From: Lytechinus variegatus
Taxonomy: Eukaryota
Length of the DNA: 64,000 bases
Assembly: GCF_018143015.1 (NCBI RefSeq)
Contig: NC_054742.1
Coordinates: forward strand, 73,641,736 to 73,705,735
Direction: 5' to 3'
Below the pieces are notes generated by a model, which was not told the DNA's origin, made no database searches, and saw nothing but the letters and a program-made list of their open reading frames with translations. A program made the translations under genes and the position numbers. The stretch's first letter is position 1, and the number at the start of each line of letters is the position of its first letter. Below, one piece after another: positions 1 to 64,000 of this stretch.

Positions 1-651
1 GATATAGCTGCCATGCCAGGGATCGAAACCCAGATTGCATCTCAAGCGTCTAACTCACACGATTGTATCATGACCCATATTTCAAGGGTTCAATTCAAAG
101 AAATGTCTATTTTCTTGAACAACATTCTCTCTTGTATGTGCCAGATATCGGAGCATGGGCATGCAAACCAAACCTTACCCCTGGTGGTTCATGTCATTAA
201 ATCCCATGCCTGATATTTCTAGTTTCCTGAATAGGGCTTGGGGTTGATCTTGCTCCCAGAGACTTGTTGTTATCGGATCTCATAGGGGGTAAGGAAATAC
301 CTCAATATGCGGATTAACACCACCTTTGCGTCTGTTCGATCCCGGCTTTTGGTTACTGATAGATGAATTCAACATCACGGCCATTTTACTAACTCTGCTG
401 TGGCTCCAGCCAAGTTTTGTTTCGAGTGTGATGTTGCCATGATAACTGCAGGAATTATATTTCATTGTCATGATGGTAATGTCACGCTACATATGTTGCA
501 AATTCAATATATCAAGCAGATTAGTCCTTCAACTTGCCCAGCATCCAAAATTTATCCTACATACATTTTGTTTATATTACACTTGATATGATACAATATC
601 TATGTATGCATTTCTTTCATTGATTGTACATTATTTTCCTCAGTAGGTGGG

Positions 652-1020
652 TTCAAACTGCCTCGATCACAAGAATTTATGCCACATTCACACTGCCCAG
701 AAACGTACCCTTCAGGATAAGTTCCTGAAGTTACGAGCCTGCGCAGTATGGTCTGGTTAGCAAGGCGCGAGATTCAAAATCGCGAACTCAGCAGCCACTC
801 ACGGCACCGCACCAAACTACACGCTGGGCTAAATTTTGCTTTCACACCGCCAAAATATCTGCAACCTTGGAAAGATCCCACGAAAGTTCTCGTAATTTTG
901 ACAAGTACCTACTATTTAGTGGGTATTTTCTTTCGGGGAGATTAGGTTTAATTTGCTTTCACACTGCCAAAATACCTGGAACTGACGAACTCCGAGGCAG
1001 TCTGAAACCACCTCATATTG
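652..1020 (+). repeat. Unclassified interspersed repeat family R1, copy a (about 370 bp), with three internal TTTCACAC(T/C)GCC(A/C)AAAATA(C/T)CTG subrepeats.
   Basis: Aligns with 23828-24295 from cctcgatcacaagaat to gtctgaaaccacctcatattg. It contains the internal inverted pair gaagttacgag / ctcgtaatttt. Confidence 0.6.
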
Positions 1021-1459
1021 TAATTGTGTGATGTGTGTAATATGGTGTTAGAAAAAACCTTGCAATTGATGATGATGGTGATGATGATGATGAAAATGAT
1101 AATAATAACAGCAGCAATATTCAGTTCTTGTAAAGTGCATTTTTTTAATTGTCATGTAACGTTCTCTGCACTTCCAAAAGTACTTTGGATATTCGTAGCC
1201 TGTCTTTGAAATCTCTCAATATGTTCATCTCTATTAACCCATCCTCTTCTCTCTCTCTCTTGTTCCCTTTCTTTTATCATTTAGGTGGGTCAGTTCTTCT
1301 GTCCATCCCCTGTGACCAGTCTGACCACCATGTCTCAGACCAGCAATACAATTCTGTGTGGAGATCAACTTGGAAACGTCTACCTGCTTGAATGGAAACA
1401 ATAAGATCAGACAATTTGAACACTAATTTTGTCCGTCTTGTGGGGTGTGAGAGTTCAAC

Positions 1460-1740
1460 GTTTAGCCGATTTCTGCTATTTATTGTTTTGATTTTCAGCT
1501 TAACTCCAGATTAATTCAAACTCTCTTACAGCATTTTTCAGCTCTTTCACTCCCCTGATCTTGTTAACTCTCAACTTCAACTTTTTTAGCTGATTTAAGT
1601 TATTTGGGATTTTGATTTTCAGTTTAATTTCAGCTTTTGTCTAACACTCTGTAGCATTTCATTTTATTTATTTTATTTTATTTATGATAATTTACACCCT
1701 TGATCTTGGTGACTCGACTGTTGACTTTTTTTCATGAAAA
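1460..1740. repeat. Tandem duplication of about 135-bp units, two copies.
   Basis: ttagc.gatt..ttttgattttcag.ttaa...ag...ctcttacagcattt...ttcactcccctgatcttg...ctc...tttttt occurs twice in tandem. Confidence 0.6.
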
Positions 1741-4614
1741 GGCAAAGCATGGTATAAAATATTTGTTGATATTAAAATCATAAATTTCCGTTCAGACATA
1801 AGACCAGACATCAGCGTTGTTCAAGTGTTTGATCTGCCTGATATCTAAATTTCATTTGAATTTATAGATAAGACTAATCAAAAAGAGTAGTGTTTGATAA
1901 TTTTAGTTCTATTTGTTCTGATTTGTTTTGTGTTTTTATCACCATTTACTACCATGAGCTCCAAATTGGAGGATTTTAGATTATGCTGCCAATTATCAAA
2001 ATTCATTTTGACATAAGCCAAGAGTATTACATTTGCATGATGCCCCTCTTTGTGACATTAGTTGTAACATGTACTTATTGCAAGACAGTGATGTTATGTA
2101 CTTTTTAATATTTTCTTTGGTTTGCTACTTATAATGAAAATGAGATTTAGAATGTAGTATTTGTAGATCATATTGTGGAAACTAATTTCTCCATGGTGAA
2201 TATTAATATGCAACGATAGCATTTTTATTTTGCACATTGTATAGTGCATCAAATATTTTTATTATTAACAACAAAAAATTGACCATTGTAGCTACTGTAT
2301 GCTAAAATTTAGAAGATCATATTTTCTGATACATGTTATACTAGAATGTGTTTGAATCATACAAATACAAGCATTAATTAATTTCATTGTTAGTATTGAA
2401 ACAAATAGCTGTTTCATGGATATGAGAAAATAGATAATTAATTGATATGTTTTGGAAGTCTTTGTGATATCATTGCTTGATGTAAAATTAAAGATTGTTA
2501 TGGGTGGAGAGTGTGTTCCCTCTTTCCTGTATATTTAGATAGATTATTCATGTCTTTCATTTTTTGTATGATCAGCCTTTATAAAAAGATATTAAAAGTA
2601 TAATATATATAATTTCTATGTATAACATGCTATTCAATTGTTCTATGCAGTGTAGCTGCTACATAAATAAATCTATACATTTTTTTCTTTTATTTAGGGC
2701 TTTAGGCAATATTGACTCTGTTATATCATAATGTTTTGTTGTCTTGTACTATGCTTTTTGTAAAACTTTATCTTTATTAAATTGAAAGTGGCGCCCCTCA
2801 CCACCCGATGCTTTTTGCAGAACTTTGCTGTTGATAATCATCTGTTCTTCTTAAAAAGAAAGAGAGATAGAATGATTGGATATGAATAAAGCATTTTCTG
2901 TTTAACAAAGCAAATATGACAGTTTGTCATTTGGCATGTAAGAATGCAATATCTTTTCATTGAGCAGGTAATTTTGCTACAGATTTATTTCCTTCAAAAA
3001 ATGTGCTATTTTCTCTAATATATCATTTTTTGTGTATGTGTGTGTGAACAATTTAAAAGCATTCTGAATTCAGCCTTCAAAGATAATCATGGCGAATAAA
3101 AGTATGATCATGTAACAAATATTGCTCGGAAAAACTTTTTTTATATATCAATATCAAATCATGATCATGAATCACAAGCTAACGGTTGCCAAGCTATTTT
3201 TCTTACGGAGAGAAGTACCAAATAGTACCTAATATGTTGACAACATATTTTAATGTTGTTGTTTTGTATCTCATATAGGTTTGAATTGAATTTAGAATTT
3301 GTTAACAAATTTCATTCACTTGACATGAACATTTTGTTTTATAATATATACATTACTATGGCAACATTGTTGTGTTGGAATAGAACTGATTAATGTTAAC
3401 TGATAATATTGGGGGTTTCCACATCAATGTTTTGTGGTAGATAATTATCTTTCTTTACAATCTAATAAATTTGTGTTATATGACAGCATTTTGTTTGTTT
3501 CTTATTGATTATTTGAATTTTATTGAATCGTCCATAAACTTTGTGAGATGTATTGATTCTATCAGATCCATAGCCTGTATGTTGTCACTTATAGATTTCC
3601 AGACATGCAGTTGATGTTTTGAAATGTTACATATCATAGATGTTATATTGATTCTTTTTCATGTTTCTCTAATGAAGATATAGAAGTGTTTCACAGAGAA
3701 TGTAGAAAGTGATTATATAAATTAATTAAAAGGTACCATAAATAAAAACTCAACGTCTCTGTAGTTTTTGTTGTAGGATGTTGGGGCATGTTATGAAGAC
3801 ATTACATTATGTTCAAAATATATAAACTTTTTATCGTACTACATAATTACTTGTATTTTAATCCGAAAGGTGATTGTGTGGGGGGGTTCACTTTTTATTT
3901 TTAAAAAGCCACATATATTTTTCAGCACCAAAAATACATTTCATTCTCATTCATGTCATGCCAAAAATCATTCCAAGTTCTTATGTATGAGTTACTTCTT
4001 GCAGAAATTTTCTTTTTTCACAATTTGTAAACACAAACGATGCCAAGGGAAGTATATATATATAAGTGTACAGAGAAGGTAGTTATGCCTAGAAATATGA
4101 ATAATTATATGCACTTTTTAATAGCTGATAAAATCACGAACGAAAGAAGAATCACATGATTGGGATAAGATCTCTATTTTGACAGGAAAGGGAGACTAAA
4201 AATAATTGCAGAGCTTATCAAAAGTAGATGTCCAGTTTTGTCTTCAGGAAGCATTGATATCCACAGCAGACTAGTTGACAGCAGAAGCCCATGTCCTATA
4301 TAAAACCTCTAATATTAAAAGTTATTTTCAAACAGATAAATCTTTTGGTACACCTGGGGCCCGTTGCATTAAAATTTTCCTCTGGCAAACAAAGTCATTG
4401 ACGCACATAAAAAGCCCTGGCAACAATTTTTTTATGCAACTTACAAGTAACATGAGCGCTGGCGATCATATAGGGGACTGGCCCCACTGAAGTTTCACCC
4501 CCCCCCCCCAAAAAAAAAGGGGGATAAGGAAAAGGGGAAACGGGTGAAATGTATTTTTTTCCAAATGTTAAGGCAAACTCTATCACAAATTTCGGGGGGG
4601 GTATTAAAACGGTC

Positions 4615-4680
4615 TACATTTTTTTCTCGCTCGCAGCTTTGTAGAATTTTTTTCCCATACGCCATGTCTGGTCCCATCAT
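4615..4680 (+). repeat. Short repeat family with a CTCGCTCGC core. The partner copy is at 8075-8135, and inverted CGCTCGC partners lie at 5895-5915 and 8640-8657.
   Basis: tttttctcgctcgcagctttgtagaatttttttcccatacgccatgtctgg compared with aaaaatggctcgctcgcttctctttcagctttttaaaagttttggccccaatgccatgcctgcc. The inverted cores lie 1.29 kb and 0.58 kb away respectively. Confidence 0.4.
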
Positions 4681-6485
4681 AATATTTGTCTCATTACGCT
4701 CCTGAATAGGGGTATTTCATGGATGGCTTGTAATCCCCTTATTAAACACTTCAAACTTTACTGGATATCATGGAATGCGCCAAGAGTGATATAGGCTGCT
4801 TTCGAAGAGTAGGCCTATTCCGATTTTATGCTTCTTAATATTACCGCTGTATGAATATATCATGACATTGGGGATATAATTTTAATTGTTTCATTACTTT
4901 ACCTACATATTATTTTTCATGGACATCATGAAACTAAATATTCAGAATAATGAACTCGTAAACTTGATAAGAATAATGGATTATGGTTGAATAGGTAAAT
5001 CTGTGTATAGCATATTATATCAAAGAAACATGAACATTATTAACCCTTCTAATGAATGTTTGAAAAAAGGAATATCCGATTCCTTCACAAATTCCTTCGC
5101 GTTAAAATAATGTGAAATGATAAATGGTTGGGGAAACGTTTAGCTAACCACGGTTAACATAGTTAAACTTAATTATTATTGATATGAATATTTTATATCA
5201 CCCTTATCAGAGCTGAACATATATATTTACAAGGATGATAATGCTCTTCCTTCACATACCTCATCGTGTATTTTTATATCTTATGACAAAATTTGAGTAT
5301 TTTTAGATAGGTCATAAATTCACGGCACTCCCAGTCGTTTATTTTGATTCTCAATTTTAAAACAAAATTTCAACGAAAATGCAACTAACATGAATTTCCA
5401 TGTCAATCTACCTTATATTTGGAGTTATAGAGGCAGGTGAGGGCCATACCTGTATGTTTTCAGGAAAATCATCAGTACGCCCCCCCCCCCCCCGACACAC
5501 ATCCCTTAAATCAAGGGGCGGCGGAGAGAAGTCAGAAGTTGGGGGGGGGGGGCAGGGAAAAGGGGGCACTCTATCTTTCGAAAGGACACTATCTTAAAAC
5601 AAAGGGGGAAAAATAACCTCCAAAATCACCACTATAAAATGACCGAATGCATACATGTAGTGTTCAAATTTCATGAAATTATAGCAATGGTTAACTGGTG
5701 GCGAAACGTATTTTCGTTTTGGGGCAAAGTGAAGAAAAAAGGTCACTTTTACGTGAAAAGGGACATTGGGCGAAACATATACTATCACAATCGGATTACA
5801 TTTCTACCTCAAATAGTTATATATGTTTCACGGGAAAATAAGTCGACCAAAATGCTTTTGAAGGGGGTTCTGATTACTAAATATGAAATGTACATTTATC
5901 TATTCTGCGAGCGAGCGGTTTGGGGAAAATTAGAGATGAAGTGGCAAAAAAAATGCTTTTTGGAGTATTCTGGCCCTAATTACAAATCGGAATTTTTGTC
6001 GTGTGTTCAAAAGGTATGAACCCCCCTCGAAAGGTGAAGAGAAAGACCGTCGGAAAATTCCTTTACGAGAGACATTTCTTTTTGATAGCTTGGAGAGCAA
6101 ATAAAGAAGATTTTAGGGCAATTGATGGCAAAATAATATTTTTCTTTACTAAATCAAAACTCAGATCGTGTGGTTATGATCGTAACAGGCTTAATAAAAA
6201 GATCAGAAAGTATTTACGACAGAGTAATCTCTGTAATTTAGTTGTAATGCGGCGAAAGGATGCGCTGCCGAGTTCCACCGGAGTTCAACGAACTCAGAAA
6301 CTTTCAACCAATCAGAATGAAAAACGATCATAAGCACGATGTGGACTACAGTCGTAACCGATGCACATAGAGTACCACACCAATTCTCTTACACGGGTGT
6401 TGAATTTAAAGTGAAGTGTTATCTTCATCCTCAAATGGGTGATATTTATTAAAGTACCTTTGGTTATTACTTTCACAGTGTTTGG

Positions 6486-6560
6486 TGTTATATTGTAATT
6501 GGTGTAATTTGGTGTAATTATTGGTGCAATTGGTGTAATTATGTTAATTGGTGTAATTTT
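6486..6560. repeat. Minisatellite (AATTGGTGTAATT)n, about 6 units.
   Basis: gtaattggtgtaatttggtgtaattattggtgcaattggtgtaattatgttaattggtgtaatttt. Confidence 0.7.
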
Positions 6561-7779
6561 AACACATCAGGGTGTTGTGGGATTGCGTTCTGCGAAGGGG
6601 CCCTGCCCCTGCGCTGCGTTAAGACCTTTGCGTACGTTTTCAATTCTATGACGCATGTACTTTATATTTTGATAGTCGTTATCAAAGCATTCATCAAGCC
6701 ACAACAATAAATTGACACTCATTTCGATCAAGGGTAACAAGGGAGATAACCTTTGGAACGGCTCAGGCTGATTTCCCCCTTTAGGGGTAAAAAAATGATT
6801 CTATCATTCTGTTTTCCCCCTTGGGAATGATTAGGCACTTTTAAAATGATAAATTCTAAACGATCTTCAATAAAAGATATAGGCCCTAAACTGGTCGTTA
6901 TAGCTTTTAACGAAAATAGAGCCTGGAAATTAGGAGAGGAGATATTTGGGCATTTATGGGGTAAAAGATGAAATATCTTTCAAATAGTTTTTCTGTTTTC
7001 TTGTAATTTCAAAGGTGTACATTTTTTCTTTCTTCGTCTGTCATGATTAAAGTTTAATAAGCGCCCCCTTCCCTCTTCCACTGGCCTCTTCCACCCCTGA
7101 ACAGCTACCCTAGTTCCGCACTTCCCCCGCCCCCACCCCCCAGGGACACACCCTAACCCCCGTACCCATAGAATACTCGAGCTACCCCCATTCTCCGACT
7201 GACTCATCGAAGTCCATTGTCAGAAATCCTCCATGAAAGAAAAAAAAATGAGAATAGTAGGAAATTAGGATTGTCCTTATCCAAGGTCAAATATAGTTCC
7301 CTCAGGATATAACTCACCCTCAAACAATTTCACCCGATCACAATTCTTTAAACCGACCGCCTTTGAAAATGACAGTTAACTTCGTTAAACGGGGGTCCTC
7401 GGGGATGGCCGCATTTTTCTAAATGACGTAAACATTTGTAACTGCAAGTTTCGATGCGATAAAAAGGTGAATCATTAATTTGATATCAAATGGTTTTCTT
7501 TTTTACTTCTTTTCAGTGATCAATCTACTTATAAAACAATAAATTGCTTTATCGTTTAACATAAAAAAATCTTTGTATAAACTTCTCCATTTAGCTTCTG
7601 GGGCCGCCGCGGACTAGTTTCGAAAGTTGTGGGGGGGGGGGGGCTGACCATGTACCAAAACACAAGCACAATGTATTTATTAAGGTTTTGTACACATTGA
7701 AAAATTTGGGTCCCAGCAATGGCGCCCCCCCCCCCTATAAAAAATCTTAGTACATTTATTCACAATGTCACGATTATAT

Positions 7780-7985
7780 GAATTCATTTATTGGTTTCAT
7801 TTATTTATCTATAATTCATGTTATTCATTTATTCAATGTTCTTTATATTTGATTATTCAGGTTTTTTTTTTGTTGGCTACTTATTCAATTTTTAATTATT
7901 CATTTTCATGTTATTGTTATTGTTTGTTTATTTTATGGATTTATTCATTTTTTTTTTATCCATCCATTTATTTGTGTATTGATCT
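7780..7985. repeat. AT-rich low-complexity, satellite-like tract (TTCATTTATT variants).
   Basis: Repeated ttcatttatt / ttattcattt units. The 78-codon ORF here is a composition artifact. Confidence 0.5.
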
Positions 7986-8787
7986 ATCATTAACAACTTA
8001 AGAAAATATTAATTGTTATTCATTGCTTCAATATTAGACTTTTGTTTCGATTTAAGGTAAACAAAAATGGCTCGCTCGCTTCTCTTTCAGCTTTTTAAAA
8101 GTTTTGGCCCCAATGCCATGCCTGCCCCCTCCAATTTTGTTGGCTCGATACACTACTGTGAAGAGTGTACACTAGCTATTTTTCATTTAAAAAGCATGTT
8201 TATTTCCAGAATTATAATCCATCTTGACAAAGCATTGACCTTGAGATGTCATGTTATAAATATGATGAATAATGGCAGAACTCCTTGCATTCGAACCATC
8301 ATCAGCGCCGCATCATTGCAGCTGGCCAGCGATGCATCTGTTAATCACGCCCTTTCCGCCGCTGTGCAGCCCCATAGACACGTATCAAATCTGCTTTGTC
8401 CATCAATTTGTGATCAAACTCGATTCAACTTACGTAGGCCTATTTCATCATTCAAATTTCAACACGCGATGATTTTTTAGGACAAATTGTCAGAAAAAAC
8501 CCACACTATTGACTCGTGGAGAATGAAGTAGTTCAATAAAAATGATAAAAATGAGGCATGTCACCATATTTTGAAAATTTTGAGGTGGCCAAACATGGTT
8601 TGAAGAGCAACATTTCTATTGAAAAAAGTCACAGGCGAGTGAAGCGAGCGGGCAAAATATGGACTTCTTGATACTAGTATATGAAATTTGACAATTAGTT
8701 CAGAAAACAATATTATAAGCTTATTTCTCTCGTTTTTTTTTCTTCATTTTTTTTTCATTTTGTTCTTGGTGGTGGGACTGGGTGGGG

Positions 8788-8830
8788 CATGACCATCATC
8801 ATCATCACCATCACCATCATCTGACCCATC
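8788..8830. repeat. (CAT/CAC)n microsatellite. Similar (GAT)n and (CAT)n tracts lie at 1066-1100, 9741-9754 and 9960-9975.
   Basis: catcatcatcatcaccatcaccatcat. Confidence 0.8.
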
Positions 8831-11800
8831 ATGCCTCGGACAAATTTGCAGAGCTCTATCGGCGAAAAAAATAGGGGAATGGGGGCTGTGATAGAGGGAC
8901 GATGAGAAAGAGGGAAAGAAGAGCGCAGTGCAGCTGCTAGAGGTGGAGGAAGGAGGAAGAGAAATTGGCACAAGATGAAGTTCCAAGAGGAGATCCAAAA
9001 TGAAGGTTTTCATGGGTGGAGTGTGAAAAACGGTTTTTATAAAACAAGACGATGTTGTTGTTTTTTTTACAAATTGCAACCCGGACAAGGCCTTGGGGAT
9101 GATAGAATGCTGGGATGTTTTTCCCATTATGTGAAAGATCATCTGTCATGATATTTTAATGAGAAATCTGGAAATTCAATCAAGTAAATTGATAAGCTGA
9201 CATGCAGAAGATAGTCCTAGAATCATCCCACTCACTTCTCAAGTTCATGAACTCTCTCCGTGGAGCGTGATGAAGCAAGCCATTTCATGGAAGAACCATT
9301 CCAACTTTTTAGACATGCAATCGATCTCAAGCCTCAACTACTTCATACAAAAAAATACAAGTTTATAATTTTATCTGTTGTCCGATAACTGATGGTTTCA
9401 GCAAAGGTTTCATGAAACAGGCTCTATAATGCTGCATAAAACAGTTCAAGCAAGAAAATGCTTATAATAGCAATATCCGAGCAAAAGTCGGCAAATAAAA
9501 AATCTCTTGGCAAAATGATTTTTTTTTTTTTTGGGGGGGGGGCTTAGGATAGAAGCCATTTCGCTTAAATGTGAGCAAAATGCTAGGATTTATGTTTAAG
9601 GAATAAACAGATGTCTGAATGGGAGACGAGAGCTTACACTATTGAAGACCCCCCCCCCCCCACACACACACACACTGTTTTGTTTTGTTAGGTACAGATC
9701 CCAGTCGCCCAATTTTTTCACTGCTCTTCTTTCACTTATCATCATCATCATCACTGGTGCCATGACATTTGCTCCAGCAACAATTGCTCCATTGGAAAAT
9801 CTGCACGTTAAGCCAATCCCAAAACCTTACCTCATAAACTTTCATAAACCGTAATCCTTATCTTTATATTATACTGAACCCAAAGCTCTAGTACGATCCC
9901 AATTCTAACCTTATGACCACTGGAATATTAAGACCGCAGCAAAGGTTGCAGGAGTAGATGATCATCATCATCATAACAACTCCATGTTATCATCATTCAA
10001 ATACACTTATGGAATTTCAACTAATTCAACTACATTTTCACCAAACCTACAATATGTAAGTCCCCTCCTATCAACCAGAACAATTTTACAAAGAACACTT
10101 TTTTCTGACATCATTATTATCATTTTGTAAAGCTTTTATTTCATCAACATGAGTGAAGTAAAAAATATATAAAGATATACACAAAATATCTTTCTGCTAG
10201 AGACACAACCAACTATGAAAAACATGTAAACTCATACATGAACATCTCGATTAAATATGCAGCGACGTCAAAACAATTGTCAAATTCATGAAGCGGACAG
10301 CAAAAAAAAAAAAACACAACAAAGCACATTTTGACAGATTAAGATTTACATATTTGAAAAATATTAAAGATATTATTTCATTTGGCAAGTAGGATATTTG
10401 ATAATGTACATAATATATGTATATAAATATAGCTTTAAGATTATGCAAATTACTTCTGAATATTTTGGACTTTTAAAATGACTATTTTATCTTACCTGCA
10501 AATCTATATTCTTTTGAGCTAAAGAACTGCTTGATAAAATAAATATAAATTGAAGAGTAAATTCTATTGAAATCAAGTTCAATTCACTTGCAAAAATGCA
10601 TATACATTGCTTTACATAACTGTAGTCCAATATGCTATCTATGAATATAGTTTTTTGAAGAGAGTCTAAAGAAAGTCCCATGACTTTCTCAAAATTATCA
10701 TTTTGAAATAAATTTTCTTCAGACTTTGTATATTTGAAATGTCAAACACAACTTATCAGAAGACAGAGGGAATACATATTTTCTTGGTGTGACCATTATG
10801 GACTCTTACATATCATAAAGCCGGGAACTGTCATTTTTCAGCCACAATTAAGTTTGAGGAATGTATATACATAATGAAAATAATCAACACTTGACATTAG
10901 TATCTTTTCTCAGACCCTTCATTAGGAAGTCAGTTTAACTATAAAATACATTTGTTTTCATTGCCATGAAAAATCTACACCAAAATTCCTCCTTAAGCAG
11001 AATTGGATAGCACAGAGCCAACCAAATTGAGGGATTTTTTGAGGACACATACCCAGCATGTCAGCTAATTTCATTTGTGATATGAGCATTTAATGTTTTT
11101 TTTTTTCTTAGGCTTTGCAAACAGGAGTTGGGTGATATAAGAAACGACAGATTTCAAGTCCATGTATTACAAAGAATTTGGGCAAATACATCGTACATCG
11201 TACATCATGAATCATAATGTATACTGTACAAAAACTATATACAACACACACACAGATACATTTGGTCTATAAAATTGTAAGCTCCTACGAGGCACTGGAT
11301 ATTAACAAGATGAAAATTGCACAAGATATACATATATTTTTTGCACCTTCATATGAAAAATACAATCAAAGATGAAAGTCATCATACATTTGTAAATGAA
11401 TGCTCCATGGGGCAAATAATAGTTATGCATGAAAAAAAGAGATTATTCAAAACCTGGCACATTTCTGGATGGGTGATTGCATGATGAATGATTGTAGCGC
11501 ATGAAAACAGAAATCTGATCTTTGTGTGTACAAATGAAAAAAAATGAAAATGATGAAGCAAGCCTACAGAACTCCCAAAGTAAGACAAAGACTGTCACTT
11601 TTTCTTCTTCTGCATGAAAAAAAAATTAGCAATCGCAAGCCACCATAACATGCTAGGATCATACACCAAACTGTGTATTGGGAAAAAAATGTGTCTCTTC
11701 GTTCAGCCTAGTTTACATATGCGATCTAATAACGCATATCGTCTACATTGATTGCATACTTACAAAATAGTACTGCTTTTACTCAAATTTTTTCCTTCAG

Positions 11801-12612
11801 GGACACCATCAAATACATGTACATGTAGGTAACCTCTTTTTAGGTTCTTAATCTGTGAGGACAGAGGTTCACTATCAGTTTAATATGATTTCAAACTTAT
11901 GCACATTACTTCTTTGAGCACCTCGGGATGAGCATTTCTATACCTACATTGTATCTCGTCTAAATGAACCTTGACACTTTGACTTTATCCCACCTTGAAG
12001 AAAAACAAAACTAATTGCTGTGTATTTGTTGAGAGTTATGACTTCCATGTCAATTGGGAGGTTGTTGGTGATAAAACCCAGCCGCATGAAAAACCGACTC
12101 AGTAATATCCATTTCAATTAATCGTAAACTTTGAGAATACTTTCAGGAAATACTTGATAATAAATGGAAATGATTGTGAACTCTAGATGCATATTAGCAC
12201 CCTATGTGCACAATTTCTTTGTACTTCTTCCAATTTAACATGAGATTCAAACACATTTTAAAATTAATAAATATCTGATATCTATAAATAGTCATCTGAA
12301 GCAGATCTTTCAAATGTGAAAGTCACTGGAGATGGAAGATATGAAAAATAGAACCATTGGTTAACAATATTCTTCCATGGGCATAGGAATATAATGATAA
12401 AGGCACAAGAATAGCATTGTTGGTGAATTCAATAAAGTAAGTATAAAAAGCACTTGAAAATGAAAAACGGAGGAGAAAATCTATCAAAGACTGAAAGAAA
12501 TGTCCACAGAGTCTGACTTTGGTTTCATGGAATTCCATCATTTTTCAAAAATGAAAAAACAGTGGGTACAGGAAGCACAGTATGGCATATCTATAAGATT
12601 CAGAAACATACT

Positions 12613-13620
12613 TCACAATTCTAAGTTGGAATCAATGACATTTACAGTATCACTTGGTGTTTCTCCATGGAGCATCCTCCACATCTCTTTGCATGAGTCC
12701 ACTGTCAAATCAGATAGATACTGACACTGAAGTTGGTCTGATAGAGTGAGTCCGGATTTGTTCTCAACGGATGTCTGCCCGAGCAAGGAATACAGGGCTA
12801 TTTTGGTTACGACCTTTGCTTGCTCTGTCATGAGCCACTTTTCTAGTCCTTGGTTCAGTGCCTCGGCTGTGCTTGCATTATCAGTGAATACTGTTGATGG
12901 TGGGCCCCAGAGCAGGCACTGAAAAAGGGCAGCAGCCTGGTGGCAGGTGATCCTGTCCTGAGGATTCTTGGCGAGGAGTTTTGCAGCGATTGTGCGTAGA
13001 TCAGCAGAGAGGGACGACTTGACGGGGATATCAGGAAGGTCATCTGCAGTGTAGTCGGAGATGATCAAGCTCGTCCTGGTGGAGAAAGGGTTGGGTTGAT
13101 GAAGGAATTCGTAGACCAGAATCCCTACATCAAACTCGTGGCATTTCTGCTCCAGCTTTGACGCCACCTCCTTCTCGTCTGCCCTCGTTGGGGATACCAC
13201 TTCTGCCCCCATCAGGTGGTTGATGACTAGACGGTGTCCTCCGCCTGGAAGCCCACTCTCTGTCAGCAAGAGGTGGTCGAGCTTCAGGCTCTCAAGGCAC
13301 ATGTGGCGTGACTGAAGCTGGCACAGTCCCTGACACAATTGCAGCAGCATCAAAGCAACATCCCGCTCATAGACCTCAGGTAGATTCGCATGTTTCTCGA
13401 TATTCTGCGAGACATACTCCGCAACGTTCCCCTTTGGTAAGTCATCAACAATGACCAAGGCTGTCTCTATGGATCCACCTGATTGGGTAGAACTGCCCCT
13501 GGTTTTTCTTTGCTCAAGAAGTGAAGGATCAATGGTCACAGTGTCTCTGGTTGCATGGGACACAGATATAAGGTTGGGCTGGGATGTCATTGACTTGGTC
13601 AGTTCAGCCATCTGAAGCAC
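12613..13620 (-). CDS. Terminal coding exon of the large minus-strand gene, encoding a kinase-like C-lobe (predicted pseudokinase). The stop TGA is at 12613-12615 and the acceptor is probably at about 13611-13623.
   Basis: A 335-codon open frame. The translation has a kinase hinge-like LVIVDDLPKGNVAEYV, an alphaE/catalytic-loop-like ERDVALMLLQLCQGLCQLQSRHMCLESLKLDHLLL (13264-13305), an alphaF-like DVGILVYEFL and an alphaH/I-like LLAKNPQDRITCHQAAALFQCLLWGP. The catalytic Asp and Asn are replaced (S-LKLD-H), so it is likely catalytically dead. A candidate acceptor cag|GTGCTTCAG sits upstream, and the upstream donor at 14954 has a matching phase. Confidence 0.65.
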   Translation of the reverse strand: MLQMAELTKSMTSQPNLISVSHATRDTVTIDPSLLEQRKTRGSSTQSGGSIETALVIVDDLPKGNVAEYVSQNIEKHANLPEVYERDVALMLLQLCQGLCQLQSRHMCLESLKLDHLLLTESGLPGGGHRLVINHLMGAEVVSPTRADEKEVASKLEQKCHEFDVGILVYEFLHQPNPFSTRTSLIISDYTADDLPDIPVKSSLSADLRTIAAKLLAKNPQDRITCHQAAALFQCLLWGPPSTVFTDNASTAEALNQGLEKWLMTEQAKVVTKIALYSLLGQTSVENKSGLTLSDQLQCQYLSDLTVDSCKEMWRMLHGETPSDTVNVIDSNLEL

Positions 13621-14953
13621 CTGAGTTGTCTTGCTTGGATCACAACATACCTAGATGCATCAAAAATATAAAAATGAAAAGGATATTAATGAGGTTTATG
13701 CTCTTCTTTCTAATTTTTTGAGATAACTGTAAGACAAACTCATCACCTCCATACTCTCTGAAAGAGAGAAAAAAACATGTAGATCCCTACAACTACAAGT
13801 AAGGTAAGGGCACAAGAGTCTGGATAAAAAAAAATAAATACTGGCTTGCAAATACCAGATATTCAAAAAGAATACATTCGGGTGAATAAAAACTCTACTG
13901 ATCTAAAACAAGCAAAGAAGAAGGGGAGCAGAAATATTTGTTCCTTGGTAAAATATCATTCAGAGAATAGATACTAAGTAAACTAAAACATATATGATTG
14001 ATTGTATTTGTAAACAAAATGATTGATTCTGCAAGCACAATAAATAACCTGACTCACACAGATATCAAATGATAATAAGTACTTAGAAACTGTCATGCTG
14101 TTTTGACAAACAAGTTGATAAACCTGACATTTAATTCCTCAGCTTGTAACTCCAAATCTCAAATTTCATAAGAATAAAATGACATGTGGATGATATTTCA
14201 TAATGGGAGCACTAACAAGAGTACTTATCCAATTCATTTTCTTTCGGTATTTGACCATGATTTGGGTTTAATCAGCCGTAATGTGACCACAGAATCAATG
14301 CCTTGCTGACAAACCTGACCACAAGACTCAGACACGTCTGCTGATCCAAATGAATCAATTAATCTAATTAGCAGGACGGGATTGAATCCGGAAATTACTT
14401 AGTCACGGATATCTTTAGCAGATAGCATTTCAATCAACACATGCACCGAAATAGTAATATTTGCACCATCAATTGGCATCACGACAATATTCATTCCATA
14501 TCTTTTTTCCTGTGTCAGTAAAGAAGGTAGTTTGTAGAGATGTACTTGTTTTTCATCTGTAAATTTTCACTGAGCTATAAGAGGAAAATTTAGTACTGAA
14601 AAATAAAACATGAACAGTACACAATTCATTCCTTATTTTTGTTGCTACTGCAGAGTTTAAGAAAAAATATGTACTTTTAATAATAAGTTTATAAAAGAAA
14701 CCCAATGTGGTCAGGTATAGATAATATATCCACATCAATTAAGTAAATTCAAAATTCCAAATCAATGGATCAGATATCACCAAATATCACTGAGGCCAAC
14801 AAAATTATGAACCAAATTCTGAACAGTTAGGTCCATTACAGATTTATTCCATTCTTTTTTTGTAAAATCTTCTTTTTGAAGAAAACATGACTCCATTTAA
14901 GATTTGATATATTGATAATTTTAAGAGACAAATGTAGTAGGAGAAAGACTCAC

Positions 14954-15705
14954 CAGTAAGCCTGGAGAAGTGGAAGAGTTTGTTGGATGTGTTACATTAA
15001 AGAATGCAGCTCCTGCTGAACGACACTTAGGATCTGTTGATGTCATCTGCTCCTTCCAGACCGAGTCTTTACACCCTGCCCAGTCAAGTGAAGTTGTTGG
15101 TATAGTCCTCGAGAGTTGTGTCAAGGCTTGAAGATGGACCACACCAACATCATGGAGAAGATTACCCAGAATTGGCTGATCGAGGGATGAACTCTTGTGA
15201 GAGTTCAAACTGAATTGAACATCTGCATCTGCAAAGGATGTCTTTGATCTTTGAGAACTGTCCTCTACTTGGGTCCCTGCATCCTTGAGGACTTTGCCAT
15301 CCAGATCCACTTGAGGAACCAAAGCTAGGTTTTTATAGTCGCTTTGCAGGACACTGGAAAGGGGGAACTGGGTGTCGATGGCTTCATCTTCCGGAGCAAT
15401 GATTCGGACTGGACGCTTCGGGACAACCTTGCCATCGGCATCTACCCGCAGTGGTTCTGACTGTGTGCTCCGGAGAGCGGACTTCAGGGGCTGTGAGGAA
15501 GTCAGTGCGACGTCCTCAAACACCAGTTGCTTCGCACTGGTCACCTCGACTACATCATCTTCTGTATCAGCATCAGGGGTTGGTTTATCAGGAGTCTTTG
15601 GGGCCATGCGTTTTACGCGAGATGGTAAGTCCTCGAAGCCTGTGGTCCTGTTCCGTTGTCTCCGCCTCGCTGGCTTCTGAGGGGCTATGTTCGCTCGTCC
15701 GGTAC
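14954..15705 (-). CDS. Internal coding exon of the same gene. It bridges the disordered region and the kinase-like domain, and may contribute N-lobe or helical elements.
   Basis: The open frame runs ...TGRANIAPQKPARRRQRNRTTGFEDLPSRVKRMAPKTPDK...ILGNLLHDVGVVHLQALTQLSR...SPGLL. The acceptor is ttattatcccaatgcag| at about 15706-15708. The donor is CTG|GTGAGT at 14948-14953. The exon starts with two bases (GT) that complete a codon, which matches the phase-1 donor at 25131. Confidence 0.55.
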
Positions 15706-16854
15706 CTGCATTGGGATAATAACAATGGAAGATACAAGCAGGTTATTAACTTGACATCTACTACAACTCTGTACATGCCTGGAAATTCAAAAGTTTATCA
15801 AAGTGAATCAAAAGATTGAATTTCACTGAGGAATAATGATTCACATTCAGTGAAACCCCTCCAAGGTTCATTGACACATACCGTCAACATTGACACTTCT
15901 TTTCCTCTTCCCTATAGGTGAAGAACAACCTAGACAATAACATTCCATATTGTCCACTAAAATAAGTGCAACAGGACAATGCTCAATGAGCTAGTTCCGC
16001 CAAATGAAAGAGATAAATAAATACTGTCATCAAGTCAAAAACCAAAAAAAAACTGAAGTAATTCCCCCTCATTTATATATTAATCCATTCAGATTTCCAA
16101 GGTAATGATGCCATAAAAGGACTATCTTAGACTTCATGGAGGTACAAATGAATTCTCCCAAATATCAAATAAAATTGGCAAGGTTTGCAGATAATTCAAA
16201 CATGAGGCCCTGTGAAAATATAGAAATGATGAATAAATTCAAAGAATATGGAATTTCCTGTTAGAATCCATCTAATCTCCCCACTTATGAAATATTTTGT
16301 TAAGATATTGCAGGGTTATGAGGATTAAATTGATTCTTGACAACGTTCCAAATATCTACTCTTGGTCAAGGCTGGATATGAACTCCTTACAAGTCTCTTT
16401 TATGTGGTTTAAAATCAATATGTAGATATACCTTTAAGATCCTAGAATTTAAAGGTCAGAATGAATGTTCTTCATGCCTTTCAAAAACTATTTCTTATGT
16501 ACAAGTAAAAGCTTAACAAAAACTGTGTCCAATAAGGTTTCTTTTATAGCATATAGAACAGTGCACATGAAGTAAGATTCTGTATCAAGAAGCAATTGGC
16601 AGAAAATAATGTTAACTGTTGGGATCATATTGAATGTTTTATTGACTTTCATGATCAACAATCAAAGAAAAATATGGAGCAAATGGGCTTCATCGAGGTA
16701 AAAAAGTAAATAAAAACTAATGTTTCATTGTTCATTGAATTGTCATCTACACACAAAGTAATTAGATGTAATGATTGCTATTTTCTTAACATGTTGATGC
16801 TGAAAATACATGTACATGTAGATAAACAATTATAGAAACAAGTATGCATGTACA

Positions 16855-17100
16855 CAAAATAAATCAATACCATTTCCCCCACCTTGTTTCCTGTGCCTGC
16901 ATGTACTCAATAAAATCCTAGTGTAAACCAAGCCTTTTTTGTTTGATATGTCGATCATGATAATAAATAAATGAATTAAAAACTAAATTATAAGCAAATC
17001 ATATGATTTCTACATAAATATGTATTCAAAAGAAAACTATTAAAGCCATTTCCGCACCTTGTTTCCTGTGCTTACAGAAATAAATCCTAGCTTGAACCTA
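16855..17100. repeat. Local tandem duplication with a period of about 175 bp (ATTTCC..CACCTTGTTTCCTGTGC..AAATCCTAG).
   Basis: accatttcccccaccttgtttcctgtgcctgcatgtactcaataaaatcctagtgtaaaccaagcc compared with aagccatttccgcaccttgtttcctgtgcttacagaaataaatcctagcttgaaccta. Confidence 0.5.
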
Positions 17101-20100
17101 TGTAAAATGCTCAACAAGCATGAAACCTTCATACAATCCTTGAGTTGATCATAGAATATCACTTAAAGCTCTTCTTCATTCACTAATCATTATTTATGGT
17201 GTCCTTCACACTTCAAATAAGATAAGAACACCTAGCATTTTGCCAAATGTGACACGGCCCAGCTCACTCCGGGAAGTGATTCACAATGCCCCGTCAGACT
17301 GACTCAAAATCTGACAAGAAAAGAATTACCACCAAAAAATGAAGAAATAAAATGGGATTGATTTCATTATTAGGAATCCGGTAAATGTCAGCACATTTCC
17401 AGCCAAAATTTATTCAGGGACGGGAGTTCTGTGTTTAGTGATTACAATTGGATTTCCTTGGAACAATCAGCTCTTTTATCTTCAAATTGAGTTCTCAAAA
17501 GGTGACAACAAGGTTGGATATAATGAATACTACCTGTCTAAATATGTGTAAGGATTACTAAGCTGAAGATGAATGTCTTAATAAATCATATACGTACATG
17601 TAGTTGATGACAAAATTCTTTGAAATGATAAAACAAAAACAAGTCCTTGCAAACTAACCAACCAGTAAGCAGGAGGTGCCTATATATAGTCCCAGGGATA
17701 ATGACTTCTCCTACTGAGATAATCTGGGAGGAAAAAAATCATGATTTACTTTTTTTTTTGTTCTTGCACTTTGTCTTTTGATTAAAAAGTAACGATAAAC
17801 CTACAGGGTGTGATACATGTAGATGTACCACTGTAACACAGGAAATGGTGTTTTCACCAAAGGACAGAGTGTTGCGGACACATCTGTCACTTTGTGATTT
17901 ATGTTTAATGAGCATCCCTGATTTGAACTGTTTTGTGAGGAGCATTCATTGCAGTTCTTTTCAAGACCGGCCTCGTGGTGAGCTGTTAGTCTGCTGTGCA
18001 CACCATTCACTCAACTTTAAGGGTCTGAATGTGCAGCCTATAATGCCTTGTGCACTGAAGGCCCTCTGTGCGTTAGTCTTTGCGTGGAGACCCACTTGTT
18101 GATCAAAGTTTCAATCAGGGTCTGCAGACTAGTGAGCTATAGGTATCTACTGCATTATGCAATTAAATCTTGTTTTATATTCATATAGATATGCCTATTA
18201 TAGATCCATCATGGTTTGCAGTGCTTACATGTATGTATAGGCCATGTCCACATTTGCAATTTTTATGTCAGTTTCTAGCAAGTGGAGGAAATATTTCTAC
18301 ACATCATTGACTAATAAATTGAAATTGATTCCATTGTTTACTGAATGTGTTTTACACATGGAAAACTGGCCACTTGGTGAAATGCTTTCCTAACAAGCCA
18401 TCTTTAAGTTGTTTGTTTTACGCACTGACAAACAATTTAAAACCAATTTGAGAACATTGCATTCATTATTACACAGGTAACAGACTTTTGGTATCACAGC
18501 CACACATACCAATACTCATTCAAGACCGTGAACAGACAGGGCATGGCATCACTGACAGTTCAAGAGTTTCAATCTGAACTAAATTGAGCTCCCTTCATTG
18601 TTTGTAATTCCTAGATTAAGATCTTGAGTTGACATTTGCTTTCAGGAATCACTTTTGAGATGCATTGATTAGTATAAATGCCATGTCAAATTGAATATCC
18701 GTCTTCTAAGGCTGATATATACCCCCATGTGAAATAAAAAATAAAAAGTTATCAAAATCAGATCTTTATATTCAAGTATAATATGATAGTAATTTATTTC
18801 AAATTATCACAGCTGTGAACAAACACTTATATTCATTTATTTTTTATAATGAGATAGATGTGTATTAATAAAGATTATTGGTACTTTTGGTACGTAAGCA
18901 ATTACTGATATAATTATCAATAACCTTTATAAACCAGAACAAACTGTCTCCTAGACATAGCTAGCCTTGGTTAACCTCAGCTTACTTTTCTCACAAGAAT
19001 TTGTTTTCAGCTACAAAAAGACAATATGATAGCAAACTACTACAATACAGCAAAAGTATGTAAACTTGCGTTTGTGCAGATATTTACATTTATCTCTAGA
19101 ATGTTCACGAGGAAAAGTAGACAGAATAAATGAAGAAATAAAAAAACTATCATTGATAAAAATGTATATTGAATATTCATGCAGGGGTTTCGACTAGAGC
19201 TTCATTTCAAATCTATCCCTAGATACATGTATTTAAAACATCAATTCATCAATTCAAGGCTTTTAGGGAATAGAGATGACGTCATTTGTAAATGACTGTG
19301 GGCGTTGTAAACATTAATGCTCACACAAACAATTGTCTGATAACCTTGGCTTAACCTCTATATCACCAAAGCCATTTTTTAATAAATAAGGAAATAAGAA
19401 AATTATGTACAAGTACATATATGACTATAAAAGATTAATTGAATTTGGGAACAATTACACAGACTTTTGGTGTGTATTTTTTTTTGCTAATGTTAAATGG
19501 GGGGGGGCATGGATTAAAAGTGTCTCAATACATACAAACACATACATGTATTTCTTATGGCATTTTCCTATGCTAGATTTTTTTTTTGGGGGGGGGGGGG
19601 TGCAATTTAGCCAATTTGAGCAATAAATGCAGGTTGGAGGATATGGATTGTTAAAACATATTTATTTCACCCTACAAAGCCATTCTCAAAACCCTAGAAT
19701 TATTTCAAATAAAGTACATGTACATACACATAATGGTAATACAATGCCCTTTTTTGTAATTAATAATTTGAAGATATTACTAATTAAAATGTGAATTATG
19801 TTCATGCATAGAGGTGTAGGCTGTATATGGAGCAGATTGAATTAAAGAATCAATTAATGAAATTATAACAGTCACTGCATCTTTGTGAGATTAAAACAGT
19901 ACTGCATAATATGTATAATTAAACATACATATACCGGTAGTATGTGAATTACCAAGCAATGAGACAAACTTTGACATTCATACATGTACTTCCACAAGAA
20001 CATTACATACTGTCATGTACATGTGCAAGAGTCAACAAGATCGGTCCATGTTTCTCACCTTTGTTGTTGACTTAACATGAATAAACATACAAAGTAATTC

Positions 20101-21302
20101 ATATCACTATCAGGATCTACATGTACAAATCTTCCTCAGTAAATAATAAAAAATAGGGAGTGTTTCGTTGCCTGGTGGATTCATCAACACCATACTATAA
20201 TCATATTTTGACTCATTTCACTGCATCTTCTTTCTTTATTCTTGTTTGCCACAGACAGAAACAAATCAATAATGCAAAATAAAACCACTTGTTATTTATC
20301 CCATCCAAGGCTGGCGGTTGTGGTTTGAAATCTATTCGACTTCTATTGTGTGTCATCTTCCCTTGTTCTGGTTGAGATGCTATTTGTTGAGAGCATATGG
20401 CTTTATCAAGGTCATATCAAATATTGCTTCTGAAATTCTTTATATTGCTATATGCGACAATATAGTTATTGTCAATTGTTTTCTATCAAACAAATTATTC
20501 ATAAACAGATCTTGGATAAAGGAAGATGCGATTCAGCCTAAATTAATGAAGAGTTCAAACCTAGTTGTTCACCTTGTCCTCAAATAAACTTTGAAAGTAA
20601 CTGGATAGAAAGATAAACTTTACAAATGTGATCTGTAATTAGCCTACATACAGGTGACAGGATATGTTCTTGCGACATTTGGTCCAGTCTGAATATCTAC
20701 GGGGGCATACATGTAGGGTTAGAGTTAGGATTGTAACATAATTTTTTAACATGCTTGACTTAATGAGCAGATTTTCTATGGGAGCAATTGTCGCCAGATC
20801 AATTATCGCTGGAGAAAATGTCATGGAACCCAAACTTCAGTACATGCACGTACCTGGACCATGGTGAGCTACATGTATATGGTCCGGAAAAGAAGTACGC
20901 CTTTGTTGAGCACTTCACTTTGGAGAAAGATTGCCCTTAATGATCCCTTTTTATTTTCCACTTCCATTTTTTTTTCTCTCACAAAATGACGATACAATAC
21001 AAGCCTCTTAATATTTCAATTATACCAGTTTTGAAAAGTGCCTCAAAAAATAAGCTGGAAACCTGATTTCATTTAACTTTCACCACAATGTTTCAACACA
21101 AAAAAGGGAACAGTACAAAGACCCCTGGCCGATTCCCACGAATCTCCCGATCCATTTACAGTCCAATTCATTCAAAACATGTTTATTTTCACAGGGACCA
21201 TGCAAGCTCCATCTAGAATATTGAACATTAAAACTCGCCCAGGCCGTGTGCATAGTAGAGTCGATGAGCCATCATCAGCACGAGTCTGCTAACATTTGTA
21301 TG

Positions 21303-21826
21303 CTTGGAAATTAAAGGGGAAGTTCACCCAATCACCCTGACAATTTTTTTTTGCAAAAATAGCAGAAGAATAATAAAAATATTGCTGAAGGTTTGAAAAA
21401 AATGCATCATGGAATAAGAAAGTTATTAGAAGTTTAATCATTTGATTAATTGATTTGTGACATCATACATGTATGCGATCAGCTTTCCTGCATATCATAT
21501 GGTAGGAATCGAATGAAATGCAATTCAGAAAATTGAAATTGGTTTTTACTTTACCTTTTAAAGTAAATAGACAAATAATTTCACACTTTTCCTTAAAAAG
21601 AAAACAAAATCAGGTCAGCACCAACCATTAAAAAATTAAAATTTATGCACTTTATGGGGCAGCTTCTCATTTATGACATCACAAATCCAATTAAAATTCT
21701 AATAACTTTCTTAATCTTTCATGAATTTTCCTCAAACCTACACCAATATTTTTCATTATTTTTTTTACAACAAACTTTTCTTCAGGATGAAATCCTACTC
21801 TGGAGAGAAAACTTAAAACCCTGTTC
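21303..21826 (+). mobile_element. MITE-like family R2, copy a (AAAGGGGAAGTTCACCC ... GG(G/A)TGAA...TTAAAA).
   Basis: Aligns with 41580-42143 over the first 330 bp or so and the last 120 bp or so. The termini are inverted (GTTCACCCTG / CAGGGTGAAC). The flanks carry TTAAA(G)-like direct repeats. Confidence 0.5.
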
Positions 21827-23827
21827 CCATTAGCCCACAATGGAGAGTACCAGCTCAAACAATTTTAAAGTGAACTTGACTCTGAGCATGTGCACTTCTT
21901 TGGCTTAAACTTAAAGGATGCAATGGTCTGTATCATACTAATTATTCAAGTAAATAAGGATCAAAACCAGGTATAATTTTACATTTCATTTGACTATTAA
22001 ATGGTTTTGGTTGTTGAAAGGGAATGATTTCACCAGGGTTTTTTGTACACATATTAGCCCAAATATGCACTGGTGGCTCTGAATTCTAAAACTGACAGTG
22101 GGCGTTATGCAGATTTCATTCACTAATTATGCTTATTTCATCATATATTGAGTCCAAGAAATGAATCCATCCTTTATATAAATAGGCACTAAATTCATGT
22201 TTGTTTTTAATAAGGTTAGACCTGCTGCATTATCAAAGCCTACTGTTCATATATTAATCAATTGATACATCATTGAGCTCAATGATCCAAACTGCAACAT
22301 CATTGATGCTATAGTAACATACATGTATGAATAATGCATCCTAATTATATAAAAAAATGCATTCATTATTGGTCTATCTTTCTCTCTCTCTCAAATTACC
22401 TGTTGAATTAAGCATAATTAAAGCATGAAATCTGCATAAATCATGTTGAGTTTTCAAACTCTGGCTAATTTGGGCTGATGAGAACCCTCCCAATATATAC
22501 AATGGCGAGGCGGGTCAGACACACTCTCTACAATAGCTCTGTTTCAATTTGCATTCCTCACTTTTTGTGATAAATCTCCAAGCTCAAGATCAACCAAACA
22601 TGAGGGAGAGCTTTTGTTGGGGGAGTTGCCATAATACACCTCCAAAATGGGCATTGTAGACTTTTTGCCATTTGTGCTATCATTGAACATTCACAAAGGG
22701 AGTTTCAAATGAACAAGTTAGCTGGGTAGGGTAATAGATCTTTGTACTGTGGTAAAATATGACTGAATACAAAGGAATATTGGATTTACTTTATTATGAT
22801 TGTGATGTATTTGAAAATAAGCGGCCTTGATTTAACAAGGTTGGATTATTCTGTTGTGATAAGTGGGCCACATCTTTGACACAGGAGCCTATAAACTTCT
22901 TTATATTTATTGCTGTATTAGACTGCATGCTTATCTTTTTTTCAACTGAAACTATTTAATTTTTTTTCAATTGTATTATTTCATGACACTTCCTAAATCA
23001 CTTAGAATTTGGAAATTTGGATCCTGTATTTCTTTTGATGATATTTACTCTTTTGGCCGGTGTCCTAACATCCTGACATAATAGAATACACAGGAAGTAT
23101 GTTCTTCGTTACAAGATTGATCAAGTTATGTTAATTTCCATGCTAAGCAAAAAACATGAAGTATCAACACTCTCATTGTAGAATTCAATAAAATTAACCT
23201 TTTCTCGTAAGTGAAGTGAATAAATTCGTACTTCACAAATGTACTAGAAAGAGTACACATAATTTTGATTGAAATATATCTACTGTAACAATATATTACA
23301 AATCAAATCTAGGGGATTAGAATAATTTGGATAAAAAACACCTGTTTGATATGTTCAACAAGTCACAAGTGTGTTCTTAATGGACTCTACATGTCCATCA
23401 GACAAGACTGGTGTATTTCAAAGGATGTTAGGATTGTTGCTAAGTTTTCAATAGTGCTCTCATTAAAAAAAAAATCATAGATAACATGCGCCACTTACAA
23501 TTATAGAATTGTCTGTCTTTAATATTTTTTTCCCATCAGTAGACATAAAGACCTTTGTATATATGGAGAGCGAGATTTTACAAAATATACATGTAAGGAG
23601 TTTAAAAGTTTGGATGAAAGAAAATGTGAAAGCACACACAAGCTTGGATACCATTATTTCATACACTGTGAAAGTTAACACCTCTTTGGTGCATAGGCAA
23701 CATCTTGCCGGTGCCCAGCTCATTATGTTGAGCGAGGATGAATTGGTTCAGCAACCAAGGCAAATCAGAAGCTGCTTGGAGGCACAGTACGTGACAAGGG
23801 ACTGTATAGGTGATTTCATACCGCCTC

Positions 23828-24295
23828 GATCATAAGAATCCCTGTTAAATTACGAGAACTTTTCTAGGCTAAAAAATACCCATCAATTATTCCTGCATTC
23901 ACACCGACCCGAAACATCCCCTTCGGGATAAGTTCCTGAAGTTACGAGCATGCACAGTATGGTCTGATAAGCAGGCAAGGTGAGAGATTCAAAATCACTA
24001 GCTCAGCAGCCACCCACAGCGCCCAACTACGCGCTGGGCTAAAAGTTCCTGTAAATTGCTTTCACATTGCCAAAATACCTGCGATCTTGGAAAAATCCCC
24101 GCGAAAGTTTTCGTAATTATGACAAATACCTACTATTTAGTGGGTATTTTCTTTCGGGGAGATTACGCGTAATTTGCTTTCACAATATTACCTGGTATTT
24201 TCTGATCAGGGTAAATTTCCCGATCAGAAAATACCTGGAACTGACAAACTTCGAGGCGGTCTGAAACCATCTTATATTCCTCAAACCTTGCGCCC
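23828..24295 (+). repeat. R1 family copy b, lying in the 9.4 kb intron of the large gene. It has about 100 bp of extra sequence, including a palindromic insert at 24188-24240.
   Basis: The same termini as copy a. The extra segment cctggtattttctgatcagggtaaatttcccgatcagaaaatacctgg forms a perfect hairpin of about 20 bp. Confidence 0.6.
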
Positions 24296-25130
24296 CAGTC
24301 CCCCACTCCCAGGTTCCTGTTCATCCCACTCCCAGTCTCCGTTCACAGAGTGAGTAATACATCAAGATTGAAATGGGGACAAACAGGAGGAAAGAAAGCC
24401 TGTACTATCAAATTCACAATCGGACTGAAGAAAGACCTTTATAAGGCCCACATCTGGCAGCAATTACATAAAGCGCAAATCCTTTGAGGGGAACGGTCAC
24501 CTTAAAAGATATCAGATCAAACATATAAATCAAGATGTGTGAATTCATATGAAATATTTAGTTCCATCTTCCTACATGTACCTGAAGATATTGGACATAA
24601 GATTTAAAGTAAATGAACCAATGACCTTGATCAATTGTATGACCTCTGTATTTCTGAATAGCACAAAGAATAAAGCAACTTCCCCCAAAGAATGACTATG
24701 GTGCAAGAGCAGAGGGATTTTGCAAGAAACTTATTAGCAAATGAATCGAAAGCATCTGCTACCAACAAATTATATAACAACTTATTCCATACGTTGCACA
24801 AACGGAAAAAATATATTGCTGGGTTTCTTCATGTAAGGATTTGTTGGATTGTTTATCTGACAGTCTGTTTTACCTGATAGTAACCATAGTAACAGTCAGA
24901 CACTTTGCCTCTCAGTTATTCAAAGATCAAGGAAAGTTGTCAGACCTGACAAATTGTCAAACAGATGTTAATGAAACACTCCCCTGGAAGTAAACTAATT
25001 CATTGCCATTTCAACGTCAATTGCTATCAATCAAGATTGACGGGGTACCTGTTGATAGCATATTTTCCACAATACTCCTAAGACTGTTTATATTGGAAAC
25101 TTAAGTATGAAAATTTCAAGACTTGTACCT

Positions 25131-27657
25131 ACCCATGTTTTCATAGAGGTGCTTTTCATCCTCTGTTCTGTTCGTCTCATTATTCTTCCTCCTGCTGCTG
25201 GGTGACAAAGAGTAGGACTTCTGGAGTGGGACTGGGTCTTCACTGGGGCCTTCATCTTGGTGATCTGGGAGGGGTGTAGGAGGTTTGGGCGCCTTTCTTT
25301 TCCCCCCACTTCTGGTTACATCGTCGTCTTCGCTCTCAACATAGCTGTTCCTGTTGTGATTGGTTGCAGCATTGGGTGTGGTCTCTTTGGTATTGGGTGT
25401 GGCGGGAGAGGCAGCATTAGTAGTAGCTTGGGATGCTCTTTTGATAGCGACTGTTGGCTCCCCCTTGTAGGCATTGATGACCTCCAGACGCTCCAGGGAG
25501 TTCCTAGGATTTGCAGGATTTGGGTCAGTAGCTGCAGGAGGGGACGCAGAGGCAGAGAAAGAACTCACAAGCCACTTCTCCACCTCCTCCGCGTTGAACT
25601 CTCTCTCCGGACTGCCAGAATCGTTTCGTTTCTTCTTTCTCTTCCAAGGCAACTTGGACCGTTTGGACTTTGTGGTGACAGCAGGTGCATCCTGTGTGGC
25701 AACTGTGTTTGGGAGGTTGAGTGGCTGTGGTCTGTTGAGAGGAGGTGGAGGAGAGGCCATTCGTCTCATATGCGGGACACTTGGTTGGTTCTCCTTGTTG
25801 GAGACATCCTTCAATTTTTCTCTGCTCATGGGTGACAATTCCCTTCGTCCAGTGGGGAGAAAACTCTCGCAGCCTCGCTCGGAAATGACTCTCTTTCTTG
25901 GCTTGAGTTGCCTTTCTAGATTCATGTTGATTTCTAAGAGGGGACATGTCTCTGTGTCTTGAAGGAGACATCTCTCTTCGTACTTCATCACCCTTTCCTG
26001 AGCTCCCACTTATGTAGGTTTCTACCTTGGACTTATCATTATTAGATGCCTGCGGATGTGATGATCTGTCAATGTCATCCGATAGGTCTGAGGAGCTCCT
26101 GTCTATTGATTGTTTCTTGTCCTTTTTGTGTTTTTGAGGGGGAGAGGGTGGGGAACGATGTGGCAAGCTATCGAGCCTGTCATCCCTCTCCCTTACAAAG
26201 TCCTGTTCAACAAATTCCATTGATGGTGGCCTTGGAGCCACCCTCTTAAGCCTAGTCCTACTAAACTCTGGTATATCCTGGTCCTTTCCACTCGAACCAT
26301 TTGATAATTCCTCCTCCAAAACTGGATGAGTTTTTGACCTTGATCGAGATGGTCTTCTCGATTCTTGTAATGTCTCATCACTCAATGAAACTCTCTTTGA
26401 TTCCAAGAGATTCTGGGCACCTTCTTTCTTAGCAGTTTTTTCCCTTTTGGTTGCGGAAGTTTGCTTTTCACTGCTTTTCTCAGTAGGCTGCAAGTAATCA
26501 ATGCTTTGACTAGGACCCAGCTCTACCCGACCATCTACATCAGCATCCTTGCCATTTTTACTAGCATCCAAGTCGGAGCTGTTATACACCTTTGGCATAA
26601 TATATATAGGAACCTTATACTGTCCAGAGTTTCGCTTCTTTTTCCTATTATTATCAGGGGGTTGTTCATCATGAAGAATGATAGGGTATGGTGGTGTATT
26701 TCTCTTACTACTCTGAGTAGGTGGTGTTTCATGCTTGGGGGCATCACTCGAATCACTGGATTCCATGGAATCATTGATACCCGAGTCTGTGTGGAACTGA
26801 GATGCAGTATATATGCCATCTGCAAGGGCAACATTTCTCCTTGAGAAGTGACCCGATGGATCCATGGAGGTACCAGCTCCACCATCCTCTTGCTGAATCA
26901 ATCCAAGACCTTCGTCGAGTTCATTTGACATTCTTCCACTACTTGATGAGGTTCCTTCACTGCTTAATGCCGAGCTTGATTTCCTTTTCTCCTGCGTATC
27001 ATGCAAATCTACGACCCTATAAGGATTTGTTTTCACCGTTGGAGATGCAACAGACCCCTCTGCCATCTCTTCGCTACCATTGTCTCCTCTGTCTCTCTCA
27101 TAGTGATGAGATACCTCCCCACTCTGCGAAATAATTGTGACACAATCCGCAATATGCCCATATCGGGATGTCAAATCCTGTTGTGCATCACTGCCAGCAT
27201 GTTTCTGGGGAGACGTGACCGGAGACTTGCCAAAATAAACATCTGAACTGAGCTGGCTGCTTCTCACCACAACATTCTCAGTCTGCACATCATTCATGTT
27301 TTCACCTGTAGAAGTGCTGACATTCACCATTATTTCTTCATTCACAGGCGGCATAAAGACCTCTGGATCAGATGTCTGTCTCTTGTGTTTTGTTAGTGGC
27401 TTTATAGATGGCCTTGACTTTCCTCCTATGGTTTTTGGAAATGTCTCGTGGCCTGTAATTGGAGCTTGTGAATTCATGACAAAATTGGGCAGATTTGACT
27501 TTGAATCCACTAATTTCTGTTGCTCATCAGCACTGGCATCACTTCCAACCACATTCGGCAAGTCAGGAAGATCTGGGAGCATTTCTTCCGTCTCGATAAC
27601 AGAATGGTTGTTGTTATTGCTACTATGAACCTCAGCAGGAGAGGTAAGCCCCATGCT
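25131..27657 (-). CDS. Large coding exon of about 2.5 kb encoding a Ser/Pro/Arg/Glu-rich, low-complexity and probably disordered region. It has repeated MSPxR-type motifs and basic KRKKKR stretches. It contains a reading-frame break near 25.88-25.94 kb.
   Basis: A 709-codon open frame (27654-25525) overlaps by about 485 nt with a 297-codon open frame in another frame (26009-25116). Both translate to the same S/P/R/E-rich composition, and the MSPxR motif continues across the frame change. The 3' end has a strong donor ATGG|GTAGGT at about 25125-25131 whose phase matches the 15705 acceptor. The joined reading is ...HLYENM-G-TGRANIAPQK.... Confidence 0.55.
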
Positions 27658-27965
27658 CTGGATGTGTCTAAGATTCTTGGCGACTTTTCACAAACTCTGG
27701 GAGCTCAGGATCACGGCGGTTCCTGTCTCTGGTCTTTGATGGGCTTCCTGCCTTCTGCACAGGGCGCAACACCCGCCTAAACTGCTCACTGTAACTACCA
27801 CTGAGCTCCAGCTCACTGTCTGATGGATTATTATCCCGGGTAGATGTTGCCATTGGTCTCTATTCCTTGCTTATCAGCAAGCACATTGATGTTGATACTT
27901 CCATTCTCTGAAGACGATTCAGAGCCCTTTATCCTGTCTTGCGTCGAATCATGTTTCGATGATAC

Positions 27966-28400
27966 CTTGTTGTCCAAACCAGACGAGCGTTCTGCTTCAC
28001 AGGGGATGTTTAAGGTCAAGGCATTCTTTGTTGCTTTGCTCGTCACATCATGCTTTGCATTGTGGGATAGTGAATCTTTAGTTCTCTCTTTACCCCTCTT
28101 CCTGTTATTCCTCTCGGCCTGTCTCTCGCCCCGCCCTTTAACATCCTTCTGGAGGTTATTCTGGTTACGAATGATGACTTTGGGAATGTCGTACTTCTGC
28201 TTCGCAGCCTTCCCATCATTCTCTTGCACCTTGTTGATGTTGTTGTCAAGAGCGAGGATCTTTGTTGACTCCATCATGCTGTCCGCTTTCTCCACATGAG
28301 CTGACTTCAGTTTGAAGCAGTGGACACAGAGGTGTACTTTGAAGCGATGTTGTTCGAAAGCCGAGCAAGCCGAAGTGGTAGCTTTCTGATCTTCCAACAT
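27966..28400 (-). CDS. Putative first coding exon, with ATG at 28400-28398. It begins MLEDQKATTSACSAFEQHRFKVHLCVHCFKLKSAHVEKAD... and could instead run continuously into the next exon if the frame changes at 27.66-27.87 kb are indels rather than an intron.
   Basis: A 189-codon open frame with an in-frame TAA 10 codons upstream of the ATG and a candidate acceptor ctgtttcatttaaag just upstream. A candidate phase-0 donor AAG|GTATCA lies at 27964-27966 and a phase-0 acceptor ...catccag|AGCATGGGG at 27658-27660, giving a 308-nt putative intron. Between them, however, frames C and D still read as S/R-rich protein. Confidence 0.4.
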
Positions 28401-31400
28401 TTCTTTAAATGAAACAGATCCCTTCCCTTAAAATCTTTGATGTTCAAGCCTCATGGTTGACAAGTTAACTTGGTTATTCATCCGCAAAATGGACCTGAAG
28501 AAAAGACAAAACAATGAGACAAAATACCATTAGTTATAAAGTATTGATGATAAGGTTTCAAAAAACAATATCACATGTGGGAACATTGAAGTGGTACATG
28601 TACAGCACTTCACCCAAGTATGCAATAACAAAGTAAAAAAAACACAATAAGCTAGTTTTAATTGATTTAAGTCATATCGACCTCAAAGTGTGCATTCCTG
28701 ATACATTGTAACAATAATAGAACATTAAATATTATCGACCAAGTATAAGATCACTTACAATAATGGGAAATGCATGCTTGAAATGTCTTCTGACTCTTAT
28801 TCCATAATACAGACACACAGATACAACTCTAAAATGTTGAAAATGAATCATCAAATTACTACATGAACTCCCATTTGTGGGTGAATCACACTTGATGAAA
28901 AATTGCTCACATGAATGTATTCAAGCTTAAACAGCTTTTTCAAACTTTGTTCTGATACATGTAAAACTGCATGACAAATTGACATCATACCAGGCCAAAT
29001 GTACATCCTAGTCCTATATTATGTTCTCACACAAAATTACAAATTAAGCTTTAAATAGTTTATACTCTAGGCTGAAAATAACACTATAAAATGAATAAAA
29101 GTAAAATTGAACAAGCACAGCACTGAAAATTTCATCATATTCAAATGTGTAAAAACAATTGTTTTGGCAAATTTGGGTTATTCCATATTTTGCTGAAACA
29201 GTTGATGATGTCATATCTTCACCCTTTCTTTGGAATTTCTTTTACGTATGTAATCAAATTATTCAAATTATTCTTCTCTAAGAATGTTAAAAAATATTTG
29301 ACTACTGACTGAATATTCTGTCACAAGGGAAATCAACAAGTATACTGAAAAAAATAACATTTAAAATTTCATATGACAAAATAAGAAAAAGGAAAGTATT
29401 AAGACATCACCATCAATTGCATATCAGCAGATTTGGAGTAATTACATGTAGCTGAATTGGATGTGCCAGCACATACATGTATGAATGTTTTTAACAGAAA
29501 TATGGCGCACTATAAATGCTGTGGACTAACGTCAACCTATTCATCACAACATGCACGCAACTGTTTTTATACTGAAATGTGCATAATTTCAAGATTAAAT
29601 ATATTCTGACCTTATTTTTCAATACAAACAATAAGCCCTTTTCAGATAGACAGATGAGCATCCAACCAAACATACACTCACACACACAACAACATAACTA
29701 AAGACGTATCTTTAGAAAATTTAAAAATAAAGAATTATTAATATTTTTTACTGTAGTTAATAAAGAACTTCAATATTTACAAACACAGGTCATATTCCTC
29801 TCAACAACTACATAAATTGTGTCACTGACAGGGAAGATAGTAGGCCGAATTCTTCTTAAATTACTCATTACACCATTTTTACAAACTAAAGTTAACATGA
29901 AATGTTTTTCCCCCTAAAAATTATATTTGTGGAAAAAATGACAACAAACATCATGGCTTCTGTCAACTAGGACAGACCGTCCTAACCTCTTTTCCACAGG
30001 AGTAATCCAAAGTTTAACCCTATCAATCCTCTTCGGATAAGAAATATATTGCTGGTATAAAAGCTGGTAGCAATGACGGAGAAATCCATTCCATTCAGGG
30101 CTAAGTTCCTGCTCAGACTTCATGGCAACCGAGGGCTATCAACGCTCGGCAAAGGTTTGACCTCTTTTCAGGTTCAAATACGCCTTGATAGTACGGGCAT
30201 ATTTACACCAGCCAGAGATTTCAATATCATGCTACTTCTGTTCCAGCAAATCTTCCAAATCAAAATAATTTTGAGATTATTTCTAATAAAGACAATTTTT
30301 GGATATTTTGTGGGATTCCATCCTAGGATTACAATTTTCAAGGTGACTCACTGGGGATTTTTTTTTTTTTTACTTTGCATAGAGTACTACATGTATGACA
30401 TGATTTCTAGAGTCTTGGAGAATAGAAAAGATATTTGAAGACTCATAAAAAAAAATGTGAATAGAAATGAAAAATGTGCCTGACAACCAATCAAGAAAAA
30501 AAATGCATCAGAATGCAATCATTTACAAAGGATTTTTTTTAATATTGAAAAAGAATGATCTTGATACAGGCCTCTTAAATAAAAGTAAAATCTCAGCATT
30601 CTCGGAGGACATTCCTCACAAAAAATAATTAATCCCCCCAAAATCTCTTTTAGAATACCTGATGTAGAAAAGAAAAAAAGAAATTGTAACCAAAACTTTT
30701 GGTTTACAAAAGTATGTAAAAAACATTCACTTCATCAGATGTACTTGTTTGATAATTCCATACTTGTACATTGTATGGAGAATGATGTGTCAGGGCTGTG
30801 AGAATTTTTTTCCGGTGTATCATTGGAATTCAGTAACTAATAGGAGAATGTAAAAAAAAAATATTATTTTGGTAAAATAGATCAATGAGAACAATTTTAC
30901 AATTAAGTTCTCTCTTCTAGGAAAAGGAGTAAAACAGTTTTGCATTGTTTATCCTCATCATCAATGAGAGATGAATATAGATCATTAAACATTGTTCAAT
31001 AAAATACTAATATTCTCACATCCATGTAAAGGAAAATACAAGGCTTCATGGATGGATAGAGTAATCTACATTGTATATACAGGTTTGCAAACTTTTTGAA
31101 ATGACAAAAATAAACTAGAAAAACTTTTTTTCTAAATATTGTTTATCCTCATCATCTATGTGAGATGAATATACATGTAAATTATAATATTATTCAATGA
31201 AATACTTTTCTTATCCCCATTTCCTATGTGCAGTAAATGCAGAGGATATTACAAGGCTTGATGAATGAATATTAAACAAAATCTACATTTCAAACAATAC
31301 AGGTTTTCAAACTTTTTAAAACTGGCAGAAATAATGTTAAGCTTCATAAACAAGAGGCCTCTCACCATGATTTATTTGATTACAAAACTGTCCATTTCCA

Positions 31401-32940
31401 AATCGGTCCGTGTCCACAACAAAATCACAAAGATATATCTACTCTCCTTATCCCATAATATTCCTTCGGATCCTTCCTACTAGGTAACCAAATCCAGAGT
31501 AATCACGACTCAAGGAAACCGGCAGTTTAAGAACTGCACACAACACCACTCCAAAAGTTTGATCAGCTGTACTACCCTGGGTAAATCACGACTCAAGAGG
31601 GCAGCAGACAAATTCTGATAATTTATAGCCAAGAGTTCAGCTAAAAATTATCAATCCGATGGGAATGAACGGATGGTGTCAAAATTATTATTACACTGTA
31701 GAAGAATTCCTGCAAACTCCTATCTTTATAATATATGTATATACTCGCTTTAGATTTGGTACAGCATACTTGCACACAATTTACATTGGCCTAAAGTACT
31801 TGAAATAAAGTGTTTTTAAGTTGACTATAACTATAACTTAAATGATCATAATGATCACAGTCATTCAATGAACATAGTCAACATACCACTGCTGTACAAT
31901 TCCAAGGACTGTGATGCATTGTGATGTACATGTAGACCTGCACAAGAACCCCAAATGTCCTCAATTAAACATATATCTAGTGAACTTGATAAAAAAAGGT
32001 TTTTATCTTGTTGAAATGTTCATCTTGGCCTATCCTATACACTTCCATTTATTTCCATATTAATTTAATGTGCTTGACATGATAAGTTTAGATCCAATGT
32101 AGATCAAAATCTATGGTCTTGGATGCCATTATAGTTTGCTTCATTGGCATCGGATATTTACTTTGCCCCTTCAAAAAAAAAGTCTCATATGTGCTGTTAC
32201 ACAGAAAATGCCCACACAAAAATAACTTGCCCTAAAATTATAGTAATTCATGAGGGCAGGCCTACACCTCCATGATTAAATCTTAACTTTTCAAGCACAT
32301 TACAAAACAAAGAAATGGATGTGTATAAATAGGCCAAGATGAACATTTAGTCGAGTCAAGATAAAACCATGGACCCTACCTTCAAGTTCAAATGTACATG
32401 CAGCATACCAATAAATCACAGGTGTAGACAAGTACTTTCGATAGTGCACTTAATATCAGCCCACACCCACATTTTTTTTTCAGAAGCCAAGAATTGGGAT
32501 GAGGAATGGGCCATAATAAATCATGGGAGAGGCATAAACAACTATGCACTTTCCATGACCTTTCACCTCAGTTGACCTCGATCAGTTACCTTGTATGTTT
32601 GTTCAAGGTTTAGAGCAGGATCAACTTTCTCTTTTCCTGGGGATGTATCCTGGGAGAAATAAAGCCATAATCAAGATGCTCAGTGAATTGAGGCCATCCT
32701 TTCATAGGCATGGTCATTGGTGGTATATGAACATAATACTGTACATGTATGTATTCTGTATTTCTTTATTTTTATTTTGCAAATAATATAGTGAATATTT
32801 CAACCAAGGAGGGTGGCTGCAAGTAATTGGCTACATGTACAGATCCTTTGCAAAGATGTGTGTTACTTTTTAGGAAAAGCTTGATACACCACCCGTATAT
32901 AATGCAATAAGATTATAAAAGTACTCCTTTTTTGCACTAT

Positions 32941-33215
32941 CATCACTGTACCGATACCACCAGCCCCCCCCCCCCCTATATACAAAGAGTTATGATTGAT
33001 CCAATTAACCTAATGTATATGGAAATCTATCAATGTCAAAGTTTTTTCTTTAGGAAATTTGCGCTTTGAAAACAAAGAGAAGCATACTGAATTCTCAAGA
33101 AAACAGAATATATGAATATACATCATATCTAGAGTATATTTTGAACAAACATGTTGATGTTGCTGGCTTTCCATAGTTTGGATCAATCGTAACTCTTTGT
33201 AAGACTGGACCCAGA
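32941..33215 (+). mobile_element. Second copy of the LINE 3' tail. It is either a 5'-truncated LINE copy or a SINE sharing the LINE tail.
   Basis: 32990-33215 aligns with 55690-55925 (tatggaaatc..caaagagaagca.actgaatt...gaatatacatcat...gctggctttccatagtt..ggatcaatcg.aactctttgt.aga) at roughly 85% identity. It ends gactggacccagacc. Confidence 0.5.
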
Positions 33216-36200
33216 CCTACATGTATCTAGGCTCTAACTCCAAGCTACAACCTTCTCAACATATAATTTGTAAATGTCAAGGACATACATGTAAAATACA
33301 CATGTAATTGTAAAGCACTCAAATTATGACAATTTCCTCTTAGTGTCAGTTTAATATCTCCTACACAAATAAATGATACCATAAATATTTAGGCACAATA
33401 GAGCGAGAGGCGTAAAATGCATTATATTCTGATTCAATGACCCGAAATTGACAAATGTTCGCACTTCGCAATGACCTGGGAGATTGTTGCGCAGGTGAGA
33501 CACTGAATAGGTCTGTACACACCCAATGGATGCAGGGCGAAAAGGAATAATGACGTGAAAATAATGGCTCAGTTACTTGTTGCCAGCCTTATTGGAAACA
33601 AACGTTCATTTAATCCTTACATGTAATTCTTTTTCATGAGCTAATTAATTTTTCTGTATTAGAGATATTTAGAGGAAAAAATCAGTATAGGGGCAACAAC
33701 TAATAGTTTTTAGCTACAATAAAGGCCTGTACACCTACAGGTACACAAAAACAAAACATGCAGAATTTTCTGCCTAAGTTATTGTTACTGTTGTCGAAAT
33801 TGATTAATTTAATAAACTCAAAATATACTGGTGTGATATATTTACACACATTGCAAATCTACAACAAAAAATAATTTGGACAAGAAACTAAAATTGTACC
33901 TGTTACTAACAGCATGTTTTAAATCAAATAGAAGCCTACACGCCTAAATGTACTTGTAATTTCACAAAGGGATTTTCCCTCCAAATCTCTTCAAAATTTT
34001 ACATCAAGGTTTCCCTAAATAATAAAACATTTGACCTTAGTTTTATCATCTGCAACAGGTTGAGGGAGGCATCAAACACACTCAGCATCCTTGTTTGCAA
34101 TAGTAAGTAAGCATACAGGATGTTGATCTGTAGATCAAAGGTTCACAAAACCTATGTCAACACCAACAACCATGTAGGCCTATTTTTATAATGGTTTTAT
34201 AAGTAAATGACGCGATATTAAAAATAGCTACCGTATTAAGCATGCAGGTTTAAACTCCATAACCGTTTGAACTGGGGCCAATTGAACCTATCAGAGTATT
34301 TTTCTCACCCAAGTCCAGTACGTTTTCTAAGAATATTGAACCTACATAACCTTGTGTTAAACATTCTGAAAATTTCCATATTTCCATTTTACATGTATAG
34401 TACTCATTATGGAAACCTCAAATCAAGCAAACATAAGATTATGACACTTCTTGCTAAAATTTAATTGTGTCTGTGATGTTTCTTGGATTCTGGAGTCTGT
34501 AGAATCTTGTGGAACAGAAAGCCTGCAATCTCTATTGGACAAAGATCTAATTACAGGCACTTTATTTCTTTCCAATCAAGAAACTATAGACACTTCATAC
34601 TCTAGTTTTTGTATACAATGTCAGGTGAAAGCCTGCGATATACATGTAGTTTCTGCAGACATTACCATAGCAAAACTCTTTTAAAATCTAAACGTCATAA
34701 CTCTCTTTCGCTTGGTGTACTAGATGTTGTACATTTCAGGTTATCCTGCAATGAGAAGACCCAACCCTGTTGACAATCCGCCCCTCCCGTCACCTTATGT
34801 TCATACACCCATCTGCTTATTGTGTTTGAACTATCATGATCTATCAAAAAGACCCCATTCACATTACAATCTTAAAAGCTAGTTTTGAAACCAGTTTAAA
34901 GTACATGTATAATGGGAAGCGGTCTTGGCACCGACCTTAAGTGGTCTTCCAAGAGGTTTGGAAAACAACCTCGCGATGGAGTTTTGAAGATCGCTTTGCC
35001 TCGTTAAAATGGCAAGCTTCGCACATTTTGAGCATGCTACATGTACATGTACTCCACAAACTGTGTGTAAAATGTCGCCGTTCAAATTTTGCAAAACATG
35101 TCCACTCACTGAGAGCGTTCTCGTAGCAACGAAACCGCTTTACGTGAAATGGTTTGAAAACCACTTTCAGGTGATAAGATGGGAATGCTAGCAATTAGCA
35201 AATGTTATCTTTCAAAATGGTTCCCTGAACCGGTTTAGGAGTCCTGTATTAATGAGATGAGTTTTCATAACAGTGGGGTCTATATGTACATGTGATAAAA
35301 AGATTTTTAAGTCTGTGGTACTTCCACCTGTATTTGAACAAACATGTCTACATTACAAGTACTGACTAATGTATTAAAAGTGATGCATGTTCTCTTTGCT
35401 TTGGTGCCCAAACCAGGGAAACTGGACTCCGCCCACATGTGAGTACAATTGCCTCCTGTATGTACAAAGGCTTGAGCTCTGCAGTCACATGTATTTTTAG
35501 AAAAGATTCAAGCTAATCAAACTTGATCAACCACAAAGTGTGTTTTCATGTAATGCTATCACGCTTGTTCAATCATTCTGGAATGAACTAATTGTTATCA
35601 TTTTCAAGGATGTCTCTTATGAAGAATAGAAATTAAAAAAAAAAAGATTTGTTTACAGTTGCATTGCTATTATTCAACATAATATTGCAAATAACATGTA
35701 TCTCTTTAGCAACCTCCAAAGAGTAATGCCTTGATCTGAAGCAATAAATTTATTTCATTCACTAAAAACTACATACATGTACAAGAAAACATTATCAACG
35801 AAAGTACAGTAATCTGATAGACAATACTTAGGCAGGACTGCCTAAAAATATACAAAATATATAAATTAGAATTTAAAATAAAGGAAATAAAAAATCATAT
35901 AAATTTACCCTGGATTTCATTTATAACATATAGGCCTAGGTGATATATACAGTATCCCCTCCCCCATTTGTGAATAATCAATATTATAAGGAAACAGAAC
36001 TGACTGGTGGTAGCTTATCTATAGTCTCAAGGTTCACTGTACTGTACACTACAACCACTGGGAAGATTAGTCAAGTATTATCAAGGATGCAACCATTCAT
36101 CTTCCAAGAACGTTATTACTCAAATCAGGGACTTACATCATAGATTATTGAGTCTATTTTCTCATTATTTTGAATTCTAGTTACATCAATCTTGTTTGCA

Positions 36201-37689
36201 GTCCACTTCCTCCTTGATTCATCAACAACATGTTAAGGGAGAATTTATACAGCTTCCCACCCTTGGGAAGATAATTACAGTATTCTATGATAGTATGATC
36301 CTAAATTTAAGACTATTTTTCACTTAACTACAATAAAAAGAACAACAACAACAAATATACTGGGAACAGGAAGCAATCTAACACATTATTTACTCATGAT
36401 AATGGATGAAAAACCCTTCAATTCCAGATGAGCTTAAAGTTTCATTATAGTATACATGTAAATCTTGCTCCAATCATGTTGCTAACTAAACCTAAGACTT
36501 CAAAATTTTGTGTAAATAATATTTCTTCTTTTCATTTTACTTTCTTCACAATATTGACATTCAAATTTAAACCTTACATGTTAATTGAAATTACATTTTG
36601 GAATTTGGATTGGCACGCTGCATATTTTGTTATTTCTTATCCGGGTTAGTGTCTTTGACGTCTTCCGATGTTAGCTATGGTGGTACTTTCCAGGACCCAT
36701 GATGTACATGTATGCCCCCCCAAAAAAAGAAGAAAATAACAGAGCCCCACATGGTACGTGTACAGTACACTGTGATGGATACATGTATATTGCATCAGGT
36801 ACATTTATTTTAGCCCATACAAAATTTGAACTAAATGGGAGTGGGGTAGGCCTATACATACATTACTTATAACTAAACAATTGAAGTGTGATCATAAGAA
36901 CAAATAGTAAAGTATATACACTGATGTTTTTATTCAAATACATGAAGTTCAAAATCATATTTTTATGCCAAGATTAATGCAGGAACACTTTTATAGTAAG
37001 GAAATTTCATCAAGTACTAAAAATAAGCTTAATCATCCCAGAACAAAGAAACCCAAATACAGATGATGAATCCATATATTTGCTAGATCGATCTGAGGTA
37101 GATCAAGTAAACAAACTTTGTTATTGAATCAGCCGAGTTGAATAGAAGAACCCTTGCCTTACGATTGCAGCCGTTTAACCACTGATTGAATGGGTAACAC
37201 CCGGTGCTATCAGCCACATACAATTGGACCATATTCGTGGGGGATCATTCGAAGTAGATTTAATGAAAAAAAATTGGTGAATAACAATTTTGATCTATGT
37301 GTACCCAACCATATGTTCAATGTATTTTCTATGCTTTTTTAACATCACACTATAAAAAAATACTGAAAATTCAAACAAAATATATCATATTTAGCTTTGA
37401 TTGGAGAAAATATATAAAGGCCTCAAAGACTAGCGAAATTTGAATGTACGTTAACTGTTTAATGTTTAGTGACTTTTTTGTATACTAAAAAATAATAGGC
37501 CATAGGCATATAGATATATACAAATTGCATATGTATATTGTGTTGACCATTATCATGAATATGTTGCCCACACAAATGTCTATGTTTCCAAATCTTATTA
37601 TTTAGGGAGAAAAAAAACACCTTTCCACCCAGATTTAAAATTGAGGTTTGAGAGGTGGGGAAGGGTGGTTTCATAGTGCATGCTTGCTA

Positions 37690-37810
37690 ACTGTAGGCCC
37701 ATACATGTAGGCCTACATGTATAGTGTACATAGGCCTCAACAGTCAACACACTGTATTCATAAATAGTATCCTCAATTTTATTGTTTTTAAAGGTCAAGT
37801 TCATTCCAGA
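37690..37810 (+). repeat. Direct repeat of about 110 bp. Its partner is at 38630-38760, so the pair is 0.94 kb apart.
   Basis: catgtaggcct..gtaggcctc.a.agt.aacacact...tgtat.a.a.agtatcctca..aattta.tt.tttt is shared at about 75% identity. Confidence 0.35.
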
Positions 37811-38629
37811 ATAATGATGATTTGAATGTATATTAGGAGGCTGCACTCTACAAGCTCCGCTTTTTAGCAGCCTCCTCCATTTCCAACCTGAAAATCTTGA
37901 ATATAATTTTCTGTACAGGAATATTTGAAATATGTTTTGTTATTTATATAGGTCAACATGTACAGAAGAAACTGTAATTGTTGAAAATGGAAATAAACGA
38001 ATGAAATGAAAAAAAAAATGAAAAAAATAGAGAAAAATCAAACTAAACCGGTGACAATTTCATCAAAATCAGATTAAAAGTAAAAGATTATGATTTTTTA
38101 AAATTTGCTTAATTTTCACAAAACAGTGACAATATTACATCAGTTAATACCAGCACATGAAAAATACAATCAATGATTCACTCAGTTTCCTTTTTTTTTA
38201 ATTGATTAAATAATACAGTATTATTTTTTGATAGATTTATAATAAATAATGACATGTCACTTACAACATGTATAGTATAATTATAATGTCTACATGTCAT
38301 GTTCAGTTCAGGGTAATTAATTGTTGTTACTTGACAAGGAGAGAAAATTAGAATATGCCATATTTCATATAATAAAATACAAAAGAAATATTGAGTGGAT
38401 GATGTCATCAGTCTCCTCATTTGCATACCGACTAGGATGTGCATAAACTATTTTGTGAAATTAAGTACAACTTTTAATAAAATGTCATAACTTTCTTATT
38501 TTACATCCTATTTTGATGAAATTTTCAGTGTTATGCTTATTGGATTTTTTCTTTTTATTCAAATCAATGTTTTGTTGGGGTGGACTTGTCCTTTAACTGT
38601 TTTGCATTTAACCATATAAAATATGGAGG

Positions 38630-38760
38630 TGGCCTGTACTCTAGGCCGATATTCATGTAGCCTTGTAGGCCTCGAAAGTAAACACACTACACTGTATAAA
38701 GAGTATCCTCATCAATTTAGTTATTTTCTTTTTAACTCTATGTTAATAAAGTTAATATAT
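38630..38760 (+). repeat. Partner of the direct repeat at 37690-37810.
   Basis: See the partner feature. Confidence 0.35.
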
Positions 38761-39230
38761 CCATGTCTCTGTCCACAAGAATGATTGACACATGGATTTT
38801 AATCTAGCCTGTAGACAGTAAACAAACCAATGTCTGACCACACACTGCATGATACACTCCTCAGCAGTCTCCTGGTACTGCAGGCCAAAAACAAACATTG
38901 GACCACTTCTGAGTGTCAGAACTGATGGAGTTGCCTTTGTCAACAATCATCAATATTAACATGATAATGAGGTTGCACTTTGACAGGCTGCATGGGAAAC
39001 CAATTGTATTATTACATGTAAATTTATAACAGTAATATGTAAGAGGACACTTCTGTTCTCATTGTGGCAAGCACATGACATGCCTACATTGTACCATTGA
39101 CCTAGCTATGGGCTACCTACATGTATGTTATGTTTATGTTGTTTATTTTTTTTTTTCTTATGTTTCTTTGTTTTTTATGATGATCCTTTAATGTCAGGAT
39201 TTTATATCAATAAATTTTTGAATTTGTATG

Positions 39231-40254
39231 TAGGGCTGCGTTTATGCGACCTCGACCCAGAATCATGATTTGAATCACCATTTGAATCATGATTCAAAAC
39301 AGCAGCATGAATCACGATCCGACAGAATCAGCGTTTATACGACCATCTTTCTAATGCTGTTTCTCCCTGAATTCGGGCCGATCCAGTGCGCATCACAGTG
39401 TGCAGTTTGACCCAGGAAGTATAGGTCAACATTTTCGCACGTGTTTCTAACTTCACGTCGGCTGCTAGATTTTTGCTGCCACCGGAGCTAACGCGCGATC
39501 GTTTGTGCAAGTGCAACGCTTACTCGGCTTCCGAAAAATAATTCTTTTACTTCCAGAATTCTGTGTATTGTACCTCGTATTGTTTTTGATCGGGAACCAG
39601 AAGGGGTCATCATCCTCCCTCCCACCTCCCGATCGATTTTTCTTGTCTATGATGGTCCTGTACTGGGCACGAATTCTGTTAATTTTGTCTCGACAGGCGG
39701 TGCCACATCTCCGTTGAAATCCCTTCCTCGCAAGCGCCGCTGAAAGGGATCGTCTTATTTCTGTGAATCCCGGTAAGGGATGCTTGTGCTTCAGGCTGAG
39801 CCCAAAGCACAAGCAGAGCCCTGAGTTCATCGTCAGTCCAATTTGTGCCTTTGGAACTTGAAGAAATGATGGATGAAAACAATGAAATATACAAATGACG
39901 CTACAGTACAACCCCGGGGGTACAATACACAGAATGATAATTCTAAATGCTGGCAATACTGCTACACGAAAATTAACCTGCACGAACACAGCGCGCGCCT
40001 TTGAGTCGAACCCGGAAGAAGCACGACACAATGACGTCATAGAATCATGATTCAAATCACGATATCGTTCATACGACCTTTTTCGTTCGTGATTCTACAG
40101 AAACGTCTTTCCAAACGCCCCTTTTTTCGTGTTTCATGTTTGTGATTCTAATCATGATTATATTCAATTTCGACTAAACGCAATCGTGATTCTGCAGAAT
40201 CGTGATTTGAATCATGATTCTAGGGTAAAAAAGTGTCGAATAAACGCACCCTAG
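39231..40254. mobile_element. About 1 kb DNA transposon with 20-bp TIRs (TAGGGnTGCGTTTATnCGAC) and GAATCATGATTC-type subterminal repeats. It carries a degraded Myb/SANT-like DNA-binding ORF.
   Basis: The left end is tagggctgcgtttatgcgacc at 39231. The right end ...gtcgaataaacgcaccctag, ending at 40254, is its reverse complement. Multiple palindromic aatcatgattc / gaatcacgat copies lie within 100 bp of both ends. There is an internal ORF (see the next feature). Confidence 0.6.
39465..39894 (-). pseudogene. Frameshifted Myb/SANT-like (MADF/MSANTD-type) DNA-binding domain ORF carried by the TIR element.
   Basis: In one frame: WTDDELRALLVLWAQPEAQASLTGIHRNKTIPF. In a second frame: (E)IRRSLSAALARKGFQRRCGTACRDKINRIRAQYRTIIDKKNRSGGGREDDDPFWFP. 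Together they give the W..E...L...W...RN(K)...IA..L..KGF.R....C..KI..L...Y...K....SG......P.F signature of the Myb/SANT-like domain found in Harbinger/PIF Myb-like proteins and the NAIF1/MSANTD families. The two halves lie in different frames. Confidence 0.5.
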
Positions 40255-40265
40255 ACCATGTAGCC

Positions 40266-40842
40266 TGGGGGGGGGGGGGCACTTACATTGACGAGTGGAT
40301 ACCATGCACGACCAAAAAAAAATTGTAAAAAAGATGTCTTTTTCAAGATGTGTAGGGCATGTTACGTATAAAGTAATAAGGGTGTCAAAACACAAAAATA
40401 ATGATAAAGGGTATCTATTTACATTCTAAAGGAAAGCTATGTGATTAGGGTCAATTTGAGAGGGGTAAAAAATTAAGACAAAAATGTTTGATAAAGGATG
40501 TACTTTTTGCCCCACAAGTCAGCACTAAGTGTTAAGAGTACGATTTGCACCGAGATGTGGGAGGTGGGGCTGTGCTAAACCCAATGATGCAGGTAGGTCC
40601 ATGGTAAAACCAATTACTGTGACATAACAATAAAAATATCGCTTTACACGTACATGTAGGTACTTGTTTTGGGGGTCAATTCAGGGAATACTTGGCAAGA
40701 GTATCGTTTTGTTTCCAATACTTGTAGGGTTTCACATGCCAATACTTGTTAAGGGGTGCATTTTCAGAATATGGAAAATGTGTTTTTTGAGCCCATGGAC
40801 ATGCATGGTATCCACTCATCAATGCAAGTGCCCCCCCCCCCC
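40266..40842. mobile_element. MITE of about 577 bp with roughly 40-bp TIRs that begin with a 13-nt poly-G/poly-C run. It is flanked by a 9-10 bp target-site duplication CCATGTAGCC.
   Basis: The left end is t-G13-CACTTACATTGACGAGTGGATACCATGCA (40266-40310). The right end is TGCATGGTATCCACTCATCAATGCAAGTG-C13 (40802-40843). Direct copies of ccatgtagcc lie at 40256-40265 and 40842-40851. The element sits 1 bp from the right TIR of the Myb-ORF element. Confidence 0.6.
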
Positions 40843-41459
40843 CATGTAGCCCTAGGCCTGGACTGTATCAAAAGTTTGTCATAAGTCTGTCCTAGAACAG
40901 ATACCATAAACAGGAGAGCTGGGGAGGGTTTCATGAAGCATCTATCACTGACAAGTTTGCTCTGATCCAATCAGATTCAAGGAATTCATTAACATAATCA
41001 ATTTAAGAGTTCGCACACAAAAAAAAAAAAACAAAGAGCAATTGCTTTTTACCTTTCTGACTCTTTCTCAGAGGGTTGTTCTTTCATTTTTTGAATATGG
41101 ACAAATGTATTGGCTGAAGGGTGCACTATAGGTCTTAGCCTGCATACATCTTCATCAATCATTATTTATTACTCTAATTATTCAAAGCTTTTAAGCAGCT
41201 TAAAATGGGGGAACCATTTATTTTGATTTGACTGAATGAAAGGCTAATCCTATAATTGCATATCCCCAACAAGCACTTTGGCAAGTTTCAACAAGGAATT
41301 TCTCTAATCTCATATAGAGCATGGTTACAATGCAAGCTCTTATAATGATAATCTATTACAAAGTTGTATGTGTAAACATATCATTGAAGAAGATTGATAT
41401 TTCCCTCTTGTGCTCAAATAATCATCTTACAGACTGACCATAACTCAAGGAATGAGAAA

Positions 41460-41495
41460 GAAAGAAAGAAAGAAAGGAAGAAAGAAAAAAGAGGA
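41460..41495. repeat. (GAAA)n microsatellite.
   Basis: gaaagaaagaaagaaagaaaggaagaaagaaaaaag. Confidence 0.8.
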
Positions 41496-41579
41496 AAATC
41501 TCTTTTTAGAGAATGAGGGGGGGGGACAGGGATGGAGTGGTAAGGAAAAAAGTTAGGCCAGACAGAACCAAATAGGCAG

Positions 41580-42143
41580 TAAAAGGGGAAGTTCACCCTG
41601 ACAAAAAGTTCATTGTAAAAATAGTAGAAAATAATGCCAAAGATTTGAGAAAAATTCATCAAAAATAAAATATTAAGAATTATCACAATTTTAATTATTT
41701 GATTTGTGATGTCATATGCGAGCAGTTTTCCTTCAAATCGTACATTGTGTGGTAAAAACTCAATGAAATTTCATTTTCTCAGAAAATTGAATATAGATTT
41801 TACTGTACCTTTTTTCCACACCCATTTCTAAAAAAACCCAAGAAAAATAAGTCGTCACAAATCATTATAATTTTTTATTATTTAAGATATGGGGCAGCTG
41901 CTGGTCCACAACTCCTTAAAAGGACCAGCCTATTTAAGATGTATCGAGGACTGGGCTATTTAAGACTTGGGGAACAAATCAAAACTTTAAATTCTGATTA
42001 CTTTCTTGATCTTTAATGATTCTTCTCCAATATCTTTTATTTTTTCTACAATTTTCACAAAAGACTTTTCCTCATTTTTTATTATCTTTTCTGCTACTTT
42101 TACACAAGACTTTTCTCCAGGGTGAACACCTTAAAAGAGCTAC
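41580..42143 (+). mobile_element. MITE-like family R2, copy b.
   Basis: Start aaaggggaagttcaccctgacaa. End ttctccagggtgaacaccttaaaag. The flanking direct repeat is taaaag / ttaaaag. Confidence 0.5.
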
Positions 42144-45100
42144 ATACATGTACACAATATGATGGACCTACAGTACAGGATATGATGATACAAAGTTTGT
42201 CCTTTCCTTTCTATTTTGTCCCTTTTTTCCTGGTCTGCCTCCACCAAAACAATCTTCAGGAGAGTCAGGGATCAAGGCAAACAAGAAGAAACCTCTGGTA
42301 AATATTGACATCAGATGCTGGTTTCTCAAGTTCTATAATCACCTCCCTCCTGCCATGTTTCAACCTGCCCAGTATTAATTTCTTCCCAGAAAAAAAATAC
42401 CACAATAAAATTTTTTACAAGACCAGACGAAATAAGGAGACTGACCCCTTGCTAGCTAGGAATGACTCATATTGTTGGTATTTTCAACATCAAAATGTGA
42501 CTAACTTCTGCTCTCTCTATGACCTCGCTCATGACTTCCATGTTTTTGTTCTTATTGAACTGAATTTGTAGCTTATGTATTTCCCTACTTTTATTCATGA
42601 CAAAATTACTGGACCAAGTAGCCCTTTAGGCTGTGTGCCAGGGGTTGATTTTGTAACCTGGGAAATGTAGGCTTATAGGGCAAAGGCTAATTTTAGCATC
42701 CTTTTATACCTGGGTATGTTTAATGATTGTAGGCTAAACATGAATTTTGTCTGCTTTCCACTTGTTTTCACAAACATTTAAGTCAAACTGAACAGTCACA
42801 TGGAAATTCTCTTTTGCAGCATATTGGATAGTAACGTATGGGATATAGGCTACCAATGGCGGATCCAGGATTTTCCAAAGGGGGAAAGCATTTTCGTACA
42901 GGAAATACATGTAGGCCCTATTTGACAAGCAAAAAAAATAGCTTTTATGACCAAATTGAGGTCATTTTGTTGCCTGACATATTCCCCTCATTTTTTGTGC
43001 CTCTCAAAATGGGGGGGGGGGGTGGACCTCCTTCATGTACCTGGATCCACCACTGCATGCTACCTTGTATTAGACAATGAGATTACTCATTCAATATCGT
43101 GAGTGCATGGTGTACAACTTTTTTAAGTCAAACTTTTCACTCTTTGTGATCCATGTTGTAACACCTCCCTGAAATAAACAAAAATACCGCCTACAGATCT
43201 GAATAATAGGTAGGAACAATGTCATGCGTCATCATTAATCTTTTGAATTAAGCTTAGATGGACTTAACTTTCTCATTGCATCATCTGTGCGAAGTTAAGA
43301 CCATTATAAGCCTCTTTATCGGTCTTGTGTAATACATCAGAGTATTTGATTGTTTCTTTTTCCTGTTTACAAGATTGTTTTCAAGGAGTTAGTTTCACTT
43401 TCTTTATGAGAAGATGGGTATTTAAATAAAGGGGTCCAACAAGGGGACCCCGGGTTACTTAAACTACCCACGACAGCTATTGATCTGTGCTAGTACATGT
43501 AGGCGGACATCATTATGGAGGAATTCTCCAGTACAGGGGCCACAAAATGGTAATGAAAGTTGGGGGAGGGGAGGGGTGACCAAGTGAAAAAAAAAACAAT
43601 CAGATAATTTTACACTCCTGTACATGTTGATTTTCAAAAAGTGCCCCCCCCCCCTCCATTTCCATAGCCCCTGTAACCCACCAATCTGCTATGATCTTTT
43701 GCACAATAAATATGAACATTAGAGATTTTGAAGCATATTTTGGCAAATACTCCACTATTGCAATTCATTCTACATGTACATGTACATGTAGATATGAATT
43801 ATTTTGTGATTTTTGCATGAAAATTTGTTTTTATTAATATTTTCCAATAAAATAAATTCATGTACATACTGTACTTTTCTTTGTGAAACTCCTTAAGCTT
43901 AATAATGGAATGAAAATCTCCGGATATAATCATTGCCGCTAGCTTTCTGACATACATGTAGGCTTACATGTATTTGCATGATGTGTGCTAAAAAGGCTCT
44001 CTTAAAATAACAACAGAAAAACATTGCAGAGAGGGTGCTTCCCTATGTGTATGTCTTAAATTAGGTTACATTATTATATTAGGTGTACTTTTCCCAATTC
44101 AAATGATTCAACTTCTTCCTTTTGTTACCCTCACTCCGCATCAAGAATCAGATCAATACAAGGATAATACAGTTCCATCACAACAAAGACCTGTGCTGTC
44201 AATTATTCTCCAATATTCAACGGTTTTATAAAATGTGTTGCTATTTTCCTCCTTCTTATACCACAAAATAAAGATACAATGAACACCGGATTGCAGAAGA
44301 TAATTTTCCATCAGAATGAGTTAATACTTTACACACGTATATGAATTTTTAAAAAAATCTTTGATATTCCAGCCAAATTTGCCTTCTTTGACATTAAATC
44401 CTGCATAAAGCTTTGGTAAAGGTTCAATGATGTGATTCATTTGTCACATACAATGTATAGATTCACATGTTAATAGTGTATTTTATTGGATTTTATTTTA
44501 TTTGTATGTCAAACTAATATGTACATGTAGACTCTACATTGTAGATCATCACCAAAACTAGCACTGATATTGTGGCCCTGAGAACACCTAAATAAATCCA
44601 AAAGGCAATTCACAAAGATGGTTATGAAATGTTTGCCCCATATGCATAAGGTTGCTGAACATACATGTACATGTAGTACGGTAATGAAATAACATAAATG
44701 TATAAATTTCGAGATTTTTTTAAGACTCACCTCTTTATATGTACATGTAAGTTAATAATTTTATGATTTCAAATTCTAACTGTTCACACTAATACTTTAA
44801 CTCAACATTTCTTTTTATAATATACTTATTTCCAGGCTTGCTAATTTTCATTTCCTCTGACAATGAAATGTAAAAATCAAAATAAACAAACTACCGGTAG
44901 ATAATTTATAATATCAAAATTCTATAATACAAATTACAATGATTATGAAAGCTGTACTTTAATACAAGAACCCATCTTGTAATCAGTTAAACATGTGTGT
45001 GTTTGGGGTGTGTGTGTGGGGGGGGCTCTCTTGGGTATGGCATACAGTACACTACAGTACCTTGGGCTTAGTACAGAGCATGCAAAACTTCGGATTCCAC

Positions 45101-47099
45101 TTTTATCCCAAGCACTGTATAAGCAATTAGGCAATAATAAAAAGTAGGCAGCAATATGAAACATGACAGCAAGTTTTTAACAGAAACAACAAACAAAAGA
45201 AAGACAAAACCCCCAAAATAAAATAAAAATATGAAAAGAGGTTCAAAGTCACCAAAGTCCAATACTCACTATGAATGAAGCAAGAAATGCACAAGATGAC
45301 AATGATATTTGGATTTGGTTTAGCGATTTAGTAATAAGCGATACAGTTAGCCTACACAGTGTATGTGAACTAAGCCATGTGATGGCTTTCAAAGGAAAGT
45401 GCTCAATAGCCTTTTGTGACAAATCTTTTGTCAGTAGGGGAGAGGGCCATTGTTGGGATTCTATTCTTATTTCCTGCATTTAACTGACCAGCTTGTTATT
45501 GATCATGGAGGCCACTGAATATGGAGGCTCGTCCTTGTTTGCAAGATACTCTTTAAATTGCTCAAGGAGTCTAAGTTAGAGAAAAGTTCAAGCTTGGAGA
45601 AGTAACATTAAATGATGTATGTAAACTCACCTGAAACAAACTTACATACATGATATTGACAATGGAAAAAGCCAAAAGGGTCAAAAATTTTATTACGGTG
45701 TATGTTTCTATTGTTTACTGTGCTCTTTCCTGATTCATCAATAGAGAAGACAATCATTTATTTATACTTCCTAGACAATCATGAATGATTTGAATGCCAC
45801 ATGAGCTGAAATATATCTCTACCATTAGTGATTTATGTATTAATTGGCTATCCATACTTAAACCACAACTTTAAACCTGAGTTTAAGTTAAACCCGACTT
45901 TAGAATATGGTCCTCTTTCATTTGGCCTCAATCTCATTGGCCTCTGATAAACAATCTACTCCACTTATTTTTTTTCACTGAATAATGCATGATCTTCGCA
46001 CATATGGTAGTGGATCGTATTAAAGAACACTTTTCATGAATTTGATCATATCAAACACATTATTCCAATAAAATTCACCAAACTCTCACCATAAATACAC
46101 AAATACCTACAAATTATAAACATGCAGAAATTTTGCCGAAATTGTTTTTCATTATTACGACATCAGCTTCCAATCGGACCCCTCTTCGCAAGTGAAATAT
46201 TTTGGTCACTTGAAAAGGTATCGTATTACCGAACGTGTGTTTTCTATGGGAAAAGTTGGGAAAACAACAAAGTCACTGATGAACTATTTTGACCATATTT
46301 TATTGTTTTGAGGATATAAAGACTTCGATATTGTGTTTTTGATAAATTTTCATCATTTTTCTATTTAAGTTCCCTTTGAGAGGAAGTTGCAAAGGTTTGA
46401 GCATATTTGATTATTTTCTGACGCATATGATGCGCGTGTTCGGTAATACAAGGCCGGTCAGTAATACAATCACTCACTATACAGTGATGCTAAAAAGTTA
46501 GTGAACCCCACCAGAAAATGCACTCCTTATAATATTCTAAGTGTTGAATGTAGACTACTGTACATTGTCTGGTGAGCTAAGAGAAACAAACTTTCAGTTC
46601 AGTGTACTTGTATATTTTATTCATTACCTGACTTCAAAATAAATTATCTATAAGAGGGCAGACCTTCAACACTTTTAAAAAATGTTCACTTTCTTCTTGG
46701 GTTCACTAATTTTTTAGCATCACTGTATATCACAAACTTAGAATGAGCATACTCAATCAACAGGGCAAAAGATAAACAGGTACATTAGGCCTATGGGGGG
46801 ACATTCATATTTGTTTGAAAGATTGTAAATTGTTCCTTAATTTATCGTTGTATTTGACTTGTACTTTTCTCTCTTTTTGTCTCTCACTGTGCCTTGGGCA
46901 CTCTGTTGAGTGCATTTTAGCGTGCTAGTTTTGTACAAATCCCATCTAGACCTTTTCTTCTTATTATTATCATAAAGTCGCAATCCCTTTTTATCGAATA
47001 AATGTATAAATTTTACCCAGGGAGCTCAGTCAGTTAATTATATAAAACTTTAACTTTGAACCAATAAAATTTAACGTTAGATGCCTCACTCCGTACTCT

Positions 47100-47948
47100 C
47101 ACTCAGACTCGGGCCAGGGTGGTATTCTGAGATCCATTTTATCTCAGATAAAATATTTTATCTCCGTTAAAATCAGTGAGATAAAATACCCTTAAAATCT
47201 CTCCGAATTGGTATTCTGAGAACAATTTCATCTTCATTTTATCTCTGTAAGACACACCTACTTTTTAATCAATATCCAATTAGAAATGCGCTTTTATAGC
47301 TCTCTCGTGTCACTTAACCAATTGAAATCCATTCCGCCAGGAGGTGTGTCAAAGGGGACAGATTGCGTCAATTTATTGACTTGAAATACGCTTGCACTAT
47401 ACGCTTGCGCGTCTTTACAGAGATTTCTTTTTAACAAAAAGGACAATACTCTCTTCTTTCGAAGTCTCCATCGCATTTTTTCAAGCATCATTTCAAAGAC
47501 AACATTAGTCAAGATATATCCTATGAAATACTTTCTGATTGTATAGGAATAACATTAAGGTGTTATTCTCAATAAATATATATTTTTCTTCATTTTCATG
47601 TCAAAATTTGGGGTTAATTCACCTACAAATATTAGTGAAATCAACGTCGCGGAGATAAAATAGCCCCTACCCTCTTTTAAGTTTATTTTATTTTTTTCCT
47701 CAAAGTAACATGAGCGCAAGCACATCATCGCGTTGCAATACCAAGATACGCGATGGGTATGTCTACGCAGGCACTGTTCTGTTGCGTATCGTCTATTGTT
47801 ACGCAAGATAAAATTTATACGCAAGATAAAATTGAAAATTTTATCTCAGAGATAAAATGTCATCTCAGAATACCAATTTCATTTTAAGAGATAAAATAAA
47901 ATATTTTAAAGATAAAATGACCTCAGAATACGGCCCCTGGTCTCAGTC
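47100..47948. mobile_element. Non-autonomous TIR element of about 850 bp with roughly 60-bp TIRs (ACTCAGAC..GGGCC..GGTATTCTGAG..ATTTTATCT...AAATATTTTATCTC) and multiple internal ATCTCAGATAAAAT subrepeats.
   Basis: Left 47100-47165 and right 47883-47948 are reverse complements at about 80%. Additional internal copies of ggtattctgag / ctcagaatacc lie at 47207 and 47862. Confidence 0.55.
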
Positions 47949-49495
47949 ACGGATCATTCACTTCTTCCCTTCTTCAACTTCAGAATCATTGATTTATCTC
48001 TTGATTCATGACATTGAATTTGAAATTAGAAAATACATCACATATGGCAGTGTATCCTATTGCCGGACACCTTTATTTCAGTGCTTTAAAAATGACAACT
48101 AGAGGAAATACAATGAAGAAAAATTATACCTTGCTATTCCAAATATTCTGAAAATTATGAATATGATGAAATTATTTTATATTTTCCAACCGTTTTCTTT
48201 GCACTGCACTTGCCGCATACCCCTCCGCGGAAAAACAATTATTTTCGTGCGTGACAAATTACATCATAATTCGGACGCGCCACGGACGGGTAAAAATATT
48301 CTTAATTATAATGGTGTAAGAAAAAGTTGGTGTGATTTTTTCATGATATATCATCTCATGAGTAAATTCTAAGTTTTGGTTTGCTTTCTTATATCGATTT
48401 TGAGCAGATCTTTGTAATAAATTGGTGTTTGCTAACTAATTTCATTTTTTTAATAATTTTTTTGATTGCGTGTTCGATATGGCACTTTCCAGTATTTATG
48501 CTCGTTCATATCGTGACCCCTCAGTCAAGTTCTATCGATGCGCAGACGATCGTTGACGGCTCTCTACCTCGCGCACGGACGGCCGGGATATATACCTTGA
48601 GAACTAGCCGCCGTCGACGATCTGATCGATGGAGCGGACGAGATTAAAATTCGGCGAATCAGGCCCGTATTGCCATCAGAAAATAGATCAATTGGGATCA
48701 ATTGTTAATGCAAAACTATGTTATATGATATTTTAAGCATTTTCTGTCATTTTAGAGAAAAATAAGGTAAAAGTTGGATTTTTTCGCCTTGTTTTTGCAA
48801 ACTTGTTCTTTTAATTGATCTGTGAAATTGAACTGCGGAAGTCTTACGGTACGAAATTGATTTCGTACGCAGTACTATGCGCGTCCGGAAATATGATAGT
48901 GTCCGGTAATACAATACGTGACTATACACACTTACCATGTAGATCTATATCAAAATTGAATTAATTGGTTGATCTTTATTAAACTTAAAAAAATGATACA
49001 CACGACAGCACAGTCATAATCTCATCCCCACAACACCATCGCACTCCTCCCTATATCAGTACCAGGGCAGCAGAGAGCGATGGAACGTCCCACACACACA
49101 CCGCACGGGCAGACAAGCGAGAGAAAGTCCGATCACTACTCGGCAAACACACGCTTCTGCTCAGCAGCAAACGGTTAGCAGCGGATCAGTCCAATGTACG
49201 CGCCAATAAATGCCGCAGAAAACAAAACACATCACAAAACTCACCTTGAAATTCGACGAGATTTTTAATATGGCCTGTAATAGTATCCAAATTAAATGAA
49301 TTATGAATTCATCACAAGATTTCTACCGACCGTCTTCTGCTACCAACTGAACAACACAACAACACAAAGCTAGCTAGCTAAACAAATCGATCGCTAACTT
49401 TTCGCGAGATGGCGCCATACAAGAAACGAAAGAGAGCACTGGCATGAGGAAAGCAAAGTTCCTTTTCAATGATGTGCGAATATGACGATCCTGCC

Positions 49496-49546
49496 CTTTT
49501 TGCCCCAGGGGGCAGTCAAATATTTTCTGTACACACGCGTGACCAA
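49496..49546 (+). repeat. Left arm of a long-range inverted repeat (TTTTTGCC..GGGGGCAGTCAAATAT..TGTACACACGCGTGACCA). Its partner is at 53638-53697.
   Basis: The sequence and the reverse complement of 53638-53697 match at about 40 of 50 positions. The arms lie 4.15 kb apart and enclose the SINE-like head and the GGTATTCTGA element cluster. Confidence 0.45.
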
Positions 49547-51363
49547 AAAAAAAACCCGTTTAAAGGGGAGAGTTTTTTCAGTTTTGGACGCGGTCCGCGC
49601 GTGGACTCGTTAAGGGTAGGCGCGCCGGAACACTTTCAGTTTTTTTTTTTTTTGGGGGGGGGCGAAATCCCGAAGGAGGCACAATATTTTTGACAGCGTG
49701 AGATACCGAAGCGATCGAGCGGGAGAGGCTGTGGGACCCCCCCCCCCCGGTAAGGACTTTGTGTAAAAATGGAGTATAAAAGTTGTATTTCTAAGACCAT
49801 CCAAAAATAAATTTCTTGAGAATTAAACAGTCTTGGAGTTTTTTTTGCTCCTTCTGTTTCCTCCTACCCAGAATGGTGTTTTTTCATGATCAGGGTCCCA
49901 GTTCCCGCAAATGACGAGCCTTATTGCAAACGAAATTGTTTCAAACCAATGTAATATAGGCCTTTTAAAGACTTTTGACAAACATGACCGTACGCAACCG
50001 GGGGCCGCCGATCGAGAGGGCAAAATTCACAAAATTGAGTGTGAACGAAATCCTTCAATTTTATTCTAGAAAATGCAAAAGCTCCCCCATCACAAACCCC
50101 CTCGCTCTTAAAGGGGAATCCAACCCAAATAAAAACTTGTTTTTTATAAAAAAAGAAAAATCAGACAAGTTGATAGGTGAAAGTTTGAACAATATTGGAC
50201 AAACAACAAGAAAGTTATGAATTTTTAAAAGTTGTAAATATTGGTAATCACTATATTCATGGAGACTTCAAATTGGCCGCATATGGGATGTAATTGTGAT
50301 GTAAGGCAAGGACTACTCTTTCATGTACTCCACTACATATTATGGCTAAAATGTCATTTTTCCCAAAAGTTTTATTTCAAATAATATTTTTCTTTCATGA
50401 GGACATTAAACAATATACTACCTGGGTTATATTTAGATTACTGCCCCAGGGGAGTGGGTACTTAGGAGAAACCACAAATCCCTGATAATAAAGTACATGG
50501 CCTATGGGAAAGTTGTCCTTGCCCCTTGTCATAATTTACTTACCCAGTTGCCAATTTGGAATCTACATACTATTAGTGATCCCAATTTTTAAGCAGCTAT
50601 AACTTTCTTATTGCTTGTCCGATTTCTTTCAAATTTTCACCATTCTGTTTCATTTATTTTTCTCCTTCCCCACACAACATTTTATGGCCAAGGCTGGATT
50701 CCCCTTTAAGTTTCTTCGAAAATTTAGGTCTTGCAGCCCCACCCACTCCCGGATGTTTTTTTTTATTTTTGCAAACGTCCATCATATGAATAACAAAAGC
50801 TGGGATGAACCAGAGAACATAGCTGCCATCTCGATTTGATTAGTAACAGGTAATGGGAAGAAGTTTTGGAATCTAAAATACATAAGTGCTATATCATATG
50901 AGCTGACATAGTATCAGACAAAACGCCTTCCAATAATGCCAATGAAAAGGAATAGAGGAAAATACGGGGCTGTGAAAATATCTTAAGATTTTTTTTTATA
51001 GTAGAGCAGTACTGTAACGCTTATTTTTTCTTTTATATTCTTTATTTACATTTTTATTCATATCTCGGATAATATGAGTCCGGTCAAGAAGACACTTTCA
51101 CAGATGATTTTATTTTTTTCATGTCTAAACTTTATCTCAAAGTTGCTTTCGAGTGGGATTCACCATTTTCACAAATTATAAATTATAATCCTCTACACAT
51201 GATTATTCTGTGTGAAATGCTCTGATAACAAGTCTATATTGAGTTGAAATGACCTTGATATATTCTTTAGGGCACTGAATTGTTATCACTGTATTAATAA
51301 AATATTTGAAACAAGTTTCTCGAGATGTTATGGTTTCTGGGCTTGACAGCTATGACATATGGA

Positions 51364-51545
51364 GGCGCGATAGCTCAGTCGGTAGAGCGGGGGATTCGTA
51401 TTCCGGTGACCCGGTTCGATTCCCACTTGGTGCGCTAGTGCCCTTTGGTAAGGCATTAATCCTCAGTACCAGGTCCTTCGGAGAGGACCTTAAGCCGTCG
51501 GTCCTCTTGTTGCTTGCTTACAAGCATTCATGCTTTCTTAGCAAT
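51364..51545 (+). mobile_element. tRNA-derived SINE-like element or tRNA-Thr(CGU)-like pseudogene head, with pol III A and B boxes.
   Basis: GGCGCGA-TAGCTCAGTCGGTAGAGC (A box, 51371-51382), then an anticodon-loop-like TTCGTAT, then GGTTCGATTCC (B box, 51413-51423). The anticodon stem, T-stem and acceptor do not base-pair canonically. A perfect hairpin GGTCCT-TCGGAG-AGGACC follows at 51472-51489. The 3' extent is uncertain. Confidence 0.4.
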
Positions 51546-52011
51546 CAGGTAAAAAATCACCACCAATCAATCACTCAATCACCAATCACATATAGATTCC
51601 ATATGTTGCTCGAGTAAGTGTTCACGCGCGTTAGTGATATCGGGTCCGGTCTGAGCGTTTCTGGGAGACCGCGCGTTTGTTAGACGACACAGCCAGCATC
51701 ATAGAGTTATAAACCTTATAATTGGTGGACCACTATCAATTGGCCATTCGCTTTTAGTCTGAAATGTATTCATTAAAAGGTTAAACGTTTTCACACTGTA
51801 ATAAGATGGAAAACGGGCTTATCAAAGGTATGTTTCACAGAGGAACTGTTCGTCAAAAGACGCGAGGCTTACTATGATAATATATTTGCCCCGTCAGGGG
51901 CAAATTTTTTTTTATTTTTGACAATGGAAATGACAATTTTCAGGCAGAAAAGTGCCTTCGTTTACTTTTGTCCTTAAATAATTTATCATTTTTCTACTTT
52001 CAGGAGGGCAC

Positions 52012-52052
52012 ATGGGGGGGGGGCAAAATCTCGTTTTGCCCCCCCCCCCGCT
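52012..52052. repeat. Perfect palindrome G11-CAAAATCTCGTTTTG-C11.
   Basis: catggggggggggcaaaatctcgttttgcccccccccccgc. The spacer is itself palindromic (caaaa tctcg ttttg). Confidence 0.7.
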
Positions 52053-52180
52053 TCCGGCGCCCTTGGTTAAGGGTATCAAAAGCTTTTTTTCCCGAGGTCA
52101 CATTGTTTAGGGGTAAAAATGTGTAAATTAAGCTCGCGAAAAACTTGTTTAGGGGGTTATTTTGCACACAAAGAAAAACT

Positions 52181-53621
52181 CGGGGGGGTATTCTGAAAAG
52201 TCTCGTAAGTTTCCACTTAAATATCCTTTTAAGTTACCCATTTAATGGAGCGCTAATGTACCTCCAAATTCATATTCTGAAAACTCTATTAGCGCTCAAT
52301 TAACTCCCTTTAGGCCACTCCCCTACTGAGCCGAATTAGCCAATAAAATGCGCTCTTACAACGTAAATTTTTCTACTGGCGCGCAGTGTATTGTATTTCT
52401 GTGGCAGTGTCTCTTCACTTTGTTGCCTTACAGCCTTTTGCTTACAGCGCAGCGCCCGGCTGCTGCAGGTGCGCTGCACCACGATCTTGATAAAAAGAAT
52501 TTTTGCTGAAATGCTAAAGCATTTGCATCGGAGATTAGAGGTTCGTTATGTTGTTGAAATTACCTGTTGTCTTTTCACTTTCTCTCTCATTTATTGTACC
52601 TTTGTGCTTTTCCCCTTTTTTCGAACGCGTTCTGATTTTCACATCCCCCTATTTGAATCCATTTGTAGGTTTCTTTCTTTTTTTACAATATTTTATTTGC
52701 CTCCGTCTCGGGGCCATGATAGGGGGTTCTTCTTTAACTTAATTCCTACTTATATTAAAAACTACATACTTTTCATTTATATGAGAAATCTTCTCCAACA
52801 AATGGGAATAAACATATTTTAAAAATCAAACAAGCATTATTTACAAAGAAAGCCGAAATTTTATTAAAAAACGTACAAACGTTATGACATTTATAGGTTT
52901 TTATAGGTGGGGAAAACGATGGCATCACTCGTTATTTTTTCTTTTTTTTTTTATTCTATATTTGTTTAAATATTAAGGGGTCTATGCTTATTTTTAACAA
53001 GGTTTAATTCACCCCTGCACATTGCTGCATCTACCGAGATTTGGCAATTTCATTAATGTCAAAAAAGTAAGCAAAAACACATAATAGTTTATGATGAAGC
53101 TAATAATAAAAGAAAATATAGCAAAATAAAAGGCATATTTTCCCTATAAGTACACAATTTCTGTCTCCTTTTTCCCCTTTTCTAATTTCTTTATTACCAA
53201 ATATAGTCCCTAATCCTTATGTTACTTGTTTCTATATACCACATTTCCCCCTTTATTCTATTCCCCTTTTAGCTCTCTCCTTTATTCTCTTCCTTCCTCC
53301 TAGTATTAAACCGATTTGATGATATTTATACGAAATGAAAGCCACATTTAGCAAGATATGATGAGACTTAATGGACCTCTTATCACCATTATCTTTCCTC
53401 ACTGGAAAGTCCGCTAATTGAGCGCTAAGAGACTTTTCAGAATACCAAAAGTCTCGTAACTACTCAATTAAGTCTTCGCGCGGTCATAACGCGTACTATT
53501 GCAAGTGCGCGCAACGCAACCCTGCCAAATAAGGAAAGGGGCACTTAAGTGACTTTTCAGAATACCAAAATGCTAATTGAGCGCTAATCGACCGCTAATT
53601 GAGCTTTCAGAATACCGCCCG
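52181..53621. mobile_element. Cluster of nested TIR (MITE-like) elements spanning about 1.4 kb. They share the terminal motif C(G/C)GGG(G/C)GGTATTCTGAAA and two alternative subterminal arms.
   Basis: On the left, ggtattctgaaaagtctcgtaag lies at 52186 and attctgaaaactctattagcgctcaattaac at 52256. On the right, reverse-complement copies lie at 53420-53447, 53510-53533 and 53560-53616 (cagaatacc). The core GGTATTCTGA is shared with the 47.1-47.9 kb element. Confidence 0.5.
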
Positions 53622-53637
53622 GGTGTTTGGAAATTCC

Positions 53638-53697
53638 TTGGTCACGCGTGTGTACAGCAATATATTTGACTGCCCCCCCCCCCGGGCTTTTTGCCAA
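53638..53697 (-). repeat. Right arm of the long-range inverted repeat.
   Basis: Reverse complement: ttggcaaaaagcccgggggggggggcagtcaaatatattgctgtacacacgcgtgaccaagg. Left arm: tttttgccccagggggcagtcaaatattttctgtacacacgcgtgaccaa. Confidence 0.45.
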
Positions 53698-54048
53698 CTC
53701 CGACACACAAAGCCATGTAGAATATTCGCTACAATTAAAATCGAGTAATAACCTAAGTTACATTTTTTGTATCTCGCATTATTAACTAAGCTTACAAGCG
53801 CTTATGCATTCAAAAAAGTTCATAATGAAAGAACGATGCTCTAGGTTCGTATAAGAGGTGAAATGTCTTGATAGATTTGGTTACATTTCCAGGCAAGCAT
53901 GCAGCTTTTTCGCCGGTCTTACACAATGTGTCTCCATGGGAATCAGTGAGGTTAGATAGACAGGACAGGAACCACTAATAGTTTCTCTCTAGTTATCACT
54001 AGAACATCACGATAGAGCAAAGTAAAGGTAGGAAACATGTTAATGTAA

Positions 54049-55925
54049 ATGCAATTTTACTCCCATAATTTTTTACACAAAAGACTTGGGTCCCATTTTA
54101 CAAAAACTTTACAATATAGTGACTTATCAGAGATCAAAGATCTGCAAGAGGACCTGGATAGACTAAATTATGGTCAGAGAAATGGCAGTTACCATTCAAT
54201 AGCATTAAATGTAAAGTTCTACACATCGGAAGGAATAATCCAGAAGCAAAATTTTATATGCTGGAACAAGAAGTGAAATCAGTAGCTAATGAAAAGGATC
54301 TTGGGGTAACAGTTGACAATCAATTGAAATTTCATCAGCATGTGGCTCTAGCTCTTAATAAGGCATATCAACTGCTTGGAATTATAAGAGAACTTTCACT
54401 CAACTAAACAAATCTACCTTGCCAATTCTCTTCAAGACATTAATTAGACCAAGGAGCTTCCAACAAGACTACATCTGGAATATGGGAGCTTCATCTGGAA
54501 TGGTAAATTTATAGAACATGCCAAGGTTGAGAGAGTACAGAGGCGAGTAACAAAACTAGTGAAGGATTTGAGAAACTTACCATATGAAAGGAGACTCAGG
54601 GAACTTAACATGTATGATGGGGTGTCCAAACTTCGCGCACTTTTCAAAAATATTCATCAGGCTTAATTTTGTCCACAAATTATTCATAATTTATACAAAA
54701 CCAATTCAAGAAATAATTACCACATTTACGGCAAGATCGTAAACTATAAAATCATGGACGAAAGTGTAAAGTAGTTCACGGGGTTTCGCCGGTATCGCGA
54801 TCTCAAAATTCTATTCCGATCGGCGAATGCAGGCTGTGCTGGAAAACCGTTCAGAAAAAGTGTGACCTAACTTCGCGCACCAAAGCTTTTGTGGAGATTT
54901 AAACAAAGAATCAAGTTCAAAAAGTGAAATATTTATATCAGATTGATGGCAAAATGCTATGGAATCGGTTAGTACCACATTTAACTCACATTTTTTATGA
55001 TTTCTGCTTGTGAAATGGTGATATCGTGATGCTTGTTGCTTTCTTCAAAACGGGCGCTAACGGTGACAAGTTTGCCGATCTTTTGCCAATATTTTCATGA
55101 ATACTGGACTAATCCTAAAGAAACTTTCAGCGAAGGGTAATTTTAGGTCGCTTTTCACATTGATGATGTCAGATTTTAAGGATATTGGCTAGTTTTGGAG
55201 ATAATGACCGTCCGCGAAGTTTGGACACGCGCGAAGTTTGGACTCACTGCCATACTGACTCTATTATAGAAAGAGGAGAGGAGATATGATAATGGTCCAC
55301 CAGATTATGCATGGATTGGTCAACATTTCTCCAGACCATTTCTTCTCCAAGTCTGGTAGTAACTCTACAAGAGGTCACTCCATGAAATTATTGAAATCCC
55401 ATAGCAAACTGGATGTGAGAAATAAGTCTTTCAGTAGAAGAGTAATCAATGACTTGAATAGTCTTCCTAAAAACCTAATACAAATGCCAACAACAGACAA
55501 ATTTAAAAGAAAGGAAATATGTATTGATATATTTTGGCAAAAAAAGCACTTTGAGCTTCCATGACTCCTCACGCAAGCTCATGAAGTAGTAGTTTTCAGT
55601 GACCAATCCTACAAGAAGCGACCGGGAGTTACAGGCTTGCGCCTTCATCCCATACCAGATGGTGATGATGAAGATGGATCCAATCAACTTTAGCTATATG
55701 GAAATCCATCTATACCATTTGCACAATGTCCTTTGTAAACAAAGAGAAGCACACTGAATTTTTAAGAAAACAACGAATGTATGAATATACATCATAGTTA
55801 GAAAAATATTTGAACGAACATGCATAATATATGATGATGATAGATTTTGACTGTGCTGGCTTTCCATAGTTGTGGTTGATTGGATCAATCGCAACTCTTT
55901 GTCAGACGGGACTCAGAGCTAAACC
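54049..55925 (+). mobile_element. 5'-truncated, decayed CR1/L2-type non-LTR retrotransposon 3' end: ORF2 C-terminal region plus 3' UTR. It is interrupted at 54621-55245.
   Basis: The frames give DLQEDLDRL...ALNVKFYTSEG, then EKDLGVTVDNQLKFHQHVALALNKAYQLLGIIRR, then ...ILFKTLIRP...VQRRVTKLVKDLRNLPYERRLRELN. After the interruption they continue KRRGDMIMVHQIMHGLVNISPDHFFSKSGSNSTRGHSMKL...SFSRRVINDLNSLPKNLIQMPTTDKFKRK. These are the usual conserved blocks of the CR1/L2 ORF2 tail. There are stops and frameshifts throughout. Confidence 0.6.
54621..55245. mobile_element. About 625 bp insertion bounded by inverted repeats (GTCCAAACTTCGCGCAC), sitting inside the LINE 3' end.
   Basis: GGGGTGTCCAAACTTCGCGCAC at 54621-54640, versus the reverse complement of GCGCGAAGTTTGGACTC at 55229-55245. 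An extra inner copy lies at 55211-55225 and a related motif at 54855. The LINE reading frame resumes after the insertion, with an imperfect duplicated LPY-ERRL / LPY-L segment of about 15-40 bp at the two junctions. Confidence 0.45.
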
Positions 55926-57139
55926 AGACTTCAGAATCCAGGCCCAAGAGTTTCTTTGGGACAGAATTTATGATTGCTTTCTTGACAAAAATAAACAGAG
56001 GACTGTAAATCATTTTCATGAAGAAAAAAATGAGAACAAAAGAAACTGAGGAATATACTTTATATCTTTTTCTTTAATGACATAAATTTACATAATGTAC
56101 TTACTGCAATATTATTTACATATTTTTTCAAATTATTTGTATGCTTATTATAAGCATTAGAATATTCTTACACTAACATTTCACCAACAGTTGGACATAC
56201 ATGTACTGGTTTAATTTTCAGATACATGTGACTTCATCTGTCACTATTCCTTCATCATGATTAATGATTTATATTTTTCTAATATGTCTATAACTAGATA
56301 TTTTGATAAGATTGTGTTAGCTCCAGGCTTTTCATGGCCTGAACATTCATTTAAGAATAATAAGCACAATGTTGAAGAGACACCAAAAATATTGCTGTTT
56401 ACTATAATGGTAATTTGTACAGGGTTATAATTTTCACAGATTTCGCAAGTCAAACCTTGCAAATAATAACTTCAATCATATGTATATCTAATAATAAGAG
56501 AAGGCTGGGTTCGCCACTCCCCCTTATGATTTTTCTCAAAACAAGCAAAGGAAACACGATGAGATATAAGACTGCATCAGACCCCCCCCCCCTAAAAAAA
56601 ATACTCGGAGCTACCCATGAATAAAAATAGAACATACATATCAGAAATTGCTAGATTTTTAAACTTTCATAAATTCCCCATCTATTACAAAATCATGGAA
56701 ACATATAATATGTATGTAAAACATATAGCTCATAACGTATATTACACAGAATTATGAGCATGAAGTTTTTATAAGTAGTGTGGATTTGGATGATTAACGG
56801 CAGCTTAACTGGTTCAGAACTTTTTTCATCTTGTTTGCTCTGGTGACAATTGCTCAGCTGTCAAGTCCAAAAATTTATGGAATGACCAACATCACCCCTG
56901 GATTTAACACTTTTCCCTGGCCTTAACCTAACCAAAAACCTTTAAAATAAAACCATCTTGCAACCATAATCCTATATCTTAGACACAAATAAAGCCTGGA
57001 GAAATTGTCAACGTAGCAAATAACCTATTGTGCAACAATAATTTAGACATAAACATGCGAAGTGAAGAGTTAGTCAAAAAAAATTTCAAGATTTTGGTGT
57101 CTAGCCCAAACAGATTTAACTTAGTGCTAGCATTTACCA

Positions 57140-57290
57140 TATGCCGACTACTGCAACACAAAGCTTAGCAATGATTGCAGAAGAAATTTTGATGATAGAT
57201 TGCATTGACTACAATGCAATATCAATCATGAAAATCGAGCATATGATCAATTGCTAATCTTTGTGTTATGAGACCCTGAATAGGTACGCC
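57140..57290 (+). repeat. Dispersed repeat family R3 (about 150 bp) with an internal palindrome (TTGCATTG-ACTA-CAATGCAA).
   Basis: Aligns with 62930-63080 (cacaaa.cttagcaatgat...attgactaca.tg.a..atcaatc.tgaaaatc.agc.ta.gatcaat.gctaa..tttgtgtta...accc). Confidence 0.5.
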
Positions 57291-59870
57291 CATTCCTTTC
57301 AGGCAGTTGGCAACTATTATCAAACATAAAGAAATATTTATTCAAGTCAAAGAAATTAATCCTTTTCAGATATCTTATTCAAATCAATCTGACGAAAACA
57401 AGATCCCTTTCTCTTATACTCAGAAACTATACGGGAATGTTGAGTATACATCAACACTACAAAGTTATAAAGAAAATGTAATACCACTTAATTTGAAAGT
57501 AATAAAGTCTTGATACAAAGATATACATACATATATTAACAAAATCCACAATCAATTAACCAATATCAAAATCTCATTCCCTTTCCAATACCATACAATA
57601 TGTACATAACTATCTATATATTTGAGACTATATTATTGTTGAAAAATTAAACACATAAAAGGCACAAGACACCAGTGTTTTCTGGAGGGTAGAGTTTTTT
57701 ATATATTCAAGGTAACCCCATTTCAGGCAATACGACGCATGAGCCATATATCCGTAGACTAGAAGTTCACCTCACTACTGGAAAATAAGCTCATTTAAGT
57801 ATGGTGTCCTTACACCATCTTGATTTTTCAGTCCCAGCAAAATGGGGTTAGCAGTGACATATATGCCATGCAAACTGAAAAGTTGTTCAATCCACCATGA
57901 ATTGACCCATGTCCCATCATAAATTTTTCGAGCATGTACCCTGCTATGGAAATCAAGTGGAGCGTGACTTTGACTTTTATCCAAAGCATCACTTTGAATC
58001 ACTTATATTTTCATATTTGCTAGTGTTACCTCAAGCATTACTTATATGGAACTCAAGTGGTGCGCAACATATAACTTTTGTCTGTCATACCCCATGGACT
58101 ATTCATATCATGTTCACATCTGCTCTTTTGAAATCGGCATGTGAGGGATTAATTCAGCTTACTTTGAATGTACTCAAAAGACAAACAAAGCCTCCCTATA
58201 AGTAAAAAAATCGGATGGAAAGAGCGTCCAAGATTGTACTTAAAGCATTCTCAGAATTAAGAAGTAGTCCTAATGTCAAGATATTAGAATGAGTTTGATA
58301 TTTACGTTATTTCCATACCTGCTTAATTTTTTTAAACCTCTGCATGTGAGTGATTGATTCAACTCCCTTTCAATATATTCAAAAGACAAACAAAACTTTC
58401 CAAAGTTAACCAAGTTGGACGGAATGGGCGTCCATGATCGGACTGTTCCCAAATTAAATGCACCAACGTCGAGACGTAATATTGATTTTCTTTTATCACA
58501 GCTTGTCTGTTTCTGTTCTAATCACTGTTGACCACAAGGTGGAACATCGATCGTTCCATCCATCTAGGAGATTAGCAAAAGAAGTTTTAATCTCAAGTTC
58601 ATTCATTTTTTTTTAGTACTCATTAACGTAAACTGATGTTTTATTTATTCCCAGCCATCTGCACTGTACATGTCCCTCTGTCGGCCACTGTAATTCCTCT
58701 TGAAATCGTCGTCAAACAGCTCCAAGTCATGCTCGTCTCTGATAACTCCCTAAAGGAAAACAGAGAAAAGACGTAGAACAATTACTTTCAAGGGTCAACA
58801 ACTTTTTTTTTCGTCCCAAAACACAAAGTATTCCAAGATTTATTGGTATACGAATATAGGCATACAAAGAAATTATATAGGAAATATTATAATAAATATA
58901 AAAAACAAATAGAAAAATATACATAGACAAAATGAATAAATGTGTTTGAATTTGGATCTTTAATGGGAAAAGCCTGATTTCTCTGATTGTGCCCTTGTAG
59001 ATTGCCCCCAAGCTTCTCTCATAATTGCGGTTGACTAGTAGCCACAAAATACCCCCCCCCTAGTAAAATGCATATGAAAGTTCAGAACCAGTCCAATTGT
59101 CTATGTTCCTATTCAATTTAGTCTTTTGACAATGCCTTGTATTAAAATGGAATTTATAATCCACATCGAGCAATCGCTGCTACCATGATAGTAGCCCTAA
59201 TGGCAACTGTACCATAGCTGCAAATCTTGATTGAAACAGGCCCCAGTTGTAAATAATTTTCACAATATTATTGGAAATCATTTTTAACAAAGCTCTGTTG
59301 TAAATCCATTCTGAGGCCCCATCAACATCAAGACCTGGGCCCAATTCACACAAGATTTACAATTGTATCTTTGCCATGAATGTATCTACCATTGGAAACC
59401 TTGATTGTGATTGGCTGTTGAGCACTGTTACCATGGTAGTTGCTGTAATGACTAAGTTACAAGTCGTAACTCTTTATGAAACTAGCGCCTGAGCATCAGT
59501 TTGTTTTAAAAAAGGCAATGACGTACTCCTGGATAGTGTTTTATCCACATTTGTTGTATTTGATTTTTATTGGCTAAGAGGCACTATTATTATGGTAAAT
59601 GCAAGACAAAACAGGACCTGTCAGAGAAAACTACTGACGAATCCTTTTTTATGAATAGCTCTCCAGGGTTTGTTTTACAAAGAGTTAAGTACGACTCAGA
59701 GTCATGTTTATACGCCAATGCACACATCATAAGTCAACATGTAGTATGATTGATGGATACGCGATAATGTGAATCCCATGTGTCATGTCCCATGTGACTT
59801 TCAAGTCACACTTGGATCTCTGTGAAACACCCCCTGGATGACATTGATGACTCCCTCAACATACAAGGTG

Positions 59871-60138
59871 GAGCTTACCTTTGGCAAGAATCCCAGGAGC
59901 TTGGATGCATGCTCCTTCAGGAGCCTCTGTCTCTCCTCCTCGATGATCTCCATGCGGAGCTTCTCCAGGTTCTCCGCCTCTTCGCGCTCCGCCCTCTCAC
60001 GCTCCTTGTCTGCCGCAAACTGAGCACGGCGGTCTCTGAGGAGCTCTTCCACCCGGCGCTTGTGCTCCTGCTGTTTCATGCGACGACGCTGAGCGTTCAT
60101 CTGCTCGATGCGGTCATCTTCCTCAAACTTAGCCAGCA
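59871..60138 (-). CDS. MNS1: Exon of an MNS1-like, TPH-domain coiled-coil protein gene. It is a penultimate or near-C-terminal exon ending ...EERQRLLKEHASKLLGFLPK.
   Basis: Open frame MLAKFEEDDRIEQMNAQRRRMKQQEHKRRVEELLRDRRAQFAADKERERAEREEAENLEKLRMEIIEEERQRLLKEHASKLLGFLPK. The acceptor is ttttttgttcag| at about 60139-60146. The donor is AAG|GTAAGC at 59865-59870. The DRIEQMNAQ...RRMKQ and KEHA.KLLG.LPK motifs match my recollection of MNS1. I could not run a search. Confidence 0.6.
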
Positions 60139-61343
60139 TCTGAACAAAAAACATAGTTTATAAGGTGTGATAGGTACAAAGAGATGCAGGATGTCAATGT
60201 TATTTCAACTTATACTTATCTTCTGTGAAAGCAATAGAGTAAACATTATTGTCTTGATTAATAGATTTAATAAATGATTGTGTACAGATGACAACATGGA
60301 TTAATTGTCTAAAATGGAATCCTTTAGAATGAGAATTTGACAAATAACTGGCAAAAATTTGAAGTCTGTGGCATGTATTTTTCTGGTGGTGAACAAAAGC
60401 ATAGACAATGAATGATACGAAATAAATAATGTTATTATCAAGTTATCTATAATTGAATACCACCGATTATGAAACATCACCAGGGCATGCATTGCATGAC
60501 ATTACGCCTGGGAATAAACTCGAACAAAGGATCCTTTAGATCAGTTTACCAACAATTGGCAACTGAATACTACTTTTTACACAAATCAAACGTTTACCAG
60601 ATTTTGATTACCGACTTGAGGCATTCAATTATCAAGAAGTACATAGCTCTATAATCTTTGATATTCATGCAGAAATCTAATGAGTCCCAAACATTGTAAC
60701 TCTTTCAAGATACGACAATGGTGGCCGCACTAGCGACTGTGCATTTTCCAACTGCGCTAATAATGCCATAGTCACTTCCAGGGCTTTATTTCAATGGGAT
60801 TTGCCGATAGCATGAACTGTCATGCAGCTCAGTTTTACATTTTCAAAAACTCAAGCGGAAGATGGTACTTGGAGTCATGCCATGATTTATTGAAAGAAAT
60901 AAAAGAATATAAAAATGCATATTCAATTTCTATTTCAAGTCAATAGTTTGAAAAGTTTCCAAAAACTCAAAGAGAGAGAAGGCATACAAACTCATGCCAA
61001 CATTCACCATCCCCCCAACCAAAAATTAATACATGTATATGCTTGGTGATGACTTTTTTTTACCAATTGCTAGAAAAAGCATGAATGATCGAAAGCAAGC
61101 AAGCAACCAGAGGACCAAAGGCTTAAGATCTTCTCCGATCAACCTGGTAATGAGGATAATTGGCTTACTTAAATGGCTAATCAAGTGGGAGTCATTCCCA
61201 GGTCCATTGAATCAAGGTCCCTGATATACCAACTGAGCTATTACCACCGAGTTATACACGCCTCTGTGTATTCAAGAACATGGATGTTTGAAAACTTGAT
61301 GCTAAGAAACTTGAATCGCGCAAGAGAGTAACTTTGACATTAC

Positions 61344-61574
61344 CTGTCGCTTGAACTCCTCCTCCTCTTCCAGCTCGGCCTGCCTCCGCATCCTCTTGAG
61401 CCGGAGCTGTTCCTGGTAGGTCTTCTGGAGCTCCAGCCTCTGGCGGATCTGCCTCTCGATCTCCGCCAGCTCCTTCTGACGCACTGCTTCCTCCTGCTCC
61501 TCGTGGTAGAGCTCATCCCGGACCCGCTGCATCTCCTCCTCCATGGCACGCTTCCTGGCAATCTCCTCGCTCAA
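61344..61574 (-). CDS. MNS1: Exon of the MNS1-like coiled-coil gene.
   Basis: Open frame LSEEIARKRAMEEEMQRVRDELYHEEQEEAVRQKELAEIERQIRQRLELQKTYQEQLRLKRMRRQAELEEEEEFKRQ. The acceptor is tcttctccttccgtcatgcag| at 61575-61595. The donor is CAG|GTAATG at 61338-61343. It is phase 0 at both ends, consistent with the 60138 exon. Confidence 0.6.
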
Positions 61575-62646
61575 CTGCATGACGGAAGGAGAAGATCAAT
61601 GTGAAATACATGACAAATGGTCATTGTGTGACATCTTTGGCCCCCTCAGTTGCCTATATCACTGTACTGTGCATATAACATTTGTGATAAAATATGTGAA
61701 ATGCCACATACTTTCTTATTCTACAGCAGACTTTGATAAAATTGAGTGCTATGCCTACATGTATGCAATTTATCTTTTAAACAATAGCAACATTTTGCTG
61801 AGATGGACAGACTTTACCTTGAAACATTAATTCAATGCCACCCAATATTGCACACCACTAAAAGGAGCTGATAAAACTTAAACCAGTTCATACATTGGCC
61901 CATATTCTATATTGATGTTTCAAATGAACCCTGGCTTAAAGTTGAGGTTTAAATATAGATAGCCAACTGGGGCACAAATCCCTAACAGTACACATCCAAT
62001 TTATTAATTTATTTGACACTAAAATTTTTAATAATTGTCTGGGATAACTGAAAGTATTTTTAAATATTTTTCTTTGTTATGAAGGCAAAAACAAACAAAA
62101 CAGTAAACATAAGAAATATACAATATAAACAGTATTTTAGCACATGACACTGGCACTGGTCCGATGGTCCTAGATCAGTAAAAATTGCTGTCGGGCCAGT
62201 AACTTTTCAGAAATAGCCAGATTTACTGGTCCGACATGACCAGTGAAAAATATATCAAACTGATACAAATGATATTTTCTCCTCTTTTGTGAATAAAAAA
62301 AATAGCTCTGTTATCTTAAAGAATGGCTCTCCAAAATTGAGAAATGGCGCTTGTGAAATATATTGTGTGAGTGTACTATTTTTTGCATGTTTTATTTATT
62401 TATTTTTTTTTTTTGGGGGGGACTATACAATTAAGACAGCAAAATGAACTCAAAGTCTTTTTTATGTTTTTCTTTCTCTTGGGGGCCAGTATATTTTAGG
62501 TTTGGACCAGTAAAAATGGAAAAACTGGGTATCTACTGGTCCGACATGAACTGGTTGGACCAGTAGAAAAAAAGGGTTAGTGTGGAGCCTTGCTTACAAA
62601 CAGCTTTATGAAATGCCCCCCCCCCCCAGGTGTTAATGGATGAACA

Positions 62647-62870
62647 GACTTACATTCTTTTGAACGGATGCCTTGGCCTCCTCCTGCAATCTCTTGTTCT
62701 CCATTCTGTCCTCTTCCCTTTGCTGCTGGAGTGTGGCAAACGCCAGGATCTCCATGTTCTCTCGCTCCATCTTCTGCTTCTCTATGTCCTTCCACTTCTG
62801 TCGGGCGACGGCATCCTCCTCGATGTAGCGCTTGGTGGCATGCTGCTTCTCAAGGTAGATTTCCCTCTCT
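62647..62870 (-). CDS. MNS1: Exon of the MNS1-like coiled-coil gene.
   Basis: Minus-strand frame (R)YREREIYLEKQHATKRYIEEDAVARQKWKDIEKQKMERENMEILAFATLQQQREEDRMENKRLQEEAKASVQKN, followed by the donor GTAAGT at 62641-62646. An upstream acceptor ccttaaccgatacag| lies at about 62871-62885. The in-frame TGA upstream means this frame is open only within the exon. Confidence 0.55.
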
Positions 62871-62929
62871 CTGTATCGGTTAAGGTTAGCAGAATGTCAG
62901 TGCTCATACGCCCCATAGCTCGTAAATAT

Positions 62930-63080
62930 GGAACCAGGGGTCCGTAACACAAATCTTAGCAATGATCGTAGAACATGTTTCTACGATTGATTCCATTGAC
63001 TACACTGTACAATCAATCGTGAAAATCAAGCGTACGATCAATCGCTAACTTTTGTGTTACGGAACCCAGGTGGGTGTTTC
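62930..63080 (+). repeat. R3 family copy, 60 bp upstream (on the gene strand) of the MNS1-like exon acceptor at 62870.
   Basis: See the partner at 57140-57290. Its internal palindrome is GATTGATT...AATCAATC. Confidence 0.5.
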
Positions 63081-64000
63081 ATAAAACTGTTTGTAACTTA
63101 CGAGCGACGTTACAAACGACTGGTGACCCTTTCGTAGAAATTTAAAACAACATGAAGGAAAATCTGGTGGACATCATCAAACACAAGAAAGGATCGCCGG
63201 TCAGTCATAAAGTCAATCGTAAGTAACAAACACATTTATGAAACCCATATCAGGGGAATGAAGAGGAAGGCACTCTCTGTAGGGGGTCTGGTAATGTGGA
63301 CTAATGAATAAATCATGAAGTCTACGGTTTCCAAAACCATGACAGTGCTGAAACAAAAAGGATCTGACTCCTCCTTGATTAGAAATTTGAACTGGTTCAG
63401 CCCATCCCCCCCTTAAAAAAATAGCACAAATAAATAAATTAATCTTCGGCGAGAATCATGAAAAGGCTAGTAGGAGATAGCTATAGGTACGTGTCCCCTG
63501 TAATGAAAGTTACATTATTATTCACATTTTCCTTGTTTACTCATTACATCTGCCATTCCAAAAAAAAGTAGATTAATGCCAGCATCAGAAATACACAAGG
63601 GCTATGGGCAAATTCACCTCAAAAAAATAAAACAGTCCTTATTGCCCTTAAAATTCCCCAAATCGCATACTCTTCAGAAATACCCCCTAAATCTGTCCCA
63701 AACAATATTAAGGAATATTAAAAACATTAGTATTCTACAAAAGGCAAAATAGTGGCTTGCCTTCTTTTTTTATTACTCTTAACTGTTAAATCTTCAACTT
63801 TTTAAGGAGAAAGTTTTTTGTTTATGTGTATTCTGACTCTAATACACACTTGAACTCAATAACGAGGCATGTCTGCTTGGCTTGGAGTTACATTCACAAC
63901 TGACTTTATTCTCTATACTAAACTACAATATATAGTTCAATGTACATAGTTACATAATATTCGGAGGAAGGCATATTGATAAGGAAAGTATAAACAGATG

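Follow-up and report, generated by a model that had tools for sequence, protein, structure and literature searches.

Gene structure at the locus

The 64,000-nucleotide stretch of Lytechinus variegatus DNA analysed here (the window) contains a gene on its minus strand, the product of which, once spliced and after three single-base corrections, is 1,684 amino acids long. This product is identical at 1684/1684 positions to RefSeq XP_041460723.1, which is named 'inactive tyrosine-protein kinase PEAK1-like' by NCBI and flagged as a LOW QUALITY PROTEIN, its corrected reading involving exactly the same three sites. In other words, the three uncorrected genomic bases are the sole difference between the RefSeq protein and the window. 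The coding sequence falls into three exons (a slash in a sequence marks an exon boundary):

25133-28400, minus strand: coding exon 1 (large, 3.27 kb), from the ORF map, tblastn with the 1,086-residue exon of echinoderm contig L002, and alignment to L. pictus
15706-25132, minus strand: intron 1, 9,427 nt, GT..AG, with the junction YENMG/TGRANI in both Lytechinus RefSeq proteins
14954-15705, minus strand: coding exon 2, residues 1089-1339, with amino acid identities of 61% to echinoderm contig L001 and 32% to L002
13651-14953, minus strand: intron 2, 1,303 nt, GT..AG, with the conserved junction SPGLL/VCCDPSK
12613-13650, minus strand: coding exon 3, residues 1340-1684 and the stop codon TGA (12615-12613), from the ORF, phmmer and tblastn

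Exon 1 begins at an ATG (28400-28398) that is kept in homologues, encodes residues 1-1088 together with the first base of Gly1089, and ends in phase 1 at 25133, before the donor G/GTAGGT (GT at 25132-25131); nearly all of the disordered N-terminal region lies within it. The L. pictus counterpart of intron 1 (6263-15687 of contig L003) has ca 85% nucleotide identity. Exon 2, which is bounded by the acceptor caatgcag/ (15706/15705) and the donor CTG/GTGAGT (14954), both conserved in L. pictus, L001 and L002, covers the end of the disordered region, where proline-rich motifs lie, as well as the alphaN1 helix and the opening strands of the N-lobe, and ends in phase 0 at Leu1339, the position of the beta3 'Lys'. 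Exon 3 follows the acceptor tctag/GTATGT and supplies what remains of the pseudokinase domain, along with the C-terminal helices of the split helical dimerisation (SHED) module. In a comparison confined to L. pictus and the two echinoderm contigs, the three-exon structure is common to L. pictus and L002, the large exon of the latter being intact over 1,086 amino acids, while L001 has the same structure for the last two exons.

The first-pass annotation of this DNA had located the minus-strand open reading frames correctly (189, 709, 297, 228 and 335 amino acids), and its acceptor at 15706/15705 and donor at 14954 are exact. It had, however, assembled four coding blocks instead of three exons, giving a protein of about 1,500 amino acids. 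The G/GTAGGT donor motif was rightly identified, but the exon was ended at 25131 rather than 25133, and the last exon was begun at 13620 rather than 13650, thereby omitting ten codons (VCCDPSKTTQ) that form the conserved beta3 strand. The error is confined to this exon-level model, and the biological interpretation that accompanied it is supported. Taken as a whole, we hold with high confidence that the feature is the single PEAK-family gene of L. variegatus, encoding a SHED pseudokinase scaffold, and that the breaks in its frame are assembly over-calls.

Frame disruptions in the large exon

Read as it stands in the window, the large exon does not stay in a single frame, contrary to what had been supposed for the block 25131-27657: one open frame covers 27687-25528 and another 26009-25119. 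Taken literally, the sequence yields a truncated product with a stop after 189 codons (TAA at 27833-27831). Three +1 insertions, each lengthening a homopolymer and all of them unnoticed in the first-pass annotation, were found by pairwise nucleotide alignment:

27835-27837, minus strand: frame disruption 1, GGG, compared with GG in L. pictus
27685-27688, minus strand: frame disruption 2, AAAA, compared with AAA in L. pictus
25854-25857, minus strand: frame disruption 3, CCCC, compared with CCC in L. pictus

The homologue reading NGNIYPDNNPSD spans the site of the first disruption, removal of one A at the second restores the conserved EFVKVAKNLRHI, and repair of the third gives REFSPTGRRELSP, as found unchanged in L. 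pictus and S. purpuratus-type sequences. Extension of short homopolymers by one base is a typical signature of long-read or assembly error. In this regard, because the insertions are absent from the L. pictus orthologue and dN/dS against that species is low (0.17 overall and 0.12 in the large exon), the three breaks are most likely one-base homopolymer over-calls in the assembly. Were the frameshifts real, the L. variegatus copy would be a recently inactivated pseudogene, unitary or allelic, as the three frame changes and the early stop of the literal reading might suggest. This seems very improbable, however. All three changes are +1 events on short homopolymers, exons 2 and 3 are intact, and the NCBI pipeline corrected the same sites. 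Moreover, a pseudogene should combine a disrupted frame with relaxed constraint and, although the frame is broken three times, constraint is not relaxed, since dN/dS is low both in the large exon and downstream of each break (0, 0.16 and 0.06, in order). Finally, this is the only PEAK-family locus of L. variegatus among the matches of the searches run, and invertebrates are reported to carry one PEAK gene, which is single-copy from placozoans to lancelet (PMC8699254).

The first two breaks could also be bypassed by splicing. The first-pass annotation had proposed a 308-nt intron (27965-27658, minus strand, donor AAG/GTATCA), which would join 28400-27966 to 27657 onwards and so produce the four-block model. 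The necessary GT (27965-27964) and AG (27659-27658) are present and conserved in L. pictus, and, in the window as written, removal of the segment puts the first long open reading frame in phase with the second. Nonetheless, we reject this intron as coding sequence inside exon 1, and the four-block model has a scant chance of being right. After repair, the segment encodes 102 amino acids, of which 100 are identical to L. pictus, with 7 of 306 nucleotides differing (2.3%), whereas the true introns diverge by ca 15%; these values show that it is under coding constraint. It also contains EFVKVAKNLRHI, conserved as far as hemichordates and found in sea stars too, and RefSeq models for the two Lytechinus species and for S. 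purpuratus read through it. Furthermore, the third break (25857-25854) is left unsolved by such an intron, and the second block therefore meets a stop at 25527-25525. A minor exitron isoform across 27965-27658 is possible. More generally, the case shows how ab initio exon calls are distorted when a long-read assembly contains homopolymer indels, an intron having been invented here across single-base errors.

The disordered N-terminal region

The N-terminal 1,339 residues contain no Pfam domain. Earlier described as Ser/Pro/Arg-rich, this part of the protein is indeed rich in serine but is better regarded as highly charged, the first 1,260 residues comprising S 12.8%, K 8.1%, P 7.7%, D 7.3%, E 7.2% and R 7.1%. 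Conservation is limited to motif islands, among which PYRVVDL and PPYPIILHDE...KVPIYI.P..Y are common with vertebrate PEAK1. Three further motifs stand out from the alignments:

28296-28367, minus strand: N-terminal Cys/His motif, C-x5-H-x6-C-x2-C-F-x6-H, residues 12-35, from conservation
25134-25148, minus strand: L-Y1085-E-N-M, an SH2-docking motif (pY-x-N) encoded at the 3' end of exon 1, from alignment
15386-15421, minus strand: PKRPVRIIAPED, a class II PxxPxR motif, residues 1184-1195, from alignment, with a putative binding partner

The Cys/His motif, which occurs in nearly all of the full-length PEAK1/PRAG1-type proteins retrieved, has no match in Pfam or the PDB, and none was found in the literature; it is a candidate zinc-binding knuckle. 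The YxN motif is kept by 6/6 ambulacrarian members of the family and by 5/7 others, and LY1085ENMGTGRA aligns with TY1107SNLGQSRA of human PEAK1 (Y1085-E-N-M-G-x-x-R-A), such that, judged by alignment, it would be equivalent to PEAK1 Y1107 and PEAK3 Y24. In human PEAK1, TY1107SNLGQ is an experimentally defined site for the SH2 domains of Grb2 and CrkII (PMC10279719).

PKRPVRIIAPED lies in the disordered stretch between the YxN site and alphaN1, as does the PPPLPxK/14-3-3 tandem site of vertebrates. The lancelet and 6/6 ambulacrarians retain its PxxPx[KR] core, PKRPVR, and ambulacrarians have an invariant PKRPVRI(I/V)APE in the stretch that matches the vertebrate site. The CrkII NSH3 motif itself, P.LP.K, was not found anywhere in the protein, so that the best-characterised interaction of vertebrate PEAKs may take a different form here, if it is conserved at all. 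The tandem of PxLPxK and a 14-3-3 Rxx(S/T)xP site has been described as conserved in vertebrate orthologues only (PMC10279719), and may not be defining for the whole PEAK family.

The C-terminal domain belongs to the PEAK family

From its sequence and its predicted fold, the protein is a pseudokinase of the PEAK (NKF3) family, with a long disordered N-terminus and the pseudokinase at the extreme C-terminus. In phmmer searches of all PDB chains with either the last exon or the C-terminal 440 residues, the best match, at E 1.7e-39, is PEAK1 (6bhc), aligned over chain residues 54-425 of 438; PRAG1/SgK223 follows (6ewx and 5ve6, ca 1e-34), PEAK3 is detected, and PINK1 is far behind at 1.7e-08. A profile search returned 59 cluster representatives at E<=1e-30, in most of which the domain is C-terminal. 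Those looked up are PEAK1, PEAK1-like, PRAG1 or unnamed homologues, the last from Patiria, Antedon, Saccoglossus, Branchiostoma, Nematostella and Trichoplax. The AF2 model of the C-terminal 440 residues (pLDDT 86.2, pTM 0.87) has 6bhc, 5ve6, 6ewx and 8dp5 as its top Foldseek matches, with TM 0.75-0.86 over ca 415 columns, and this match to the PEAK1, PRAG1 and PEAK3 structures includes the flanking dimerisation helices. Both halves of a SHED module are thus predicted, one before and one after the pseudokinase:

15107-15178, minus strand: predicted alphaN1 helix, residues 1265-1288 (AF2 model helix 21-44)
12667-12867, minus strand: predicted C-terminal helices, residues 1601-1629, 1642-1653 and 1656-1667 (AF2 model helices 357-385, 398-409 and 412-423)

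The alphaN1 helix, the N-terminal half of the module, falls inside the 419-column structural alignment to 6bhc and aligns to vertebrate alphaN1 sequences. The C-terminal helices, for which pLDDT is mostly >90, correspond to alphaJ/K/L, and the sequence alignment to PEAK1 and PRAG1 runs through them at LSDQLQCQYL. In SgK223 (LEDWLCCQYL) the helices are anchored to the N-lobe by an alphaK Trp, which here is Gln. Dimerisation and the geometry of the dimer are predicted from the model.

The PEAK/Pragmin-like architecture that the first-pass annotation had recognised from the sequence is borne out by phmmer, by AF2 and Foldseek, by the catalytic residues and by the NCBI name. Its suggestion that the C-terminal part has a kinase fold likewise agrees with these searches, although the match to Pfam Pkinase, which is to the C-lobe only, scores 27.1 bits and does not reach the gathering cutoff of 31.7.

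Loss of the catalytic residues

The kinase motifs of the domain are degenerate at each of the positions on which activity depends:

13273-13296, minus strand: degenerate catalytic loop, L1458-E-S-L-K-L-D-H1465, aligned to vertebrate H-[RC]-D-L-x-L-E-N
13213-13221, minus strand: N1483-H-L at the DFG position, aligned to NFS/SNF in vertebrate PEAKs

In alignments with PEAK1 and PRAG1, SLKLDHLLL (13290-13264) falls at the catalytic loop and GGGHRLVINHLMGAEV (13245-13198) at the DFG position. This agrees with the earlier observation that substitutions affect the catalytic Asp and Asn and that no DFG is present. Beyond this, the beta3 Lys is Leu1339, the HxD Asp is Ser, the catalytic-loop Asn is His, and the DFG triplet, read here as NHL, has no metal-binding Asp; SgK223 has SNF in place of DFG (PMC5660093). 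Because all four residues are replaced, catalysis is excluded on sequence grounds.

Human PEAK1 was reportedly claimed at first to be an active or atypical kinase, and the retained kinase fold of the model, along with the weak C-lobe match to Pkinase, could be taken to mean the same of the sea urchin domain. The chance of this is vanishingly small, however, as no residue required for phosphotransfer is left, and in the crystal structure of vertebrate SgK223 the ATP pocket is occluded, with no nucleotide binding detected (PMC5660093). For SgK269/PEAK1, thermal-shift data and the conservation of pocket residues led to the same inference (PMC5660093).

The degenerate LESLKLDH and NHL motifs are shared by echinoids. 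The beta3 Lys is lost in echinoderm and hemichordate PEAKs, with the HxD Asp and catalytic Asn also lost in echinoids and sea star, whereas placozoan, cnidarian, lancelet and vertebrate PEAKs all keep the three residues.

Proposed function

By analogy with vertebrate PEAK1, the protein is most likely a non-catalytic, dimeric docking platform. In such a platform, the SHED/pseudokinase module would dimerise, with the pseudokinase clamped between alphaN1 and alphaJ-L. The disordered region would offer the phosphotyrosine YxN site (Y1085) to SH2 domains of the Grb2/Crk type, several conserved PxxP motifs to SH3 domains and R-x-x-S/T-x-P sites to 14-3-3, these being the presumed partners. The domain, the YxN site and the ambulacrarian-specific PxxP and RxxS/TxP motifs are still strongly constrained.

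As a discovery the gene counts for little, since RefSeq already lists it as PEAK1-like and earlier papers cover PEAK genes from placozoans to lancelets. What is mildly new is that catalytic degeneration has gone further in echinoderms and hemichordates, that the canonical CrkII PxLPxK is absent, and that an N-terminal Cys/His motif is conserved. A strongly conserved PEAK orthologue that lacks every catalytic residue is natural evidence for scaffolding as the core function of the family. We suggest, tentatively, that echinoderm and hemichordate PEAKs are naturally 'fully dead' and that the Cys/His motif is an unrecognised zinc-binding scaffold module. If both were true, the ancestral, conserved function of PEAK would be wholly non-catalytic, and part of the scaffold would still be unmapped. 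The Cys/His motif and the ambulacrarian PKRPVRIIAPE are testable leads.

Comparison with known systems

Close relatives of the protein are found among other echinoderms, namely L. pictus XP_063952440.1 (96% identity to the window product) and an S. purpuratus cluster representative (80% identity over the large exon); the PEAK family also includes Patiria miniata XP_038058341.1. PINK1, which has been used as the outgroup of the PEAK family (PMC8699254), comes next among kinases in sequence (1e-8) and in fold. However, only the C-lobe matches (query residues 264-377), and PINK1 lacks SHED helices and, as an active Ser/Thr kinase, retains its catalytic motifs intact. PRAG1/Pragmin/SgK223 (5VE6, 6EWX) and PEAK3 (8DP5) have the same SHED-pseudokinase fold. 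PRAG1 shares the N-terminal Cys/His motif but scores below PEAK1 by sequence and lacks the YxN site (PMC10279719), while the disordered region of PEAK3 is only short.

The best match by both sequence and fold is vertebrate PEAK1 (human SgK269; 6BHC). The two have in common a disordered region of >1,000 amino acids followed by alphaN1, the pseudokinase domain and alphaJ-L, a missing DFG Asp, the N-terminal C-H-C-C-H motif, and the islands PYRVV(D/N)L, PPFPIIxHDE...KVPI and YxN[LM]G..RA, the last being the SH2 site at Y1107. Identity over the domain is, however, only ca 27%. PEAK1 keeps the beta3 Lys, HxD Asp and catalytic Asn (HCDLRLEN), all three of which the sea urchin protein has lost, and the latter also lacks an RLAPE-type end to its activation segment and the PxLPxK CrkII motif. 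The sea urchin protein is, accordingly, not a strict PEAK1 orthologue but a pre-duplication co-orthologue of PEAK1, PRAG1 and PEAK3 (PMC8699254).

Gene structure and splice sites

The PEAK1-like gene occupies the minus strand between 28400 and 12613, where long open reading frames of 189, 709, 297, 228 and 335 aa are carried by DNA of 35-45% G+C. It comprises three coding exons, and its introns have GT..AG ends; with such introns and a lack of prokaryote-style gene arrays, the window is clearly eukaryotic.

28400-25133, minus strand: exon 1, the large exon
15705-14954, minus strand: exon 2
13650-12613, minus strand: exon 3, the last exon

Exon 2 had been placed exactly by the first-pass annotation; its donor is CTG/GTGAGT (the slash marking the exon boundary), in phase 0, and its acceptor, caatgcag/GT, is joined to one base taken from the preceding exon. 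The donor of the large exon, G/GTAGGT, had also been recognised, but with the exon ending at 25131, when the actual end is 25133. The last exon, previously begun at 13620, starts at 13650 with the acceptor tctag/GTATGT, and the ten codons so added (VCCDPSKTTQ) encode the β3 strand, which is kept in every relative. Upstream of the ATG, a candidate acceptor, ttcttcag/GTCC, lies at a distance of 95 nt (28496-28494), which would suggest at least one further 5'-UTR exon; similarity of ~94% to Lytechinus pictus continues to 29211.

Within the gene coordinates there is nothing else of note, and an Rfam scan of the whole window returned no RNA family. Upstream on the same strand there is probably a neighbouring MNS1/trichoplein-like gene, whose final coding exon would be the minus-strand ORF at 59801-60154, a match to the C-terminus of the Pfam TPH (trichohyalin-plectin-homology) domain (E 1.5e-22). 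A 196-aa minus-strand ORF at 39465-40055, possibly left behind by a transposon, weakly resembles a Myb/SANT-like DNA-binding domain, with 20 bits (E 7.8e-4) where 27 are required.

Frame breaks in the large exon

The large exon is read as four successive open stretches (28427-27834, 27859-27671, 27687-25528 and 26009-25119), each shifted by +1 relative to the previous one, such that the fourth returns to the frame of the first. In a base-level alignment with L. pictus, 89 bases are substituted and one 3-nt indel leaves the frame intact; apart from these, the window has exactly three inserted single bases, all of which are homopolymer extensions:

27837-27835, minus strand: frame break 1, GG in L. 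pictus, GGG in the window
27688-27685, minus strand: frame break 2, AAA in L. pictus, AAAA in the window
25857-25854, minus strand: frame break 3, CCC in L. pictus, CCCC in the window

Taking one base out at each of these sites gives a CDS of 5,055 nt and 1,684 codons. The in-frame indel is a CAA insertion at ~26449, whose extra residue is the reason that the window protein has 1,684 aa and that of L. pictus 1,683.

Programmed +1 frameshifting and tiny introns were rejected as causes of the frame changes, since the extra bases are absent from the orthologues. An intron of 308 nt (27965-27658) had been proposed in the earlier gene model because its removal happens to bridge two of the three frame errors. 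After repair, however, this segment becomes 102 coding residues, of which 100 are identical in L. pictus, with a nucleotide divergence of 2.3%; against the L. pictus locus, exons of the gene are ~94% and introns ~85% identical. In an echinoderm contig, L002, the homologous region is moreover a single unbroken exon of 1,086 aa; the second frame change, which lies inside the supposed intron, falls within the stretch aligned to its motif EFQEVAKNLRHV. Nor is the downstream block of that model, 25131-27657, open as it stands, since the third error, left in place, leads to a stop at 25527-25525. As for decay of the gene, the Nei-Gojobori dN/dS of the repaired CDS against L. pictus is 0.17 overall (dS 0.097) and 0.12 in the large exon, and the segments that real breaks would throw out of frame have values of 0, 0.16 and 0.06; the gene is therefore no decaying pseudogene. 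The simplest reading is that the three breaks are probably homopolymer over-calls in the assembly, and such over-calls probably also explain the flag that RefSeq has attached to the protein.

Identity in databases

That flag appears in the title of XP_041460723.1 (L. variegatus, 1,684 aa), 'LOW QUALITY PROTEIN: inactive tyrosine-protein kinase PEAK1-like', with which the repaired translation is identical at 1684/1684 residues. This identity assigns the window to L. variegatus. The gene is already annotated, and the NCBI pipeline had mended the frame at the same three places. The entry was found in the 90% cluster of the L. pictus 'inactive tyrosine-protein kinase PEAK1-like' protein (1,683 aa; full-length identity 96%), itself recovered with the repaired N-terminal 1,339 aa as query. 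The same search gave an 80%-identity cluster including the Strongylocentrotus purpuratus 'inactive tyrosine-protein kinase PEAK1', together with Diadema setosum at 56% and a Ptychodera flava 'PEAK1-like' protein. A word-indexed protein search with the C-terminal exon yielded no more than two metagenome fragments; the full-length orthologues escaped it and were recovered by the N-terminal query and an exhaustive HMMER search.

At the L. pictus locus, XP_063952440.1 (1,683 aa) covers the whole gene, and there are two shorter RefSeq entries (P0155 and P0156), one an 'uncharacterized protein' of 1,093 aa that corresponds to the large exon, the other a 'PEAK1-like' protein of 563 aa. L002 and a second contig, L001, belong to one assembly (ERZ26222911) of the ENA metagenome collection; L001 is 66% identical to the window in the last exon, and L002 is 45% identical, with an N-terminus nearly that of Patiria miniata. 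Since both carry echinoderm PEAK1-like genes, cut into separate exon 'proteins' by prokaryote-style gene calling, animal DNA must have been present in the sample.

Family membership and predicted fold

By sequence comparison, the last ORF alone already settles membership of the PEAK family. Searched with phmmer against all PDB chains, it matches PEAK1 (6bhc) at E 1.7e-38 and PRAG1/SgK223 (6ewx, 5ve6) at ~1e-35, followed by PINK1 (1e-8), with ordinary kinases reaching no better than 1e-3; when the C-terminal 440 aa are spliced and used as query, the match to PEAK1 has E 1.7e-39 and covers chain residues 54-425 of 438. Pfam Pkinase matches the C-lobe only, with 27.1 bits against a gathering threshold of 31.7, as expected of a degenerate kinase domain. 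Among the 589 relatives gathered by an exhaustive HMMER profile search, 59 reach E<=1e-30, and in these closest relatives the domain mostly lies at the C-terminus of proteins of 1,000-1,900 aa.

An AlphaFold2 (AF2) model of the 440-aa segment from a 6-sequence alignment (pLDDT 43) was discarded; with a 57-sequence alignment the pLDDT rose to 86.2 and the pTM to 0.87. This model combines a kinase fold with one helix at segment residues 21-44 (protein 1265-1288) and three more at the C-terminal end. Foldseek places PEAK1 6bhc top among PDB structures (E 5e-24, TM 0.83, 419 columns), then PRAG1 5ve6 and 6ewx, PEAK3 8dp5 and PINK1, such that sequence and predicted fold both bear out the PEAK/Pragmin-like call of the first-pass annotation. 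The family is defined by the split helical dimerisation (SHED) module, αN1 before the pseudokinase domain and αJ-L after it (PMC5660093; PMC8699254), and because the modelled helices flank the kinase fold and PEAK structures rank top, the module is predicted to be present. A difference lies in αK (window 12720-12700), where echinoids have LSDQLQCQYL and vertebrates LEDWLCCQYL, with Trp replaced by Gln; in SgK223, Trp1382 anchors αK to the N-lobe and αN1 (PMC5660093).

Loss of catalytic residues

In the family alignment, vertebrate PEAK1 and PRAG1 read A-V-K-I-C, H-[RC]-D-L-x-L-E-N and S-N-F at the catalytic motifs, and none of Lys, HxD Asp and Asn has been lost from the homologues of lancelet (Branchiostoma), Nematostella and Trichoplax. 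The window protein departs at all four catalytic positions:

14956-14954, minus strand: β3 Lys replaced by Leu1339 (G-L-L-V-C-C), the last codon of exon 2
13296-13273, minus strand: HxD Asp replaced by Ser1460 and catalytic Asn by His1465 (L-E-S-L-K-L-D-H)
13221-13213, minus strand: N-H-L in place of DFG

The substitutions in the catalytic loop and the lack of a DFG triplet had been read correctly at first pass. Similar changes are found in the hemichordates Ptychodera and Saccoglossus, where Gln stands in place of the Lys and Glu or Ala in place of the Asp, and in Patiria (sea star) and Antedon (crinoid), where the Lys is replaced by Met and the Asp by Ser or Thr. The β3 Lys is thus lost in echinoderm and hemichordate PEAKs, and the HxD Asp and catalytic Asn also in echinoids and the sea star. 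The degeneration is deeper than in vertebrate PEAKs and seems to be specific to Ambulacraria, as if a kinase that was inactive already had undergone a lineage-specific 'second death' in echinoderms and hemichordates. A literature search found no mention of such ambulacrarian-specific extra degeneration in PEAKs.

Conserved motifs in the disordered region

Pfam matched no domain in residues 1-1339. Conserved islands nevertheless stand out when the window protein is aligned with PEAK1/PRAG1 proteins of ambulacrarians, lancelet and vertebrates:

28367-28296, minus strand, residues 12-35: C12-x5-H18-x6-C25-x2-C28-F-x6-H35, in nearly every full-length PEAK1/PRAG1-type protein
Disordered region: EFVKVAKNLRHI
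Residue 340: RQTSDP
Residue 459: PYRVVDL, common to vertebrate PEAK1
Residues 569-605: PPYPIILHDE...YKVPIYIMPKVY, common to vertebrate PEAK1
Residue 687: RSKTHP
Residues 719 and 1034: RVAPRPP and RKAPKPP
Exon 1/2 junction: LY1085ENMGTGRANIAPQKPAR
Disordered region: TTGFEDLPSR and PLKSALRS
15421-15386, minus strand, residues 1184-1195: PKRPVRIIAPED

The N-terminal C/H motif, conserved in nearly all full-length deuterostome proteins of this type, may be a zinc knuckle. In Nematostella the first His is replaced by Asn, and no such motif was detected in the Trichoplax homologue; neither Pfam nor a search of the PDB with residues 1-60 gave a match to it, and literature searches returned nothing relevant on an N-terminal zinc motif of PEAK1/PRAG1, or on PEAK1 in sea urchin.

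Relation to vertebrate PEAK proteins

The gene's structure, family, predicted fold, catalytic loss, motif conservation and purifying selection are established here. By homology, its product would be a non-catalytic scaffold, in which the SHED/pseudokinase module would dimerise and the disordered region would recruit SH2, SH3 and 14-3-3 adaptors, through which, in vertebrates, tyrosine-kinase and integrin signals are passed on to the cytoskeleton (PMC10279719, PMC5660093). The counterpart of the Y1085 island in human PEAK1, aligned with it at every residue, is TY1107SNLGQSRAAMIPPKQPR, whose pY1107 binds the Grb2 and CrkII SH2 domains (PMC10279719). The vertebrate 'tandem site', PPPLPxK then Rxx(S/T)xP, bound by the CrkII NSH3 domain and by 14-3-3 (PMC10279719), is without a canonical counterpart, P.LP.K being absent from the whole window protein. 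Between the YxN site and αN1, ambulacrarian proteins have instead an invariant PKRPVRI(I/V)APE, and PKRPVRIIAPED, which hardly varies among echinoids, sea star and hemichordates and can still be recognised, though diverged, in crinoid and lancelet, sits in the stretch where vertebrate PEAKs carry the tandem site.

A single PEAK gene is present from placozoans to lancelets, PEAK1-3 having arisen at the vertebrate base (PMC8699254). Given that report and the sea urchin RefSeq models named PEAK1 or SgK223-like (S. purpuratus, L. pictus, L. variegatus), the existence of the gene was already known; it is a pre-duplication co-orthologue of the vertebrate genes that keeps the PEAK1-type architecture.
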